Positions 1 through 64,000 of a stretch of DNA of 64,000 nucleotides are shown here, piece by piece (positions within the stretch are counted from its first letter, which is position 1; every line of letters starts with the position of its first letter). Source of the stretch: Strigamia acuminata (lineage: Eukaryota); the NCBI GenBank assembly GCA_949358305.1, contig OX442314.1:26784001-26848000 (forward strand). The letters run 5' to 3'. The notes under the pieces were generated by a model. The model did no database searches. It worked only from the letters and a program-made list of their open reading frames with translations, and was not told where the DNA came from. Made by a program: the position numbers and the translations under genes.

Positions 1-1744
1 AAAGAAATCCATTAGTTGTGGACACTTCTCCAGATAACGTACCAGACATCAATGTAATTACAGGTAAGTCGTCAATGATTAAGAAAGTTGTCTTCTTTTT
101 GTCGTCATTCTTGCAAAATGTTTGACGTGTCAACATTTTTGTTGCAGGGGTCTTAAAGGATTATTTCAGAGAACTGCCAGAACCTTTGATAACCCAGTGT
201 TTACATCAGATGTTAATGGATGCATTTTCTGTTTGCATTCCGGAGGATCCCGATGGGAATGCTAAATTAATGTTTAGTATATTGGATTGTTTACCTAAAG
301 TTAACCGGGTAAGAACTTGTACAATTACAACTCTTCTACAGTCCTGCAGCTTGCTTACTCACTTGTCAGTGAGGTACTGCTGGGTCACTATTGAGGTTTC
401 AGAGAAAGCACGTGCTTAAGCCTGCGCTGTACTGAGCATTATGGGATCACTAAAGAGAGACATCAAAGCCAAATGCTTCACATATATTTTCTTATGCGTG
501 GAAGTTTTAGTCGCGGCTTTAACATATCCGAGCCCCTGGCAAGCGTGGAAAGGCGAGGCCTTAGGCAAGCATGGAAATGTCTGGCCCTAGGCAAGCATGG
601 AAATGTGCGGCCCTAGGCAAGCATGGAAATGTATGGCCCTAGGGAAGCATGGAAATGTGTGGCCCTAGGCAAGTCTGGAAATGCGAGGCCCTGGGCAAGT
701 TACTCACACGTAAGTTATAGGAACACAAATTTATATGAAGCAGTCGGGGCTCTCTTAACACTTTTTAGCGCCCCGGGCTTAAAAAAATCAGACGCTCCTT
801 GCCCCTTGTCGTAATTTAAAAAAAATTATTTTTACATTTACAAGTTATTTAAGACTCGTTATTGGAGGCACCTGACGCCCCCGGGCTGCAGTCCAGTTAG
901 CCTAATGGTTAAGGTGGCCCAGGAAGCAGTAAAGTCTCAGATCAGCTCCCGGAGTGCAATTTTTTGGTCTTCGGGAGTTCGAAATGCCAAAAAGCATTGG
1001 TTAGCAATCGGGGGTTCGGCTTGTGCGGTTGAAACAGGCCCACAAGCCTAGAGGGGCCCACAAAGAATAAAAAAATTTTTTTTTTAAATAAATGAAATAT
1101 TATTGCTCTGCTAAAGAGCCCATCAACCCAACTTGCACACGGGTCATTGACTTGTTGATACGCCACTGGCAAAAAAGGATGAGTTTTTCAATCGATGTCT
1201 TTTCGTTGCAGTGTACGCTTATACTACTGATGGACCATTTGAAGTTAGTAGTTTCACAAAGTGAAAGGAACAAAATGGACGCTCAGAATTTAGCACTGTG
1301 TTTTGGTCCTGTTCTTCTTGTTCATTCGGACCCCAATTCATCGATAACCGATTTTCATAAACCCGTTCAGGTTCTCAAATATTTACTTGAGATCTGGCCC
1401 TCAAAGCAGCAGGGTGAGTAAAAACCAAAAGCCATCAAATGCAACTTACTATTTTTTTTTTTTTTTTTTGAAAAATTTTTTTGTTATAAATTAAATTTTT
1501 CAAATTTTTTACTTTGAGAAAAAAAAAATTTTTAAGACTTTTTTTTTTTTGGAAAATTTTTTCTTGGGTTTTTAATATGGCGGTGTTGATGGGTGCGGTG
1601 ACATCATTTATAGAAAGTTCCGGAGATGGTGAAAGTAGTGAAAAGGTGCACGACAACCACTGCCAACCCGACCAACCCACCTTGGACAGTGAGCAGGTGG
1701 AAGGAAAGGAGAACGGAAGCCCGGAGGGAGCATGCAGGTGGTAA
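1..1744 (+). CDS. SYDE: RhoGAP of the Syd-1/SYDE (RhoGAP100F-like) family, 3' part. Exons <1-63, 148-308, 1212-1413, probable last exon 1614-1744
   Basis: GT-AG spliced frame reads PDINVITG|VLKDYFRELPEPLITQCLHQML...LDCLPKVNR|CTLILLMDHLKLVVSQSERNKMDAQNLALCFGPVLL, the C-terminal half of a RhoGAP domain. PDINVITG.LKDY.RELP is characteristic of SYDE/Syd-1. Last exon is less certain. Confidence 0.85.
533..697. repeat. Intronic minisatellite, about 6 copies of a 26-bp unit (GGCCCTAGGCAAGCATGGAAATGTNN)
   Basis: Head-to-tail copies with no spacers. Confidence 0.9.
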
Positions 1745-2216
1745 TTCCTGGTCGGGACAATGTTTACTGCCAGAAACATCTTGCTGAAAAAAAAGAGTAA
1801 AAAAAAAAAAATTAATAATAATGATAATTAATAATAATCATAATAATATTAATAATATTACTACTAATAATAAATTGTTTGGATATACTTATAACAAATT
1901 TTATTTGTTAAAAAATATAATAATGATGATTATAACTGGTAGAAAAATTTTAGAGAAACTTTCTTTGAGATAAACTTTATCCCTGTGTGAATGGTGTGCC
2001 ATTGTAAATTTGTATCTTGGCCTTCCCTGAATGCATTTCACTAACCAAAACTGCACTTGTTATAAGTTTTGTTATTTTTTCTTTTTTGTTTTTTTGTTTT
2101 TGGGTTTTGGAGACATTTGTCTGTAATAATAACTTTTAGGGAAGTAGAGTAAAGTGAAGAATGATGGGTAATAAGTTTACGGTAAGCGAACTCTATTAAG
2201 CGGCATTGGGTTAGGT

Positions 2217-2414
2217 CAGGGGTCGGCAACCTTTTGAGACGGAAGAGCCAAAAGTTACAATTTACAAAATTTCCCAGTTTTAAAGAGCCACTAACGTTTT
2301 TGTTTTGAAAATAAAATAATATAATTATTAATATTTGCGCATGGAACTGGAGAGCCGCATCTTGACATCGAAAGGGCCACATGCGGCTCGCAAGCTGCAG
2401 GTTGCCGACCGCTG
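2217..2414. mobile_element. hAT (Charlie-like) MITE
   Basis: TIRs CAGGGGTCGGCAACC / GGTTGCCGACCGCTG. Perfect 8-bp TSD GGTTAGGT at 2209-2216 and 2415-2422. Confidence 0.9.
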
Positions 2415-2460
2415 GGTTAGGTCAGTACTTGGATGTATTTGTGTCTGATTTAAGATACTA

Positions 2461-2868
2461 GGCACATTCATTAAGTCATTTAGACTAAACAGAATATTTA
2501 AAACTGCTTTTTAAAACTGCCCGTCTCGAGCTAACTTCATAAATGGTGGCCAATTTAGTCTGTTTTCAGTCACAATTGGGGTTTCGGTGCCGGGAAACTG
2601 GGGTACCGCTTTCCCGAGAAACCGGTTGAAAAATCACAGAACCAGGAACCGGGAAATTTGAAAAAATAACCATTTTTAGCCTGACCTTTTTTAGTCCCGA
2701 GAGTACCGATTTCCCGGGAGTATCGGCCATTTTGGTATCGGGAACCGGGAACCGGGAATTTAAAAAAGGCGGGAAAACAGAAACCCTGGTCACAGTAGGC
2801 AGGGGGTAACATTTTTAAACTGGATAAGATGTTTAACTGCAAGTTAGACAGGGATTTGTGGATGTGCC
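2461..2868. mobile_element. Old MITE (possibly PIF/Harbinger-like) with a nested hAT-like MITE at 2577-2788
   Basis: Ends GGCACATTCA / TGGATGTGCC. Internal motifs (AATTTAGTCTGTTTTCAGTC, GTTTAACTGCAAGTTA) recur inverted at about 59105-59290. Nested element is flanked by a near-perfect 8-bp TSD GTCACAAT/GTCACAGT. Confidence 0.6.
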
Positions 2869-4259
2869 TACTGTTTATATGGTACAAAGTATCTAACTGG
2901 GTTTTTTGGCGGTTTTCTCAGTTGTCGGTGCAAATGCAAGGTTGGATTCTTGGAAATCGTTGTACAAAGCCGGAAAGTTCAAACCGTATTATCTCTAGAT
3001 TGAGGTGGTGCTTCTTTTACATTTGTTAGAGTTTAGGCATTGATTCAAAACTGTTTAGAGTTTTTTAAACGATATTGTTTGCAGTTGTTCATTGGTGACT
3101 GCAGATGTTAGGTGCTTGGTAACGACCGGATAAAGGACCGGATTAAAACTTTAAATGCGACAAAACTGTTTGATTTCTCGTTTTGAGGTGAATACAAGCA
3201 AAACACACTTGGTTTGTGAGATTTTTCTTTGTTTTTGGTAATTTACAAAATATATACATTATATATATATATATATTGTTAATAAAAGTAACAAAATTGA
3301 CAAAAAGTGCATTGTTTATGAGCCTAGGTGCACTGAAATGTATTCTGGAACTCAGCATGACGTGTGTAATGGCAATTGTTACAACATTTTTTTCTTTTTC
3401 CATACAAAACTTTGCTCAGTGTATAAGACTTTTTACCAGACCAAAGGGTTTTCTCTAAACTTCAACCAGGGCTGTGAGGTGGTTTGCTGGCGGCTGGACC
3501 AGACTTACAAGACGCTTTTTATCAACAAAATTTACTTTTTAGGCACAAAATAGACTTTTCTAAGGTAAAAAAATCGACTTTTGGCCACAAAATTTGCCTT
3601 TACACATCAGTAATGCAATTTTTACGTGTGGAAATGCTTTTACACGAAAAAAGTGCCAAAAATATGGCGGGTTCTTGTAAGACCGGTTGCGCGATGCCAC
3701 CGCACGGCTCAGACTTCAACATCTGATAACTGGTGCTAAATAGTTGTTGATAATTCCTGAAGAAAAATATTAATAAGTAAATATGAAAAGAAATACTAAA
3801 ATTTCCATTTTGTATTCTCTGAGGTGCTCTAATTGACAATTTAATGATATAATAATGAACCACAATTTGTTTTTAATTCATTTTTTTTTTTTTTTTTTTT
3901 TTTTTTTAGTTTTATGGTATATATTTTTTTTTAATGTTTGGTCTGACAACATTAAATTATTGACACTGAAAAACAAGACCCTTATGTAAGAAAAATGAAT
4001 TTTGCCAAAAGAAAGGAATTAAAAATACAAAAAAAATTATTTAAAAAAAAAGTAGAAATGAAAAATCTTAGCAACTTGTGCCTTTAATTTTAATTAATGT
4101 AGTTTGTGATGAAATGTTTCCTGTGCTACAATTGCTTCTTTTCTTTTGTTCTGTTTTATTTATTCTTTTGTTACATATGATGGCTAATAAAATGTCAGTT
4201 GTGGCATTTTCAGATTGAATTTGTGGAGGGAAATGAATGAAAATTAAATTCATAGATTT

Positions 4260-4795
4260 ATTAAAAATTTATACATTTTATAAATGGAATAAAATAAATT
4301 CAAAATTCATAAGAAATTTATAAATTTTATAAATTCAATAAAAAAAATTCATAATTTATAAATTTAATAAAAAAATTCAAAATTTTAAAATTATAAAATT
4401 TAAAATTATAAAATTATAAAATTATAAAATTTAAAATTATAAAATAAAAAAAAATTCATAATTTATAAATTTAATAAAAAAATTTAAAATTTCATTTAAA
4501 AACTCAAAATTTTAATTAAAATCTAAAAATTTCATTTAAAATCTAAAAATTTCATTTAAAAACTCAAAATTTTATTTATAAACTCAAAATTTCATTTAAA
4601 AACTAAAAATTTTGTTTAAAAAATCAAAATTTCAATTAAAATCTAAAAATTTCATTTAAAAACTCAAAATTTCATATAAAAACTCAAAATTTCGTTCAAA
4701 AACTCAAAATTTCATTTATAATCTCAAAACTTTATTTAAAAACTCAAAATTTTGTTTAAAAAATCAAAATTTCATTCAAAAACTCAAAATTTTGA
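4260..4795. repeat. A-tract minisatellite, about 20-bp unit (AAAACTCAAAATTTCATTTA)
   Basis: Direct tandem repeats. Confidence 0.9.
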
Positions 4796-5991
4796 GAATT
4801 TTGACAAAAATTATGAAAACTAAAACATTAGCCTCCTTTCGGAACCCCTGACAATTAAACCAATCTGAAAATCCACAAGACTGCGTTTGAAAAGCCAGCG
4901 TTTCCATTTGCTTAAGTGAACCTCCTCCTTATGTTAAAGGGAACACGCTGAACATGCAATGTACACCTAAAAAGAAAAAAAGTTTTTTTCCGATTGATAT
5001 TTAATTCGACACAAATAAAGATAGATCGGTAAATGAAATTGAACTCAGGGAATTATAAAACAAATTAGAAATGAACAAAATGTCTTCTGACTTGCACTCT
5101 CAATCTCTTGAAATCAACTTAGAACAAACTAAACAAACTTGTACAATTGTATTTGATGTCCCTTTCATTTTCCTCATTTACGTCTTCCATTTTGAGCCCC
5201 ACCAGTGGCAAAAAGTGGAAGTTAAGACTTTTAATTGATCGATACAAAGCAGCAATAAAAGTTTTAAAAAACAAAAACAAAAACAAAAAAATCGTTTTAA
5301 CTTTTTTTTTATATATTAATTGATGTTTTTAAAACAATTCTTTGAGTTCCTAATACTTTTTACCAAGTGTTTTGCTAAAAAAAAAAAATAAGAAGAAAAA
5401 AAGAATTAAATATTGTCTAAAATTCTTCATGTGTTTTACATATCGTCAAATGGACTAAGGGGGGAAGAAGTGTGAAAATTGATGTACAGTTATTATTTAT
5501 TTATTTGATTAATTTATTGATTTAAATTTTGGTTTTAAAAAAAGTAAAGTGCAAAAATGTCAATATTGTGTACAGGCAAAGCTAACACTGCTATTAAAAC
5601 GAACCGTTTTGTTTTGAACAGTCAATTTTACTATAGTCTTGTATACGACAAATTCTTATTCGAAAAATGTGGAAATTTAAATTTTTATTTTTATTTTTTA
5701 TTTGTTTCTTTATTTATTTGTTTATTCATTTTTTAATTTACTACATCTTTGTATGTTTAGGAATTTCTATGTCTTGTTGGAAGTGTTGATAGTAGTCAAG
5801 TTGAATAAATTTCTAAGCTGGAAAAGCTACACATTTCTGTTTCAAAATTGCCCGCTGTTCTATTTAATTTTGTTTGGTTCAGCCTTTCAGGTGACAAAAG
5901 GAATGTTTAAGCGCTCGCAAGTGTAATGGTGGAAATCAATGAAGAAAACCTTAAGGTGAGGGCTTTGAGTTGAGTTGGGGTTTTGTTGGAG

Positions 5992-6065
5992 TCCTCGCCG
6001 GTTTAGCGGTCGATGCGCCTGACTGGCAATCGGGGGAGCTGCGGTTCGATTCCCAGTCATACGGT
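5992..6065 (+). pseudogene. tRNA-like sequence, likely the head of a tRNA-derived SINE or a tRNA pseudogene
   Basis: A-box-like GGTTTAGCGG, anticodon arm CCTGA-CTGGCAA-TCGGG, B box GGTTCGATTCC. The acceptor stem does not pair. Confidence 0.65.
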
Positions 6066-7283
6066 AGGTTCCTGGAAATTCCTGACTGTTTGTTTATTTA
6101 TTTAGTCATACGTTTATCGATTTTCAACAATATGTTGCAGGGTGTTGTTTGTGTACTTTAATTTGACTTCAGGTTGCATTCTGCGATGTACTCCTGTCGG
6201 GCGAAGGCACTAGGTGCATTCGAAAAGTCATTTGCACTAAACGATGGGTGCAACTGGTGGTGTAAATGTCAAGTTAAACGACCCAATTTTCGAGTTTAAA
6301 ATAAATTTCAGTTGTAAATAAATTCGCCCAAATAGTAACCATAGTGATGATCATTATTGTTGTTGTTTACTCTAAAAAAAAAACAATAACTGCTACGAAA
6401 TTGTTATTACGGTCAAAATCGTTGCGACCAATCGAAATCGCTGAGACCGTTCTAACGAAAATCTAAGATGGCTGCCAGCAAGACCCGATTTGAACGAAAA
6501 AACTCGTTGAACGGAGATTTAAACGTGGCGTGTAGGTCGTTTCCTTTTAACCAGTTTACACGACATTTTCACGACATTTAAACGAATTATTTCGGGTAAA
6601 TGTCGTATGAAAACGAGTGTAAACACATTTACACTCGTTTTGATGACTTTTCAAATGTGGGATGCAGGATTTCTCGGTTTTTACTGTTTTTGCCGTTACT
6701 ATAAACAAAATGAACAGCAAAAAAAGTCAAAAATCATCATCAAAAACTGCAAAAACAAAAACACGAGTTGTTTTAGAAATGGCTTACACGGGTTTTAGTT
6801 TTTACAACCAAGTTCAAAATGGCCGCTTCGAAGGATCAGATTTTCAAGTGTCATAAATACTTTCAGGCGAAGCATCCACCTCCCAAAATGTGAGTAAATG
6901 CTAAATTATGTTTAAATAAGGGTGCCACGAGCACAATTAATTGGTTAGATGAAAGAAAAGGAATTTGTATTCACCATGTACTCGCGCGATTGCGACGCAA
7001 AAACGATACAACAAACGGGCCTAAAAACGAACACATTCGCAGTTATAGACACGTTTTTGCCTACTATTTTGGCGCGTAAACAGTATAAACCGAAATTTTG
7101 AACGCACCTAATGTTAGTTTACTGATCCTTAATCCATTAAGACAAAAATACGGGTCCGCCGGATTAAATGATGAGTTTAATAATTTATTTGATGTCACCA
7201 CGAGCAGAAGGATGAAAAGTAAGTAATCTGGGGAACAATGAAACGTGCATCGCCCACTTTCTTATTTTCGCCAACCCAAGTAA

Positions 7284-7750
7284 TGGGTGGTCTTGGGTTT
7301 CCACCTCTAGGCGACACCTGTTGATTACAGATCGCACCGTTTGGTAATTGATAGGACCTTAATTCACCGTAAAAAATGCGCACTAAATGAAGACGTTCAA
7401 ACTGTCCGGACAGACGGAAGCGTGCAATCAGTACAAACGATAAAAAGTAATTAAAATTGGGAAAATATTTTGAAAAAAAAAAAAAATAATAAAGAAATAA
7501 ATATATTTTTTTTTCTTTATTTCTTTTTTCGATAAACAAATTATTTTATCTCCGAATTGAAAACAAATTAGAGAGAGAGAGAGAGAAAAAAGTAATTGTG
7601 GGATGACGTCATAGTGAATTTTCAGAATTCAGTCGCTGCGCTCAGGGTGGCAAAGATGCGTGATGGGATGGCAGATCGACCGCTTGGGTGGTCCAAACAA
7701 AAGAACATAGTTCCCCTCATTAGCGGCGTCCGTTCTCAACCTGGGTGGTC
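7284..7750. promoter_or_regulatory. Cluster of three perfect Gli/Ci sites upstream of patched, with a GAGA repeat and a CRE
   Basis: TGGGTGGTC at 7284-7292, 7685-7693 and 7742-7750. (GA)n at about 7569-7587. TGACGTCA at 7604-7611. Confidence 0.8.
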
Positions 7751-8229
7751 CGTTAATAGGACGCTTGGCGCACGCGTTTCAGCGATTTCAACGTAACCGA
7801 ATCGCTTGTAGTTCCCGATTTTATCGCTCCATAACAGTGGCGCTTTTGTAATGGCGGCATGTTTTTCAAAAAAAAAGAAAGACAGGACTGGATGAATTGT
7901 TTGTTTGTAAAATAAAAAATGCAGTAAAAAGAAAAATCGTGTAAAGTTTTATAGTTCTAAACGAAATTATTAATCATTTTCTGTTTTGCTGCGAGTTATA
8001 AATAAATTCATGAGCATTTATTTATTTGCAATTAAAATTTGGTGATGAATATTTCATTTATTCCACCTGAGGGAATCAAATTATTCATTCTGACACTTGT
8101 GACGTTAATGAGAAACTTGATATTGATATCTTGCTCTTGCACACTTCACGTGATATATAATATCAATGCAAAGTTATTTTGTTTTACTTTTTTTTAATAC
8201 CAAAGGGAGACCTTGCACTTGATGTACAA

Positions 8230-8960
8230 AAAAATCATCAAATTTCACGAATTTTCACTAAAGATTCATCAAATTTCATCAAATTTTACGAATTAATACT
8301 AAAAATTCATCAAAATTCATCAAATTTCACGAATTTTCACTAAAAATTTATCAATTTGTCAAAATTTTACGAATTTTCACTAAAAATCCATCAAAATTTA
8401 GCAAAAACCATCAAAATTTAGCAAAAACCATCAAAATTTAGCAAAAACCATCAAAATTTAGCAAAAACCATCACAATTTAGCAAAAACCATCAAAATTTA
8501 GCAAAAACCATCAAAATTTAGCAAAAACCATCAAAATTTAGCAAAAACCATCAAAATTTAGCAAAAACCATCAAAATTTAGCAAAAACCATCAAAATTTA
8601 GCAAAAACCATCAAAATTTCACAAATTTTTACTGAAAATTCATCAAAATTTATCAAATCCATCAAAATTTATCAAAATCCATCAAAATTTATCAAATCCA
8701 TCAAAATTTATCAAAATCCATCAAAATTTCACGAATTCTCACTAAAAATTCATTAAAATTTTCACTAAAAATTCATCAAAATTTTACGAATTTTCCCTAA
8801 AAATTCATCAAAATTTCACGAATTTTCACTAAAAATTCATCAAAATTTATCAAAATTTATCAAAATCCATCAAAATTTATCAAAATCCATCAAAATCTAT
8901 CAAAATTCATCAAAATTCATTAAAATTTCACGAATTTTCACTAAAAATTCATCAAAATTT
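8230..8960. repeat. A-tract minisatellite, 20-bp core (AAAACCATCAAAATTTAGCA) with related variants
   Basis: About 12 near-perfect copies at 8390-8620 plus degenerate flanks. Confidence 0.9.
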
Positions 8961-11754
8961 CTCTAATCAGTGATCAAAAATCACTTGTATGCTTAGCATT
9001 GTCCACGTGGTGCAAAAATATATTTAACAACATATTGTTTTTCACTTAATACATTTCAAAATGTATTGCAATACATTGCAATATAATTTCAATGTATTTT
9101 AGAAGCACACATGGATGATAGCATCACATGTTGAGTGTTAATGGTGGTTAAAGGCTCTGGGGATAAATAAAAGAGATAAACAATGTTGAACAGTGTTTAA
9201 AGAAGTCCAGATTTCCTTCCTGAAGTGAACCTAAGTAATGAAGAAATAATAATATTTTGTTATGGCATATTCCAGCTTCTGCTTTTCATCTCTCCACAGC
9301 TGTTCTAGCTTACACCAGCTGAAACTCTTAATAAAAATTCAATCATAATAAACAAATACAAAAACAAACATCATTTGAATTATGTGCTATACATAAAGAG
9401 GGAAAAAATTCATTTTACCCAACAGCTCATCCATCTTTTTGCAAATCCAGCTTTTGATAAATGGGTGCACACTTGCTGTTGAGGATGGGGAATTAGAAAA
9501 CAGGGTGTGGGGGTGTTGCATTTCATCCAGGGTGGTCTCCTGCCTATTTGCTACTATATACTGCAGTGCTAAATGAAAAACTTGAAAAGATGTGTTTGTA
9601 AACTGTGCTATTCTTTACTACCACACACACAAAAAGGAATCCTTCCACTTGTTTGTGTTTATCACTTTTGTTTGTTCAATTTTCACAAACACCAAACTGT
9701 TGATAAACAAAACAAGATTTTTTATTTATTTTAATTCAAGAATCTCATAAATTTCTAAAATAAAAAACTGCAAAAATTTGAATTTTGGTGGGAAAAGGTG
9801 CAACAAATGAGCACTAATAAACAAAAATGGCTGAATTTGTTAAGTTAGCCTCGAATGGATCTGTGTGTGGTCCTATTAAATTGACAGCTCCTCTTCAGGA
9901 GGCCTTTCCAACTGCCCTTTGTGGGCACAAAGTTAGGGATCAGGTCCCACCCACCCTTGTGAGTGTGGACCCCTTGTGATGAGGCATAGGAGGGACATGG
10001 TACCCAAGAGTGCCCCCTAGAGGGAAACCCCATAACCTCCCTGGAAAAAAGGAAGTTCACAGGAGATGAAGCCATCACTGGGATGCCATAATCCCATTAA
10101 GTCTCACTTTTCTCTTTTCCCCTCTGTGCAAAGACCAAGAAAAAAGATTTAACAATATATGAAGTGCACTTGTTATTTTTCTTCTTCTACCAATGCACTA
10201 TAATTCCCGCATTTTCCTCTATGTATTTACACTGTAGGACAATCAATTTCAGGTGGCAGAATAATTGAGGTTTGTTTGTTAGTTGCAGACTCGCAGTCGC
10301 CGCCAAATGAGTTTTAAATTATGTGAATTTTATGGTGAAAAATGGGGGAAGGGATTAATCCTTTGATTACTTGATGGCAATTACTTGTTTTGTTGTTTAA
10401 TGTGGTTTTGTTGGTTGTTGGTATAAAGAATTAGTGGTCGTTTTTCTTTTTAAATGATGTTTTGTTAGTTTTTTTTGTAGAAAGGTAATTTTGGAGAAAG
10501 ACTCTTGTTAAAACAAATGGTGGAAACGAGAAGTAACGATTTGGTTGGCTACTGCGCAGGAGCAGAGAAAAAAAATCAGTTTTTTTAGCTCCAATATGTT
10601 TTTTAAAGATTTTTTACGAGGTTTTTTCATTTTTCATTTTTGTAACTTTTAAGCTCGAAGAAGTTGGTTTGATTCGTCGGCTATGCAGCGAAGCTTTAAG
10701 GGGCAAAATACTTCAAGTTTCGCATTGTACAGATACACAAATCGTCAAAAACTATTAAAAACTCCTTGATTTGCTTCTAAACGACGTATATTTTTTCAAT
10801 TACATAAATAAACAGTTTAATTTTATGTTTAAAATGTATAATAAAGTTTAAAAAAAATAATTTTTATAAAAACCAAATTTCTAATCCACCTCTCAACTTC
10901 AAAAAAAGCATAAAATTTAATTCCAGCATTTAATACACTGGAAACTAAAGATAAACAACTCAAAGAAGCTCGAGCACAATGCAATTAAAAAAAATTACCA
11001 AGTAATTATAATCATTTTTATTGTTTTTCTCAAACCAACTGAAAATAAATTTCCAAACCCTCGAAATTTATTGAATTAAAAGGAGATTCTTCATCTTTTT
11101 TTTTTTAATAGTGATTAATTACGACCAGTGGTAGATTTAATTGAAAATGGGGATTCAGTGGTGCAGCCTGACAGTGAAAACAGATGAAAGCAATCCATGC
11201 AAAAAGCTATTTGGAAGTTTAATTGGGATAATTTGATGAAGTTATCGTTTGGGTTTGTCCTTTGTGGTGGGTCCTTCTTAATAACCTGTCATTAGCCAGA
11301 TGCTAAGCCTTGATAATATGGTGAGGGTAAATAACCATTCTAAGAAGAAATTTATTTCAAAGGTGGCAGGTAGAGAGATATTGATGAAATTGTACCCTCC
11401 AATCAGTGCTTATCTAAAGGGAAAATCACAATGTAGGGAGCAGGGATGGAAAACATTTAGAAATCAAAATCATATATATTTAGTTTGACAAGTCTATTTT
11501 GAAAAATGAGGTGTTTTATATTTTTATTGCTTTATGCATCTGGATTCTGGGTCTAGTTTTTGGTGGGGACTCTGTGTTGGAAGTTTTTTCTATTTGGATT
11601 TGTACAAACATTTGAAATCTTAGTAATGTTGTTGTTTATATTTTGGATTTTATATTGGTATCTTAAAAATGCATTTGGAAATTTTTTTAGAAGTAGAATA
11701 TATTTAGTTATTTTATTATAAACATGTAAATGTATGAAAACTTCAAGAAAAACG

Positions 11755-12290
11755 TTTTTAAAATAGAATAAAAATGCATAAATTTGTTAAAAATAGAATA
11801 AAAATGCATAAATTTGTTAAAAATAGAATAAAAATGCATAAATTTGTTAAAAATAGAATAAAAATGCACAAATTTGTTAAAAATAGAATAAAAATGCACA
11901 AATTTGTTAAAACTAGAATAAAAATGCAAAAATTTTTTCAGAACTCAATAAAAAATCATTAAAAATTAGATAGAAGTACGAAAAAAACCCAATAAAAATC
12001 AGACAGATTCATGAAAAAATTTAATAAAAATTCATAAATGTATGAACAATCCAATAAATATTATATAAAACTGTGAAAAATCCAATAAAAATTGTATACA
12101 TCTAAGAAAAATCCAATAAAAATTGTATACATCTAAGAAAAATCCAATAAAAATTGTATAAATCTACAAAAAAATCCAATAAAAATTGTATAAATCTACA
12201 AAAAAATCCAATAAAAATTTATAAATCTACAAAAAAATCCAATAAAAATTCATAAATTTTTGAAAAATTCAACAAAAACTATGAATTATT
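11755..12290. repeat. Two adjacent A-tract minisatellites, 30-bp and 31-bp units
   Basis: AAATAGAATAAAAATGCATAAATTTGTTAA about 6 times, then TCCAATAAAAATTGTATACATCTAAGAAAAA-type repeats. Confidence 0.9.
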
Positions 12291-13036
12291 AGAAATCCAA
12301 TAAAACGTGTACAACCCACCAGAAACCAAATAAAAATCCCATATTTATTAAACAAAAATCAATAATCTTTAAGACCACATTCGATGCCCCAAATCTCTGC
12401 TGATGCTGCATTCAATACCAACTGACGAAATGCAAACTCCAGTTGGTGGTCACTTGTTATATTTGCTCCATTATTACCAAAAGTCAACATTACTCGCTAA
12501 GCAAACACCACAGGCATATTTACTTAGCAAATCAGACTGCCCCTGCCATCCTCACAAACCAATACTTCTGGCCACCAGGTGGCAGCATCATATATTAATA
12601 CAATCCCCACTTATTTCATACACCCAAACTACATAATCACTTTTTTTATGCTCAAACAACTAAAGATTTCTCCATCTATCTTCCAAAAACTACTTGAGCC
12701 ATAACACAAAAACAACCACACTAAAACAACCATTAAGCAAACAGGAAATGTCATTAATCTCCACTTAAAAAAAAAAAAAAAAAAAAAAACACCTAAAACA
12801 CCTTTTCTCCCAAGAAAACAAAAGAAAAAAGAAGTCCTAAACTCCTAATCTCCCAAACCACTCCCCTCTTATCATTCCCTGTCACTGACATGCAAAACCA
12901 CATATTTGATTTGCTCCAACCACAATATTTACCTGAATTTTACCATTTTATTACACCTCAACATGTTATGTACATTGAGTGACACCTTGGCTATAATGAG
13001 ATCCACAAACAGGATTGAGCCATCCAATGCTGAGGA

Positions 13037-13086
13037 TGACGTCAGAGCAGTGTAACAAATTGACAGACAGACCAACTGACCACCCA
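13037..13086. promoter_or_regulatory. CRE plus perfect Gli/Ci site, about 1.7 kb upstream of the proposed ptc start codon
   Basis: TGACGTCA at 13037-13044 and GACCACCCA at 13078-13086. Confidence 0.65.
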
Positions 13087-14754
13087 AGAAGCAACCCCCA
13101 TATAGCAACCATACTTGAGCCTTGCCTTGCAATGCTTGGCCAATGAGATTTGCTTGCTTGGGGTTTTTATCTCTCACCCTGTCCCCCCACTCCCCTTCTG
13201 CTCCACCCCTTCCTCTTTAAGACTTTTGCTTCTGACTGACAACACATTCAAAGTGGTCATCCAAGCAACACCATGGAATGGATTGTGGTAAGTTCACTTC
13301 ATTTAGATGAAAATCTTGCTTGGCTAAAATGCTTGCAAAGTTGGACAGGGTTTTGCTCAAACAGTCAAACACACTTGCACACTCCCACCTGCTGCTTAAT
13401 TGCTTTTTCTTCTGTAACAAACTCAATTTTGTGTCATTTTCTTTTTTTAAATGGAGGGAAAAGGAGAAAGTTTTCGTTTGTTGTTGTCATGTTGGAAATT
13501 GAAATTGAAATTGAAGGGAAAATTTAGAATTTTTTAAATTTAGTTAAATATACACAGATATTTTTTGTTTTGTTTAATTATTAATTTGTTTATGGAATTT
13601 AATTTTTTTTTCATTAGAAAATAAATTTAAAAAGGAAAATTATGAGTAATTAATAATTTATGGGTTTTGGAATTTGGATGGAGTTTTATTGTGAGTAATG
13701 TATTGACTTTAAAAATCATGTGTAAGAATTTACAGTGAAGAATTCTATTATTATATTCTTTAATTCATTTAATTCCTTCCTTTTCAAACTAAAATCAATG
13801 GTAAAACCAACCAAAAAAAAAGATCAATGAATGAAATTTAAGTGAATGAAGTTTTTTAAGACTTCATTTTGTTGCCGACAGATGGCCCTATCGTCGTGAA
13901 CTTACTACGGTTTCATGCAGTCTCCAAATGTAACAAAGCGCTACAATTCGCCGAATTCCAGACCACTTGTGAATCATGCTGACGTTAAATGTCTTACACG
14001 GATTGCATTCACAACTGAACTAGAAAATGAGTTGGGGTATTTGTCTCCTTCCAGCATGAAAACTATATATACTTTTATTGTGTTCTCGCTTTACTAGAAC
14101 ACGACTTAAAATGTAGCCGAGCTAAAATAGTCAATTACATCATATTTGCAAACTTTTTAATATAATCGAAACACACAGGACCTCGATAGAGGCCATAATC
14201 AACTCGCACAAAAAGACCGAAATGATTTATACCACCCGGGCCACCCAGTTGGACTTGGCCTCAAACCGCAACCAAGTCCACTAGTTTAAACAGGCCATGC
14301 CACCCCGACATCGGTTAATAAATAAACTAGTACGCTATGCCCCAAAACGCACTCTTTTCACTATAAATTAAACTATTATTCATCTACTTCGTTTCTCTAA
14401 CGGGACACATTTTTTTCCTCTTTTTATTCCTTGTACAACTTGTATTTTTTTTTAATATATATTTTATTTCTGCTCCTCTTTTTACATCATTTTTTCTCTC
14501 AACTTGTGTGGTCTTGGCATATTGGAGATGTGGTTGCTAGGTAACTAATGTAGGGCTAGAGATACGGTAAAATCCACCAATCAGAGCGCAATTGGCCTAC
14601 CCATCAATCATTCCCAAGCTCCACCTCCCGAGCAAGACCCCGGATGATAACATGGACTGCCATCGAAAACCTCACTATGCTCACTCAGTGTGCCGATATC
14701 TTGGATTTGTACACAGTTCAACTAAACTTGTGGGCAATGTATGAAGTATGAATA

Positions 14755-17700
14755 ATGGATAGCTGGTCTAACCCAGCTTTTAAAAATCTAAAGGTGAGTG
14801 CGGGCTCCGGACGTGCAAAAACGACAAAAACAACCATCAAGTGTGGATAACTATTAGCTACACGCTAGTATAGCGCCAACATGGCCTACTAGTTATTTAA
14901 GTAGGAAGTTAAGTTTTAAGCTTTGTTTACGGTTTTACTCATTTCTTTGGTGTTTAAACACGAATATTTACGTTTATCGATGGTAAATGGATGTCCCGCT
15001 TGGGTTATTAGATGAAAATAGTCGATTTATGGTTTCAAATGTGAATTTTTCGTGGTTTATTACATTTATTTATTTATTTTATTTTATTTTTCAGGGATCG
15101 GATAAACTCCGACCTCGCAAATCCTCCAGATCAAAAGAAGATTGGGATTTACTTACTAGGACTAGTTGGCGGGATGCGAAAACTGCACTATCTCAGATTA
15201 ATAAGGTAAGTTCTAGGGCAATTTTTTTTTTTACTGCTTGCTTGTGGTTGTGTGGTCTTGTCTTCTTTTTTTTGGTGGGGCATGTTTATTAAGCATTGTG
15301 ATTGGCTAATTCGTGTCACGTGATTTTGTTTATAGATTGTGATGGGAATTAAACATGGTCGTCTTAATTACTCGCTTCGAATTGATTTTTGGTCGGAAAA
15401 ATTAAATTTGGGGGTTTTAACAGGTGGGATTTGGTGGAAATGGTTTAATTTTGTTGTTGGGATAAATTTTTCATAAGTTTTTTTTAACTATTTTGTTTTG
15501 TTTAATTTAATTTTTTAAAAGTTTTGGTTTTTGTGTTTTGGAAGTTTCACTTCGTGTTTGAATGAAATTCACTCGTGATGATCTTGCTAGCTACCACTTT
15601 GCTTACGTCATTTTGCAAATTTCTGGCCGTGTGCCAGCCTTGACGACCACCCGCAGTTTCTTCCTGTCTTTAATCCTTTGAATACTATTTTTTTACACTT
15701 TTTATCTGGCAAAAATGCTGATCACAGTTTTGTTTACATTTTTTTTTTACATTGCAACATTACATGATGCAATTCATGTCATTTTTATCAATTTTCAAGT
15801 GGAATTGGATCAATTCCATGGTCAACCTGAACTAAATTTTCTTTTTTAATCCATTTAAAAAAAAATCCTTACAATACTTTTTATTTATTTATTTATTTTT
15901 TATTTTTTAGGGCAAAGCAACAGGGAACAAGGCAGCTCTATGGCTCAGAAGTAAACTCCAGTGTCATCTTTATAAGTTGGGATGTTTCATTCAAAAAAAC
16001 GCGGGAAAAGTCCTTTTTGTTGGTTTATTAGTTCTTTCAACATTCTGCGTGGGATTAAAATCTGCAACTGTTGAAACTGACATAGAAAAATTATGGATTG
16101 AAGGTAAAAATCGATTTATTTATCCATCCATTTATTTCTTCCTAATCTTACATAACATGAGGTGTATTCAATGGACACAAGTAAATTTCTATCCAAGTTT
16201 GTATTTTTTTTTGTTATTAGAAACTCATGAACTTTGACTTGGACAAAATGCCTGGAGGTTCAAGGGTGTGTAGTGACCCATAAGATTCCATTTATGGATA
16301 TTTCCAAACACATTTAAGTGGGTTGCAGCTTGATTATACAGAATAAATGTATATGTAAGGCTAAGCAGTGTCTTGCAACCCATAAGATAAGGGCCATTGA
16401 ATATAATTGTGTTTAAACTTAAACTTAAATTAAAAAATAAGAAACGCAAGATCTTGGATTAATTTTTTAGTTTTTGGGTGCGAACAACAATTTGCAGCAG
16501 GGCTGGACTGAGTACAAATTTAGTACCGGGAAATCTGGATGGATCGGGCCACAGGGACAGACTACGGTGGGCCAGGGACGGGCCACAAGTCACCGGGAAA
16601 TTCCCTGCCGGGCCAGTCCAGCAGTAGCTGCATTGAAAAATTAAAATAACAATTTTAGTTTACGTGTGTTTTAAGTTTAAACGTGGGTTTAAACAGGAAA
16701 TGATGTCATTTTTGGTTTAAAATTGAAGTAAAACACAAAATATTTTAGTTTTTGAATGCAGCTACCGATTTGCGGCATTGTAAACTAGCCTTTAACGTTA
16801 ACGTGAAGTTTTTTGTTTGTGACGCAAGAACTAGTGGGTTTCGGCATCCCTTGAAGAAATGATAATTTACAAATATGGTTCAGGTATTTCTCTTGTGGTT
16901 TAATTCAGACTTGTTGAATGAATGAAACTCTCAGTGAGCTAATTCAGGAAATACTACACTCATGAAATAAAGATAAACAAGTTTATTTTTAAACTTGATC
17001 ATAAGTATGGTGGTAACAAATTGTATCATTAATCCACTCTGAGCCACGAAAAATGAATTAATTTCCGGTGATTTTTTGCTAGTTGGGACATAACTCATCC
17101 ACCTAGTGGGAGATGTCGGTTTTATTAAGACAATTTGATGTGTTATTCCAGGAATAATGCAGGAAATAGCCGAGGAAGATTGAGATATCAAAGTGTCAGC
17201 ATGGAGCACCCTGCTGACAGCTCGTTGCATTAGTGGAGAAATTTCTAAACGAATTCTATAAGATTGGATATAGAAAATGTGTGGTGTGAAGTGTTTGGGA
17301 GAGAAATGTGAGAAAAGTTTGAAAAATTCCTTTTGACAGAAACCGGAAATTTGTAATAAAGTTGTAAAGCGGCATCTGGCGGCGATTAATTTTTATGGAT
17401 TATAAAGGTTGGTTTTCGGTGACACGCCATCTTTTTAGCGAGTGAAAAGAAGGGGAGAATGCGGCATAAGGAGCCGGGGAATAAAATCATCTTTTCTCTT
17501 GACAGCTCATACAAATAGCTATTCATCTAGGTGGCAGGGAGTGGCTGAAGGCCCACCTTCCACGCTCTGNNNNNNNNNNNNNNNNNNNNNNNNNNNNNNN
17601 NNNNNNNNNNNNNNNNNNNNNNNNNNNNNNNNNNNNNNNNNNNNNNNNNNNNNNNNNNNNNNNNNNNNNNNNNNNNNNNNNNNNNNNNNNNNNNNNNNNN

Positions 17701-20188
17701 NNNNNNNNNNNNNNNNNNNNNNNNNNNNNNNNNNNNNNNNNNNNNNNNNNNNNNNNNNNNNNNNNNNNNTTGGCTGGCCCAGGGTCCATGATGAACATTG
17801 TCTTCAACTTGAGGCACTTGTGGCTCTTCAAAAGCATTAAATATGGTTGGAAAAAAGTTGTTTACCTCAATGAAATTCAACAAACAAGCTGTTTTTTCCT
17901 CACTTTATTAAATACTAGAGAAAAAAGGGGGAAATTTATGGACATTTTTCGCGATGAATGTGAATTTTTTAATGGGTGGTGATAAAATTTGCGACTAAAT
18001 GTGGTGGAAACGGCAACAATTTGAGGTTAAAGTTGGTTTAGATGCTGGAAAAAGTGTTTAAGGATAGTAAGAGAGAGAATTTTGAGTGTTGACTGGCCTC
18101 AGGGTCATGCAATGGCAATGTGTGTGGTCTGATGTGGAGGTTTCCCTTTGGGCCAGGCTGACCTCACTAGTCCACTGCAGGAAACAAAGAACCAAGCCTG
18201 TCTTGGCGTTGCAAACCCCCTCATCCCTCTTTTTCTTCTAGTTTTAGAGCGGTTTTTCTAATTTATGGCTACTCATTATCAGAAAATTGGTGCTAGAATT
18301 GGAATTTCGAATAATTGTTTTTTTTTGTTTTTTGTTTTGTTTTTGTAAATTATTTTTTATTTATTTTTATTTATTTTTATTTATTTTTTTGATTTTTTTG
18401 TTTTGCAGAAGATGGCAGGTTAGAGAAAGAAATGGAATATATCAGGAAAAACTTGGGAGATGGAGCGTGGGACTCGAATCAAATCATACTGCATTTACCC
18501 AAGCAGGATGGAGCGAATGTATTGCATGTGGATTCCATGTTGGCCCACCTTGATGCAGTTTTGGCCGCCACTCAGGTTCACGTGGAGATGTTTGACGCGT
18601 AAGTGCACTCGAGGTTTTTCCGAGGGAATTGTTTTACGATACTGTAAATGCGGGCATCTAACACTGTTTATTAGCGATGTTTTTGTTGATGAATTCGAAC
18701 AAAAATAGTGCATTTTTATGGTATTTTCTTTTTTCTCGCGTTTTAAACGGCGTGTCTCGATATAACGTAAAAATGGCGGCCGATTTACTTTTCAGTCGGA
18801 GTGGGCACGCGCGCGAAATAACGATATAACGAATTTTTTCGATATAACGATTTTTTTTTCAATATAACGAATTTTTTCAACACAACGAATTTTTTCAACA
18901 CAGCGAATTTTTTCAATATAACGAATATTTTCGATATAACGAATTTTTTCAACATGACGAATTTTTTCAATATTACGAATTTTTTCAACATAACGAATTT
19001 TTTCAACACAACGAATTTTTTCAACACAACGAATTTTTTCAACATGACGAATTTTTTCAATATTACGAATTTTTTCAACATAACGAATTTTTTCAACACA
19101 ACGAATTTTTTCAACACAACGAATTTTTTCAACACAACGAATTTTTTCAATATAACGAATTTTTTTGATATAACGAATTTTTCGATATAACGAATTTTTT
19201 CAACATGAATTTTTTCAATATTACGAATTTTTTCAACATAACGAATTTTTTCAACATGACGAATTTTTTCAATATAACGAATTTTTACGATATAACGAAT
19301 TTTTTCGATATAACGAATTTTTTGTTACAAATATTTAAAAATGACTCGGTTGGTTGGTTGGCCGTCGGACACCACGTTAAAAAAAAACTGATAAAACGAA
19401 CTTTCGTTATAACGAAGCGATGTTTTGGGTTTCTTGCGATTTGTTTGTGTCCCATTCGAGAATTAGTTTAATTAGGTCCAGTCCTGAGCATGCGCGGCCC
19501 ACAAACTGTGGAAATAAGAGGATTTGAAAGCAGTGTTGCGTGCGATTTTAATATTTATCATCAAATCTGCTTATCACATGTTGCACGTGTGAAAGGGAAC
19601 CGAAGCAAGACGAAAATGTTGAAAAAAGGAGGAGGAAAAAAAAGGCGAAGTTTGGCATTTCTCGCGCTAATTAAGACGTTAAAACCCATGATGCAACACG
19701 CTGAGAATTAAGTTAAGATGGCCATCCGCAGCTCCTGAGGCGGGAACACAATTCTGAAGGCTAATGATACCTCTCTCACTCATTCATTAGACATACTAAA
19801 AGGTTAAACGGTGTTGGAGTCTGCACGCAAACTGCTCGCAGTCATTTTTGTTTTGTTCCATCGGCTAAAGAATGTGTAATTTCGCTCTCTTCTTTTCCTC
19901 TGATTATTTATTCTTGATATTGAAATGATTTCTGGGGGTGGGCCTTTGTTCTTGACGGTATGGCCTGCGCGGAGACCACCCTGCAGTGAATAGGAATTAG
20001 GAAATGGGTTTGCAAAGGTCTGCAAGAGTACAAGACTAGGTGGGTTTTTAAGGAGGTCTGCATGCGTGTAGACTAGTTGCAGCAAGGGATTACATGGGTT
20101 TTTTTATTTTTTATTTTTTTTTTATTTGGAGGGACTATGGGGGTTTTGTTTGGGGTTTACTCCTTTGGTTTGGGGGTTTGGGGTTGTG

Positions 20189-20224
<36 letters not shown>

Positions 20225-23200
20225 GGTTTTTTTTTTTTTTTTTTTTTTTTTGTGGTTGGGTGGTTGGGGGGGTTTGTGAGGGAGGTATTGTGTGGTGTTT
20301 TTGTTTTTGTTGGTGGTGATTTTTAATGGGTTTGGTTCGAGGAAGTTGGTTAGGATGGTTGGGAATCTTGGGATTGTGGAGAGGTGATGGGAATGGTTGG
20401 TGGGGTGAGTTGGATTTTTGGGTTTTGGTTGGGTTTTGAGAATTTTTTTGGGTTTTGGATTTGGTTTTTTTGGTGTTTTGAGGAGGTTTTGATGCATTTT
20501 GGCGAAATTGGTGGAAATTTATGATAAATCTTTACAATATGTGAGAAATTTAAGATAAATCTTTACAAAATCTGAGAAATTTAGGATAAATCTTTGCAAA
20601 ATCTGAGAAATTTAGGATAAATCTTTACAAAATCTGAGAAATTTATGATAAATCTTTACAAAATCTGAGAATTTTATGATAAATCTTTACAAAATCTGAA
20701 AAATTTATGATAAATCTCTACAAAATCTGAGAAATTTATGATAAATCTTTACAAAATCTGAGAAATTTATGATAAATCTTTACAAAATCTGAGAATTTTA
20801 TGATAAATCTTTACAAAACCTGAAAAATTTATGATAAATCTTTACAAAATCTGAGACAATTATGATAAATCTTTACAAAATCTGAGAAATTTATGATAAA
20901 TCTTTACAAAATCTGAGAAATTTATGATAAATCTTTACAAAATCTGAGAAATTTATGATAAATCTTTACAAAATCTGAGAAATTTATGACAAATCTTTAC
21001 AAAATCTGAGAATTTTATGATAAATCTCTACAAACCTGCATAAAATTCCCGAAATTTTAATAAATCTATACAAAATTATAGAAATTTTGGTATTTTGGTA
21101 CATGATATTGATAAATCTCCACAAATTACAACAAAACTTGAGAAACTTCAAAAAAAAAAAACTTTAATTTCCAAAAATCTTTGCCAAACACACCAAACCT
21201 CTCTCCAAAAACCCCAAAATCCAAACTCCCAAACCACAAAACCCGACCCACCACTCACAATCCCTTTGAAATCCCCAAAAGCCGACCATTCTCATAACCA
21301 ATCCCAAATATTTAACCAGCACTCAACGTCTATTTAAATCACCAAAAACCGATTTCCTCTCCATCCTCAACCGACAGCCCAGTCAAATAACTTTCTGCAC
21401 AGTAATGTTTACACAATTAAACCAACAAAATCCATTTCCAAAATTTTTTTCTCTTTTTTTCCATCTTTATATAATTTATTTTTATAAAAAAAAACCAAGA
21501 ATGCCAAGAATGTGTTGCGACATTGTACACTGGCAGTGTTGTTGCGTAGTAGTTGTGTGGTCCGCAGCTGAAACGTTGTCAGGGGTCGAATCCCACGACA
21601 GTCTCGGTTTCTACCTCGTGCATAGACATAACACTCGCATTGTTTTCAATTAGGGGCTTCGAAGTTTGAGTTTGTTTGCTGTTTACCACCTTGGCACCCA
21701 TGTGCTTGACACATGTGTTGAAAAAAAAATTTGCCAGAAAAATTTTAAAACGTTGAAATTGGATGTAAACTGAGTGACAAGTGATTAGATGGAAGTTTTT
21801 AAAACGGGGGTGAAGAAAAAAGTGTTTGAAATTTTTTTTTTTTGGTGCAAAATGGTTCCTCATGTGAGGGAAAAATGTGATGAATTGAGAAAACGTGGTT
21901 TCTGTCAACACTTTGCTTCATTTGCTGCTTTATTTTGGTCGTAATGATTTTTTTTAAATGTTTTCTTTTTGTTTTTTATTTATTTTAGGGTTTGGAAATT
22001 GAAGGATCTTTGCGTGTCACCAACTTATCCTGCTTTTGAAGATGGGGCCTTGGAACAAGTGAGTTAAATTGGAATTTTGGAATTTTTATTTATTTTATTT
22101 TATTCATTTATTTATTTTTTATTTAATTTTGTAGATATTTGAAAAGTTGATGCCATGTGCCATTATAACTCCGTTGGATTGCTTTTGGGAAGGATCGAGA
22201 GTTGTCGGACCGGATTACCCGATACAAATACCGTAAGTTTGGATCCTTGTTTGTTTGGTTAATTTAAGCGGATTTATTTTTGTGTTTACCGAAAATTTTA
22301 TTTTCTTGTCCAAAATGGCAGTTTATTGCAGAAAAAAAACATTTATTTTGTCTAAAATTACAGTTTTATGCATAAAAATACATTTATTTTGTCTAAAATT
22401 GTGGGTTTATGCATAAAAATGCATTTATTTTGTCCAAAATTGCTGTTTTATGCACAAAAAAACATTTATTTTGTCTAAAATTGAAGTTTTCTGCATAAAA
22501 ATGCATTTATTTTGTCCAAAATTGAAGTTTTCTGCATAAAAATGCATTTATTTTGTCCAAAATTGAAGTTTTATGCATAAAAATACATTTATTTTGTCCA
22601 AAATTGCAGTTTTATGCACAAAAATACATTAATTTTGTCTAAAATTGCAGTTTGCTGTATAAAAATTACAGTTTTTGGGCAAAATGAACATTTTTTTTTG
22701 TCTAAAAGTACATTTTTCTGCCTATAAATGCCTTATCTTTGTTAAAAATAACAACATTCTGCCTAAATTATATGAAAATAAATTTTTAGAACTCTAAATT
22801 TGCATATTTCTGCCTAAAAATTACATTTATCATCATCAAAAAAACTTGAGTTTTTTCATTAAATATAAAAAAAAGTATAAAAAAAAATAAAACAGCAATC
22901 ATTGACTAAAATGCTTGTGTCATGGAAATAGTGGGTACATTGCAACTTGAGTTGTAGCAGAAAAAAATGGCGGTGGAGCTTCTGTGGCGACCACCCACTT
23001 AGAGGAGAGCAGCTGTGTGTCATTGTGTGCAAAACCCAGTGGCACTTGCTGTTTCAAAAGGGTTATAAAGCCCTCGAAATATTCAAATAAAATGAATTAA
23101 CATTCCATTTTCATGCGACATTTCCCAACATAAAAATAAAAAAAAATAAAAATAAATTTAAAATAATTTTTTGTTAAAACATTCAGTGTTGGAGATAGTA

Positions 23201-26200
23201 AGTAAGTAAACAGTTTTGGGTGTGTAGTAGGAATGAAGGGGAGGGGAAGCGAGTAGGGGTTGGGGGTAAAGGAGAAATAGAGGAAATGGTTCCCACCAGA
23301 GAGGAAGTAGGGGTTGAAGGGGGGAGTCCCATAGGGGGTGATTGGTTGAGGAGATTCCCTGCTGTTGGACATGGAAGGTGGGCTGTGTCAGATTTGTCAC
23401 TTGTGATGTCTCTTTTGCAGACAGGCGCATTTTTCAGGTTTAGTGAATGTCCATTTTTTTTTTTTTTTTTTTTTTTGGTTTTCTTAAAAAAATTTTGGAA
23501 AAAATTGATTTGATTATTTTTATTTATTTCAGTCAGTGGCATGGTGGACCGGTTCAGTGGAGCAATTTAAACCCAATGGAACTATTAAAACTAATGAAAT
23601 TGACATTTACATCACCATCAGATTCAATTGAGTCGTTCATGAAAAGAGTAAGTTTTTTTTGGGGGGGGTTTTGGGGTTTGGAAGGGTCTTAAGTGTTTAT
23701 TCTAGTTCTATTCAATTTCTATAGAATGGAAATTCCATGCGTTCCACTTGCTTGCTTTTCAATCCTCTTAGATTTTATACTCTCTTTTTTCTTTCTTTCT
23801 TCTTTGAAGGTTTAGATGATGAAGGAATTTTTTTTGATTTATTTTTTTTTTATGTTTACTTATCCACTTTATCTCACCCCTCTTCTTTTAAATCCAGTTT
23901 AGGGGGAATTAATTTAATTCCAATTTATCTTTACGGATGTTTTTATTCGTTCGGACAACTTGACAGACGTCGTAGAAAAAATTAAAATTTTTAATAAAAT
24001 GAAATATAAACTAAATCGCGCCACGAGCCGATTGATCCACCGCTCGGAGTTGTAACAAACTTATTTTTTTGTAATTTATTAAGGCCGGCGTGACGACCGC
24101 GTATCAAGAAAAGCCGTGTCTCAATCCATTGGACCCCGAGTGCCCCAATACGGCTCCGAACAAGAAGTCGAAATCGGTAAGTGCAAACAACGGCGAAGTT
24201 AAAAGGGAAATTGGCATAAAATGTGAGCTAAACTTGTTTCTGGAAAAAATAAAAGCGGGGAAGACTGCATCAAATACATCATGGCACCGTGAAATGGACC
24301 CATGACAGGCGTAGCCAGTGCTGGGCACAGGAAGGGAACACACTGAAGGGCTGGTGCCATGAAAAGGCTAAAAGTTTGGCGTCGGGATCTTTTGATGTCT
24401 TTTTCGACATTCCAAAAGAGGCTTTAGAAATGGTAACCGAGAAAGATTGAGTTTGAAAAAGGTGAATGACAGGGGGGGAGAGGGGGGAAGGTGAGATCTG
24501 AGACAGCAAATTGAAATCAAAAGTCACTTTAAAGTTGTGTCTCAATGAATCAATAGTGGGTAATGTGGGAAAGCAGAACTAAAGGGGGGAAAATCTTGGA
24601 TTTAAAGAAAAATTTAAGCTATAGAAATCCAACAACCAAACACCAAAGTTGATCCTCACCAAAGATTTATCACATTCTGAAGAAATTTTCTACACATTTG
24701 ATCAGATTTGATTGGAAATCGATTAAATTTGATCAGATTTGATTGAAAATCGATTAAATTTGATCAGATTTAATTGAAAATCGGTTAAATTTGATCAGAT
24801 TTAATTGAAAATCGGTTAAATTTGATCAGATTTAATTGAAAATCGATTAAATTTGATCAGATTTAATTGAAAATCGGTTAAATTTGATCAGATTTAATTG
24901 AAAATCGGTTAAATTTGATCAGATTTGATTGAAAATCGATTAAATTTGATCAGATTTGATGGAAAATCGGTTAAATTTGATCAGATTTGATTAAAACTCG
25001 ATTAAATTTGATCAGATTTGATTAAATTTGATCAGATTTGATTAAATTTGATCAGATTTGATTAAATTTGATCAGATTTGATTAAATTTGATCAGATTTG
25101 ATTAAAAATCGATTAAATTTGATCACATTTGATTGAAAATCGATTAAATTTCATCAGATTTGATTGAAAACCTTTGAAATTTTATCAGATTTGATTGAAA
25201 ACCTTTGAAATTTGATGAGATTTAATTGAAAACCTTTGAAATTCGATCAGATTTAATTGAAAACCTTTGAAATTCGATCAGATTTAATTGAAAACCTTTG
25301 AAATTCGATCAGATTTGATTGAAATCCCATGAAATTTTATTCGCTCTTGTCGATTCGCTGTAGCACATTTGGACCGTAGCCGAATTACACGGTTTTATAT
25401 TGGATTTTGATTTGTCCATTGAAACCCCACGTTGTTGGTGACCCAAGAGCGAGAGAGTCTTAAGATAGGGGACAGTTATGGGGTTGTTGCCTGGAATTTT
25501 AAGTTCCAGGCTACAAGTATTAAAGCCAGAACCAGTTTGCAGCCTTATTTACTGATAGTGTTTTGACACTTGCTTAGAAGAGTTACATTTTTCACTCATT
25601 TCCACTCCATATTTAATATTTACGCATTTATTTTTCCAGCTACCAGATGTTTCCGCCGAACTAAATGGTGGATGCAAAGGTGTGGCGGCGCGCTACATGC
25701 ATTGGCCGGAGGAATTGATCGTTGGCGGCGTGAAAAAAAACAGAACTGGACACATAATGAGGTAATAAAACGAATACATCCTGTTGCATTCAAATTACTA
25801 ATCCTTTTAACATTTGCTTAATTGATGATTGCAGAGCCGAAGCCATTCAGACGATTATTCCATTAATGGGCGAGCGACAGATGCACGTGTTTTGGAAGGA
25901 TAATTATAAAGTTCACAATATTAATTGGAACGAAGAGAAGGCGAAGGAGATCATCGAGACGTGGCAGAGGAAGTTTGCGAGCGAGGTGCAGAAACACGTG
26001 GCTGTGTCGAATGTGACGCGCCATCAGCGGATTACTGCGTTTTCGACGACTTCGCTGTCGGATATTTTGAGGGATTTTTCCGAGGTTAATGTCACGAAAA
26101 TTGTGTTGGGGTATTTATTTATGGTAAGTTTGTTGTTGTTGTTATTTTTTTTTTTTAGGGGTTTTAATTTTGGTATTGTTTTCAGCTTATTTATACGTGC

Positions 26201-29200
26201 GTGTCGCTTTTGCGGTGGTCGAATGTGGTTCATTCGCAGAGCGGAATCGGGTTGGTTGGTGTGTTGTTGGTCGCGATGTCGATTGCGGCGGGATTGGGGT
26301 TCTGCGCGCTGATTGGAATTATGTTTAATGCATCGACGACACAGGTGAGTTTGTTTTGTTTTGTTTTTTGTTTTGTTTTGTTTTGTTTTGTTTTGTTTGT
26401 TTATTTTTTTTTAATTTTTATTGTAGATTGTGCCATTTCTCGCTTTGGGTCTTGGTGTTGATGATATTTTTTTACTCACTCACACCTACGCTGAAAATGT
26501 AACCAATGAGATTTCTGTGGAGGTGAGAAATTTTTTTTTGTTTTGAATGAGTGTTTTTTGATTTTATATTAAAATTCTTCTTTTTTCTTAAATTTGATCT
26601 TGGATTAATATGTTTAGAGGTAAGTTATTCTATTTATGCGTCTAAAATGCATTTTTTTTACGTTTAAAATTCGTTTTTTCGTGTAAAATGTGTAAATTTG
26701 CACGAAAAAAAAATCATTTTTGCCTGTAAAATGTATACAATGTGCAAATTTACATGAAAAAAATCATTTTTGCCTGTAAAATTTACACAATGTGCAAATT
26801 TGCTTTAAAAAAATTGAATTTTGCCTGTAAAATGTATACAATGTGCAAATTTACATGAAAAAAATTGAATTTTGCCTGTAAAATGTACACAATGTGCAAA
26901 TTTGCATGAAAAAAATTGAATTTTGCCTGTAAAACGAGCAAATTCAGGTGAAAAAAATCTTTTTATGCAAAAATATCAAGAAAATCGGACAATAAAATTC
27001 TAAGAAATGTTTTAAATTATAAAAAAAAAAATAATATTCAAATTTCGACACAAACCTAAAAAAAAAGGCCCCAGAATTAGAAACTCATTAGCAAAATGAT
27101 TCTCTCCTAATCCATCAATTTCAAAAAGAAAAAAAAAACATACTTTTGAGGTCTCGACAGTAAATTATCTTTACCATCTGGCTTTTCACCAAATACATTT
27201 TAATTAATTTTTTATTCAAAAAAAAAATAAAAAAAAAAAATAAAAAAATTACTAACACGTGAAAATCCCTAAGGACTTGTACTAAATATTTTTTTTCCCT
27301 CATTTTCATTTTTTAGGAAGAAACCGGTGAATGTTTGAAGCAGACCGGTCTAAGCATCTTATTAACTTCAGTCAGCAACATGTTTGCCTTCTTCGCAGCT
27401 GCCATAATTCCCATTCCAGCCCTGCGCGCTTTTGCGCTCCAAGCCGGCATTTTAACGCTTTTCAACATCGCTTCGTCGTTGCTCATCTTCCCCGCCGTCG
27501 TCAGTTTGGATTTACGTCGAAGAGAGTCCAAACGCATCGACATTTTCTGCTGTTTCGTGAGGTAAACATCAAAACCCGAAGAAATAAAATCGATTTAATC
27601 AATCTAATCAATGCAATTCCAGCTCCCAAAAGGACAAAACCACGAAAAACACTCCGATATTACCCACGGTGGACCCTGCGTCGAAGCGGCACCAAACGGT
27701 GACCCGTACCATCTCGCCAGAAGGCCATCACGTGACGACAGTGCTCGCGCAAGACGATTCGTGGCCCGCGCAAGTGTCGTCGTCGCCGTCCGTCGAGTCG
27801 CTGGCCACGACTTGCACGTCGACGTCGACGAGGGAGTTGGTTTCGGACAAAGAGGAGAGTTTCAAGGCCCGGTGGTTCGACGGGTGTTTGGACACGCAAA
27901 AGTGCTATGTTTGGTCGTTGACGCGTTTCGCGAGGGATTTTTACGGACCGAGTCTGCAGAAAACGTCGGTTAAGGTGCGGAGTTGGTGGGATTTGTTTGA
28001 TTTTTTGGGTTTTTTTTTTTAAAAGTGGTTTTGTTTTGTTTGTAGGTTTTTTCCATGTTGGGGTTCATCTGTTTGCTGTCGTTGAGTGTTTGGGGCGCAT
28101 TGAGGGTGTCGAACGGTTTGGATTTGACCGATATTGTGCCGCATGATTCGAGCGAGTATCGGTTTCTGCGCGCTCAGAATGACTTTTTTGGATTTTACAA
28201 CATGTTCGCGGTGACTCAGGGAAACTTCGAATATCCGACCAATCAGAAACTGCTGCAGGAGTACCACGATGCGTTTGTGCGGGTGGAAAATGTGGTGAAA
28301 AATGACGATGGCGGATTGCCTGATTTTTGGCTCAGCATGTTCCGCCAATGGCTGAAAGGTATGTACATATTTATTTGTTTGTTTATTTATTTTTTAATAT
28401 TTATTTTTTTTAATTTTTAGGATTGCAAGATGCGTTTGATGAAGATTGGACAAACGGATGTATTTCGCAGGAATGGTGGTATAAAAATGCGTCGTCGGAT
28501 GGCATTTTGGCGTATAAACTGTTAGTACAAACGGGGCAAGTGGATAATCCTGTGGATAAATCACTCGTAAGTATTTGATGAAATCATTTTGAGCAATGTT
28601 TTATATTTTGGTAATTGATTTCTCGTAGTTTGTTACTTTTTTATTTACATTTTTTAAATTTTTATTCAATTTTTATACAATATTCATTCAATTTTTTACA
28701 AATTTTCATTGAATTCCAACATTTTATTACAAATTTTCATTGAATTCCAACATTTTATTACAAATTTTCATTGAAATCTCACATTTTATTACAAATTTTC
28801 ATTGAATTCCCACATTTTATTACAAATTTTCATTGAATTCCAACATTTTATTACAAATTTTTATTGAAATCCCACATTTTATTACAAATTCTCATTGAAA
28901 TCCCACATTTTATTACAAATTTTCATTGAATTCCCACATTTTACGACAAATTCTCATCGAATTCACACATTTTATTACAAATTTTCATTGAATTCCCACA
29001 TTTTATTACAAATTATCATTGAATTCACACATTTTCTTACAAATTTTCATTGAATTCCCACATTTTATTACAAATTATCATTGAATTCACACATTTTATT
29101 ACAAATTTTCATTGAATTTACACATTTTATTACAAATTTTTACTGAATTCACACATTTTATTACAAATTTTCATTGAATTCCCACATTTTATTACAAATT

Positions 29201-31439
29201 ATCATTGAATTCCCACATTTTATTACAAATTATCATTGAATTCCCACATTTTATTACAAATTTTCATTGATTTCCCACATTTTCTTCAAAATTTTTAACC
29301 TTTTCCTTTATTTGCAGGTGACTAAACTTCGTTTAGTGAACGACGACGGAATCATCAACCCGAAAGCCTTCTACAACTATTTAACCGCGTGGGTATCAAA
29401 CGATCCGCTCATATACTCAGCCTCGATGGCGAACCTACGTCCCGAGCCTAAAATGTGGATCCACGACGCCCGAGACTACGAACTGAAAATCGGCAAATCG
29501 CAGCCGCTAGTGTACACCCAATTACCGTTCTACCTCAACAAACTGAGCACCACCGAGCAAGTGACCACCACGATCGAAGCGGTGCGGGACATTTGTCAGC
29601 GCTTCGAACAACGGGGACTTCCAAACTTCCCGACCGGAATTCCCTTCACTTATTGGGAACAGTACCTGAGTCTCAGATTTCATCTATTCCTCGCCCTTTT
29701 GTGCGTCTTGGCCGCCATCTTTATCGTACTTTCGGTCGTTCTCGTCAATCCGTGGGCAGCCATGTTGGTGGTTGTTGTGTTGGCGGCCATTGTGCTACAG
29801 TTGTATGGCTTCATGGGGATAATCGGCGTGAGGCTGAGTGCTGTGCCCGCCGTCATTCTCATCGTTGCCGTGGGCATCGGCGTGGAGTTTACGGTCCATG
29901 TTTGCGTGGTAAGAGAAATTTAATTTTTCTTTTTTTTTAAATTGTTGTTTGATTTTTTATTTTTTGTTTAGGGTTTTTTGACGAGTATTGGTAGTCGGAG
30001 TAGACGGATATGTATGTCGTTGGAACATACGTTTGCGCCGGTTGTGCACGGGGGACTGTCGACGCTTTTAGGGGTTCTGATGCTCGCGTTTTCTGAGTTT
30101 GATTTTATTGTCAGGTAAATATGAAGGTTTAGTTTGGTCAGGCACGAGTGTTGTTTGGAGTTTTTGGAGGGTTGATTGGTGTGGCTTTTGGGGGAGTTGA
30201 ATTTTCAGATTTGCATTAGAAAAATTCAAATTTCCATTAGAAAAATTCAAATTTCCATTAGAAAAATTGAATTTCCATTAGGAAAATTAGAAAAATTCAA
30301 TTTCCATTAGAAAAATTAGAAAAATTCAATTTCCATTTGGAAAATTAGAAGATTTCAAAATTGCATTAAATAAATTCAATATTCTATTAATTAAATACAA
30401 AATTCCATTAAATAAATTCAATATTCTATTAATTAAATACAAATTTCCATAAAATAAATACAAAATTCCATTAAATAAATTCAATTACCATTTCCACACT
30501 AACAGTTATGCTATACTTTAATGCTTGTTGCATCTAACCTCAAACCAATGCATCAACGTCTCGCATTTTAACTCCAACGATGTTTTTCAACCATTAATTC
30601 GTGCCTGGTGGAATATAATTCATTATTTGAGTGAAGATTTCACCGAAAAATAATCTCCAAACGAAATAAATGCATAAATAAATAACATTCATGTTTTTTT
30701 TTTCTTCTAGATATTTTTTCTACGTTTTGTGCGCTTTAGTAGTCATTGGACTAATCAACGGTCTATTATTTTTTCCAATTTTATTATCCTTAATTGGACC
30801 TTCCGCCGAGGTACGTAAACAAAAACACAATTAAAACCTAAGGTTTGATCCAATTATTAATTGATTTAATTAATTTCCAAAGGTCATTCCCAAAGACAAT
30901 CCCGACAGGATCGCGACCCCGACCCCGGAACCGTCGCCGCCGCGCGTCAGGTACAAATGCAAGAAGAACAAAGCGGACTTGCAGCAAAACAGACGGATGT
31001 ATCCGTCGGAAATCTCCTTGTCGACGATAACCGAGGAGCCGCCATCTTGGCAGTCCTCGCACGAAATCGTCGTTCAACCGGAGGTGGTTGTGGAAACAAC
31101 TACGTCGTATCCTCGCAACGATGAGAAAAACAACGAGGTAATAATTGAGTTTGAAATAATTTTATTATGTAGAAATTATATAAAAATGAATTTTTGCAGG
31201 ATCCTTCAAGTACAAATATCCCACTAAATTATCCAACGGCCGTAACGACAAAAGTGACTGCAACTGCAAAGGTTAAAGTGGAAGTTCACACACCATTTCC
31301 TGGTAAATTAATTTATTTTTAAATTGATTTTAATTATTTATTGGATTAAAATTTAATTTATTTTTTTTATTTTTTAGTTGGTCTTAATAGGGAATCAAAT
31401 TATAAACACAAGAAGAGAAAAGATGGTGAAAGAAGATGA
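14755..31439 (+). CDS. ptc: Patched, Hedgehog receptor. Exons 14755-14793, 15095-15205, 15911-16103, 18409-18598, 21989-22058, 22135-22232, 23533-23647, 24084-24176, 25640-25761, 25835-26123, 26186-26344, 26427-26522, 27317-27561, 27623-27974, 28046-28358, 28421-28566, 29318-29908, 29972-30114, 30711-30810, 30883-31137, 31200-31302, 31378-31439
   Basis: Phase-consistent GT-AG chain with Ptc-specific motifs: [76 protein letters not shown], sterol-sensing domain [53 protein letters not shown]. The first coding exon ([13 protein letters not shown], phase 0) is inferred. Confidence 0.96.
16624..16765. mobile_element. Small palindromic MITE in ptc intron 3
   Basis: Inverted ends GTAGCTGCATTGAAAAATTAAAATA / TATTTTAGTTTTTGAATGCAGCTAC. 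Confidence 0.6.
17570..17769. other. Assembly gap (200 N) inside ptc intron 3
   Basis: Run of N. The flanking exons join in phase, so no coding exon appears to be missing. Confidence 0.99.
18755..19445. repeat. 18-bp tandem array (ATAACGAATTTTTTCAAC) expanded inside a MITE remnant
   Basis: About 28 copies. The right flank (TTCGTTATAACGAA...GGGTTTCTTGCGATT) matches the MITEs at 35140-35322 and 57287-57417. Confidence 0.85.
20520..21070. repeat. 31-bp minisatellite (ATGATAAATCTTTACAAAATCTGAGAAATTT)
   Basis: About 17 tandem copies. Confidence 0.95.
22330..22660. repeat. 41-bp minisatellite
   Basis: CATTTATTTTGTCTAAAATTGCAGTTTTATGCATAAAAATA-type unit, about 8 copies. Confidence 0.9.
22989..22997. 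promoter_or_regulatory. Perfect intronic Gli/Ci site
   Basis: GACCACCCA in ptc intron 6. Confidence 0.55.
24695..25325. repeat. 31-bp minisatellite with a 20-bp sub-array
   Basis: GATTAAATTTGATCAGATTTGATTGAAAATC repeats, with ATTAAATTTGATCAGATTTG four times at 25001-25080. Confidence 0.95.
26690..26945. repeat. 50-52-bp minisatellite
   Basis: TGCCTGTAAAATGTATACAATGTGCAAATTT... repeated about 5 times. Confidence 0.85.
28695..29282. repeat. 31-bp minisatellite (AAATTTTCATTGAATTCCCACATTTTATTAC)
   Basis: About 19 tandem copies. Confidence 0.95.
30205..30490. repeat. Degenerate 21/42-bp minisatellite
   Basis: AAAAATTCAAATTTCCATTAG-type units. Confidence 0.8.
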
Positions 31440-32724
31440 AGATATGATTAAAAAAAGACATTTATTATTTAATTTATGAATTTAAATGGATAAATTGTAC
31501 ATGATAATTTGTAATTTTGTATAAGAGTGGTTTTTTTGTTTTTGTTTTTATTTTAATGTTAATTTTGATTTTTTTTTTTAAATTTTAAATTATTTTTTCT
31601 TTTTCAAGATGGCTGGTTTTTTGTATGTTTTATATAATATTTTGATGAGATTTTTCTCAGTTATGGCAGCTTTTTTGTATCAGTATTTTTAAGATCAAAG
31701 TATTTGTCTACAATTTTTTTTTTTACATAAATTTACAACTACAGTGTTGTTGATTCTGGTTAATTTATTTTATGTGAACTGTTTTGCAATTATTTTTAAA
31801 TCATCATGTTTTTTATTGTTTATTTTTGTAAATATTTGAACACATTTCATCATTGTATAGTTCGTTTTGTAACAAATTTAATAATATATTGACAATATGC
31901 TTATATGTAATTTGTATAAACAATATGATTGTTTCTAATAGAAAATTATAAAAATAAAAAACAAATTTTAGTGAAAAGTAATTGATTTCTAAATAATTTA
32001 ACTTATGAATTATCAGACGTTTATTTTGTTATCATTGGGCGCCATTGCCAAAGCGGGACAAAACTTCTCACGAGGTGGCCGTGACCGTGACGTGGTCACG
32101 TGATCTCGGTTTAGGCAGGAAAAAACCACGAAACAACAATGGCTACGAAAAATTAACGAATCTTGTTTGTCGTGAGTCAATGAAAGCTTGCTAGTTTCTG
32201 CTTGATGATGCCCAATTATCAAGTAAGTAAAAACACTAATTCATCTCCTCTTTGACGCCATTGCGAACCTTTCAATTTTGTTCATCTTTCGCCATTGAGA
32301 TGATGTTTCCAAACGATCTTTTTATAATGTCTTATTCTTTAGTTACGGAAGCGCGGAAAATATTAAATACGAATTTTCCTAAATGGAATAAAATCAAATT
32401 TAATTGTCATAATTAGCCTACAATGATCTTTACGACCGTTGTTATTAATTTACAGCGAATTACAATAAACTTTACATTTCATTTAGGTACTACGGTACAC
32501 AATATTAATTACACGTAACTAGATCACAGATTTATGAAACAGATGCAAGTCAATTTAAATATACATTCAATTAACATGTACCTAATCTAAAATCTAAGAC
32601 GACTACTTAAAAGGGGGGATTAACAAACCTAACCTGTGTGTCTCTATACGCAAACCCATCTAATTTGAGCTAATTGTGACCCTTATGTCTGAGAAAACTA
32701 CATTGTCAGCAGATAATTTGAACA

Positions 32725-32930
32725 GTGAATGGAGAAAAAGTAGATATTTATTCAAAAAATGAATTTTTGGTCAAAAATAGAGAAAAAAGTGAATATTTGG
32801 TCAAAAATTGAGAAAAAAAAAATGAATATTTGGTCAAAAATGGAGAAAAAAGTGAATATTTCGTCAAAAATTTAGAAAAAAATGAATATTTGGTCAAAAA
32901 TGGAGAAAAAAGTGAATATTTGGTCAATAA
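32725..32930. repeat. About 30-bp minisatellite
   Basis: TGAATATTTGGTCAAAAATGGAGAAAAAAG, about 6 copies. Confidence 0.85.
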
Positions 32931-33678
32931 ATGTGGGAAAAGTACACTATAACGGTATTATTACGAATGTTATGTTGAAAAACCGAATATATAAAAAACA
33001 AATTCCTTTTTAAAACTGTGTAGTAACCGATTGGTTTTTTTATGTAGTAGTACAGTATATTCTTTAGTGTGTCAAAGCTAGATTGCAGCGAGATCAACGA
33101 GCCGAAATCGTAAATTGTTTATTCAATTTACGAAAATGTATATTAAAAAAAAATTCAGAAAAAACATTCTAATATTTATACTTGTATTAGCCACGTGGAT
33201 GTAAGATATGTTTCAAGTCTCACATGGCAATCATTCAAAGGGTTCAAATTTAGAACTGAATTTAGAACTAAACATACGCCATTATTGTTATAATACCTGG
33301 TAATTAAGAAAAATGTTTTTTAACAGTTGTGTAGCAATTTTGAAACAACTCTGGTATGATGAGCAATGAGAGACCAAACAATAAACCAAAGGCATTTGCC
33401 AAATCACAGAAAAGAGCTTCGAAGCTGTATTTAAGAATTTCAACATATTGCTCGATGAAATTTGTAGCTGGCTTTATTAAAACAAAGGCTCCAATTGATG
33501 CTTCAGGATTCTGAAAATAAAGATTTGTTTGGTGAACAACTTTCTTGCAAGTAGGCCGACAGTCACATTCTCCTTTTCTGCTGATATTCAGAGACAAATT
33601 AATGAATTTTGCCAAGACTTCTTTAGCTTCTGATGCAGACTTGCCAGTGTTGTATCTCGTTCACTAAATCGCGAACTA

Positions 33679-34024
33679 TACTCTGGTTCGACTCAAGAGT
33701 ATACCCTTCTAAGAGCCGCATCACTGGTGTAGTGATCCATAAATGTAGACCCAAACACAAGAAATGGATTCCAACGTGCAGCCATTTTTAATCGATAGAC
33801 TGTAGGTTACTTGATTATATTTTTTTCCAACATCACATGTTATTTGAGGCTGTTCCACAAGTGATTTGATGATTTGATGAAGTGATTTGATGCACAAGAG
33901 GCGCGGCCACGAGCTACGTGAGTCGTAAGTAGGCGAAACTACTTTTCCTAGTGGTAGTAATACAGACTGGAGTTAGGAGTGATGCGGCTCTTAGAAGGGG
34001 ATACTCTTGAGTCGAACCAGAGTA
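33679..34024. mobile_element. TA-target MITE nested in the hAT element
   Basis: About 55-bp TIRs TACTCTGGTTCGACTCAAGAGTAT..., inserted into GAAC(TA)GTTC with TA duplication. Confidence 0.85.
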
Positions 34025-34203
34025 TAGTTCTAGTTCTCGTTCATCACTGTTTTCAATTTTCTGAACTAGTTCTAGTTCCCGTTCACCCCAAAAATCTCAA
34101 AGTGAACTAAGTTCTAGTTCAGTTCTAGTTCAGTTCTAGTTCAGTTCACATTTCCAACATTTCCAACATTTTCCGCTTGCAATTTTTCCGTTTAGTCGAA
34201 CTA

Positions 34204-34885
34204 GGCGGCGTGATTTTACGGGGAACTCGCTGCTCAAGTTTAAATTGCTTTGCAATTTAGTTGCCAGATGGTAATCCGAATGTTCGACCGAATCCCAAAC
34301 CGAGATCATTTTCTCACAATCCTCGCACTGAAAACAATCTTCCGGCACCGGAACGACGTAACTACAACTCGCGTCTCCACTATTCACTCTCGAATTTTCA
34401 AAGTATTTTTTAATCCCAGGCGATTTATCGCTCATTTTATCCGTTTCCGGCGTCCCGGACACCGCACAGGCGCACAATGACGATTTTCGAAGCTTTTGCG
34501 TTCAAATTCTTCCATTTTCGACGCGAAAAATCCTTTGGTCGGAGTCTCCATCGACGTTTCGCTCGAATTCGAGTCCAAAATCTCGCTATTAACGATTTCT
34601 TTGTGGAAAAACGATTTAATATTTGCCATATTCGCTTCGACGTGATCTTGGAATCTTCCCGCGGAAACTCCCAAGCAATAAACCGGTGGAAACCTTAAAA
34701 TCGTTGGCGAGACGTTCGACGACTTCGATCGCGAGTTGGTCGACCCAGTGTTTGATTTCGTCGGGTTTTGTCAGCGCCGATTTGCCGGCGAAGTTTTTAC
34801 TGCATCCGGCCGATTTGGGCAGCTGGCGAGGCGTTACTGTTTCGTTCTCGATTCCTCGGCCCAAATCGAACAACCATGATTGGTT
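34204..34885 (-). pseudogene. POLH: DNA polymerase eta fragment: little-finger start, C-terminal tail, UBZ zinc finger
   Basis: WLFDLGRGIENETVTPRQLPKSAGCSKNFAGKSAL...WVDQLAIEVVERL, then PPVYCLGVSAGRF, FF motifs, and UBZ CEDCEKMISVWDSVEHSDYHLATKLQ. Spread over three frames with an internal deletion. Confidence 0.9.
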
Positions 34886-35139
34886 ATGACATGAAACGTC
34901 CGGTGAACGAACTAATTAACGAACTAGAACGTAGTTCGCGTCAAAAAAACGAACTTTGTTCGTTTTTTTCGTTCTTCAAAAAAAGCGAACTAGTTCGTGT
35001 TCTAAGTTCGCGAACTACGAACTAAGTTCGCGAACGCGAACTATTAGTTCTCGTTCGATACAACACTGAGACTTGCACATGTTTGTGAATGTATTATTGA
35101 TAAATGGTAACCTAGTAGATAATTAAAATTAAAATAATA

Positions 35140-35322
35140 CAGTCGAAACTGTTTATAACGAATAGCGATATAACTAATTGTCGATTTAACGAATACCAAA
35201 AAATCGCTGGTTTGGTTGGCTGGCCATAGAACACCATGTTAAAAAATTTCAATACAACGAATTCTCGTTATAACGAATCGATTTTCGGGTTTCTTGCGAT
35301 TCGTTATAAAGAGTTTCGACTT
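35140..35322. mobile_element. Tc1/mariner-type MITE
   Basis: TIRs CAGTCGAAACT..TTATAACGAA / TTCGTTATAAAGAGTTTCGACTT, TA flanks. Absent from copy B. Confidence 0.8.
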
Positions 35323-35642
35323 TATAATTCAATATGTCATGCGACTGCTAATAACTTACCGGCACGAGATTGATTTGAATAACTGGTGTTGAAAGCATTT
35401 GTCGTGGCATTGTATATATTCTTCTTCCTTTTCAATACATGGGCGTGATTTCAAATTCAGTGAAATTTTCTGCAAGTGTATTGAATTGGTTAAATTACTT
35501 TTAAGTGTTCTTTTTATGTTATGCGATTTTACATTAAAACAAGTAGTTAAACACTAATTTAATATAGCAACTGTATTCAGGTTTTTCTGGAAGGTGTAGG
35601 ATAATATGAGTAAAAAATTTGGCAGGGGAATGTATCCTCTTA

Positions 35643-37051
35643 CCGTATAACCTCGCATACAGTGCAAAATATTTATTGTGAATTTTGGACCTCGAATTGG
35701 GGGGGTCGCACTATACGCACGTAATAAAAAAAAATGTAACATAACGTATGTCCTACGTTTCGTATTTCGTCCGTACTACGTGCGCATTTCGTCCGTATAT
35801 AACTTCAGCCATCGCTGACAACACACAATACAACCATCCAACCGAACGACAATCTAACAATCGAATAATGCAAGAATCCAACAATCCAACCAACCGTGAA
35901 AACTATCCAAGCAAGACGTAAGGGTTTGTCGTTTGAAGCGGGCTTTAAATTACGTGTTGTGGCGTTTGCAGAGAAAAATAATAACTCTGTTGCTGCGAGA
36001 GAATTTGTTCTGTCAGAAAGTAATGTTAGACTTTGGCGTAAACAAAAAACTACACTGCAACAACTGCCCAAAATAAAAATTGCATCATCGCAACACAAAA
36101 TTCTATTCGTTTTCGAGCTCTTCAATTGAAGAAAGGTGAATGCAAGGAGACACTAGGCATTGCATCTTTTTTTGCTTTGCATGGGTGGTGCAACTGGTTT
36201 ATGCAACGCAAAGGATTAACATTGAGACAACGTATGAAAATTTTGCAGAAGTTGCCACAGCAACTTGACGAGAAAGTGGATTCCTTTCAAAAGTTCATAC
36301 TAAATTTACGGACGGTTCATGGGTATGACCTTTCCCAAATCGGTAGTATGGATGAGACGCCGATGTACTTTGAAACGCCTGGCAATAGAACTGTCAATGC
36401 AATTGGTGACAAGACTGTCCTTGTAAAAACAACGGGACATGAAAAAACTCATATTACCATTGTTTTTGCCTGCATGGCTGACTGAGCCAAGTTAAAGCCT
36501 ACGATCATATTTCAAAGGAATATAATCCCAAAGACTTTGACATTTCTACAAGGTGTCATTATTGCCGCCAATCCGAAAGGTTGGATGGATGAAGGTGGAG
36601 TACTATCGTGGCTGGAAACCGGAAATCACCCAAGTCGCCACATGGGTGAAAGAAGCATGGGATTCAATACCATCTGGAATGATTAAACGTTCATTTCTTA
36701 AATGTGGCATTAGTAATGCAATGAATGGAACCGAGGACGACGCCATTTACGAGAGCGAGGATGACAATCAAGATTCTGACAATGACGATGACGACGACGA
36801 CTACACTGCGGACACAATCCCTACAGACGAGTTCATAAAAGAAATGTTCAATGACTCAGAAAAGAAAGAAGAATTTTTTGGATTTTAAAATTTCCTTTTA
36901 CCTAAATAAATAAACTTTTCTTTTTCCATTGTTGTGGCACACCACTAACTTGCATTATACGTGCGTACACCATTTATTACAAAAAGGCGCCTTAAAATGA
37001 GGGGGGGGGGTCGCATTATACGCTGGTCGGATTATACACGAGGTTATACGG
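35643..37051 (+). mobile_element. Degenerate pogo/Tigger-family (PogK-like) DNA transposon
   Basis: TIRs CCGTATAACCTCG, TA TSD. Fragments of a Brinker-type DNA-binding domain (FKLRVVAFAEKNNNSVAAREF), CENP-B HTH end (GWCNWFMQRKGL) and DDE_1 (MDETPMYF, TTGHEK, NPKGWMDE), with stops, frameshifts and deletions. Confidence 0.9.
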
Positions 37052-37069
37052 TAGTTTATTCCTGGGTAA

Positions 37070-37948
37070 TACCATGTTCACACAACTCAATTCCACGGAT
37101 TCGAATTGGAATTCATTAAATAATGTCAGCAGTCTGTAACATCCCATTGTTGCAACTAAAACCCGGTTTGGTTTGATTGAATCACATTTTGGTATCAACA
37201 CAACTCCATCTAAGTAAATACCTGTATCGGAACTGTTCTGTTGGATCAGATCAGATCCAGCCAAACTCGATCCATTGGTTTGAACGGGACTCTATAATGC
37301 GCGCGATATTCTTATCCGCGACGTCGCGGGTAGGAATGTTGCTTCTATCCGTACCCGCGAATTCGCAGATAAGAATATTAAAAGTATTCTTATCCGCGAC
37401 AACATTGGATCACGTTATTTTAATCAGCGACGTCGCGTGTTTTAATAAATATTTTATTCCTATGCGCGACCTCAGTTCTTGTTGTTAGTTAATTAATTTA
37501 TTTTTTGCGTCCCTCTCTGCCCGGCGTTTTTCTCTGCTCGGCACCCCTCTCTGCCCAGCGCCATTCTCTGCCCGGTGCTCCTCTCTCCGCTTGGCATTCC
37601 TCTCTGCCCGGCGCCCCTCTATGCCCGGCGCCCCTGGGTTGCAGCCCAGTTAGCCCAATGATAAAGATGGCCCTGGGCACACCACACACGCTTGGCTGTT
37701 GCCTGCGCCGCAATTACGGGTGCAGCATCCTTCTCTTCCTCATTGGGCACATTCGCCACGGCCGTTGCTGTTGCCGTTGTCGCGCTTATGAATGTTTTCT
37801 CAAGTCGAAGAACGTCGCGGTTACGAATGTACAGCCATTCGTAACCGCGACGTCGCGGGCATAAACAGCGGTGTTATTTTCATACGCGAACGCACGGTTT
37901 GCGTGTAAGAATATCGCGTGCATTGTGGATCACCGTTTGAACATGATA
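37070..37948. mobile_element. PIF/Harbinger-like non-autonomous element
   Basis: TIRs TACCATGTTCACAC / GTTTGAACATGATA. TAA TSD confirmed by the empty site GGGTAAGGTTTAG in copy B. Related sequence inverted at about 43440-43570. Confidence 0.75.
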
Positions 37949-38510
37949 TAAGGTTTAGCCTCGGAATCCAATCCAAACAGGAAACACGAGAAATTCTGGT
38001 TTTTGTTAATCATGTGTTGTATTTTTGGAATTAATCTATAAAAAATTAAAATTATTTGTCATATAAGTATAATATATTTTACTTCGAAAGATGATATTTG
38101 CAGTATTGACATGGTAGAGAAATCGATGTTCCGTCGACTTGTCAGAATAGATTGGATTTTAGCTCCAGGTGGACGAAGATACAACTGCAAAATTAAATAA
38201 TAAAAAAAAACTTTATGCTACCCGATAAATTAAAATGAGAATTTCATCATTTATGCAGCATGTAGTAATGTGAGTGCGGAAAGGCATCATACACTATAGA
38301 TTGGGGAGAAACACATTATGGCGTAGCAAGAAGTCAACGGGCCCGTAACGTAAGCAAGTTGGGTTTGATGGATCCTTTATCACATGTGTAGCTTACAAAC
38401 CAGTAAGATTTTTCGGTACTTACAGGGTCACTTTAAAACCTTCATAGGTCCTAGGCATTTGTGTGAAATTTTGACTGTTTCTTTTGCGAATCTTTTGTAT
38501 TAATCTAGAA

Positions 38511-40037
38511 CAGCGTTTCCCAAACGGTGAGGCGTGCCTCACTGGTGGGGCGCGAGCTGATTATTGGTGGGGCGCACCCATTGCGCACAGCTAAATAAGA
38601 CAAGCTTTTTTTACAAACTAATGTAAAATTTTATGCAAAATTATATAAAATTATGTATAAAATTATACAAAGTTTTATGCAAAATTGTATAAAAATTTCT
38701 TTTTTTCTGTTTAGTACAGTGCAAGACAAAACTTTGGCCCAGTTGGATAAATGATTAAAAAATAAACAATTTTACAAAATATAACCAAACCAATAATAGA
38801 AATGCATTATAATCATGCTGAAATAATGTTACAATAAGTACAAGAGTGATGTCTTTCTCAGAAATAAAAAAAAATAAAAAATTCAAATTTCAACCTTAGA
38901 AATCTGTGACAAAACTTTGGCCTGTTCTTCAAATTTTTAACAAAAATTAAAATCTGTTTAACTTTAATACTTGATTTCTTTTCTACATTGTTTAATAACT
39001 TCAATGCACCTTGTATGCATTGAATCAATTTGTTTTTTAAAACTTTTAGAAGTGATGGACTCCCATGCTTTTTCAATGGATACTGCATTGTCCTGCTGAA
39101 AAATCCACTTTGCTCCAGCCATTCCTCTTCCTTTTTTCCACAAATTCTCCTACAGGACCGCTTAATACATATTTGCATTTTGTCTTCCATTCCAAAAAAC
39201 AATTTCACTTTTTTTCGTGTATCCAAATGCACCCCAAACCATAACAGTTTGGAATGGGCAGAAAAACATGTCTCCTGGACCAATGAGTGGCAAAATGCTG
39301 TGTTCAGTGGTGAAAAAACTTCAGCCTGGATGGCCCTGATGGCTTGAAATATTACTGGCATGGTTTAGGAAAAAATTATGTGATGTGCATGAGTAGGAAC
39401 TTTGGAGGAGAATCTGTTATGGTTTGGATACACAAAAAAAAGTGAAATTGTTTTTTGGAATGGAAGACAAAATGCAAATATGTATTAAGCGGTCCTGTAG
39501 GAGAATTTGTGGAAGAAAGGAAGAGGAATGGCTGGAGCAAAGTGGATTTTTCAGCAGGACAATGCAGTATCCATTGAAAAAGCATGGGAGTCCATCACTT
39601 CTAAAAGTTTTAAAAAACAAATTGATTCAATGCATACAAGGTGCATTGAAGTTATTAAACAATATAGAAAAGGAATCAAGTATTAAAGTTAAACAGATTT
39701 TAATTTTTGTTAAAAATTTGAAGAACAGGCCAAAGTTTTGTCACAGATTTCTAAGGTTGAAATTTGAATTTTTTATTTTTTTTTATTTCTGAGAAAGACA
39801 TCACTCTTGTACTTATTGTAACATTATTTCAGCATGATTATAATGCATTTCTATTATTGGTTTGGTTATATTTTGAAAATTGTTTATTTTTTAATCATTT
39901 ATCCAACTGGGCCAAAGTTTTGTCCTGCACTGTAGTTTATTTTAAAAAAATTTAATACACTGGTAGATGAAGTGGGGCGCAGAAGGTCGCCTTGCTTAAA
40001 AAGTGGGGCGCGATGCTAAAAAGTTTGGGAACCCCTG
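38511..40037. mobile_element. hAT (Charlie-like) MITE hosting a nested Tc1/Tc3 derivative
   Basis: TIRs CAGCGTTTCCCAAAC / GTTTGGGAACCCCTG. 8-bp TSD ATCTAGAA, single copy at the equivalent site in copy B. Confidence 0.9.
38717..39932. mobile_element. Foldback-like Tc3/Tc1 derivative with about 510-bp inverted arms
   Basis: CAGTGC...GCACTG ends, TA TSD. Arms 38717-39226 and 39423-39932 are near identical. Transposase remnants WQNAVFS, LDGPDGLKYYWH, RNFGGESVMVW, WIFQQDNA. Confidence 0.9.
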
Positions 40038-43000
40038 ATCTAGAAAGTAAAATAAGTGAACCCCCCCCCCCCCCTTGAATTCCTGCTAGCATAAAATCCT
40101 GAGTTCTGACTCGTTCAAATCGGGTTGTTTCGATTTAACCAAGTTTGGCAAAAGAGTTTAATCATTGATGGTATGTCGTCGACTAGTCGTAATCGTCGAC
40201 GATTTGACCCGAGCTCATTTTTTTGTAGCGGTAAAAAATTGTTCCGTTATCTTACCTGCCACAATCCATCAGAACAGTCATTACTCTTTCCTTTTATAAG
40301 AGCAATAAAGATTGCAGATGCAGCTCCAATGTACTTTAGAGGCTCTAAAACAAAATAAAAAGGATCTTCAATTCTTTATTTTATGTTATTTTTATAACTT
40401 TCTCTGTACGTGTAATATATTCCAAGCATGTTCCCGAATGCAGTTCTAAGGCATTGGTAATGTACGTGTCAATTGTTGAATCTTTCTCGAGTATCTGGAA
40501 TATTGTGAATGGCAGCATTAATTATAATCTACTGATTGCATAAACCAAAAAGCAAAAAATTAAAATTAAATAAAAATCATATCCCGTTTCCAACTGCAGT
40601 GGTTTTAAAATTTGGAAGCATACTGTAACGGAAATTAAAAAAATTTAAATCTTTCTACTGACTGTGAGTTTGTTCACTTTAAGCACTCTTTAAAGAGCAC
40701 GTGAGTTAAAATCCTTCAGGTTCAGTTATTCAGTTTATGGTTTCAATAAGCAATAGCAATTGGCACACGGAAAGACAAATACCCAGCAAGCTAAGAATAA
40801 ACATGAATAACACTTACCTCTGGAACATATTTCATTAAGGGTTTATTCAATTGAGGCTTTTGATATCTCCATAATGTTTCGAGTGATGGTTGCTTATCAC
40901 TGTTCATTAGATCAATGAAATGAATTTTGCATGGATCTTTCATAACCTTCTTTGCATATCGTTCTCTGTATGTGGTCATTAGTATGCCATCGTTGCAGGC
41001 AATTATATTAGGCATATAAATGGTGTCGTTTTCTTGAACTTTAACTACGACTTTGATTGGTTCGCTGTAGTATAGCTGTATTTTCGTTGCAGTTAAATAT
41101 ACGGCAATTATGGTATTTGTCAATAACACAATTAAACGCACGAAACGACCAATCGATGCCATTTTATGTGAAGTAATGTGGCTTGTTTTAGACATTACTG
41201 TCTCATGTATCTTCGCTATTTTGCTTTTCAGATTTCTGTTTGATTGACGAAGAGGCTGATAATTGTATCTTCTAATTTTCTCATACAGTTGCTTAATCAA
41301 TGCTTGTCCAATTGCTACCAAGGATAACAATGATAATCCCAATGAAAATCCCAAATTTCCGCCAAAGTCTACTAGCAATGCGATTATGTCGTAGTCAGGC
41401 ACTTCAGTCATCACTATGAATGTTGTATCAGTTTGTTTTATTCTGATGACAATTGTATTCTCATTGGGTGATCTCGCTGCGCCTATTTCCAATATGTATA
41501 TTTGCTTCGTGCAAGGTCTCAAGCAACCACAATCCAATGTCGCTTTTGTTGATAATGCAGTTTTGAATGTGTTCTCATGAATTTTAGCAACAATTTTTTC
41601 ATTTGTTACGTCGCTGCAATCCTTAATTGTATTGTTAAAATCCATATATGGTAGCCTGAAATTAAAAGGGCTTTTTATTTATATCAGCTGTGACGGTATG
41701 ATCTTACAAGTTAGACATGGCCGCCTGGGGACTGGATACAATGGGATGGGACGCATACTCATGTTTAATAAGACAAAGGAATACAGATTGTTGGGTTGTT
41801 GGCCTATATTAATCGTTGTCTAGGGGTTAGAGTCTTCCGTCTACCCACGAGTTGGCAGTGCCACTAAGGCATGCCACACCAGCAACCGACCCGTCGCACA
41901 CAGGGAGGAATTCCCATGAATGACGTGTCCGGTTGGATATAACTATTGTAACGGTTGTAAAACCGTATAGTTTGCGATTTCCTGCTTGATAGTGTTGTTT
42001 GATTAAAAGCGAGCAGTTCAAATGAATTAAAAGGATTGTAAATAATTCTAAATTCGTATAAATAAATATATTACATTTATTGGATTAATCAGCAATCATT
42101 ATACTATACAGTATACAGGGTGTCCCAAAAGTTTGAACCTCCCCAAGTAATTTCCAAAATACTTGAGATATCAGAAAACTGAAAAATAAATTCATAGGGG
42201 AAATCATTCATTGCGAATCTGATGGCATCCTCAAATTTGACTTCAAAGGTCATTTTCAAAGTCATTCACTTGCTAACTTCTAAACCAATCAGGTTAGAGC
42301 AAAATTTCCAATTAAAAAGTGGTAGAACATGGCCTAATTAGTCTAAAAACATGATTAATCCAATTGGGACATTTATTTTTTAGCAATTTGCTTTTTCGCG
42401 ATTCCTTTTTTTGCATATGTCCACTTGGCGCCAGTTGGAGTTTGCATTTAAGCGATTCCCGAATCCAAATCTAGTGTTTTCTGATGTACCGGTAGCGCTT
42501 TTTTGGATTCGCGACAGCTTTTTTCGTGGAAAATCATGCGCCCCGATTTCAAGTCTGATAAACCTGATTATTGACTAACCGGCATTCAGGGTCCTCTTTT
42601 CGAGCCAAACAATCTACGTAACACTTTATACTATCTTCTTCGTTTGAATTGCACCCAAGGTGTTTTGACGGTAGGAAATTGTACTGGAAATTAAAATGTT
42701 AGTTACGGTTATTTTAATTCTCGTTCAATTTTGTATAACACACATCAAAAACACAAAGGCAATGTCTAGTGCCAGGGTAAAATAACCTCTTCTGAATCAT
42801 CCTAATCTATTCTCAATCCAGCAATAAATTTTTAGCGACTGAGAAAACTTTCTTCTAGCAAGAAGAACATGTAAATCAGGATAATGTTCGATTTAGTAAC
42901 AAATGAGGGCTTTGTCTTTAGTTTGAAATGATAATGCGAGCATATGCTCTTAATTACAGTAGAAGAACGAAAAAAAAATAAGTAAATAATTAACTAGATT

Positions 43001-44520
43001 TTTCCCTGTCAGTAGACATTTGCAAACATACATATATGTACAAATAGATACCTGTCGCGAATGATAATTCACTAACAACTTATTGCCCATATCTGCTGGT
43101 GCTGTATATTCAAAATTCATTAGAGGATTTATGATCATTACCTATCGGAGACAAATTTTATTTAGCAATAAGTAATAGGCGCATTCAAAAATGCATGGTC
43201 AACTTGCAGTTAAACAGGTTTTGCCGTTTACCGTATATATCTTCCATTTGTCCGCAGGCCTCTATTTCCCCGCGGACCTCAATTAACGCACGAGGAAAAA
43301 AATCGGCGATGTCAATAGCGCGCAGACCTCGATCAACTTGCAGGGGCGAAACGTTTTGCATACGTTTCGGCAGAAAAGTACCGAAACGCATGAAAACGTT
43401 TCATTTCTCACCCTTTTTGGCTGTTTTTCGTTCACATACGTTCAAAAAGGTGATTCATAATGCGCGCGATATTTTTACGCGCGAACCGTCCGTTCGCGCT
43501 TACGAATGGCTGTGTATTCGTAACCGCGACGTTCTTCGATTGCAATGAGTATTCATAAGCGCGACAACGCGTCCGCGTTACGTTCCGCGATTCGTCCGCG
43601 ATTCGTCCGCGTAACGTTCCGAATAAACGCTGGGTTTGTTTAAACGCCAGGTTTATTGTAAATGTGTGATTACGTTCGGATAACGTTTTTAATCTACCGT
43701 ACACGTAATGTACGCTCTGGTAGTTGTTGTTTTTGATGCACTCATGTTTGGTCTTCTTGTCCATTTACCAGCAGACCCGGATGTGCAATATTTCACTCAC
43801 TTGTCAGAATCTTAATTTTTTGGGCAATCAGTGGGTTTTAATGCATTTTTTTTTACAACAAATGCATTGTTTTACAACAATTGGAATTGACAATTGTACA
43901 ATTTTTGTAACAGATGACATTTATGTACGTATAAACTAGCCTCCTGTGTCAATTTTGATCCTTAGAAAAATTTTTTTGGATGAAATTTGTGACTGGCTTT
44001 ATAATTACGCAACGTTTCAAAAAGGCAAAAATTGAATATTTTGCTAAGTTATGACGCAAAATATGAATTATATAAAGAGGCAATAAATGTTGTTAACTAT
44101 AGGCTTGTCCAATATATTAAATAAAATCTAGTACTTTAAAGAAAAAATACCAGGGGGAGGGCTTGACCCTTACCCCCGGTCTAGCCCGAGACCTGATCCC
44201 CAGTCCAATTTTAAGGAACTGAGAAATAAAAACACAGGAGTTCAGAAATAAAACTTTATTTACTGAAAAGCATCGAAGAGGCATGACGGATCGACTTATT
44301 GGCGATCTGAAATTCAATAAAATAAAATCAATAAACCAATAAATGTTGTAAGGGTGGCAAAATGCTTTCAACAAGGGAGCATAAATCAACAGAAGGGTGG
44401 AAATAACAAAATTTATTGCCTCTTTATATAATTCATATTTTGCGTCATAACTTAGCAAAATATTCAATTATATTACAGCTAGGCAATAAATGTTGTTAAC
44501 TATAGGCTCTTTGTAGCCTC

Positions 44521-47500
44521 TGTTAGTAATCCAATCTGTAGTAGCTGTGTAGTTGTTGATAAATCAAAGTCACATTAGCAGTAACAAAAACGCGTGTATT
44601 AATTCAAGTGAGTACAAAGATGATGATAAAAACAAGAGTGATAATCATTGGTTACAAAGTGGGGGTTAATAAGGTGGTAGCGCCATCTATCGAGAAGCAA
44701 TGGTAACAAATCCCTTCCTGCGATTCATAGATGGTGCAAAGCTAATTTCTAATTTTAAGTAATGTCAACCATTCCCAACAATTCGGCACATTTTGTAATT
44801 GCCTCTTTCTCTACCGGCTTTGTCAGAATATCAGCTGGCATTGATTTAGTTCCTACGAAATTTAACATATAGTTTCCATCTTCAACCTCATCTTTAACGA
44901 AAAGATATCTCAGAGCAATGTGCTTAGTTTTGCTTCTGTTCATTGTTCCCTTTGCGACAGCGATGGCTGATGTGCTATCTGAATACATTGTTACAGGCCG
45001 TTTGCATAAGTGGTCTAATTTTAATTCTGTCAAAAAATTTACTAACCATTTTCCTTCTTTAATTCCATCACATACCGCCATATATTCGGCTTCGCAAGAT
45101 GAAAGACACACCATTTTTTGTTTGGCTGATTTCCAACTAATTGCAGTTCCAAATAAAGTAAATGCAAAACCTGTAGTTGACTTTCCTTGATCTAGCTTGC
45201 CATTCCAGGAAGCGTCAGTGTATCCCTGTAATGGGCTTTCAAATCTCTTATATTCTAAGCGTCTGTTAATTGTTCCTTTCAAAAATCTTACAACCCTTTT
45301 CGCTAACGTCCATTTTTCTTGGTCATAGTTTTGATTAAAGCGTCCCAGGAAATGAACAACGAATGCAATATCTGGCCTAGTGCCCTGAACTAGGTACATG
45401 AGAGCACCGATTAAGTTTTGATACGGTACCTCTTCTCTCACGAATTCTTTCGGTTGATTGCCTGACTTTTTCTTTGCTTTCTTTTCTTTCTTACTTTCAA
45501 ACTCTTGCCCTTTTGTGATTGGAGTTTGCATTGGGTTGCAGTCTGTCATTCCAAACTTATCAATTATTTTTTGAATGTAAGCTGCCTGAGACAGATGTAA
45601 CTTTCCATTTGCCTTATCTCTTTCTATTTCTATCCCTAAAATCTTACTTGGTTCCCCTAAGTCTTTTATTTTAAAATTTGATTTCAAAAGTTCAAAAATT
45701 GCATCTAACATTTTTTTCGTTTCAGCTGTGGAAATTGTGTCATCTACATAAACTGCAATAATCGATTTAAGACGACCATTTTCGAATTTTATGTAAACAC
45801 ATTCATCCGATTTTAATCTAATAAAACCGTTTTTCCTCAAAAATTTGTCTAACGTTTTGTACCACGTGCGGCCGCTGTTTTTTAATCCGTAGATTGCTTT
45901 TTCTAATCCACACACCCAATCTGAACGATCTTTTGTTTCCCTTCCCGAAAACAATTTTGTCTAACTTTCCATGTAAATACGCCGTAGTCATATCATGTTG
46001 CCTTATAGGCCATCCTAAATAATTTGCCAAAGCTAAAATAATTCGTAGGGTCGTTAGCCGCATAACTGGTGAGTATGATTCCTCAAAATCTATCCCGGGT
46101 CTTTGCCCCGCCCCTACGGCTACGAGCCTCGCTTTAAAATTTGGTTTGTCATCCGTTCCGTCCTTCACTCGAAATACCCACCTTGATTTTAACACTTTTA
46201 TGTTTTCTGGGCGTGGAACTAATTTCCATGTATGCATTTCATCATGAGAATCTAGTTCTGACTTTATTGCTAAATCCCAGTCCCGTTCCTGTTCCCCTCC
46301 CATCGCTTCGTCGATAGAGTCTGGAACCACATACCTTATTAATTTACAATAAGATTTTCCTTTTGGGTGCAAAGTAAGTCTGTCTGGTGGTGCTGTATTT
46401 CGGGTCGATCTTCTCACGTAGTTGCCCGTTCCAGTTTCTCCATCGTTGATGTCCGAGTTGTCCTCGTTCTCAGAAGCTGGATCGCCATCGTCCGCCGCGT
46501 TTGGCTGGTCTGGCTGACTGTTTTCATCCGTCGTTGGCGTTTTTTTCGTTTGATTCGTTCGAATATTGGCTTTGCGAATCGTCATCGCTTTCGTCCCATT
46601 CCGACGAATTATGTTCATTTTCGGTCGCGTTGGTGTAGTGTGACTCGGTCGTGTCGGATGCTGCGTCATCAATTTCTTCTGGTGCTGGATCCGGTATTGT
46701 TGCTATTTCGGTGGTGTCGCTGATTGTTGTCGTCAGTAATTCCCCACCGCATTTTTCTTCAAAAAATTTTATGTCACGTGTTGGCTCAATTTTGCCATTT
46801 TCTGGGTAATAAACCCGGTAACCCTTCCGATCCATGCAATATCCTACAAAAATGCCTTCTTTGCTCTTCTGATCTAGTTTGTCCCTTTTAACATGTGGAA
46901 TCCATGTGCTGGCTACACACCCAAATTTTCGGAAATATCCGACGCATGGCTTTCGTCCCGACCATATTTCCTCAGGTGTTTTGTCGCCTTTCGTCTTTGA
47001 CGTGCATCTGTTCCTAACATGAATTGCCGTTGCGACTGCCTCCGCCCAAAATTCTTTCGGTAATTTTGCGTCGGTTAATATCGTTCGCGACGCCTCCATC
47101 ACGGTTCGGTTCATCCGTTCCGCTTTTCCGTTTTGGGATGGTGAGTGTGGAATAGTCTTCTCGTGTTTTATTCCCTTCTTTTGTAGAAATTCTTGCATTT
47201 TCCTATTCACAAATTCTGTGCCATTATCAGTTCTTATACGTTTGACTCGGTTTTCCGTTTGGTTTTCCACTTCATTTACGAAATTGCAAAAAATTTCGTA
47301 CACTTCGCTTTTCCTTTTGAGGAAAAATCCAAACACTTTGTTTGACGCATCATCGACGATTACCATCGTATACCAACTTCCTCCAATCGACTCCACGCTC
47401 ATGGGTCCGCAGAGATCCATGTGTAACAGTTCTAAAACGTCCGACTGTCTCTCTTCTTGAATCGATTTGAATGAATCTCGTGCATGTTTGACTTTGATGC

Positions 47501-49214
47501 ATGTTTCACAAACTTTATTTTCTTTTTCATAGTTTTCGAGCCCTCGTACGATCTGCTTGCGTGCCATTTCCGCGATGCAATCCTTGTTTACGTGCGCATA
47601 ACGTTCATGCCAATGAATTGTTTTGTTCGGTCGCACGGCGTTGACTTTATCGTCCGGTCTCACAACACTCATGTCGGCGATGTAAAGATTGTCTTCATCT
47701 TTCGCTGTCACGATCAATTCGCCATTTTGATAAACAAAACATTTATCTTTTCGAAAATCAATGTCCAAGCCACTTGCTGTTAATTTTCTCACCGATAATA
47801 AATTGCTGTCAAGTGCTGGCGCGAGAACTACGCTCTCGGTGACTAATTCGGCATTTTTCGACTTAAATCGCACAGTTCCTTCGCCGGTCACTTTAGTTGG
47901 GCGTCCGTCCGCCAGGTAGACATCATCCATTTTCTTTTCTTCAAATTTTTCAAATACCGTGATATCCGGTGTCATGTGCAGCGAGCATGCGGAATCCAGT
48001 GCCCATGGTCGATCTTTTTCTGGCTGTGATTTCGCAATTTCACATTTTTCTTTACTAGCGATCACGTACGCGTATTGGTTGCGTTTCTCGGTCACGGCTT
48101 TTGCCTTCGGATTTGACTTCTCCTTGTCCCGTTTCTGTTTCTCAAACTTATCGTGTTTTTCAGATGACTGAGGTGGCAAATCTTCCGTTTTGGTTCTGCA
48201 ATTGCGCGCGATATGGCCAGTCTTTTTACAACGGTAACACGTCGCTTTGCTTCGCTCGAAACGTTGATTTTCCTTGGAAGAAATGTGCACCTTATTTAAG
48301 CGTTCTACAACTTTTTCTTCACCGACCTGTCTTTCTTCCTCTTGTTTTATGGCGTATCGGACTTTTTCCCCCGTCAAGTCGACGTGAGATGTGAAATCTG
48401 CACACTGCTGCACGCCTTTATACGACTCCGGAAGTCCCTGCAGCATATAGACGGCTACTTCTTGTCCCGTAACAGCTTGGCCCAGCGTTCGAAGTTGTTC
48501 GACCAGTCCTTCGATACGTTGCAAATACGTTTCCGCTTTTTCGCCCTTCGTGAACGTCGTTCGATGCAGTTCTCGTTGAATTGCAAGCTTCTTTTGGGTA
48601 GCGACGCCTTGGTGTACGTCCGCCAATTTTACCCATATTTCTTTGGCCGTCGTTTTATTTAACACATAACTTGCCTGTGAAGCGGTAAGTGATTGGGCCA
48701 AAATGTTTCGGGCAGAAACATCGTCCTTCACCCATTTATCCTTGTCAGCTTGCGCCGCTGCTGCTGCTGGTGGATCATCATTTATGGCATTTAGAACTGA
48801 ATGTTTCTCCAAAAGTATTTTGGTTTTCCAACACCACGTTGGGTAATTATTTCCCTCAAGCTTCTCGATGTGCGTGAAGCTTTGTGTGCCCGCATTCGGG
48901 TCGGCCATTGTTCTCCTTTGTTTGTTGGTTTCACTTTACACTGTTCGCACTAATCCAATTGTTTTCAACACAAAACAGTCCGCTTACTCACAGTTTTTAC
49001 TGTTCCGCACTGGGCCCATAACCCATTGTTAGTAATCCAATCTGTAGTAGCTGTGTAGTTGTTGATAAATCAAAGTCACATTAGCAGTAACAAAAACGCG
49101 TGTATTAATTCAAGTGAGTACAAAGATGATGATAAAAACGAGAGTGATAATCATTGGTTACAAAGTGGGGGTTAATAAGGTGGTAGCGCCATCTATCGAG
49201 AAGCAATGGTAACA
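44521..49214 (-). mobile_element. Ty1/Copia LTR retrotransposon, full length
   Basis: 188-bp TG...CA LTRs (44521-44708, 49027-49214; one mismatch seen). 5-bp TSD GCCTC. Copia-type PBS GGTTATGGGCCCAG (49023-49010). PPT AGGAAGGGA. Confidence 0.97.
44755..48908 (-). CDS. Copia gag-pol (gag, PR, IN, RT, RNase H) with two frame breaks (about 46530 and 45950)
   Basis: Zinc knuckle CYRCKKTGHIARNC, PR WALDSACSLHM, IN DLCGP/DNGTEF/AERMNR, RT KARLVA/YVDD, RNase H GYTDASW/ADILTK. Confidence 0.95.
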
Positions 49215-49219
49215 GCCTC

Positions 49220-49961
49220 TAAAACAGTAGAAGTAAAATCAGTCGAAATCTTGTCAACTGGATGATTGTAAAACTTGAAAAATATAGAGGCGGATGACCA
49301 ATCAGCCGCCCGAAGGATGTGAGAAAGATTAACGCCTTTTGACCAAGCAAAGGAAGTAGCAGCGGCTCTGGTAGAATGAGCCGAAAAAAATAGAAGTGTT
49401 TACTCCCGTCATAGATAGGGTCTCCTTGATCCATCTGGCAATAGTGGAAGAAGTGACTGGTCCAAAAGGACGTGAAGATGCTAAAAAGAATTGAGTGGAG
49501 GAACCGCGAAAGGCGGTCGAGTGATTCAAATAAAATTTGATGGCCGTGACAGGGCATAATTTCTTGTCTTCAAAACAAGGTAGAAAGAAGGGGGCTGTAG
49601 AAGCAGACTTTCTTTTTCCTAGTAGGGGAAAAACACAAGAATTTGCTGAAAAAACAACTTTGGAAGACAAAAGTTTAAGGTCAGAGGCCCTTCCGGTTAA
49701 TGAGAGGGCCAAAAGTGTAGCGACATGGCGATTAATATCTAACTTTGAAAAGGTGTGAAGCAAATGAAATCTTGACTTAAGACAGAGAAGAACCGGGCCT
49801 ACGTGCCAAATAGAAGAATATTTGGGAATTTGTGGGCGTGAGTTGGCGATGCCTTTCATGACGCGTCTGATAAGTGGGTGAGATCCTAAAACAATAGACG
49901 AAATCAAGCTAATGGTCTGAGAAATAGCCGAAATAGCCGAAAGGTGCATCTTCATCGGCAC
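49220..49961 (-). pseudogene. DIRS tyrosine recombinase, frameshifted at about 49385
   Basis: GRASDL, LCPV, STIARWIK, then after a homopolymer frameshift SAHSTRAAATS...ADWSS...FYNHP (catalytic R, HxxR, W, Y). Confidence 0.88.
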
Positions 49962-52900
49962 TATCCGATTCGTCTGATGAACCTGCGGACTCCCCGTCTA
50001 AATGGGGCGTTGATTTGCGCGATTTGACGGTGGATTTGTCCCTCTTATCGAGTTCCCGCCTAAGTCGTCGAATTTCGCGATCCTTACGTGAAAGACTCTC
50101 TCGTTCCTCTTCCGAAGAGCTAGAGTGAGAGGAAGCGGCAGACTCGTACTCTGAAACAGCTGACTACACCCAGTCAGCAACTAAGAGTGAGTAAATATAT
50201 TCTCATATTTTCGTTTTTATAAAATTACTTACGTGGGTCTCAGACTGGAACATACCCCACTCGTCTCTACGAGACCGAGACATTTCCGGGTGTCCGGCAG
50301 ACTCCCCCCGCTGAAGAGGAGCCCCGCCTGCCTGATTTTGCGAAAAAGCCATGAAAATGAGCTTTTCGATCGCCTGGGTTGATAGCCCTAAGTCGGAAAC
50401 GGGCGCATGATTGTTCGTAACATGCGAAGCGATAAAATCGGACCCTACCGGATTCCGTACATCCTCGAAAACTTCACGTATGTGCTCGATTTCTTTATCC
50501 GAAATTGGTTGTGGATCACTGACGATGGAACCATCTAGTAAAATTCTCGAATGGTTGGAGAGCGGAGGGGAGTTGGGTTCGTGGTGAACCTCTGCACATG
50601 TCGTGACATCGTTAGGCCTAGTGGCACTCGGGCGACCACGCGGGTTCCGCGCTTTTTTGGGGTTCAAAGCAACCTTGGAAGACTTCTTACTTCTAGTTTT
50701 GGTCGAATCCATCGTAAATGAAGGTTGAAGATCGGAAAAAACGGAAAAAACGATAAAAATAGCCAAAAACTTAAAGAACGCGAAAAACGCGTGCAAATAG
50801 CTTGGCTAGTAAAATTGGACTGGGGATCAGGTCTCGGGCTAAACCGGGGGTAAGGGTCAAGCCCTCCCCCTGGTATTTTTTCTTTAAAGTACTAGATTTT
50901 ATTTAATATATTGGACAAGCCTATAGTTAACAACATTTATTGCCTAGCTGTAATATAATTTGATTTTCAATTGTGATTAGTATTTATTTATGTTCTGAAT
51001 TGTTTTAAAATGAGTAAAAGGTGTAAAATTTATTAAATATTCACGCGGAATAAACAGTTTTGTGACAGTTTAAGTCGTTTTTCTATGAAGCCAACTCTTG
51101 TGACTGGCTTTATAATTATGAAATGGTCCTTATCAAATTCACATTTTCCCTGAAATTTTTTTTAGTATTTTTTTTATTTTTTACTTTTTATAAACTTAGA
51201 CGTTTATTTTAGTCGGTTTGTTCAATTTAGATATTTTATTTAGTGATTTTGTTTAAATTAGATGAATTCAAACCCGCGACATAATGGAATCCCGCAATCT
51301 ATTAAAGTATTTAGTATATTTAGTATAAAGTATTAAAGTGTAAATATCGCATACTTATTTCCACTGCTTGCAGCATTCTGATACTTTTTTCCAACCTCAT
51401 GTTAAGAAAACATTTTTTTTTTTTTGTAAATAGCCAAAAGTTAAATTAAATGTTGTTATTTAGCTCTTTATTGATTCCATCTAATTCTTTTACACCAATT
51501 TTTTACAGGAACTTTTTCTACTGATTTTTTGAGGCAGAAAAAGTATCGCATACTTTCTGCCAGGGGTTGTATATGTGATATATATTTCACTGGTTTCCCA
51601 GATACCAACATTTATGCATTGATTATAAGTGTTTAAAACTGTTCCATCACATACAAATTTCCACTGCATTCTGCTACAACCATGTTTGGCTCACAATGCG
51701 AAGTTCATGCATTCGACATTAATTGTCATATTATTCTGTTAGGTTTAACTGAGGGGTTGTGCCAAGTTTAAAATAACTTTAGAACAGACTCAAAAATTGA
51801 GGCGGCTGACAATCCAAGAAATCTTTGGTAGCTCGCTGAATTTCTTCAGTCTTTTTTTTTTAACTTTTGCGGTGTTTTTACAAAATTTGCACGAAAGCTA
51901 AATCTAAAAGGCTTTCTGCAGTTAAATTCCAAGTATCTTGTGTGGAAGAACGATACTTATTACTGAGCACCCAAATAATTTGATTCACACATGTTAAAAG
52001 GAATGAAATTAACGATTTGATGAAGGACTTATTTTGGGTACGAAATGGGGAGTAACTCTTGTTTCGTAGTTGTAGGAACCTTGAAAAACATTTTTTAAAT
52101 AATAAAGAAAGTTTTGCTTTGGTTAAATGGGTTTATTGAAGTATCATTTTCTCTTTTGTTGTGTCCTTTCCAAAAGAACCATAATTGAGAAAAGGACATT
52201 AGCTTTTATTCATATTTTACAGTTGTAGTGATGGCGAGAAAACATAGAACTAAAAATGGAAGCAGTTGACTGTTGAAAGCTGTAGCGTTTTTGTCAAAGA
52301 CCTTAACTATTTTTTCGTCAGGTGGCGATAGTAGCAATGTACTTATGAGCATGGCAGCGTTGTTGCAACTAGCCGAAATGGTAAATTGTATAACGGAACA
52401 AAGAAAGCGTATTTAAAAAAATTGTAAATGATAAAGTATTGTAATGTCTGATATATTTCAAGCCTCGCACCGCATTAAACTAATGGGTTCAAATGAAAAT
52501 GATAATGCTAAAATGCGCCTGCGCCAAGTTAAAACCGATTAGTATCAATAAATTACTCTTTCTTTCTTTTTTTATTTTATTTATTTACTTATTTATTTAT
52601 TTTCCTGTTAGGTTGGTACATGACTACTAAAATGAACCGGTATACAACAACGATGAAAGAGACAGACGATACATAGTAAAGAGATATTGACTTTTGAAGG
52701 TACGATTTTACAATGCGTATTTTTAATGTGATGTGATTTCAGTCTTGCAACAAAGTATCGTTTAATTACAAATCAATGCGAGATCAAATTCTTAGGAGTA
52801 CGTTAAAACAAACCATTTGCAATCGTGGTTTATCGGTATTTTAACAAACCATTTATTGCTGTCATTATCCGTTAAGGTGCATTTATTTTTAGTTTTATTG

Positions 52901-53184
52901 TGTATATAGAATTCCACATAAGTAAACCAACTAATACGATAACCTCAATATGCTGATACAGGGTGTAACTAATTTTAAGAATTGAAGTGGGTGTTTTTAT
53001 TCAGCTAATGATAGGAAATGAAGTTTGAGTATTAGACAATTGATACACGGCAAAACATAGAGAAATACACTAGGAACCAGCGTTATGTGGGTCACAAAAG
53101 CAATTTTTTTAGATTGTTATAGTTGTGCAAATAAATAAGTACCTGTATATGTAGTAAAGGAAATCAAAAGTGGAAAAAAAACAT

Positions 53185-53392
53185 TTTTTGATTATGGGTT
53201 GACATTTTCTAGCTAGTGAATAAGTATTACTAATTCTTTTTGATTATGGGTTGACATTTTCTAGCTAGTGAATAAGTATTACTAATTCTTTTTGATTATG
53301 GGTTGACATTTTCTAGCTAGTGAATAAGTACTTGTATTACTAATTCTTTTTGATTATGGGTTGACATTTTCTAACCACTCAATAAGTATTAC
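53185..53392. repeat. 52-bp tandem repeat, about 4 copies
   Basis: TTTTGATTATGGGTTGACATTTTCTAGCTAGTGAATAAGTATTACTAATTCT. Confidence 0.9.
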
Positions 53393-53518
53393 TAAAAAAA
53401 TTCATTGCGTTGGGGATAAAGTAGGTTGCTAAAATGTTCGAGTATCTTTGCATTAATCTGCAGAATTTGATTTAGAACTCAACATATGGTATACCACAAT
53501 TGATATAATACCGGGTAC

Positions 53519-56500
53519 TTAAGAAAAATAATTTTTAACAGTTGTGTAGCAGTTTTGAAACAACTCTGGTATGATGAGCAACGATAGACCAAACAATAAA
53601 CCAAAGGCATTTGCCAAATCACAGAAAAGAGCTTCGAGGCTGTATTTTAACATTTCAACGTATTGCTCGATGAAATTTGTAGCTGGCATTATTAAAACAA
53701 AAGGTACAGTTGTTGTTTTAGGATCCTGAAAATAAAGATTTGTTTGGTGAATAACTTTATTGCAAGTAGGCCGACAGTCACATTCTCCTTTTGTGTTGAT
53801 ATTCAGAGACAAATTAATGAATTTTGCCAAGACTTCTTTAGCTTCTGATGCAGACTTGCACGTGTTTGTAAATGTGTTAGTGGTAAATGGTAACCTAGTC
53901 GATAATTCAAATATGTTTTCACGTGTCATACGACTGCTAATAACTTACCGGCACGAGATTGATTCGAATAACTTGTCTTGAAAGCATTTGTCGTGGCATT
54001 GTATATATTCTTCTTCCTTTTCAATACATGGACGTGATTTCAAATTCAGTGAAGTTTTCTGTAAGTGTAGAGAATTGGTTAAATTACTCTTAAGTGTTTT
54101 TTTCCTGTTATGCGATTTTACATTACAACAAGTAGTTAAACAGTAATTTATAGCTACTTTATTCAGGTTTTTTTGGAAGGTGGAGGATAATATGAGTAAA
54201 AAAATTGGCGGGGGATTATTAGTTTATTCCTGGGTAAGGTTTAGCTTCGGAATCCAATCCAAACAGGAAACACGAGAGATTCTGGTTTTTGTTAATAATA
54301 TAATCATAATATCAAAATATTTAGATTGCCTAATCATGTGTGGTATTTTTGGAATTACCGTATTCTATAAAAAATGGAAATTATTTGTCGTATAAGTATA
54401 ATATATTTTACTTCGAAAGATGATATTTGCAGTATTGACATGGTAGAGAAATCGATGTTCCGTCGACTTGTAAGAATAGATTGGATTTTAGCTCCAGGTG
54501 GACGAAAGTACAACTACAAATTTAAAATAAAAAAATAAAAAATTGAAGCTATTCGATAATATAAAACGAGACATTCATTATTTACACAGCATGTAGTAAT
54601 ATGAGAGAACCAGATTATGCTGTGGCGTAGCAAGAAGTCAACGGGCCCGAAAGCAAGTTGGGTTTGATGGGCTCTTTATCACAGATGCAGCTTACACACC
54701 AGTAAGATTTTTCGATACTTACCTTCTTAAGCCCTAGGAATTTGTGTAAAATTTTGACCGTTTCTTTTGCGAATCTTTTGTATTAATCTAGAAAGTAAAA
54801 TAAGTGTACCCCCTCCCCCCCCCCCCCCTTGAATTCCTGCTAGCATAAAATCCTGAGTTGTGACTCGTTCAAATCGGGTTGTTTCGATTTAACCAAGTTT
54901 GGCAAAAGAGCTTATAGTAATCATTGACGGTATGTCGTCGACTAGTCGTAATCGTCGACGATGTGACCCGAGCTCATTTTTTTTTGCGGTAAAAAATCGT
55001 TCTGTTATCTTACCTGCCACAATCCATCAGAACAGTTACTCTTTACATTTATAAGAGCAATAAAGAATGCAGATGCAGCTCCAGCGTACTTTAGAGGCTC
55101 TAAAACAAAATAAAAAGGATCTTCAATTGTTTATTTTATGTTATTTTTATAACTTTCTCTGTACTTGTAATATATTCCAAGCATGTTCCCGAATGCAGTT
55201 GTAAGTCATTGAAACTGTGAGTGACATTTGTTGAATTTAACCCGAGTATCTGGAATATTGTGAATTTCAGCATTAATTATAATCTACTGAACCTGAAATA
55301 GATTGCATAAACAAAATAGCAAAAAAAAAATCGTATTCTGCCTCCAACTGCAGTGGTTTTTGAACTTGGTTGCATACTACAGTAGTAATGTAACTGAAAC
55401 TGACAAAATTGAAATATTTTTACTCAGTTTGTTCAATTTAAACACTCTTTATAGAGCACTTGATTTAAAATCCTTCAGGTTCAGTTATTCAGTGTATGGT
55501 TCCAATAAGCAATAACAATTGGCACACAGAAAGACAAATACTCAGCGAGCTAAGAAATAAACATGAATAACACTTACCTTTGGAACATGTTTCATTACGA
55601 CTTTATTCAATTGAGGCTTTTGATATCTCCATAATGTTTCGAGCGATGGTTTCTTATCACTGTTCATTAGATCAATGAAATGAATTCTGCATGGATTTTT
55701 CATAATCTTCTTTGCATATCGTTCTCTGTATACGGTCATTAGTTTGCCATCGTTGCAGGCAATTATATTAGGCATGTAAATTGTATCGTTTTCTTTAACT
55801 TCAACTATGACTTTGATTGGTTCGCTGTAGTATAGCTGTATTTTCGTTGCAGTTAAATATACGGCAATTATGGTATTTGTCAATAACACAATTAAACGCA
55901 CGAAACGACAAATCGATGGCATTTTATGTGAAGTAATGTGGCTTGTTTTAGACATTACTTTCTCATGTATCTCCACTATTTTACTTTTAAGGTTTGTGTT
56001 TGATTGACGAAGAGGCTGAGAATTGTATCTTCTAATTTTCTCGTACAGTCGCTTAATCAATGCTTGTCCTATTGCTACCAAGGATAACAATGATAATCCC
56101 AATGAAAATCCCAAATTTCCGCCAAAGTCTACTAGCAATGCGATTATGTCGTAGTCAGGCACTTCAGTCATGACTATGAATGTTGTATCAGGTTGTTTCA
56201 TTTCAATGACAACTGTACTCTTGTCGGGTGATCTCGCTGAGGCTACTTCCGTTATGTATATTTGCTTCGTGCAAGGTCTCAAGCAACCACAATCCAATGT
56301 TGCTTTTGTTGATAATACATGTTTGAATGTGTTGCCATGAGTTTTAGCAACAATTGTTTTATTTTTTACCTCGCTGCAATCCCTAATTTCATTGTTAAAA
56401 TCCATATATGGTAGTCTGAAATTTAAAAACTCTTTTTATTTATATCAGCTGTGGCAGCTGTGTCAGCCTGGGGACTTTATACCATGGGTGGGATGCATAC

Positions 56501-59500
56501 TCATGTTAAATAAGACAAAGGACTCCAGATTGATGGGTTGTTGGCCTTTATTATTGTTGTCTAGGGGTTGGAGTCTCCAGTCTACCCATGTGTTTGGCGG
56601 TGCCATACCAGCACCGACCCGTCACACATGGGGAGGGATCCCCATGAATGACGTGGCCGGTTGGACATAACTATTTTGTCGCACTTAACCGTACAGCCCA
56701 TGTAACTGCTCATGGAGGTTGTGGTAGATCAACTATCTCACCACTGAGCGTCACCGTGGTGAATAGGGAAGAGAGCAGAGTCAGCACAGAGCACGACTTC
56801 TCTTGCTGGCTTTAGGACTTCGCTTTACATGTCTGTCTCTGTCGAGACTCAGCGCTCTTCTGTCCCTACACCACTCCGCTCCTTCCTTCCCCTTACTGGC
56901 GAATCGCCTAAGGGCGAATTTCCAAAATTCGCCGTTGGAAACATATTTTGGTGTTTCCAATGGCGAAATGAATAAAATTCGCCATTGGAAACGTTTTTTG
57001 AGTGCAGGAATGTTTCATTTCTACCATTTGCCATTGGAAACATATTTTCCTGTTTCCAAGGGCGAAAGTGGCAAATTTGTTTTTAATGTAAAATTCTCTA
57101 TTGTATTTTGGGTATTTCTTCTTCCAATTCCTAAGAAGGGCTAACCGCGTACCTAACCTTACTGGTTTTTTGATGCAAAACCATTTTTTGGGACGGCTTG
57201 TCGCGGTAGATAATGTGGCAAAATTCAACATCCATATATTCGCCATTGGAAATGCAAAATCCTTTCCAATGGCAAAATTCAACATACAGTCAAAACTCTT
57301 TATGACGAATCGCAAGGAACCCGAAAAATCGATTCAGCCAACCAAACCAGCCATTTTTAGGTATTCGTTATATCGATATATCGTTATATCGCGATTCGTT
57401 ATAAAGAGTATCGACTGTACCAATATTCGCCATCGGAAACGCAAAACCGTTTCCAATGGCGAATTTCAACATACACATTCGCCATTGGAAACGTTTTTGC
57501 GTTTCCAATGGCAAATTGTTTTTAATGTTTACCAATTCGACATTATAAAGGTCCAAAAGCCGTCCCAATGGCGAATTGGGAGAAATTTGTCATTGAGACT
57601 GCTTTTGGACAGAATAACATAGAAATTCGCTATTCGTAGGAATGGACAGATTACGGCACCCCTGGGTCATATCACTCCGTGAGGAGGAGTGACCTTGGGG
57701 CCATTGGGCAGTGTATGTTAGTGACGCAAGTCACCATTGGGTGGCCAAGCGGTCACACAGCAATAGGAAGAAATGTGTTTTTATTTTTATTTTAAAGTTA
57801 CATTTCAAGTTTGATAAACCTGACTATACTGACTAACCGGCATTCAGGGTTCTCATTTCGAGTCAAACAATCTTCGTAACACTTTATACTATCTTCTTCG
57901 TTGGAATTGCACCCAGGGTGTTGTGATGGTAGGAAATTGTACTGGAAATTAAAATGTTAATTCTCAAAGACTTACAATTTTGTATTTACCACATCAAAAA
58001 CACAAAGGCAATGTCTAGTGCCAGGGTAAAATAACTTCTGAATCATTCTAATCTATTCTCAATGTAGCAACAAATTTGTAGCAACTGAGAAATCTTTCTT
58101 GCAAGAAGAATATGTCAACCACAATAATGTTTGTTTTATTAACACATCAGAGTTTTGTCTTTAGTTTGAAATGATAACGCGAGCATACAGTATGCTCTTA
58201 ATTACAGCATAAGAACGGAAAAAAATAGGCCGAGGATATTCTTACGTACGTACGTAAGAATAGCGTATTGGCTATTCCTACGTACGTACGTAAGAATAAC
58301 GTTTGCCCGACGTGCCGCTATTCTTACGTACATACCTACGTACGTACGGGCAGGGATGAATGAAACCCACCAGCATGTCGCGCTCAGGATTTGCTCCTCA
58401 AAACAAACAAAATGAAACCAGCGTTTTGTTTTTTTATTTTCTTTTTTTAATAATGGAATATTTTGGTCATTTCAGACATTGAATTCAGTCATTTAGGTCA
58501 TTTCAGACATTGAATTCAGTCGTTTTGGTCATTTCAGACAATTTCAGACATTGAATTCAGTCGTTTTGGGCAACACTACTAACAATAGAATCATTCACAA
58601 CAAATTATTACAACAAAACTAAACCTAAACTAACCTCATTGATTGGGTCGAAATAGCGCGACACCACACGTGTAGGTGGTATATAATCCTCCCACATACC
58701 GGTACGTAAGAATAATGACCCCCCCCTGGCGGCCCGCTATGTACGTAAGAATAGCCATACGTTATTCTTACGTACGTACGTACAAATATACAGTTTTTCA
58801 GGGGCCGAGGATGGGCTTTCCTGCAATTTTCGGTATGTACGTAAGAATAGCGTATCGGCTATTCTTACGTACGTACGTAAGAATAGCCACGGCGAAAAAG
58901 GCAACAAAAGAAGTAAATAAATAACTAGATTTTTCCCTGTCAGTAGACATTTGCAAACATATAACTTCGGTAGATACCTGTCGGCAATGATAATTCACTA
59001 ACAACATATTGCCCATATCTGCTGGTACTGAATATTCAAAAGTCATTAGAGGATTTATGGCCATTGCCTATCGGAGACAAATTCTATTTAGCAATAAATA
59101 CTAAGCGCATTCACAAATGCGTGCTTAACTTGCAGTTAAACACGTTTTGCTGTTTAAATGTCGTGCGCATGCACACTGCGACTGAAAACAGACTAAATTA
59201 GTCGTTATTTTTTACGTTAGATTGGAATAACAGTTTATAAACTGCTGTTTAAATATGTTGCTTAAGATTTAGTTTAATGTAAATGACTATAAAAATTTCC
59301 AGTAAACTAATCATGTCCATATTAGGTCACAACCGTAATACCCAGCTTTGGAGAGCATGCTCTATCGAGTTTGACCAGATCTGGGGATATGATTGGCTGG
59401 TTCATTTGATGCCGTGCCATAAAAGTTGAATTCCTGCTCGTTTTATCCAGCACTGCCAGAAAATTTAGAACGGGTACCCGTATGAAAAAAATACCGTAGT

Positions 59501-62500
59501 ATGATTGCATACTATTCATTGTCAATGGCTAGTTCATCCTAAGTTGAGTAAAATGTATGGCAAATGCTGGATAATTCAAATTTTCTGGCAATTGGGGATA
59601 AATTTGTTGGAGGGGGGGGGGGGAATAAATTTATTAGGGAAAACTAAAGTTAGGGGAGTGACATAATTTAATTGGGGGGGGGTTGAGTGGGGGAAATTAA
59701 AATCATATTAGGGGGGTAAATGAGTCTGAAATGGGGGGAAAATAATTTGTCGCCTTTCCGAACAATAGGTACCAAACCGGTAATCGATTACAATGTCTAA
59801 TGCGATCTAATGCATTTAATGCAATTATGGAGTTCTGATCTGCTTTTAAGTGTCAGTACACAAGTGAAATGGCTCTGCCAATGGGAGAAGGCCCAACTTA
59901 TAGTGAGTTACCGGTATGTACAGTCTGTACCCTCACTCTAGGCTGGCAATTGAAATTGTGACTAATTTCGTGTTTTGCTACTACCGTCTTCCCCCGAATA
60001 TGACACCATGGTGTTGTATTCGTCCAAAATTATGCAAGTTTGACAAAGAAGTAAAATTCGTAAAAACTCTATGAATTTGTATTTATTACTCTGTTTAAAA
60101 AAACAAACAAGTAATACAAGTTAACAAAAACAACTATAAAAAAAACACTAACTGAAAACGTACGTGAGCTATAATGACAGCAAACGTACGAAAAACGTTC
60201 AGTGCACCTTTTGGATGCATATACTGTACTGTATGTTTTTAATATTTTTAGAAAAATTTGAATATAACACCATGGTGTTATAGCTGAAGTGGTGTTATAT
60301 TCGAATTTTTGGTCAATGTTTTCAAACTTGCCATTTTGACCAAAACTCGAATACAACACCATGGTGTTATATTCGGGGGAAGACGGTAGGTGAAACACCA
60401 GACATCAACAGGTGATCATACTTGTATAATACTTGTATAGCAGACAAAGGTATATAAGTATTATCACCTGTTGATTTCTGGTGTTTAACCTAGTGGCAAA
60501 ACACGAAATTACTCACAATTTCAATTGCCAGCCTAGAGTGAGGGTCCAGTTTTTTGAACACGACTGTACATACAATATTAAACATCTCATCTATCTTCGA
60601 TGTTAAATCGTTCGTTATGTTACTTGGGAGGAGTTTGTTTTTCCGTAATTTGCCTGGAACAATTTAAAGGAAAGTAAAGTAAACACCCTGTATTCTCACC
60701 ATCAGAGCTGGTTTCTCGCAGCTTCCATTTTTCTGAAACTGGTACATCATAGAGAATCCCTCAGCCATGGACAAATCTAAAAATTTCAATGGTATAACTT
60801 GAAACTTATTTACTGTATCCAGATCAGATAAAAATCCTTTCCTCACTTAATGTTGTAGCAGTTATTGGAGATATTTTTAATTTGATGGTAGATTGGCAGA
60901 AAATAGCACATTCTATTGTTATTAGTGAGTTTGCGGTTGCCAATTGTTCCTTATAATTATGAGTTACAAGCTCATAATTATAAAAATGGACTTATAACAT
61001 AACGTAACTCCTCAACTTTTACACTGTTTTGTAAAATAAGGGAGCCAATCAGATCGCTTAACACTATTTGAAGCTCCTCCCACTATTGCAAATGGCGCTG
61101 AAGGTGCTGATGGAAATTCAAAATGGCTGCCTGACCTGTTTCAACATTCAGCCTCAATCACAATTTTTTTCTGCCATCGAAGGATAGAAACAACTAAAAT
61201 CATTCCAGGTAAGCAAATAAATAAACTGGAAGACAATTTTATGTCTGAAAAATGTCAAATTAGTAAAACTACAGATTTTCATTTTCTTTTGCATATGGAT
61301 TTGTTCTACCATTACATGCAAAGGATTTGTACTGTTAACATGGTATTTATAAGTATAATTTATAAAATATATTTGTTGTACCGCAAGTGCCTATTTCAAC
61401 AGGGAATCATAATTATAATTATGAGCTTGTAACTCATAATTATAAGCAACAATTGGCAACCGCAAACTCCCTATTGATAATGAAGCATCGTTACAACATT
61501 TGTTATCAAGGTGTAATTTCTGAACCAACAATTCTAGACTAAAAATGTTAATCGAAAATATTGTCTAGCATTGTTGATTAAGAATTTAAAACTGGGAAGA
61601 CAATGTCGCAACGATACTACAAAAACAACAGATGTCTCATTGGATTTGTCATGTCCAATTTCCTACCAATTTTAGTTTTATCTTGGGCGTAATGGCTATG
61701 TGCGAGCATGACGAGGAAAGGACTTTTTTCTGCTTTGTAGAGCAGTTTTTATTACTTGTTTTGAAGATTAAAGCAACGCCCATCATTGTATTTTTTTCAC
61801 TGATCTCTACATTTGAATTAGTTGTTACCATTTTGCCATTATTTTTAGTCATTTTAAAAATAGATTTCTTGTACTAAAAAAAGAAATATCTCACTTAAAT
61901 ACAATAAAGGAATAAAGCGAATCAAAAAAGGAAATGAGGTGCTGAACTTTACTTTTACATATTTGTTTAAAGCCCATTTACAAACGGATCGTGGTAATTA
62001 GATCGAATAAAACAAGAGTGAAATCGGATTTTGCTCTCATTAATGTCATTAAAATTGAATGGATTTTTATGCCACCTGGTAGATTAACTTAAAACAGCTA
62101 AACTGCAGGGAAGTTTCTTTTGTCCACCACTGTACATGCTTTGTCAACACATACAAGTAGTATGTACATTTTTCTCTGATGATGAGCATCTTGCCTGCGG
62201 ATTGCTTCACTTTAGTGACGCCGTTTTTAAGGTGCTTAAAAACTTCAGTTAGTTTAGGTTAGTTTAGGTGTGGTTAGTTTAGGTTAGGTCATGAAGCTGC
62301 ATTTGCGATTAATCAGAGATGTAGCATGTGCGTGGACGCTGGCCCACGAGCCTACAGTAGGGGGCCTATGAGGGATGAAGGGGGTCCGTAGAGATTGAGT
62401 GGTGACCATATTTTTTTCAGCTTTTTAGGCTTTTAGAGTATCAAAATCTTAGCTATGGCTCTGCTAAGGGCCCGTCATCCAACTTGCACACAGGTCACAG

Positions 62501-63415
62501 ACCCATTGGTGTATTACTACGCCGCTGATCACGAGTACTGTATTTACGCTGTAACAGCAGTGTGTACCTACTTCTATCTATGCTGTAACAACAGTGTGCA
62601 CCTATCTATGCTGTAACAACAGTGTGCACCTATCTATGCTGTAACAACAGTGTGCACCTATCTATGCTGTAACAACAGTGTGCACCTATCTATGCTGTAA
62701 CAACAGTGTGCACCTATCTATGCTGTAACAACAGTGTGCACCTATCTATGCTGTAACAACAGTGAACACGTATCCATGATATGTAATTGCATCCCTAAGT
62801 ACCCAATTCACTTTAAGCGACGATTTGACAGAACCAAATAATCGCATAAAATGAGGGATACCTTTATTTGCATTTTGAAATAACAGATTTTCTTACTAAA
62901 TTGATAAACAAATAAAACATGCTTACTTGATGTGCTTCTACAAGCTCCAAGTTGTTTAGCATACTTGAATCTAGCCACAACTGAGTGTAATTAAAAGTCT
63001 TGGTAGCACTCTTTATAATCCCTTTCACTGCATTCCCACAATCTAAAAGATCCTCTATGCCACTTTTTATTGGTCGCCAATATGGAGCCAAAGTTGCTGT
63101 ATCTAATCCTGCCAACATTAAGCCAGCTATTTTTAGTTCTTTCGTGTCTTTATATTCAATCTCAACTTTAATTGGGTTAGTCAAGTAGTGTTGCACTCTT
63201 CGGTATGTCTGATAACAACAAATGGTCAAGCAAAGCGTTACTGCAACCAACCATGAAATGCGAACTGCAACGGATTTCTGTTTGTCCAATAATTTATTCA
63301 ATATCGGCAGGGATGTCTTCTCGATTGAACTTGCAATTTCTTTTCTGCAGAGAAGCCGAATGCGATTTTTTTTCATATTGATAATTCTTAAATTTTCGTT
63401 ACGTCTCATAATCAT
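53519..63415 (-). CDS. Divergent DEG/ENaC (pickpocket-like) channel with two fused subunits, copy B, about 824 aa. Exons 63415-62927, 61873-61756, 60776-60700, 59067-58978, 57941-57838, 56415-55578, 55249-55165, 55099-55014, 54513-54412, 54058-53949, 53894-53519
   Basis: TM1a RISWLVAVTLCLTICCYQ..HYLTNPIKV; thumb CYEDCL..CRLPYM..CGCLRPC; TM2a LLVDFGGNLGFSLGLSLLSL; TM1b RLIVLLTNTIIAVYL..YYSEPIKV..MPNIIACN; thumb CHDKCF..CRLPF..CDCRPTC; TM2b LFCDLANAFGLLFGLSLLII. All introns GT-AG, total 2475 nt in frame. Exons 2-3 are the least certain. Confidence 0.85.
57287..57417. mobile_element. Tc1/mariner-type MITE (same family as 35140-35322), nested in a CGCCATTGGAAA-rich element (about 56900-57640)
   Basis: TIRs CAGTCAAAACTCTTTATGACGAATCGC / GCGATTCGTTATAAAGAGTATCGACTG, TA flanks. 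Confidence 0.8.
58229..58893. mobile_element. MITE with palindromic TACGTACGTA subterminal repeats
   Basis: Inverted ends GCCGAGGATATTCTTACGTACGTACGTAAGAATAGC / GCTATTCTTACGTACGTACGTAAGAATAGCCACGGC. Absent from copy A. Confidence 0.8.
59921..60566. mobile_element. Palindromic MITE with a nested pogo-like MITE (59984-60386)
   Basis: Outer arms ACCCTCACTCTAGGCTGGCAATTGAAATTGTGA and its reverse complement. Inner TIRs CCGTCTTCCCCCGAATAT with TA TSD. Confidence 0.85.
60923..61473. mobile_element. MITE with about 60-bp TIRs
   Basis: GAGTTTGCGGTTGCCAATTGTT..TTATAATTATGAGTTACAAGCTCATAATTATAA and its reverse complement. Confidence 0.8.
62548..62764. repeat. 28-bp minisatellite (CTATCTATGCTGTAACAACAGTGTGCAC), about 7 copies
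   Basis: Direct tandem copies, no spacers. Confidence 0.92.
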
Positions 63416-64000
63416 GGTGCTTTTGTAAGTATTGAATTTTTTTTCAGTTTTTTAAATTGTTTTCTGGTAGAAACGCGTTAATTCCACACTGATCTGAAAG
63501 TCTAGTTAGGGAATTTCCTATTAATTAAAACTTGCGTTGATTTTTTTACATCTTTGTAATTAATTTTTTTTTGAAATCTTAATATTTCTAAAAGTTACTG
63601 GCCTTACCCTAAAGCCGCCGCTGACAACGTGCTTCAAATTGTTCGATGAAGTTATTTGTTGTGATAAATCCAGAGCACTTGTCAGTCCAGTTCTATAGCT
63701 TGAAAATAAACACGCATTGGGTAAATTGTGTGTATGCGTATAGGATGTCAGCCGAAGTGTCCCAAGCGGAGAGAATTAATAGATGTTGCTATGGGCTTGT
63801 TGTTGAATGTTTGGTAAGGCGTAATGTTGCATAAAAATGATATTAAAATGTCGTTAATTAAATATTCGAGACAAGCTATTTAATGGCTTTCTTGTTTACA
63901 ACTTTACAGTTTTATGACTGAAAAATTATCAACATTAAAATTAAAAAGGAAGTTTCTTAATGACATGAATTTCCTTTGGCACAAAATAGCTATCAGTAAG

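What the first reader, a model, noticed from the sequence alone, without database searches (positions are those of the whole stretch)
10300..30700. Kilobase-scale strand-skew flips (G/T-rich to C/A-rich), often centred on the minisatellites and visible in exons
Seen by eye: 20090-20500 is extremely G/T-rich, then the 31-bp array, then C/A-rich 21130-21400. The same polarity appears around arrays at 11755, 26690, 28695 and 30205, and at 4260. Exons follow it: 25900-26344, 27900-28560 and 29750-30114 look G/T-biased, while 27317-27700 and 29330-29700 look C-biased. Some flips (about 10700, 15580) have no array, and the 24695 array is unclear. Transcription direction is constant, so it cannot explain this. 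Inference: localized strand-asymmetric mutation, such as recurrent double-strand breaks with deamination of resected strands (predicts C>T left, G>A right), or replication origins with G-rich 5' and C-rich 3' flanks.
Basis: partly seen in the sequence, partly recalled or inferred. Interest (0 to 1): 0.7.

Follow-up and report, generated by a model that had tools for sequence, protein, structure and literature searches.

The report
Mirror strand skew around curved minisatellites
In a centipede's patched gene, the DNA flips from G/T-rich to C/A-rich about every two kilobases, mostly at intronic repeats with a 10-base helical rhythm, and silent coding positions flip with it, which likely records repeated germline DNA breakage and repair at those spots.

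Summary
The window is from a Strigamia centipede and holds the patched gene (+ strand, 21 exons). Nine of 11 AT-rich arrays between 4 and 33.5 kb have a G/T-richer left flank and a C/A-richer right flank (0 of 3673 circular shifts reach the mean). Synonymous sites flip too (66% vs 41% G/T, p=3e-12), while 0 of 19 patched homologs from other organisms do so at the same codons. Short introns left of an array hold 3 C in 362 bases, against 30 in 179 on the right. New here: the arrays are mutually unrelated but nearly all carry A-tracts phased at 10-10.3 bp, i.e. they are PATC-like (PATC-like DNA is already noted for S. maritima). The flanks are unique sequence, not inverted repeats. Polarity, 0.6-kb reach and a roughly 3-fold C>T excess on one strand plus GC bias fit single-stranded DNA at resected breaks; amplitude and scale do not fit replication skew. 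Against: no polarity inside arrays, two arrays without a flip, six of 15 flips without an array, and no polarised substitutions or genome-wide test were obtainable. Same polarity is known, weakly, around Drosophila conserved elements.

The parts
15095..31429 (+). patched gene, 21 coding exons found (5'-most coding exon not located), Strigamia sp.
   Evidence: Exons join into one open frame of 1278 codons with AG/GT borders; 1129 of 1183 aligned residues identical to S. maritima T1IK20; that protein carries the Patched and sterol-sensing Pfam domains
4231..4792 (.). AT-rich array, 20-bp unit, A-tract period 9.9 bp; flip centre (dK +0.30)
8230..8959 (.). AT-rich array, 10/20-bp unit, period 10.0 bp; itself C/A-rich, flip at its left edge
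11760..12305 (.). two adjacent arrays (30- and 31-bp units), period 10.3 bp; flip centre (dK +0.50)
12306..13200 (.). C/A-rich right flank; single-copy depth, partly alignable to organism B
18824..19323 (.). 18-bp-unit array, not helically phased (8.9 bp), adjoining a dispersed repeat; weak GC flip (+0.10)
20090..20513 (.). extreme G/T-rich left flank (GC skew +0.80, TA skew +0.58 over 500 bp)
20514..21034 (.). 31-bp-unit array, period 10.3 bp; strongest flip centre (dK +0.98)
21035..21500 (.). C/A-rich right flank (GC skew -0.58)
22306..22666 (.). 41-bp-unit array, period 10.3 bp; flip centre (dK +0.39)
24696..25324 (.). 31-bp-unit array, period 10.3 bp; no clear flip (dK -0.11), an exception
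25870..26686 (+). G/T-biased exons and C-free short introns left of the 26687 array
26687..26934 (.). 51-bp-unit array, period 10.2 bp; flip centre (dK +0.59)
26935..27770 (+). C/A-biased intron, exon 27317-27561 and short intron 27562-27622
27775..28637 (+). G/T-biased exons and short introns left of the 28638 array
28638..29295 (.). 31-bp-unit array, period 10.3 bp; flip centre (dK +0.24)
29318..30114 (+). exons whose silent sites run from C-rich (right of 28638 array) to G/T-rich (left of 30204 array); crossover near 29700
30204..30484 (.). 21/29-bp-unit arrays, mixed period (7.1 bp dominant, 10-bp component present); flip centre (dK +0.47)
32754..32941 (.). 30/31-bp-unit array, period 10.3 bp, downstream of the gene; no flip (dK -0.02), an exception
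10500..10850 (.). array-free downward flip near 10671, on a small CpG-rich patch with residual 10-bp periodicity (96th percentile)
13600..13950 (.). array-free downward flip near 13785
15450..15780 (.). array-free downward flip near 15616
31700..32000 (.). array-free downward flip near 31870, beside the only AATAAA in 31.4-32.3 kb (31953), the likely 3' end of patched

Best explanation
The DNA around mostly intronic, 10-bp-phased AT-rich minisatellites is G/T-rich on the left and C/A-rich on the right, including at silent sites, and this likely records long-lived germline break sites whose resected single strands lose cytosines. Shown: the mirror skew, its centring on arrays, its reach of about 0.6 kb, its presence at synonymous sites and in short introns, and the helical phasing of the arrays. 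Inferred: the bent, nucleosome-disfavouring arrays (and some array-free open sites such as the gene's ends) attract recurrent double-strand breaks, probably meiotic; 5'-to-3' resection exposes the top strand on the left and the bottom strand on the right; C (and perhaps A) on the exposed strand mutates faster; gene conversion during repair favours G/C, which turns the C loss into G excess at four-fold sites; and repair at the centre may itself seed or expand the arrays.
For: Polarity: in human hotspots single-stranded DNA lies left of the break on the forward strand and right on the reverse, extends 1-2 kb, and flanking mutations are strand-asymmetric C>N and A>N (PMC7615360, section 4 and legends read); loss of C and A on the top strand left of a centre is what is seen. 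Silent sites: G/T at 293 of 442 left vs 140 of 341 right, in all three classes (T vs C 87/122 vs 28/81; G vs A 59/100 vs 32/84; four-fold C 43/220 vs 65/176). Not protein-imposed: 0 of 19 homologous loci reach the window's difference (range -0.13 to +0.12 vs 0.24-0.34), and position in exon adds nothing (p=0.24). Six short introns left of arrays hold 3 C and 51 G in 362 bases; three on the right hold 30 C and 15 G in 179. A symmetric model is rejected (deviance 57, 3 df); about 3.3-fold C>T on the exposed strand plus net GC bias fits (p about 0.16), A>G alone fits worse (p about 0.015). C is depleted after every 5' base (ratios 0.46-0.67, lowest after T) and flips occur in both CpG-poor (o/e 0.26) and CpG-rich (1.42) stretches, so methyl-CpG decay is not the driver. 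One contig of organism B (run X4) differs at 62 of 579 bases beside the 13785 flip against 48 of 998 in the two neighbouring troughs. Human hotspots bias tandem repeats towards insertions (PMC7615360 passage).
Against: No polarised substitution spectrum was obtained; all mechanism evidence is compositional. Variants inside the arrays show no polarity within TRF limits (M>K left/right 30/28, K>M 22/24, p=0.84); a signal appears only when already-skewed flank is included. Two of 11 arrays (24696, 32754) are phased but have no flip, and 6 of 15 downward flips have no array, of which only one shows notable residual periodicity. Centres every 1.8 kb (median) would be an unusually dense set of hotspots. 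Centres are AT-rich, not GC-rich as gene conversion would predict, unless array turnover hides it. The same polarity is reported around Drosophila conserved elements with no link to breaks shown (PMC3671938 passage). The organism-B divergence contrast rests on one gappy contig and is confounded with selective constraint. One 33-kb locus only.
Confidence: 0.45

Rival explanations
1. Chromatin-centred asymmetry without breaks: the phased arrays and array-free sites are nucleosome-poor cores that start short divergent transcripts or polarise repair, giving a C/A-rich strand running away from the core on both sides.
For: Drosophila conserved elements are AT-rich foci with more A and C than G and T downstream (PMC3671938 passage); the coding strand is C-biased at 5' ends and G-biased at 3' ends of genes in fungi, and C-biased at starts in invertebrates (PMC3315797 abstract); PATCs disturb nucleosome organisation (bioRxiv 2026.08.08.743475 abstract); flips also lie near the likely 5' CpG-rich region (6369) and 3' end (31870) of patched.
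Against: No transcript or chromatin data here; near-total loss of C from short introns and a jump up to 1.38 in GC skew are larger than I would expect from weak cryptic transcription (judgement, not tested); does not by itself explain the GC bias needed in the silent-site fit.
Confidence: 0.27
2. The arrays are very efficient replication origins (yeast-type polarity, leading strand A/C-rich) or fork-stalling sites (human-type polarity), and the skew is leading/lagging-strand mutation bias.
For: [quoted passage not shown]
Against: Yeast origin jumps are about 9% and fade over about 20 kb; the same paper rejects replication for large, 3-kb-scale jumps at Candida centromeres on that ground. Here the mean jump is 0.44 and fades by about 0.6 kb with centres 1.8 kb apart. 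Human origin jumps have the opposite sign.
Confidence: 0.12
3. Selection for DNA or RNA structure (nucleosome positioning, splicing enhancers, pairing of flanks) maintains polar flanks.
For: Kenigsberg and Tanay argue for non-neutral GC balance around fly elements (abstract); PATCs have a demonstrated anti-silencing function in C. elegans (PMC4947018 listing and passage).
Against: Short introns with the same splicing needs have opposite composition by side; position in the exon has no effect; flanks are not complementary beyond composition; hundreds of silent sites would each need weak coordinated selection.
Confidence: 0.1
4. The units are remains of foldback or Helitron-type mobile elements whose inverted or skewed ends flank an internal minisatellite.
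For: About 80% of C. elegans PATC signal overlaps Helitrons and maps to their internal minisatellites (bioRxiv 2026.08.08.743475 results read), so the arrays themselves could have such an origin.
Against: Flanks include conserved exons; own left/right pairs align no better than cross pairs (1 of 11 beat all 200 shuffles, at an array with no flip); flanks have single-copy depth where covered; only 2 of 66 array pairs share sequence at E<1e-3; no shared flank repeats in a self-search.
Confidence: 0.06

Closest known systems
PATCs (periodic An/Tn clusters) of C. elegans; PATC-like DNA noted for S. maritima (PMC4947018; bioRxiv 2026.08.08.743475)
   Same: Intronic AT-rich DNA with A/T tracts phased at about 10 bp; minisatellite-based; the 2016 paper names the centipede S. 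maritima as having PATC-like structures.
   Different: Here the periodicity is confined to young-looking tandem arrays with unrelated units of 20, 21, 30, 31, 41, 51 bp and is absent from other intron DNA; no Helitron link found; the words skew/asymmetry in a compositional sense do not occur in either main text, so the mirror flanks are not described there.
Strand-asymmetric mutation around human meiotic hotspots (PMC7615360; PMC11922761)
   Same: Mirror polarity with C and A lost from the strand whose 3' end points at the centre; reach of 1-2 kb; tandem repeat gains at centres.
   Different: In humans it is a slight excess among rare variants at short-lived PRDM9 sites; here it would have run close to equilibrium, with near-total C loss in some introns, at centres 1.8 kb apart. 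Breaks are not shown here.
Skewed composition around Drosophila conserved elements (PMC3671938)
   Same: AT-rich core, GC-richer surroundings, A/C excess downstream.
   Different: Cores are 20-70-bp conserved elements and the skew is an averaged inset; here cores are 0.2-0.7-kb fast-evolving arrays and the skew is visible at single sites and in codons.
Replication-origin skew jumps in yeasts and large non-replicative jumps at Candida centromeres (PMC3459929)
   Same: Downward GC and TA jump of the same sign as at yeast origins, seen at third codon positions; Candida centromeres give a precedent for large, few-kb jumps not due to replication.
   Different: Origin jumps are about five times smaller and about thirty times wider; the features here are many, intragenic and 1.8 kb apart.

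Membership tests
PATC (periodic An/Tn cluster) | A/T tracts recurring at about 10-bp period over hundreds of bases | tested here: met
   9 of 11 arrays have dominant period 9.9-10.3 bp; autocorrelation peaks at 10, 20-21, 31, 41; 12 of 13 unit lengths within 1 bp of a multiple of 10.3. The published PATC scoring algorithm itself was not run.
PATC (periodic An/Tn cluster) | Location in introns of transcribed genes | tested here: met
   Arrays at 20514, 22306, 24696, 26687, 28638, 30204 lie in patched introns; 4231 and 32754 lie outside the located coding span.
PATC (periodic An/Tn cluster) | Host gene is germline-expressed and protected from silencing | not testable with these tools
   No RNA holder listed; no functional data.
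PATC (periodic An/Tn cluster) | Derivation from Helitron minisatellites (C. elegans) | tested here: inconclusive
   Arrays unrelated to each other and flanks unique within the window; no genome held to search for a parent element.
Meiotic DSB hotspot footprint | Mirror asymmetry with C/A loss on the strand exposed by resection | tested here: met
   Composition only; geometry from PMC7615360.
Meiotic DSB hotspot footprint | Polarised new mutations follow the same asymmetry | tested here: inconclusive
   Array-internal variants show no polarity; contig laying gave too few, unpolarised differences.
Meiotic DSB hotspot footprint | SPO11/DMC1 signal or crossovers at the centres | not testable with these tools
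   No such data available.
Replication-origin skew jump | Jump of about 10% that decays over tens of kb between origins | tested here: not met
   Mean GC-skew jump 0.44, decay within about 0.6 kb, spacing 1.8 kb vs PMC3459929 section 16.
Foldback / inverted-repeat transposon | Left and right arms are reverse complements and are repeated elsewhere | tested here: not met

The most novel reading that the evidence does not exclude
In Strigamia, helically phased (PATC-like) minisatellites are evolutionarily stable germline break sites, so dense and long-lived that resection damage has rewritten flanking introns and silent codon positions close to equilibrium. Skew flips would then be a break map readable from one genome sequence, would tie PATC-type bent DNA to recombination initiation, and would suggest that breaks both seed the arrays and are guided by them.
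Probability: 0.33. Interest if true: 0.82.

Novelty: new variant of a known kind. Interest (0 to 1): 0.6.

Why it matters
Where meiotic breaks fall in arthropods, and why PATC-like DNA arises in a few distant lineages, are open questions. If the mirror skew is a break footprint, one assembly gives a hotspot map and a direct prediction for DMC1 or SPO11 mapping; if it is chromatin- or replication-driven, it is an unusually strong, site-resolved example of a weak pattern known in flies. Either way codon usage in this gene is set by distance and side to the nearest intronic array, which would mislead codon-bias and dS-based analyses in these centipedes.

Tried and rejected
No whole genome is held, so the genome-wide meta-profile could not be run. 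Sequencing runs: 6 listed, no RNA holder listed. Laying contigs on 26940-28630 gave cover in 5, 6, 9 and 0 of 30 bins and six single-base differences: uninformative. Laying on 12320-17560 showed 40 of 147 difference rows, unpolarised: no spectrum could be polarised. Amino-acid differences to S. maritima (54 of 1183) were too few and too poorly polarised by distant outgroups to test direction. Array-internal variant polarity: null within TRF limits; my first tally used hand-extended limits and repeated variants and is not used. Inverted-repeat origin of the flanks rejected. Exon-position and protein-constraint effects rejected. Methyl-CpG decay rejected as main driver. Hidden periodicity at array-free flips: only 10671 stood out (1 of 7 centres at or above the 95th percentile). 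The idea that array-free flips all sit on CpG patches is not supported (clear for 6369 and 10671 only). No sharper downward than upward transitions (skewness 0.17). PRDM9 status of Strigamia was not settled by the passages read (PMC4760075). Cayrou et al. 2011 is not held; its fly origin skew is known to me only from recall and a table entry. Literature searches that found no description of these flips in Strigamia; the library lacks most subscription papers, 7 of 19 supplement files of PMC4947018 were not searched, and the bioRxiv supplements were not seen.


Full report
Setting. The window holds the end of a RhoGAP gene (+ strand) and a patched gene. Twenty-one exons from 15095 to 31429 join into one open frame of 1278 codons. 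The best database hit is Strigamia maritima T1IK20, with 1129 of 1183 aligned residues identical, so the source is a Strigamia centipede, probably not the S. maritima reference. All 391 tblastn hits of Patched relatives in 1-33.5 kb are on the + strand; direction is constant over the coding span, though no RNA data were available. From 33.5 kb on the window is mostly transposons and duplicated sodium-channel-like genes. No whole genome is held.

The observation. From 144 TRF rows I merged 17 arrays; 11 lie between 4 and 33.5 kb, a range chosen after viewing the profile. Left-minus-right skew over 500 bp is positive for 9 of 11 (keto), 10 of 11 (GC) and 10 of 11 (TA); means 0.34, 0.44 and 0.28; 0 of 3673 circular shifts reach them. 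Masking homopolymer runs leaves 9 of 11 and 0 of 4615 shifts; dropping the three strongest arrays leaves 6 of 8 and 58 of 4615. The meta-profile rises from about -700 to the array, reverses at it and returns by about +500. An array-blind scan gives 15 downward flips beyond 4 kb, 9 at arrays (25% expected, p=0.004), median spacing 1.8 kb; 1 of 14 upward transitions is at an array, and upward transitions sit in GC-richer DNA (p=0.004). Exceptions: arrays 24696 and 32754 have no flip; flips at 6369, 10671, 13785, 15616, 23857 and 31870 have no array. Beyond 33.5 kb the scatter of skew is near binomial and GC and TA skews are no longer positively correlated.

It is a substitution bias. Within 600 bp of an array, synonymous third positions are G/T in 293 of 442 cases on the left and 140 of 341 on the right (p=2.6e-12), with T over C, G over A and four-fold G over C each significant. 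By exon part, 10 left and 6 right parts separate (p=7e-4); position within the exon adds nothing (p=0.24); and at the same codons 0 of 19 homologous loci from metagenome contigs approach the window's difference (pooled 0.489 vs 0.481). Of 11 short introns, six left of an array hold 3 C and 51 G in 362 bases and three right of one hold 30 C and 15 G in 179. The other two (31138, 31303) have an array 0.7-0.9 kb to their left yet contain no C; they break an array-only rule but lie left of the array-free flip at 31870, and I left them out of that count. Intron-only skew follows the same pattern on a weak G/T baseline.

What the arrays are. Their units are unrelated (2 of 66 pairs share sequence) but 12 of 13 unit lengths fall within 1 bp of a multiple of 10.3 (null 0.2, p=3e-8), and 9 of 11 arrays have a dominant A/T-tract period of 9.9-10.3 bp; other intron DNA has none. 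This is the PATC signature. Frokjaer-Jensen et al. 2016 mention PATC-like structures in S. maritima in one sentence (PMC4947018, passage). A 2026 preprint derives C. elegans PATCs from Helitron minisatellites and ascribes curvature and nucleosome disruption to them (abstract, first part of results and section 13 read). Neither main text describes flanking skew. The flanks are not element ends: own left/right pairs align no better than cross pairs, inverted arms are at most 59 nt and made of A/T runs, and depth is single-copy over 12.3-16.3 kb, unlike a high-copy element at 16498-16764.

Mechanism. Resection at a break leaves the top strand single on the left and the bottom strand on the right; in human hotspots the flanks show asymmetric C>N and A>N changes over 1-2 kb (PMC7615360, section 4 and legends; also PMC11922761 passages). 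That is the sign and roughly the scale seen. At four-fold sites the left side gains G rather than T (103 of 220 vs 50 of 176; T unchanged), which at first looks unlike C>T. A crude equilibrium model resolves this: symmetry is rejected (deviance 57), about 3.3-fold C>T on the exposed strand with a net GC bias fits (p about 0.16), and A>G alone fits worse. The model ignores context and the transcription baseline, so it shows compatibility only. C loss is not CpG-specific. One contig of organism B is about twice as diverged beside the 13785 flip as in neighbouring troughs and fails to align just left of it; this is weak and confounded by constraint.

Against. Variants inside arrays show no polarity (p=0.84), although homogenisation and the lack of asymmetry at human hotspot centres make that test weak. 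No polarised substitutions were obtained. Hotspots every 1.8 kb would be very dense. The same sign is reported around Drosophila conserved elements (PMC3671938, abstract and passages) and at fungal gene ends (PMC3315797, abstract and passages), so a chromatin- or transcription-centred cause remains open; those patterns could equally share the break cause (my inference). Replication fits poorly: yeast origin jumps have this sign but are about 9% and 20 kb wide (PMC3459929, section 16), and human jumps have the opposite sign (PMC4298691 passages).

Verdict. Real, strong and statistically robust at this locus; a mutational mirror bias centred mainly on PATC-like arrays. Recurrent germline breaks are the most likely cause (0.45), open-chromatin asymmetry next (0.27), replication (0.12), selection (0.10), mobile-element ends (0.06). 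Both ingredients are known separately; their coupling and strength were not found in the searches run. Earlier scan notes on a fungus and on an arthropod FoxP gene report similar mirror skews; they are unchecked leads, and one pointed me to the Drosophila paper.

Noticed in passing
window 7284, 7685, 7742, 13078, 22989: Five perfect matches to the Gli/Ci binding consensus (motif recalled, not from a call), three clustered in the CpG-rich region 6200-8000 (CpG o/e 1.51), as expected for a Hedgehog-target patched promoter.
   Followed up: partly
window 25640-31140 vs 15095-23647: GC at synonymous third positions is strongly heterogeneous along patched (about 30-45% in most early and last exons, 59-73% in several central ones; p=3e-16), and CpG o/e runs from 0.26 (8960-13500) to 1.42 (25640-31140) within one gene.
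   Followed up: partly
window 16498-16764: Short high-copy interspersed element with sharp ends (summed depth over a thousand times single-copy) in intron 2, present in organisms A and B.
   Followed up: no
window 44550-49215: Copia-type LTR retrotransposon on the - strand (gag, integrase, RT by Pfam) with near-identical terminal repeats seen by eye at about 44525-44715 and 49025-49215; it interrupts a duplicated segment.
   Followed up: partly
window 40791-41678, 55542-56435, 62864-63451: Tandemly duplicated amiloride-sensitive sodium channel (DEG/ENaC) gene pieces on the - strand; 33252-33651 also matches 53462-53866 at 90%, indicating a segmental duplication.
   Followed up: partly
window 38700-39900: Long near-perfect palindrome: ORFs 38858-39364 (-) and 39397-39792 (+) encode almost the same peptide; no Pfam match; looks like a foldback transposon remnant.
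   Followed up: no
window 12596-12730: The organism-B contig has about 490 more bases here than the window (record coordinates), an insertion/deletion in the C/A-rich flank.
   Followed up: no
window 17571-17770: Assembly gap of 200 N in intron 2; a 10-bp periodic signal just after it (17801-18000) suggests an unassembled array could lie in the gap.
   Followed up: no

What the first reader, a model, noticed from the sequence alone, without database searches (positions are those of the whole stretch)
53519..63415. Natural concatemer: one gene encoding two fused DEG/ENaC subunits (4 TM)
Seen: one uninterrupted 838-nt exon (56415-55578) encodes a DEG/ENaC TM2 (LLVDFGGNLGFSLGLS), a roughly 50-aa cytoplasmic linker, then a new TM1 and post-TM1 motif (YYSEPIKV..MPNIIACN). 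Each half has its own Cys-rich thumb and TM2. Intron phases are 0,1,0,0,2 in both halves, including an intron inside the Arg of CR|LP. The same fusion exon is open in copy A, which argues against an assembly artefact. Established: DEG/ENaC/ASIC subunits normally have two TMs and form trimers. Inference: two tandem genes fused (last exon to first exon). A dimer cannot make a homotrimer alone, so it would need 2+1 assembly with a single subunit, linked trimers, or linker cleavage.
Basis: partly seen in the sequence, partly recalled or inferred. Interest (0 to 1): 0.9.

Follow-up and report, generated by a model that had tools for sequence, protein, structure and literature searches.

The report
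Naturally fused double-subunit DEG/ENaC channel family
An intact-looking gene, likely from a centipede, encodes two sodium-channel (DEG/ENaC) subunits joined in one chain, which would fill two of the three places of a normally three-subunit channel; many related centipede gene models share this join, and some crustacean proteins join three.

Summary
Confirmed. Eleven GT-AG exons give an open 824-aa protein with four hydrophobic helices and intron phases 0,1,0,0,2 twice. Exon 6 carries the end of one Pfam ASC domain, a ~45-aa basic linker and the start of a second. The fusion is old and family-wide: 25 of 87 hits span the whole junction, and 15 of the 17 looked up are Strigamia maritima models. 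First and second repeats group by position, not by gene, and their similarities co-vary across genes. A fold of one paralogue gives two full DEG/ENaC subunits. Decapod and unnamed proteins carry three repeats, probably a separate origin (AU p 0.003-0.02). Copy A is a 5'-incomplete recent duplicate with a broken last exon. Most likely the chain fills two of three trimer positions and a single-repeat subunit completes it (0.45). Expression, assembly and currents are untested. Ten literature searches found no description; the scan's index listed no such finding.

The parts
62927..63415 (-). Exon 1 (aa 1-163): N-tail, TM1 of repeat 1 (about 63277-63212), start of ectodomain
   Evidence: ATG, GT donor, Pfam ASC 4-58
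61756..61873 (-). Exon 2, phase 0-1
   Evidence: AG/GT sites, open frame, aligns to exon 7; donor chosen among 8 GT candidates by phase symmetry
60700..60776 (-). Exon 3, phase 1-0
   Evidence: AG/GT sites, open frame
58978..59067 (-). Exon 4, phase 0-0
   Evidence: AG/GT, open; same size in copy A
57838..57941 (-). Exon 5, first part of Cys-rich thumb of repeat 1, ends in CR| (phase 2)
55578..56415 (-). Exon 6, the fusion exon: rest of thumb and TM2 of repeat 1 (about 56150-56052), cytoplasmic linker (about 56051-55917), TM1 of repeat 2 (about 55916-55839), start of ectodomain 2
   Evidence: Pfam end-of-domain then start-of-domain; PDB hits PDPNaC1/BRTNaC1 in the same permuted order; 25 of 87 hits span it
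55165..55249 (-). Exon 7, phase 0-1, carries HSGTC motif; weak GTACAG donor
55014..55099 (-). Exon 8, phase 1-0
54412..54513 (-). Exon 9, phase 0-0
53949..54058 (-). Exon 10, first part of thumb of repeat 2, ends in CR| (phase 2)
53519..53894 (-). Exon 11: rest of thumb, TM2 of repeat 2 (about 53632-53558), stop codon
   Evidence: Pfam ASC 338-453
33304..43141 (-). Copy A: segmental duplicate with exons 4-11 only; exons 4-10 open (472 aa); fusion exon at 41655-40818
   Evidence: self-BLAST, tblastn, codon comparison
33645..35068 (.). Insertion splitting copy A exon 11; 8-bp target duplication and 12-bp terminal inverted repeat (hAT-like by recall)

Best explanation
The gene encodes two complete DEG/ENaC repeats in one reading frame, likely made as one 4-helix membrane chain that would occupy two of the three positions of a trimeric cation channel, with the third position likely filled by a separate one-repeat subunit. 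Shown: gene structure, two ASC repeats, basic linker, family-wide conservation of the junction, position-specific repeat clades, two full folds in a paralogue's model. Inferred: TM2 of repeat 1 ends in the cytoplasm and the ~45-aa linker reaches TM1 of the neighbouring position, as in engineered concatemers. The fixed order would lock an asymmetric pore: first repeats keep the DxGGNxG helix, while 5 of 6 matched second repeats lose the GG. The third subunit would be a one-repeat paralogue (S. maritima has two such models beside this clade, P0039 and P0078) or a one-repeat splice form, which the matched intron phases allow. A sensory role is a weaker inference, from family expansion, faster ectodomain change and the antennal relatives BRTNaC1 and PDPNaC1.
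For: Open 824-aa model, 4 TM, symmetric phases. Junction span from TM2 Asp to post-TM1 Pro is 89-117 aa in all 21 database proteins aligned and 104 in both window copies. Repeat-position groups: 2 changes each for N and C in the 99-row tree; one clade each (N 98, C 86 SH-aLRT) in the 65-row tree with long or redundant rows removed. Identity matrices of N and C repeats correlate over 17 genes (Pearson 0.82, 0 of 5000 permutations; Spearman 0.24, 16 of 5000; same nearest neighbour in 13 of 17). Between copies A and B, nonsynonymous changes are 8/250 sites in TM2-linker-TM1 vs about 40/410 in ectodomain parts of exon 6 (Fisher p 0.002); exons 4-10 have no stop (1.2% of 3000 neutral simulations) and one in-frame indel vs 5 indels in 304 nt of intron 6. 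AlphaFold model of paralogue P0009: pLDDT 73.9, pTM 0.69, both halves match whole subunits (BRTNaC1 Z 21.5, rmsd 5.4, 333 aligned, residues 426-783; ASIC1 Z 15.0, rmsd 4.5, 307 aligned, residues 53-384). Closest solved relatives are trimers (PMC12714832, passages). Engineered trimeric ASIC concatemers form functional trimers (PMC10329638, passages). All five five-exon skips give open 415-426-aa one-repeat products.
Against: No transcript, protein or current for this gene was seen. Nothing identifies the third subunit. An engineered two-subunit ASIC1a fusion gave currents alone in oocytes (PMC4529235, passages), so a one-repeat partner may not be needed. Overall pN equals pS between copies (0.077 vs 0.074), so purifying selection on amino acids is not shown gene-wide. 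Repeat 1 has a degenerate post-TM1 motif (IAGLMLAG) and lacks the GxC cysteine (MGVAL). The S. maritima sequences are predicted models, many partial. A second tree (87 rows) split each of N, C and the triples in two. The fold is of a paralogue, not of this protein, and I could not read the inter-repeat geometry.
Confidence: 0.45

Rival explanations
1. The two-repeat chain assembles with itself: two chains with one repeat left outside the pore, or three chains making two tethered trimers.
For: Engineered 2xASIC1a fusions were functional alone (PMC4529235, passages). Two-repeat models far outnumber one-repeat models of this clade among the hits (at least 15 vs 2 named S. maritima models), though the query was the junction and so favours them.
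Against: Leaves a repeat unpaired or needs paired pores; neither was tested. The decapod three-repeat proteins fit plain trimer counting.
Confidence: 0.25
2. The chain is a polyprotein or alternative-transcript device: the linker is cut, or transcripts start or stop in exon 6, and free subunits form an ordinary heterotrimer.
For: Basic linker; in-frame Met at 446 and 459; engineered concatemers shed smaller products (PMC4529235, PMC10329638, passages). Poly(A)-like hexamers at 56363 and 55607 in exon 6.
Against: The linker is predicted cytoplasmic, out of reach of furin-type proteases (recalled). No stop after TM2 of repeat 1; no GT(A/G)AG donor in exon 6. No shared cut motif is visible and length stays at 89-117 aa. 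One hexamer lies before TM2 and the other after TM1 of repeat 2, so neither would yield a clean subunit.
Confidence: 0.12
3. The family architecture is real but this copy is unexpressed or decaying, or my small-exon model is wrong.
For: pN about equal to pS between copies; degenerate motifs in repeat 1; copy A broken; small exons have no individual Pfam hit.
Against: All 11 exons open with GT-AG sites and mirrored phases; constraint on the junction and lack of frameshifts; the two cysteines lost in repeat 1 are, by recall, a disulfide pair, which fits paired loss.
Confidence: 0.1
4. Two chains form a four-repeat, pseudo-tetrameric channel, as two-pore K+ channels do.
For: Even repeat number; one biochemical paper argues for tetrameric ASIC1a (PMC4529235, passages).
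Against: Solved relatives are trimers (PMC12714832); each repeat matches the standard subunit fold; related proteins have three repeats.
Confidence: 0.05

Closest known systems
Centipede BRTNaC1 (PDB 8YMR/8YMW/8YMX; PMC9974506) and PDPNaC1 (PDB 9JF7; PMC12714832), Scolopendra antennal DEG/ENaCs
   Same: Best solved-structure matches by sequence and by fold of a paralogue; compact ectodomain; PDPNaC1 also lacks the HG motif.
   Different: One repeat (431 and 421 aa), two TM; PDPNaC1 is a homotrimer. Identity only about 20%, so their heat or proton gating cannot be transferred.
ASIC / ENaC / FaNaC / pickpocket (Pfam ASC PF00858)
   Same: Per repeat: two TM, Cys-rich thumb, TM2 with Asp and G-x-S.
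   Different: Here two repeats share one chain, subunit order is fixed by the gene, and the two TM2 helices differ in a conserved way.
Engineered ASIC concatemers (PMC4529235, PMC10329638)
   Same: Head-to-tail subunits joined by a cytoplasmic linker are functional.
   Different: Artificial, keep full tails plus a synthetic linker; the natural linker is ~45 aa in total.
Uncharacterised Strigamia maritima two-repeat models (UniRef T1ITA9, T1JD34, T1ITL7, T1J963, T1IPM9 and others)
   Same: Same junction and repeat order; T1ITA9 is the nearest (44% over exon 6; sister in both repeats, SH-aLRT 99).
   Different: Database entries named 'uncharacterized'; I found no paper noting the architecture.
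Decapod three-repeat proteins (Halocaridina rubra KAK7028032.1, KAK7013173.1; Petrolisthes KAK4303610.1, KAK3861602.1; unnamed P0057, P0094-P0098)
   Same: Head-to-tail ASC repeats with position-specific clades.
   Different: Three repeats, a whole trimer's worth; a joint origin with the centipede family is rejected at AU p 0.003 and 0.021 with the wider Strigamia clade, under a model that errs about 5 in 71.

Membership tests
DEG/ENaC superfamily (per repeat) | Pfam ASC homology at both ends of each repeat | tested here: met
   Exon 1, both parts of exon 6, exon 11; the start of repeat 2 is under the cut-off alone (20.9 bits, E 2e-4)
DEG/ENaC superfamily (per repeat) | Two TM helices flanking a large ectodomain | tested here: met
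   Hydropathy peaks 47-68/390-414 and 460-485/788-812; all 9 NxS/T sites fall in the ectodomains. Hydropathy only, no dedicated topology predictor
DEG/ENaC superfamily (per repeat) | Cys-rich thumb | tested here: met
   8 Cys per repeat with matched spacing
DEG/ENaC superfamily (per repeat) | TM2 with Asp and G-x-S | tested here: met
   DFGGNLGFSLGLS and DLANAFGLLFGLS; the second lacks the usual GG
DEG/ENaC superfamily (per repeat) | Post-TM1 FPxxTxC motif (motif recalled) | tested here: inconclusive
   Repeat 2 MPNIIAC fits; repeat 1 IAGLMLAG is degenerate
DEG/ENaC superfamily (per repeat) | Hand-shaped ectodomain fold | tested here: inconclusive
   Met for both repeats of paralogue P0009; the window's own spliced protein was not folded
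ASIC/ENaC in the strict sense | Pre-TM1 HG motif | tested here: not met
   Repeat 1 has TSLPI, repeat 2 TSHI/TSHK, no HG; PDPNaC1 lacks it too, so this does not exclude the superfamily
Canonical DEG/ENaC subunit | One repeat per chain, two TM in all | tested here: not met
   Two repeats, four TM
DEG/ENaC superfamily | Trimeric assembly | not tested
   A 2+1 complex exceeds the 1000-residue limit of the complex tool; no job sent
DEG/ENaC superfamily | Cation current, amiloride block | not testable with these tools
   Needs electrophysiology
Strigamia-type two-repeat family (defined here) | Junction in one frame, 89-117 aa, each repeat inside its positional clade | tested here: met

The most novel reading that the evidence does not exclude
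Arthropods evolved gene-encoded concatemeric DEG/ENaC channels at least twice: a large centipede family of two-repeat 'tuning' chains that pair with a shared one-repeat co-subunit (or their own exon-skipped form), and decapod three-repeat proteins that are complete single-chain trimeric channels, the DEG/ENaC counterpart of the step from tetrameric to 24-TM voltage-gated channels.
Probability: 0.4. Interest if true: 0.87.

Novelty: new variant of a known kind. Interest (0 to 1): 0.74.

Why it matters
The papers I read treat DEG/ENaC subunits as two-helix proteins that assemble freely into trimers, and laboratories build artificial concatemers to fix subunit order. A natural, old, expanded family of two-repeat chains, plus three-repeat proteins in decapods, would give ready-made channels with fixed, asymmetric pores. 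It makes stoichiometry and position-specific roles directly testable: a two-repeat chain cannot make a plain trimer alone, so whichever route it takes is informative. It also changes how this family should be counted in arthropod genomes, where such models are easily split or dismissed as mis-annotations, and it points to an unexplored candidate sensory receptor family in centipedes.

Tried and rejected
No whole genome is held, so other copies and one-repeat partners in this species could not be sought. Word-index search with exon 6 against 490-2000-aa proteins: none of 1607 candidates passed; with the family alignment only 3 hits among 7854; both are insensitive here. Sequencing runs: no RNA holder listed. 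Contigs of X1-X3 cover all 30 bins of the gene, X6 12 of 30; no listed piece spans TM2-linker-TM1, and summed depth is no copy number, so nothing is drawn from it. A closer look at exon 6 in those runs was not obtained, so independent bridging of the junction stays open. Single-sequence fold of P0006 failed (pLDDT 33.7). ESM Atlas gave only one-repeat-sized ASC clusters for exon 6 and no answer for P0057. Complex prediction not run: 2+1 exceeds the size limit and would pass by likeness to solved trimers. Rejected: gene-caller fusion of neighbours (junction lies inside one exon; repeats co-vary); recent self-duplication (AU p 0.0003); copy A as independent functional evidence; weak NPA, Viral_Hsp90, UCR_hinge, Carbam_trans_C and DUF2195 Pfam hits (all below cut-off); P0058 and P0030 as unrelated hits. 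Rows dropped from trees: 10 multi-repeat, redundant or oversized proteins and short fragments; rows under 230 aa; 22 further long-branch or redundant rows. Literature: 10 searches and term look-ups in PMC5203786, PMC8438182, PMC7067487, PMC4244043 and PMC12714832 found no mention of natural fused DEG/ENaCs. Vizueta et al. 2020 is not held, most subscription papers are outside the library, and I opened no supplements, where gene-model notes could mention such fusions.
Full report
Observation. I rebuilt the gene on the minus strand from splice sites and frames: 63415-62927, 61873-61756, 60776-60700, 59067-58978, 57941-57838, 56415-55578, 55249-55165, 55099-55014, 54513-54412, 54058-53949, 53894-53519. 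All ten introns are GT-AG, the product is 824 aa without internal stop, and phases run 0,1,0,0,2 twice. Four hydrophobic stretches appear at 47-68, 390-414, 460-485 and 788-812. Pfam ASC matches exon 1 (model 4-58), the first part of exon 6 (333-450), the second part of exon 6 (18-107, below cut-off alone) and exon 11 (338-453); the eight small exons gave no ASC hit singly. The best PDB hits of exon 6, centipede PDPNaC1 and BRTNaC1, match in the same permuted order, C-terminal part first. The halves are 23% identical over 381 columns (E 6e-13) and share an 8-cysteine thumb pattern. The end-of-subunit to start-of-subunit junction lies inside one 838-nt exon, so it cannot come from a gene caller splicing neighbours together.

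Copy A. It spans 33304-43141, is about 87% identical over the central 1.9 kb, and holds exons 4-11 only; tblastn finds no second exon 1-3 in the window. Exons 4-10 are open, but exon 11 is split by a 1.42-kb element with an 8-bp target duplication and 12-bp inverted ends. It is most likely a recently disabled duplicate. Between copies pN equals pS overall (0.077 vs 0.074), which does not show gene-wide purifying selection. However, the TM2-linker-TM1 segment has fewer replacements than the ectodomain parts of exon 6 (8/250 vs about 40/410, Fisher p 0.002), exons 4-10 have no stop (1.2% of 3000 neutral simulations; 8.9% for exon 6 alone) and a single in-frame indel, against 5 indels in 304 nt of intron 6.

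The family. A full HMMER scan with exon 6 gave 87 hits; 25 align across the whole junction (query start at or before 90, end at or after 220). Of these 25, 17 were looked up: 15 are Strigamia maritima models, one is Halocaridina rubra, one (P0011) is an unnamed 241-aa protein on a 1154-nt ENA contig, which likely means a single open frame across the junction; 8 were not looked up. The nearest is T1ITA9 at 44%, so the window is likely a centipede other than, or a gene unannotated in, S. maritima; this is inference. The span from the TM2 Asp to the post-TM1 Pro is 89-117 aa in the 21 database proteins aligned and 104 here, always lysine/arginine-rich. After cutting proteins into repeats, first and second repeats group by position: 2 label changes each among 99 rows; one clade each (98 and 86 SH-aLRT) among 65 rows with long or redundant rows removed; a middle tree of 87 rows again needed 2 changes each. 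Sub-groups mirror each other and the identity matrices of the two repeats correlate over 17 genes (Pearson 0.82, 0 of 5000 permutations; Spearman 0.24, 16 of 5000). Holding the window's two halves together is rejected (AU p 0.0003). So one old fusion, or internal duplication, was inherited as a unit through many gene duplications; deep nodes are only moderately supported and all trees were quick searches. TM2 differs by position: 16 of 17 first repeats read DxGG, while 5 of 6 matched second repeats do not. The window's first repeat has Val before the Asp, where the other 16 have A, S, C or T; by recall this is the degenerin site.

Structure. The spliced window protein was not folded. Paralogue P0009 (T1JD34), folded with a 28-row alignment, reached pLDDT 73.9 and pTM 0.69, with a short helix in the linker. 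Whole DEG/ENaC subunits align to residues 43-388 and to 421-788, best BRTNaC1 (Z 21.5, rmsd 5.4, 333 aligned) and PDPNaC1 (Z 20.1, rmsd 3.7, 316 aligned). The pTM hints that the repeats pack on each other, but I could not read the geometry.

Three-repeat relatives. Halocaridina (P0022, P0025) and unnamed P0057, P0094 and P0096 have three Pfam ASC stretches; Petrolisthes P0060 and P0091 have three TM2 motifs with a short middle repeat. P0057 and P0094-P0098 (1245-1307 aa) come from contigs of 4.2-5.3 kb, which leaves little room for introns, so these are likely transcripts or intronless frames. Repeats 1, 2 and 3 each form a clade and together one clade (90, 99, 96; 95). A common origin with the centipede repeats is rejected at p 0.003 and 0.021, modest evidence. 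A further group of near-identical repeats (P0003 and P0004, both S. maritima; P0014 and P0015 not looked up) shows two or three TM2 motifs per model.

Mechanism. Shown: two repeats in one frame with a conserved junction. Inferred: one 4-TM chain whose linker is cytoplasmic, filling two positions of a trimer. The close relative PDPNaC1 is a homotrimer (PMC12714832, abstract and passages), BRTNaC1 is an antennal heat-gated two-TM channel (PMC9974506, passages), and engineered trimeric concatemers work (PMC10329638, passages). I favour completion by a one-repeat subunit (0.45): S. maritima has two one-repeat models next to this clade (P0039, P0078), and the mirrored phases let any five consecutive exons be skipped in frame to give a 415-426-aa single subunit. 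Against this, an engineered two-subunit ASIC1a fusion conducted alone (PMC4529235, passages), so self-assembly with a spare repeat or tethered trimers stays likely (0.25). Cleavage or split transcripts (0.12), a decaying copy (0.10) and a four-repeat channel (0.05) follow. That the chain is a real product at all I put near 0.85.

Novelty. Ten full-text searches and term look-ups in PMC5203786, PMC8438182, PMC7067487, PMC4244043 and PMC12714832 (passages only) found no report of natural DEG/ENaC concatemers. One relevant survey was not held, subscription papers are mostly missing and no supplements were opened. The sequences sit in databases as uncharacterised. The scan's index listed eight partial word matches, none a fused gene, and nothing. 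I rate it a new variant of a known kind, interest 0.74.

Noticed in passing
P0022, P0025, P0057, P0060, P0091, P0094-P0098: Three-repeat DEG/ENaC proteins in decapods and unnamed Logan contigs: candidate single-chain trimeric channels, each repeat position its own clade.
   Followed up: partly
P0003, P0004, P0014, P0015, P0031: A separate group with near-identical repeats, two or three per model (three looked up are S. maritima): possibly a younger second concatenation, or model artefacts.
   Followed up: partly
window 33645-35068: Element inside copy A exon 11 with 8-bp target duplication and 12-bp inverted ends; it carries a UBZ zinc-finger frame (34139-34501, PF18439, E 4.5e-9), by recall like the C-terminus of DNA polymerase eta, so possibly a captured gene piece.
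   Followed up: partly
window 44521-49214: Copia-type LTR retrotransposon, 188-bp LTRs 99.5% identical (recent), coding region spread over separate frames; it sits inside a larger element with inverted ends near 44066-44213 and 50810-50960.
   Followed up: partly
window 38715-39934: 513-bp inverted repeat pair, 98.8% identical, in copy A intron 8: nested transposon-like insertion.
   Followed up: no
window 35805-36888: Pogo/Tc5-like transposase remnants in copy A intron 9 (HTH_Tnp_Tc5 E 0.005, below cut-off).
   Followed up: partly
window about 15900-31200, + strand: Exons of a patched-like gene (recognised by recall from translations); RhoGAP gene end at about 1092-1800 (PF00620, E 8.5e-10).
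   Followed up: no
window 56132-56130 (aa 388): Val at the recalled degenerin position of repeat 1 in both copies, where 16 other first repeats have A, S, C or T; may favour constitutive opening.
   Followed up: partly
window 62541-62778 and 53185-53395: Short tandem repeats in intron 1 (about 32-nt unit) and just 3' of the stop codon.
   Followed up: no
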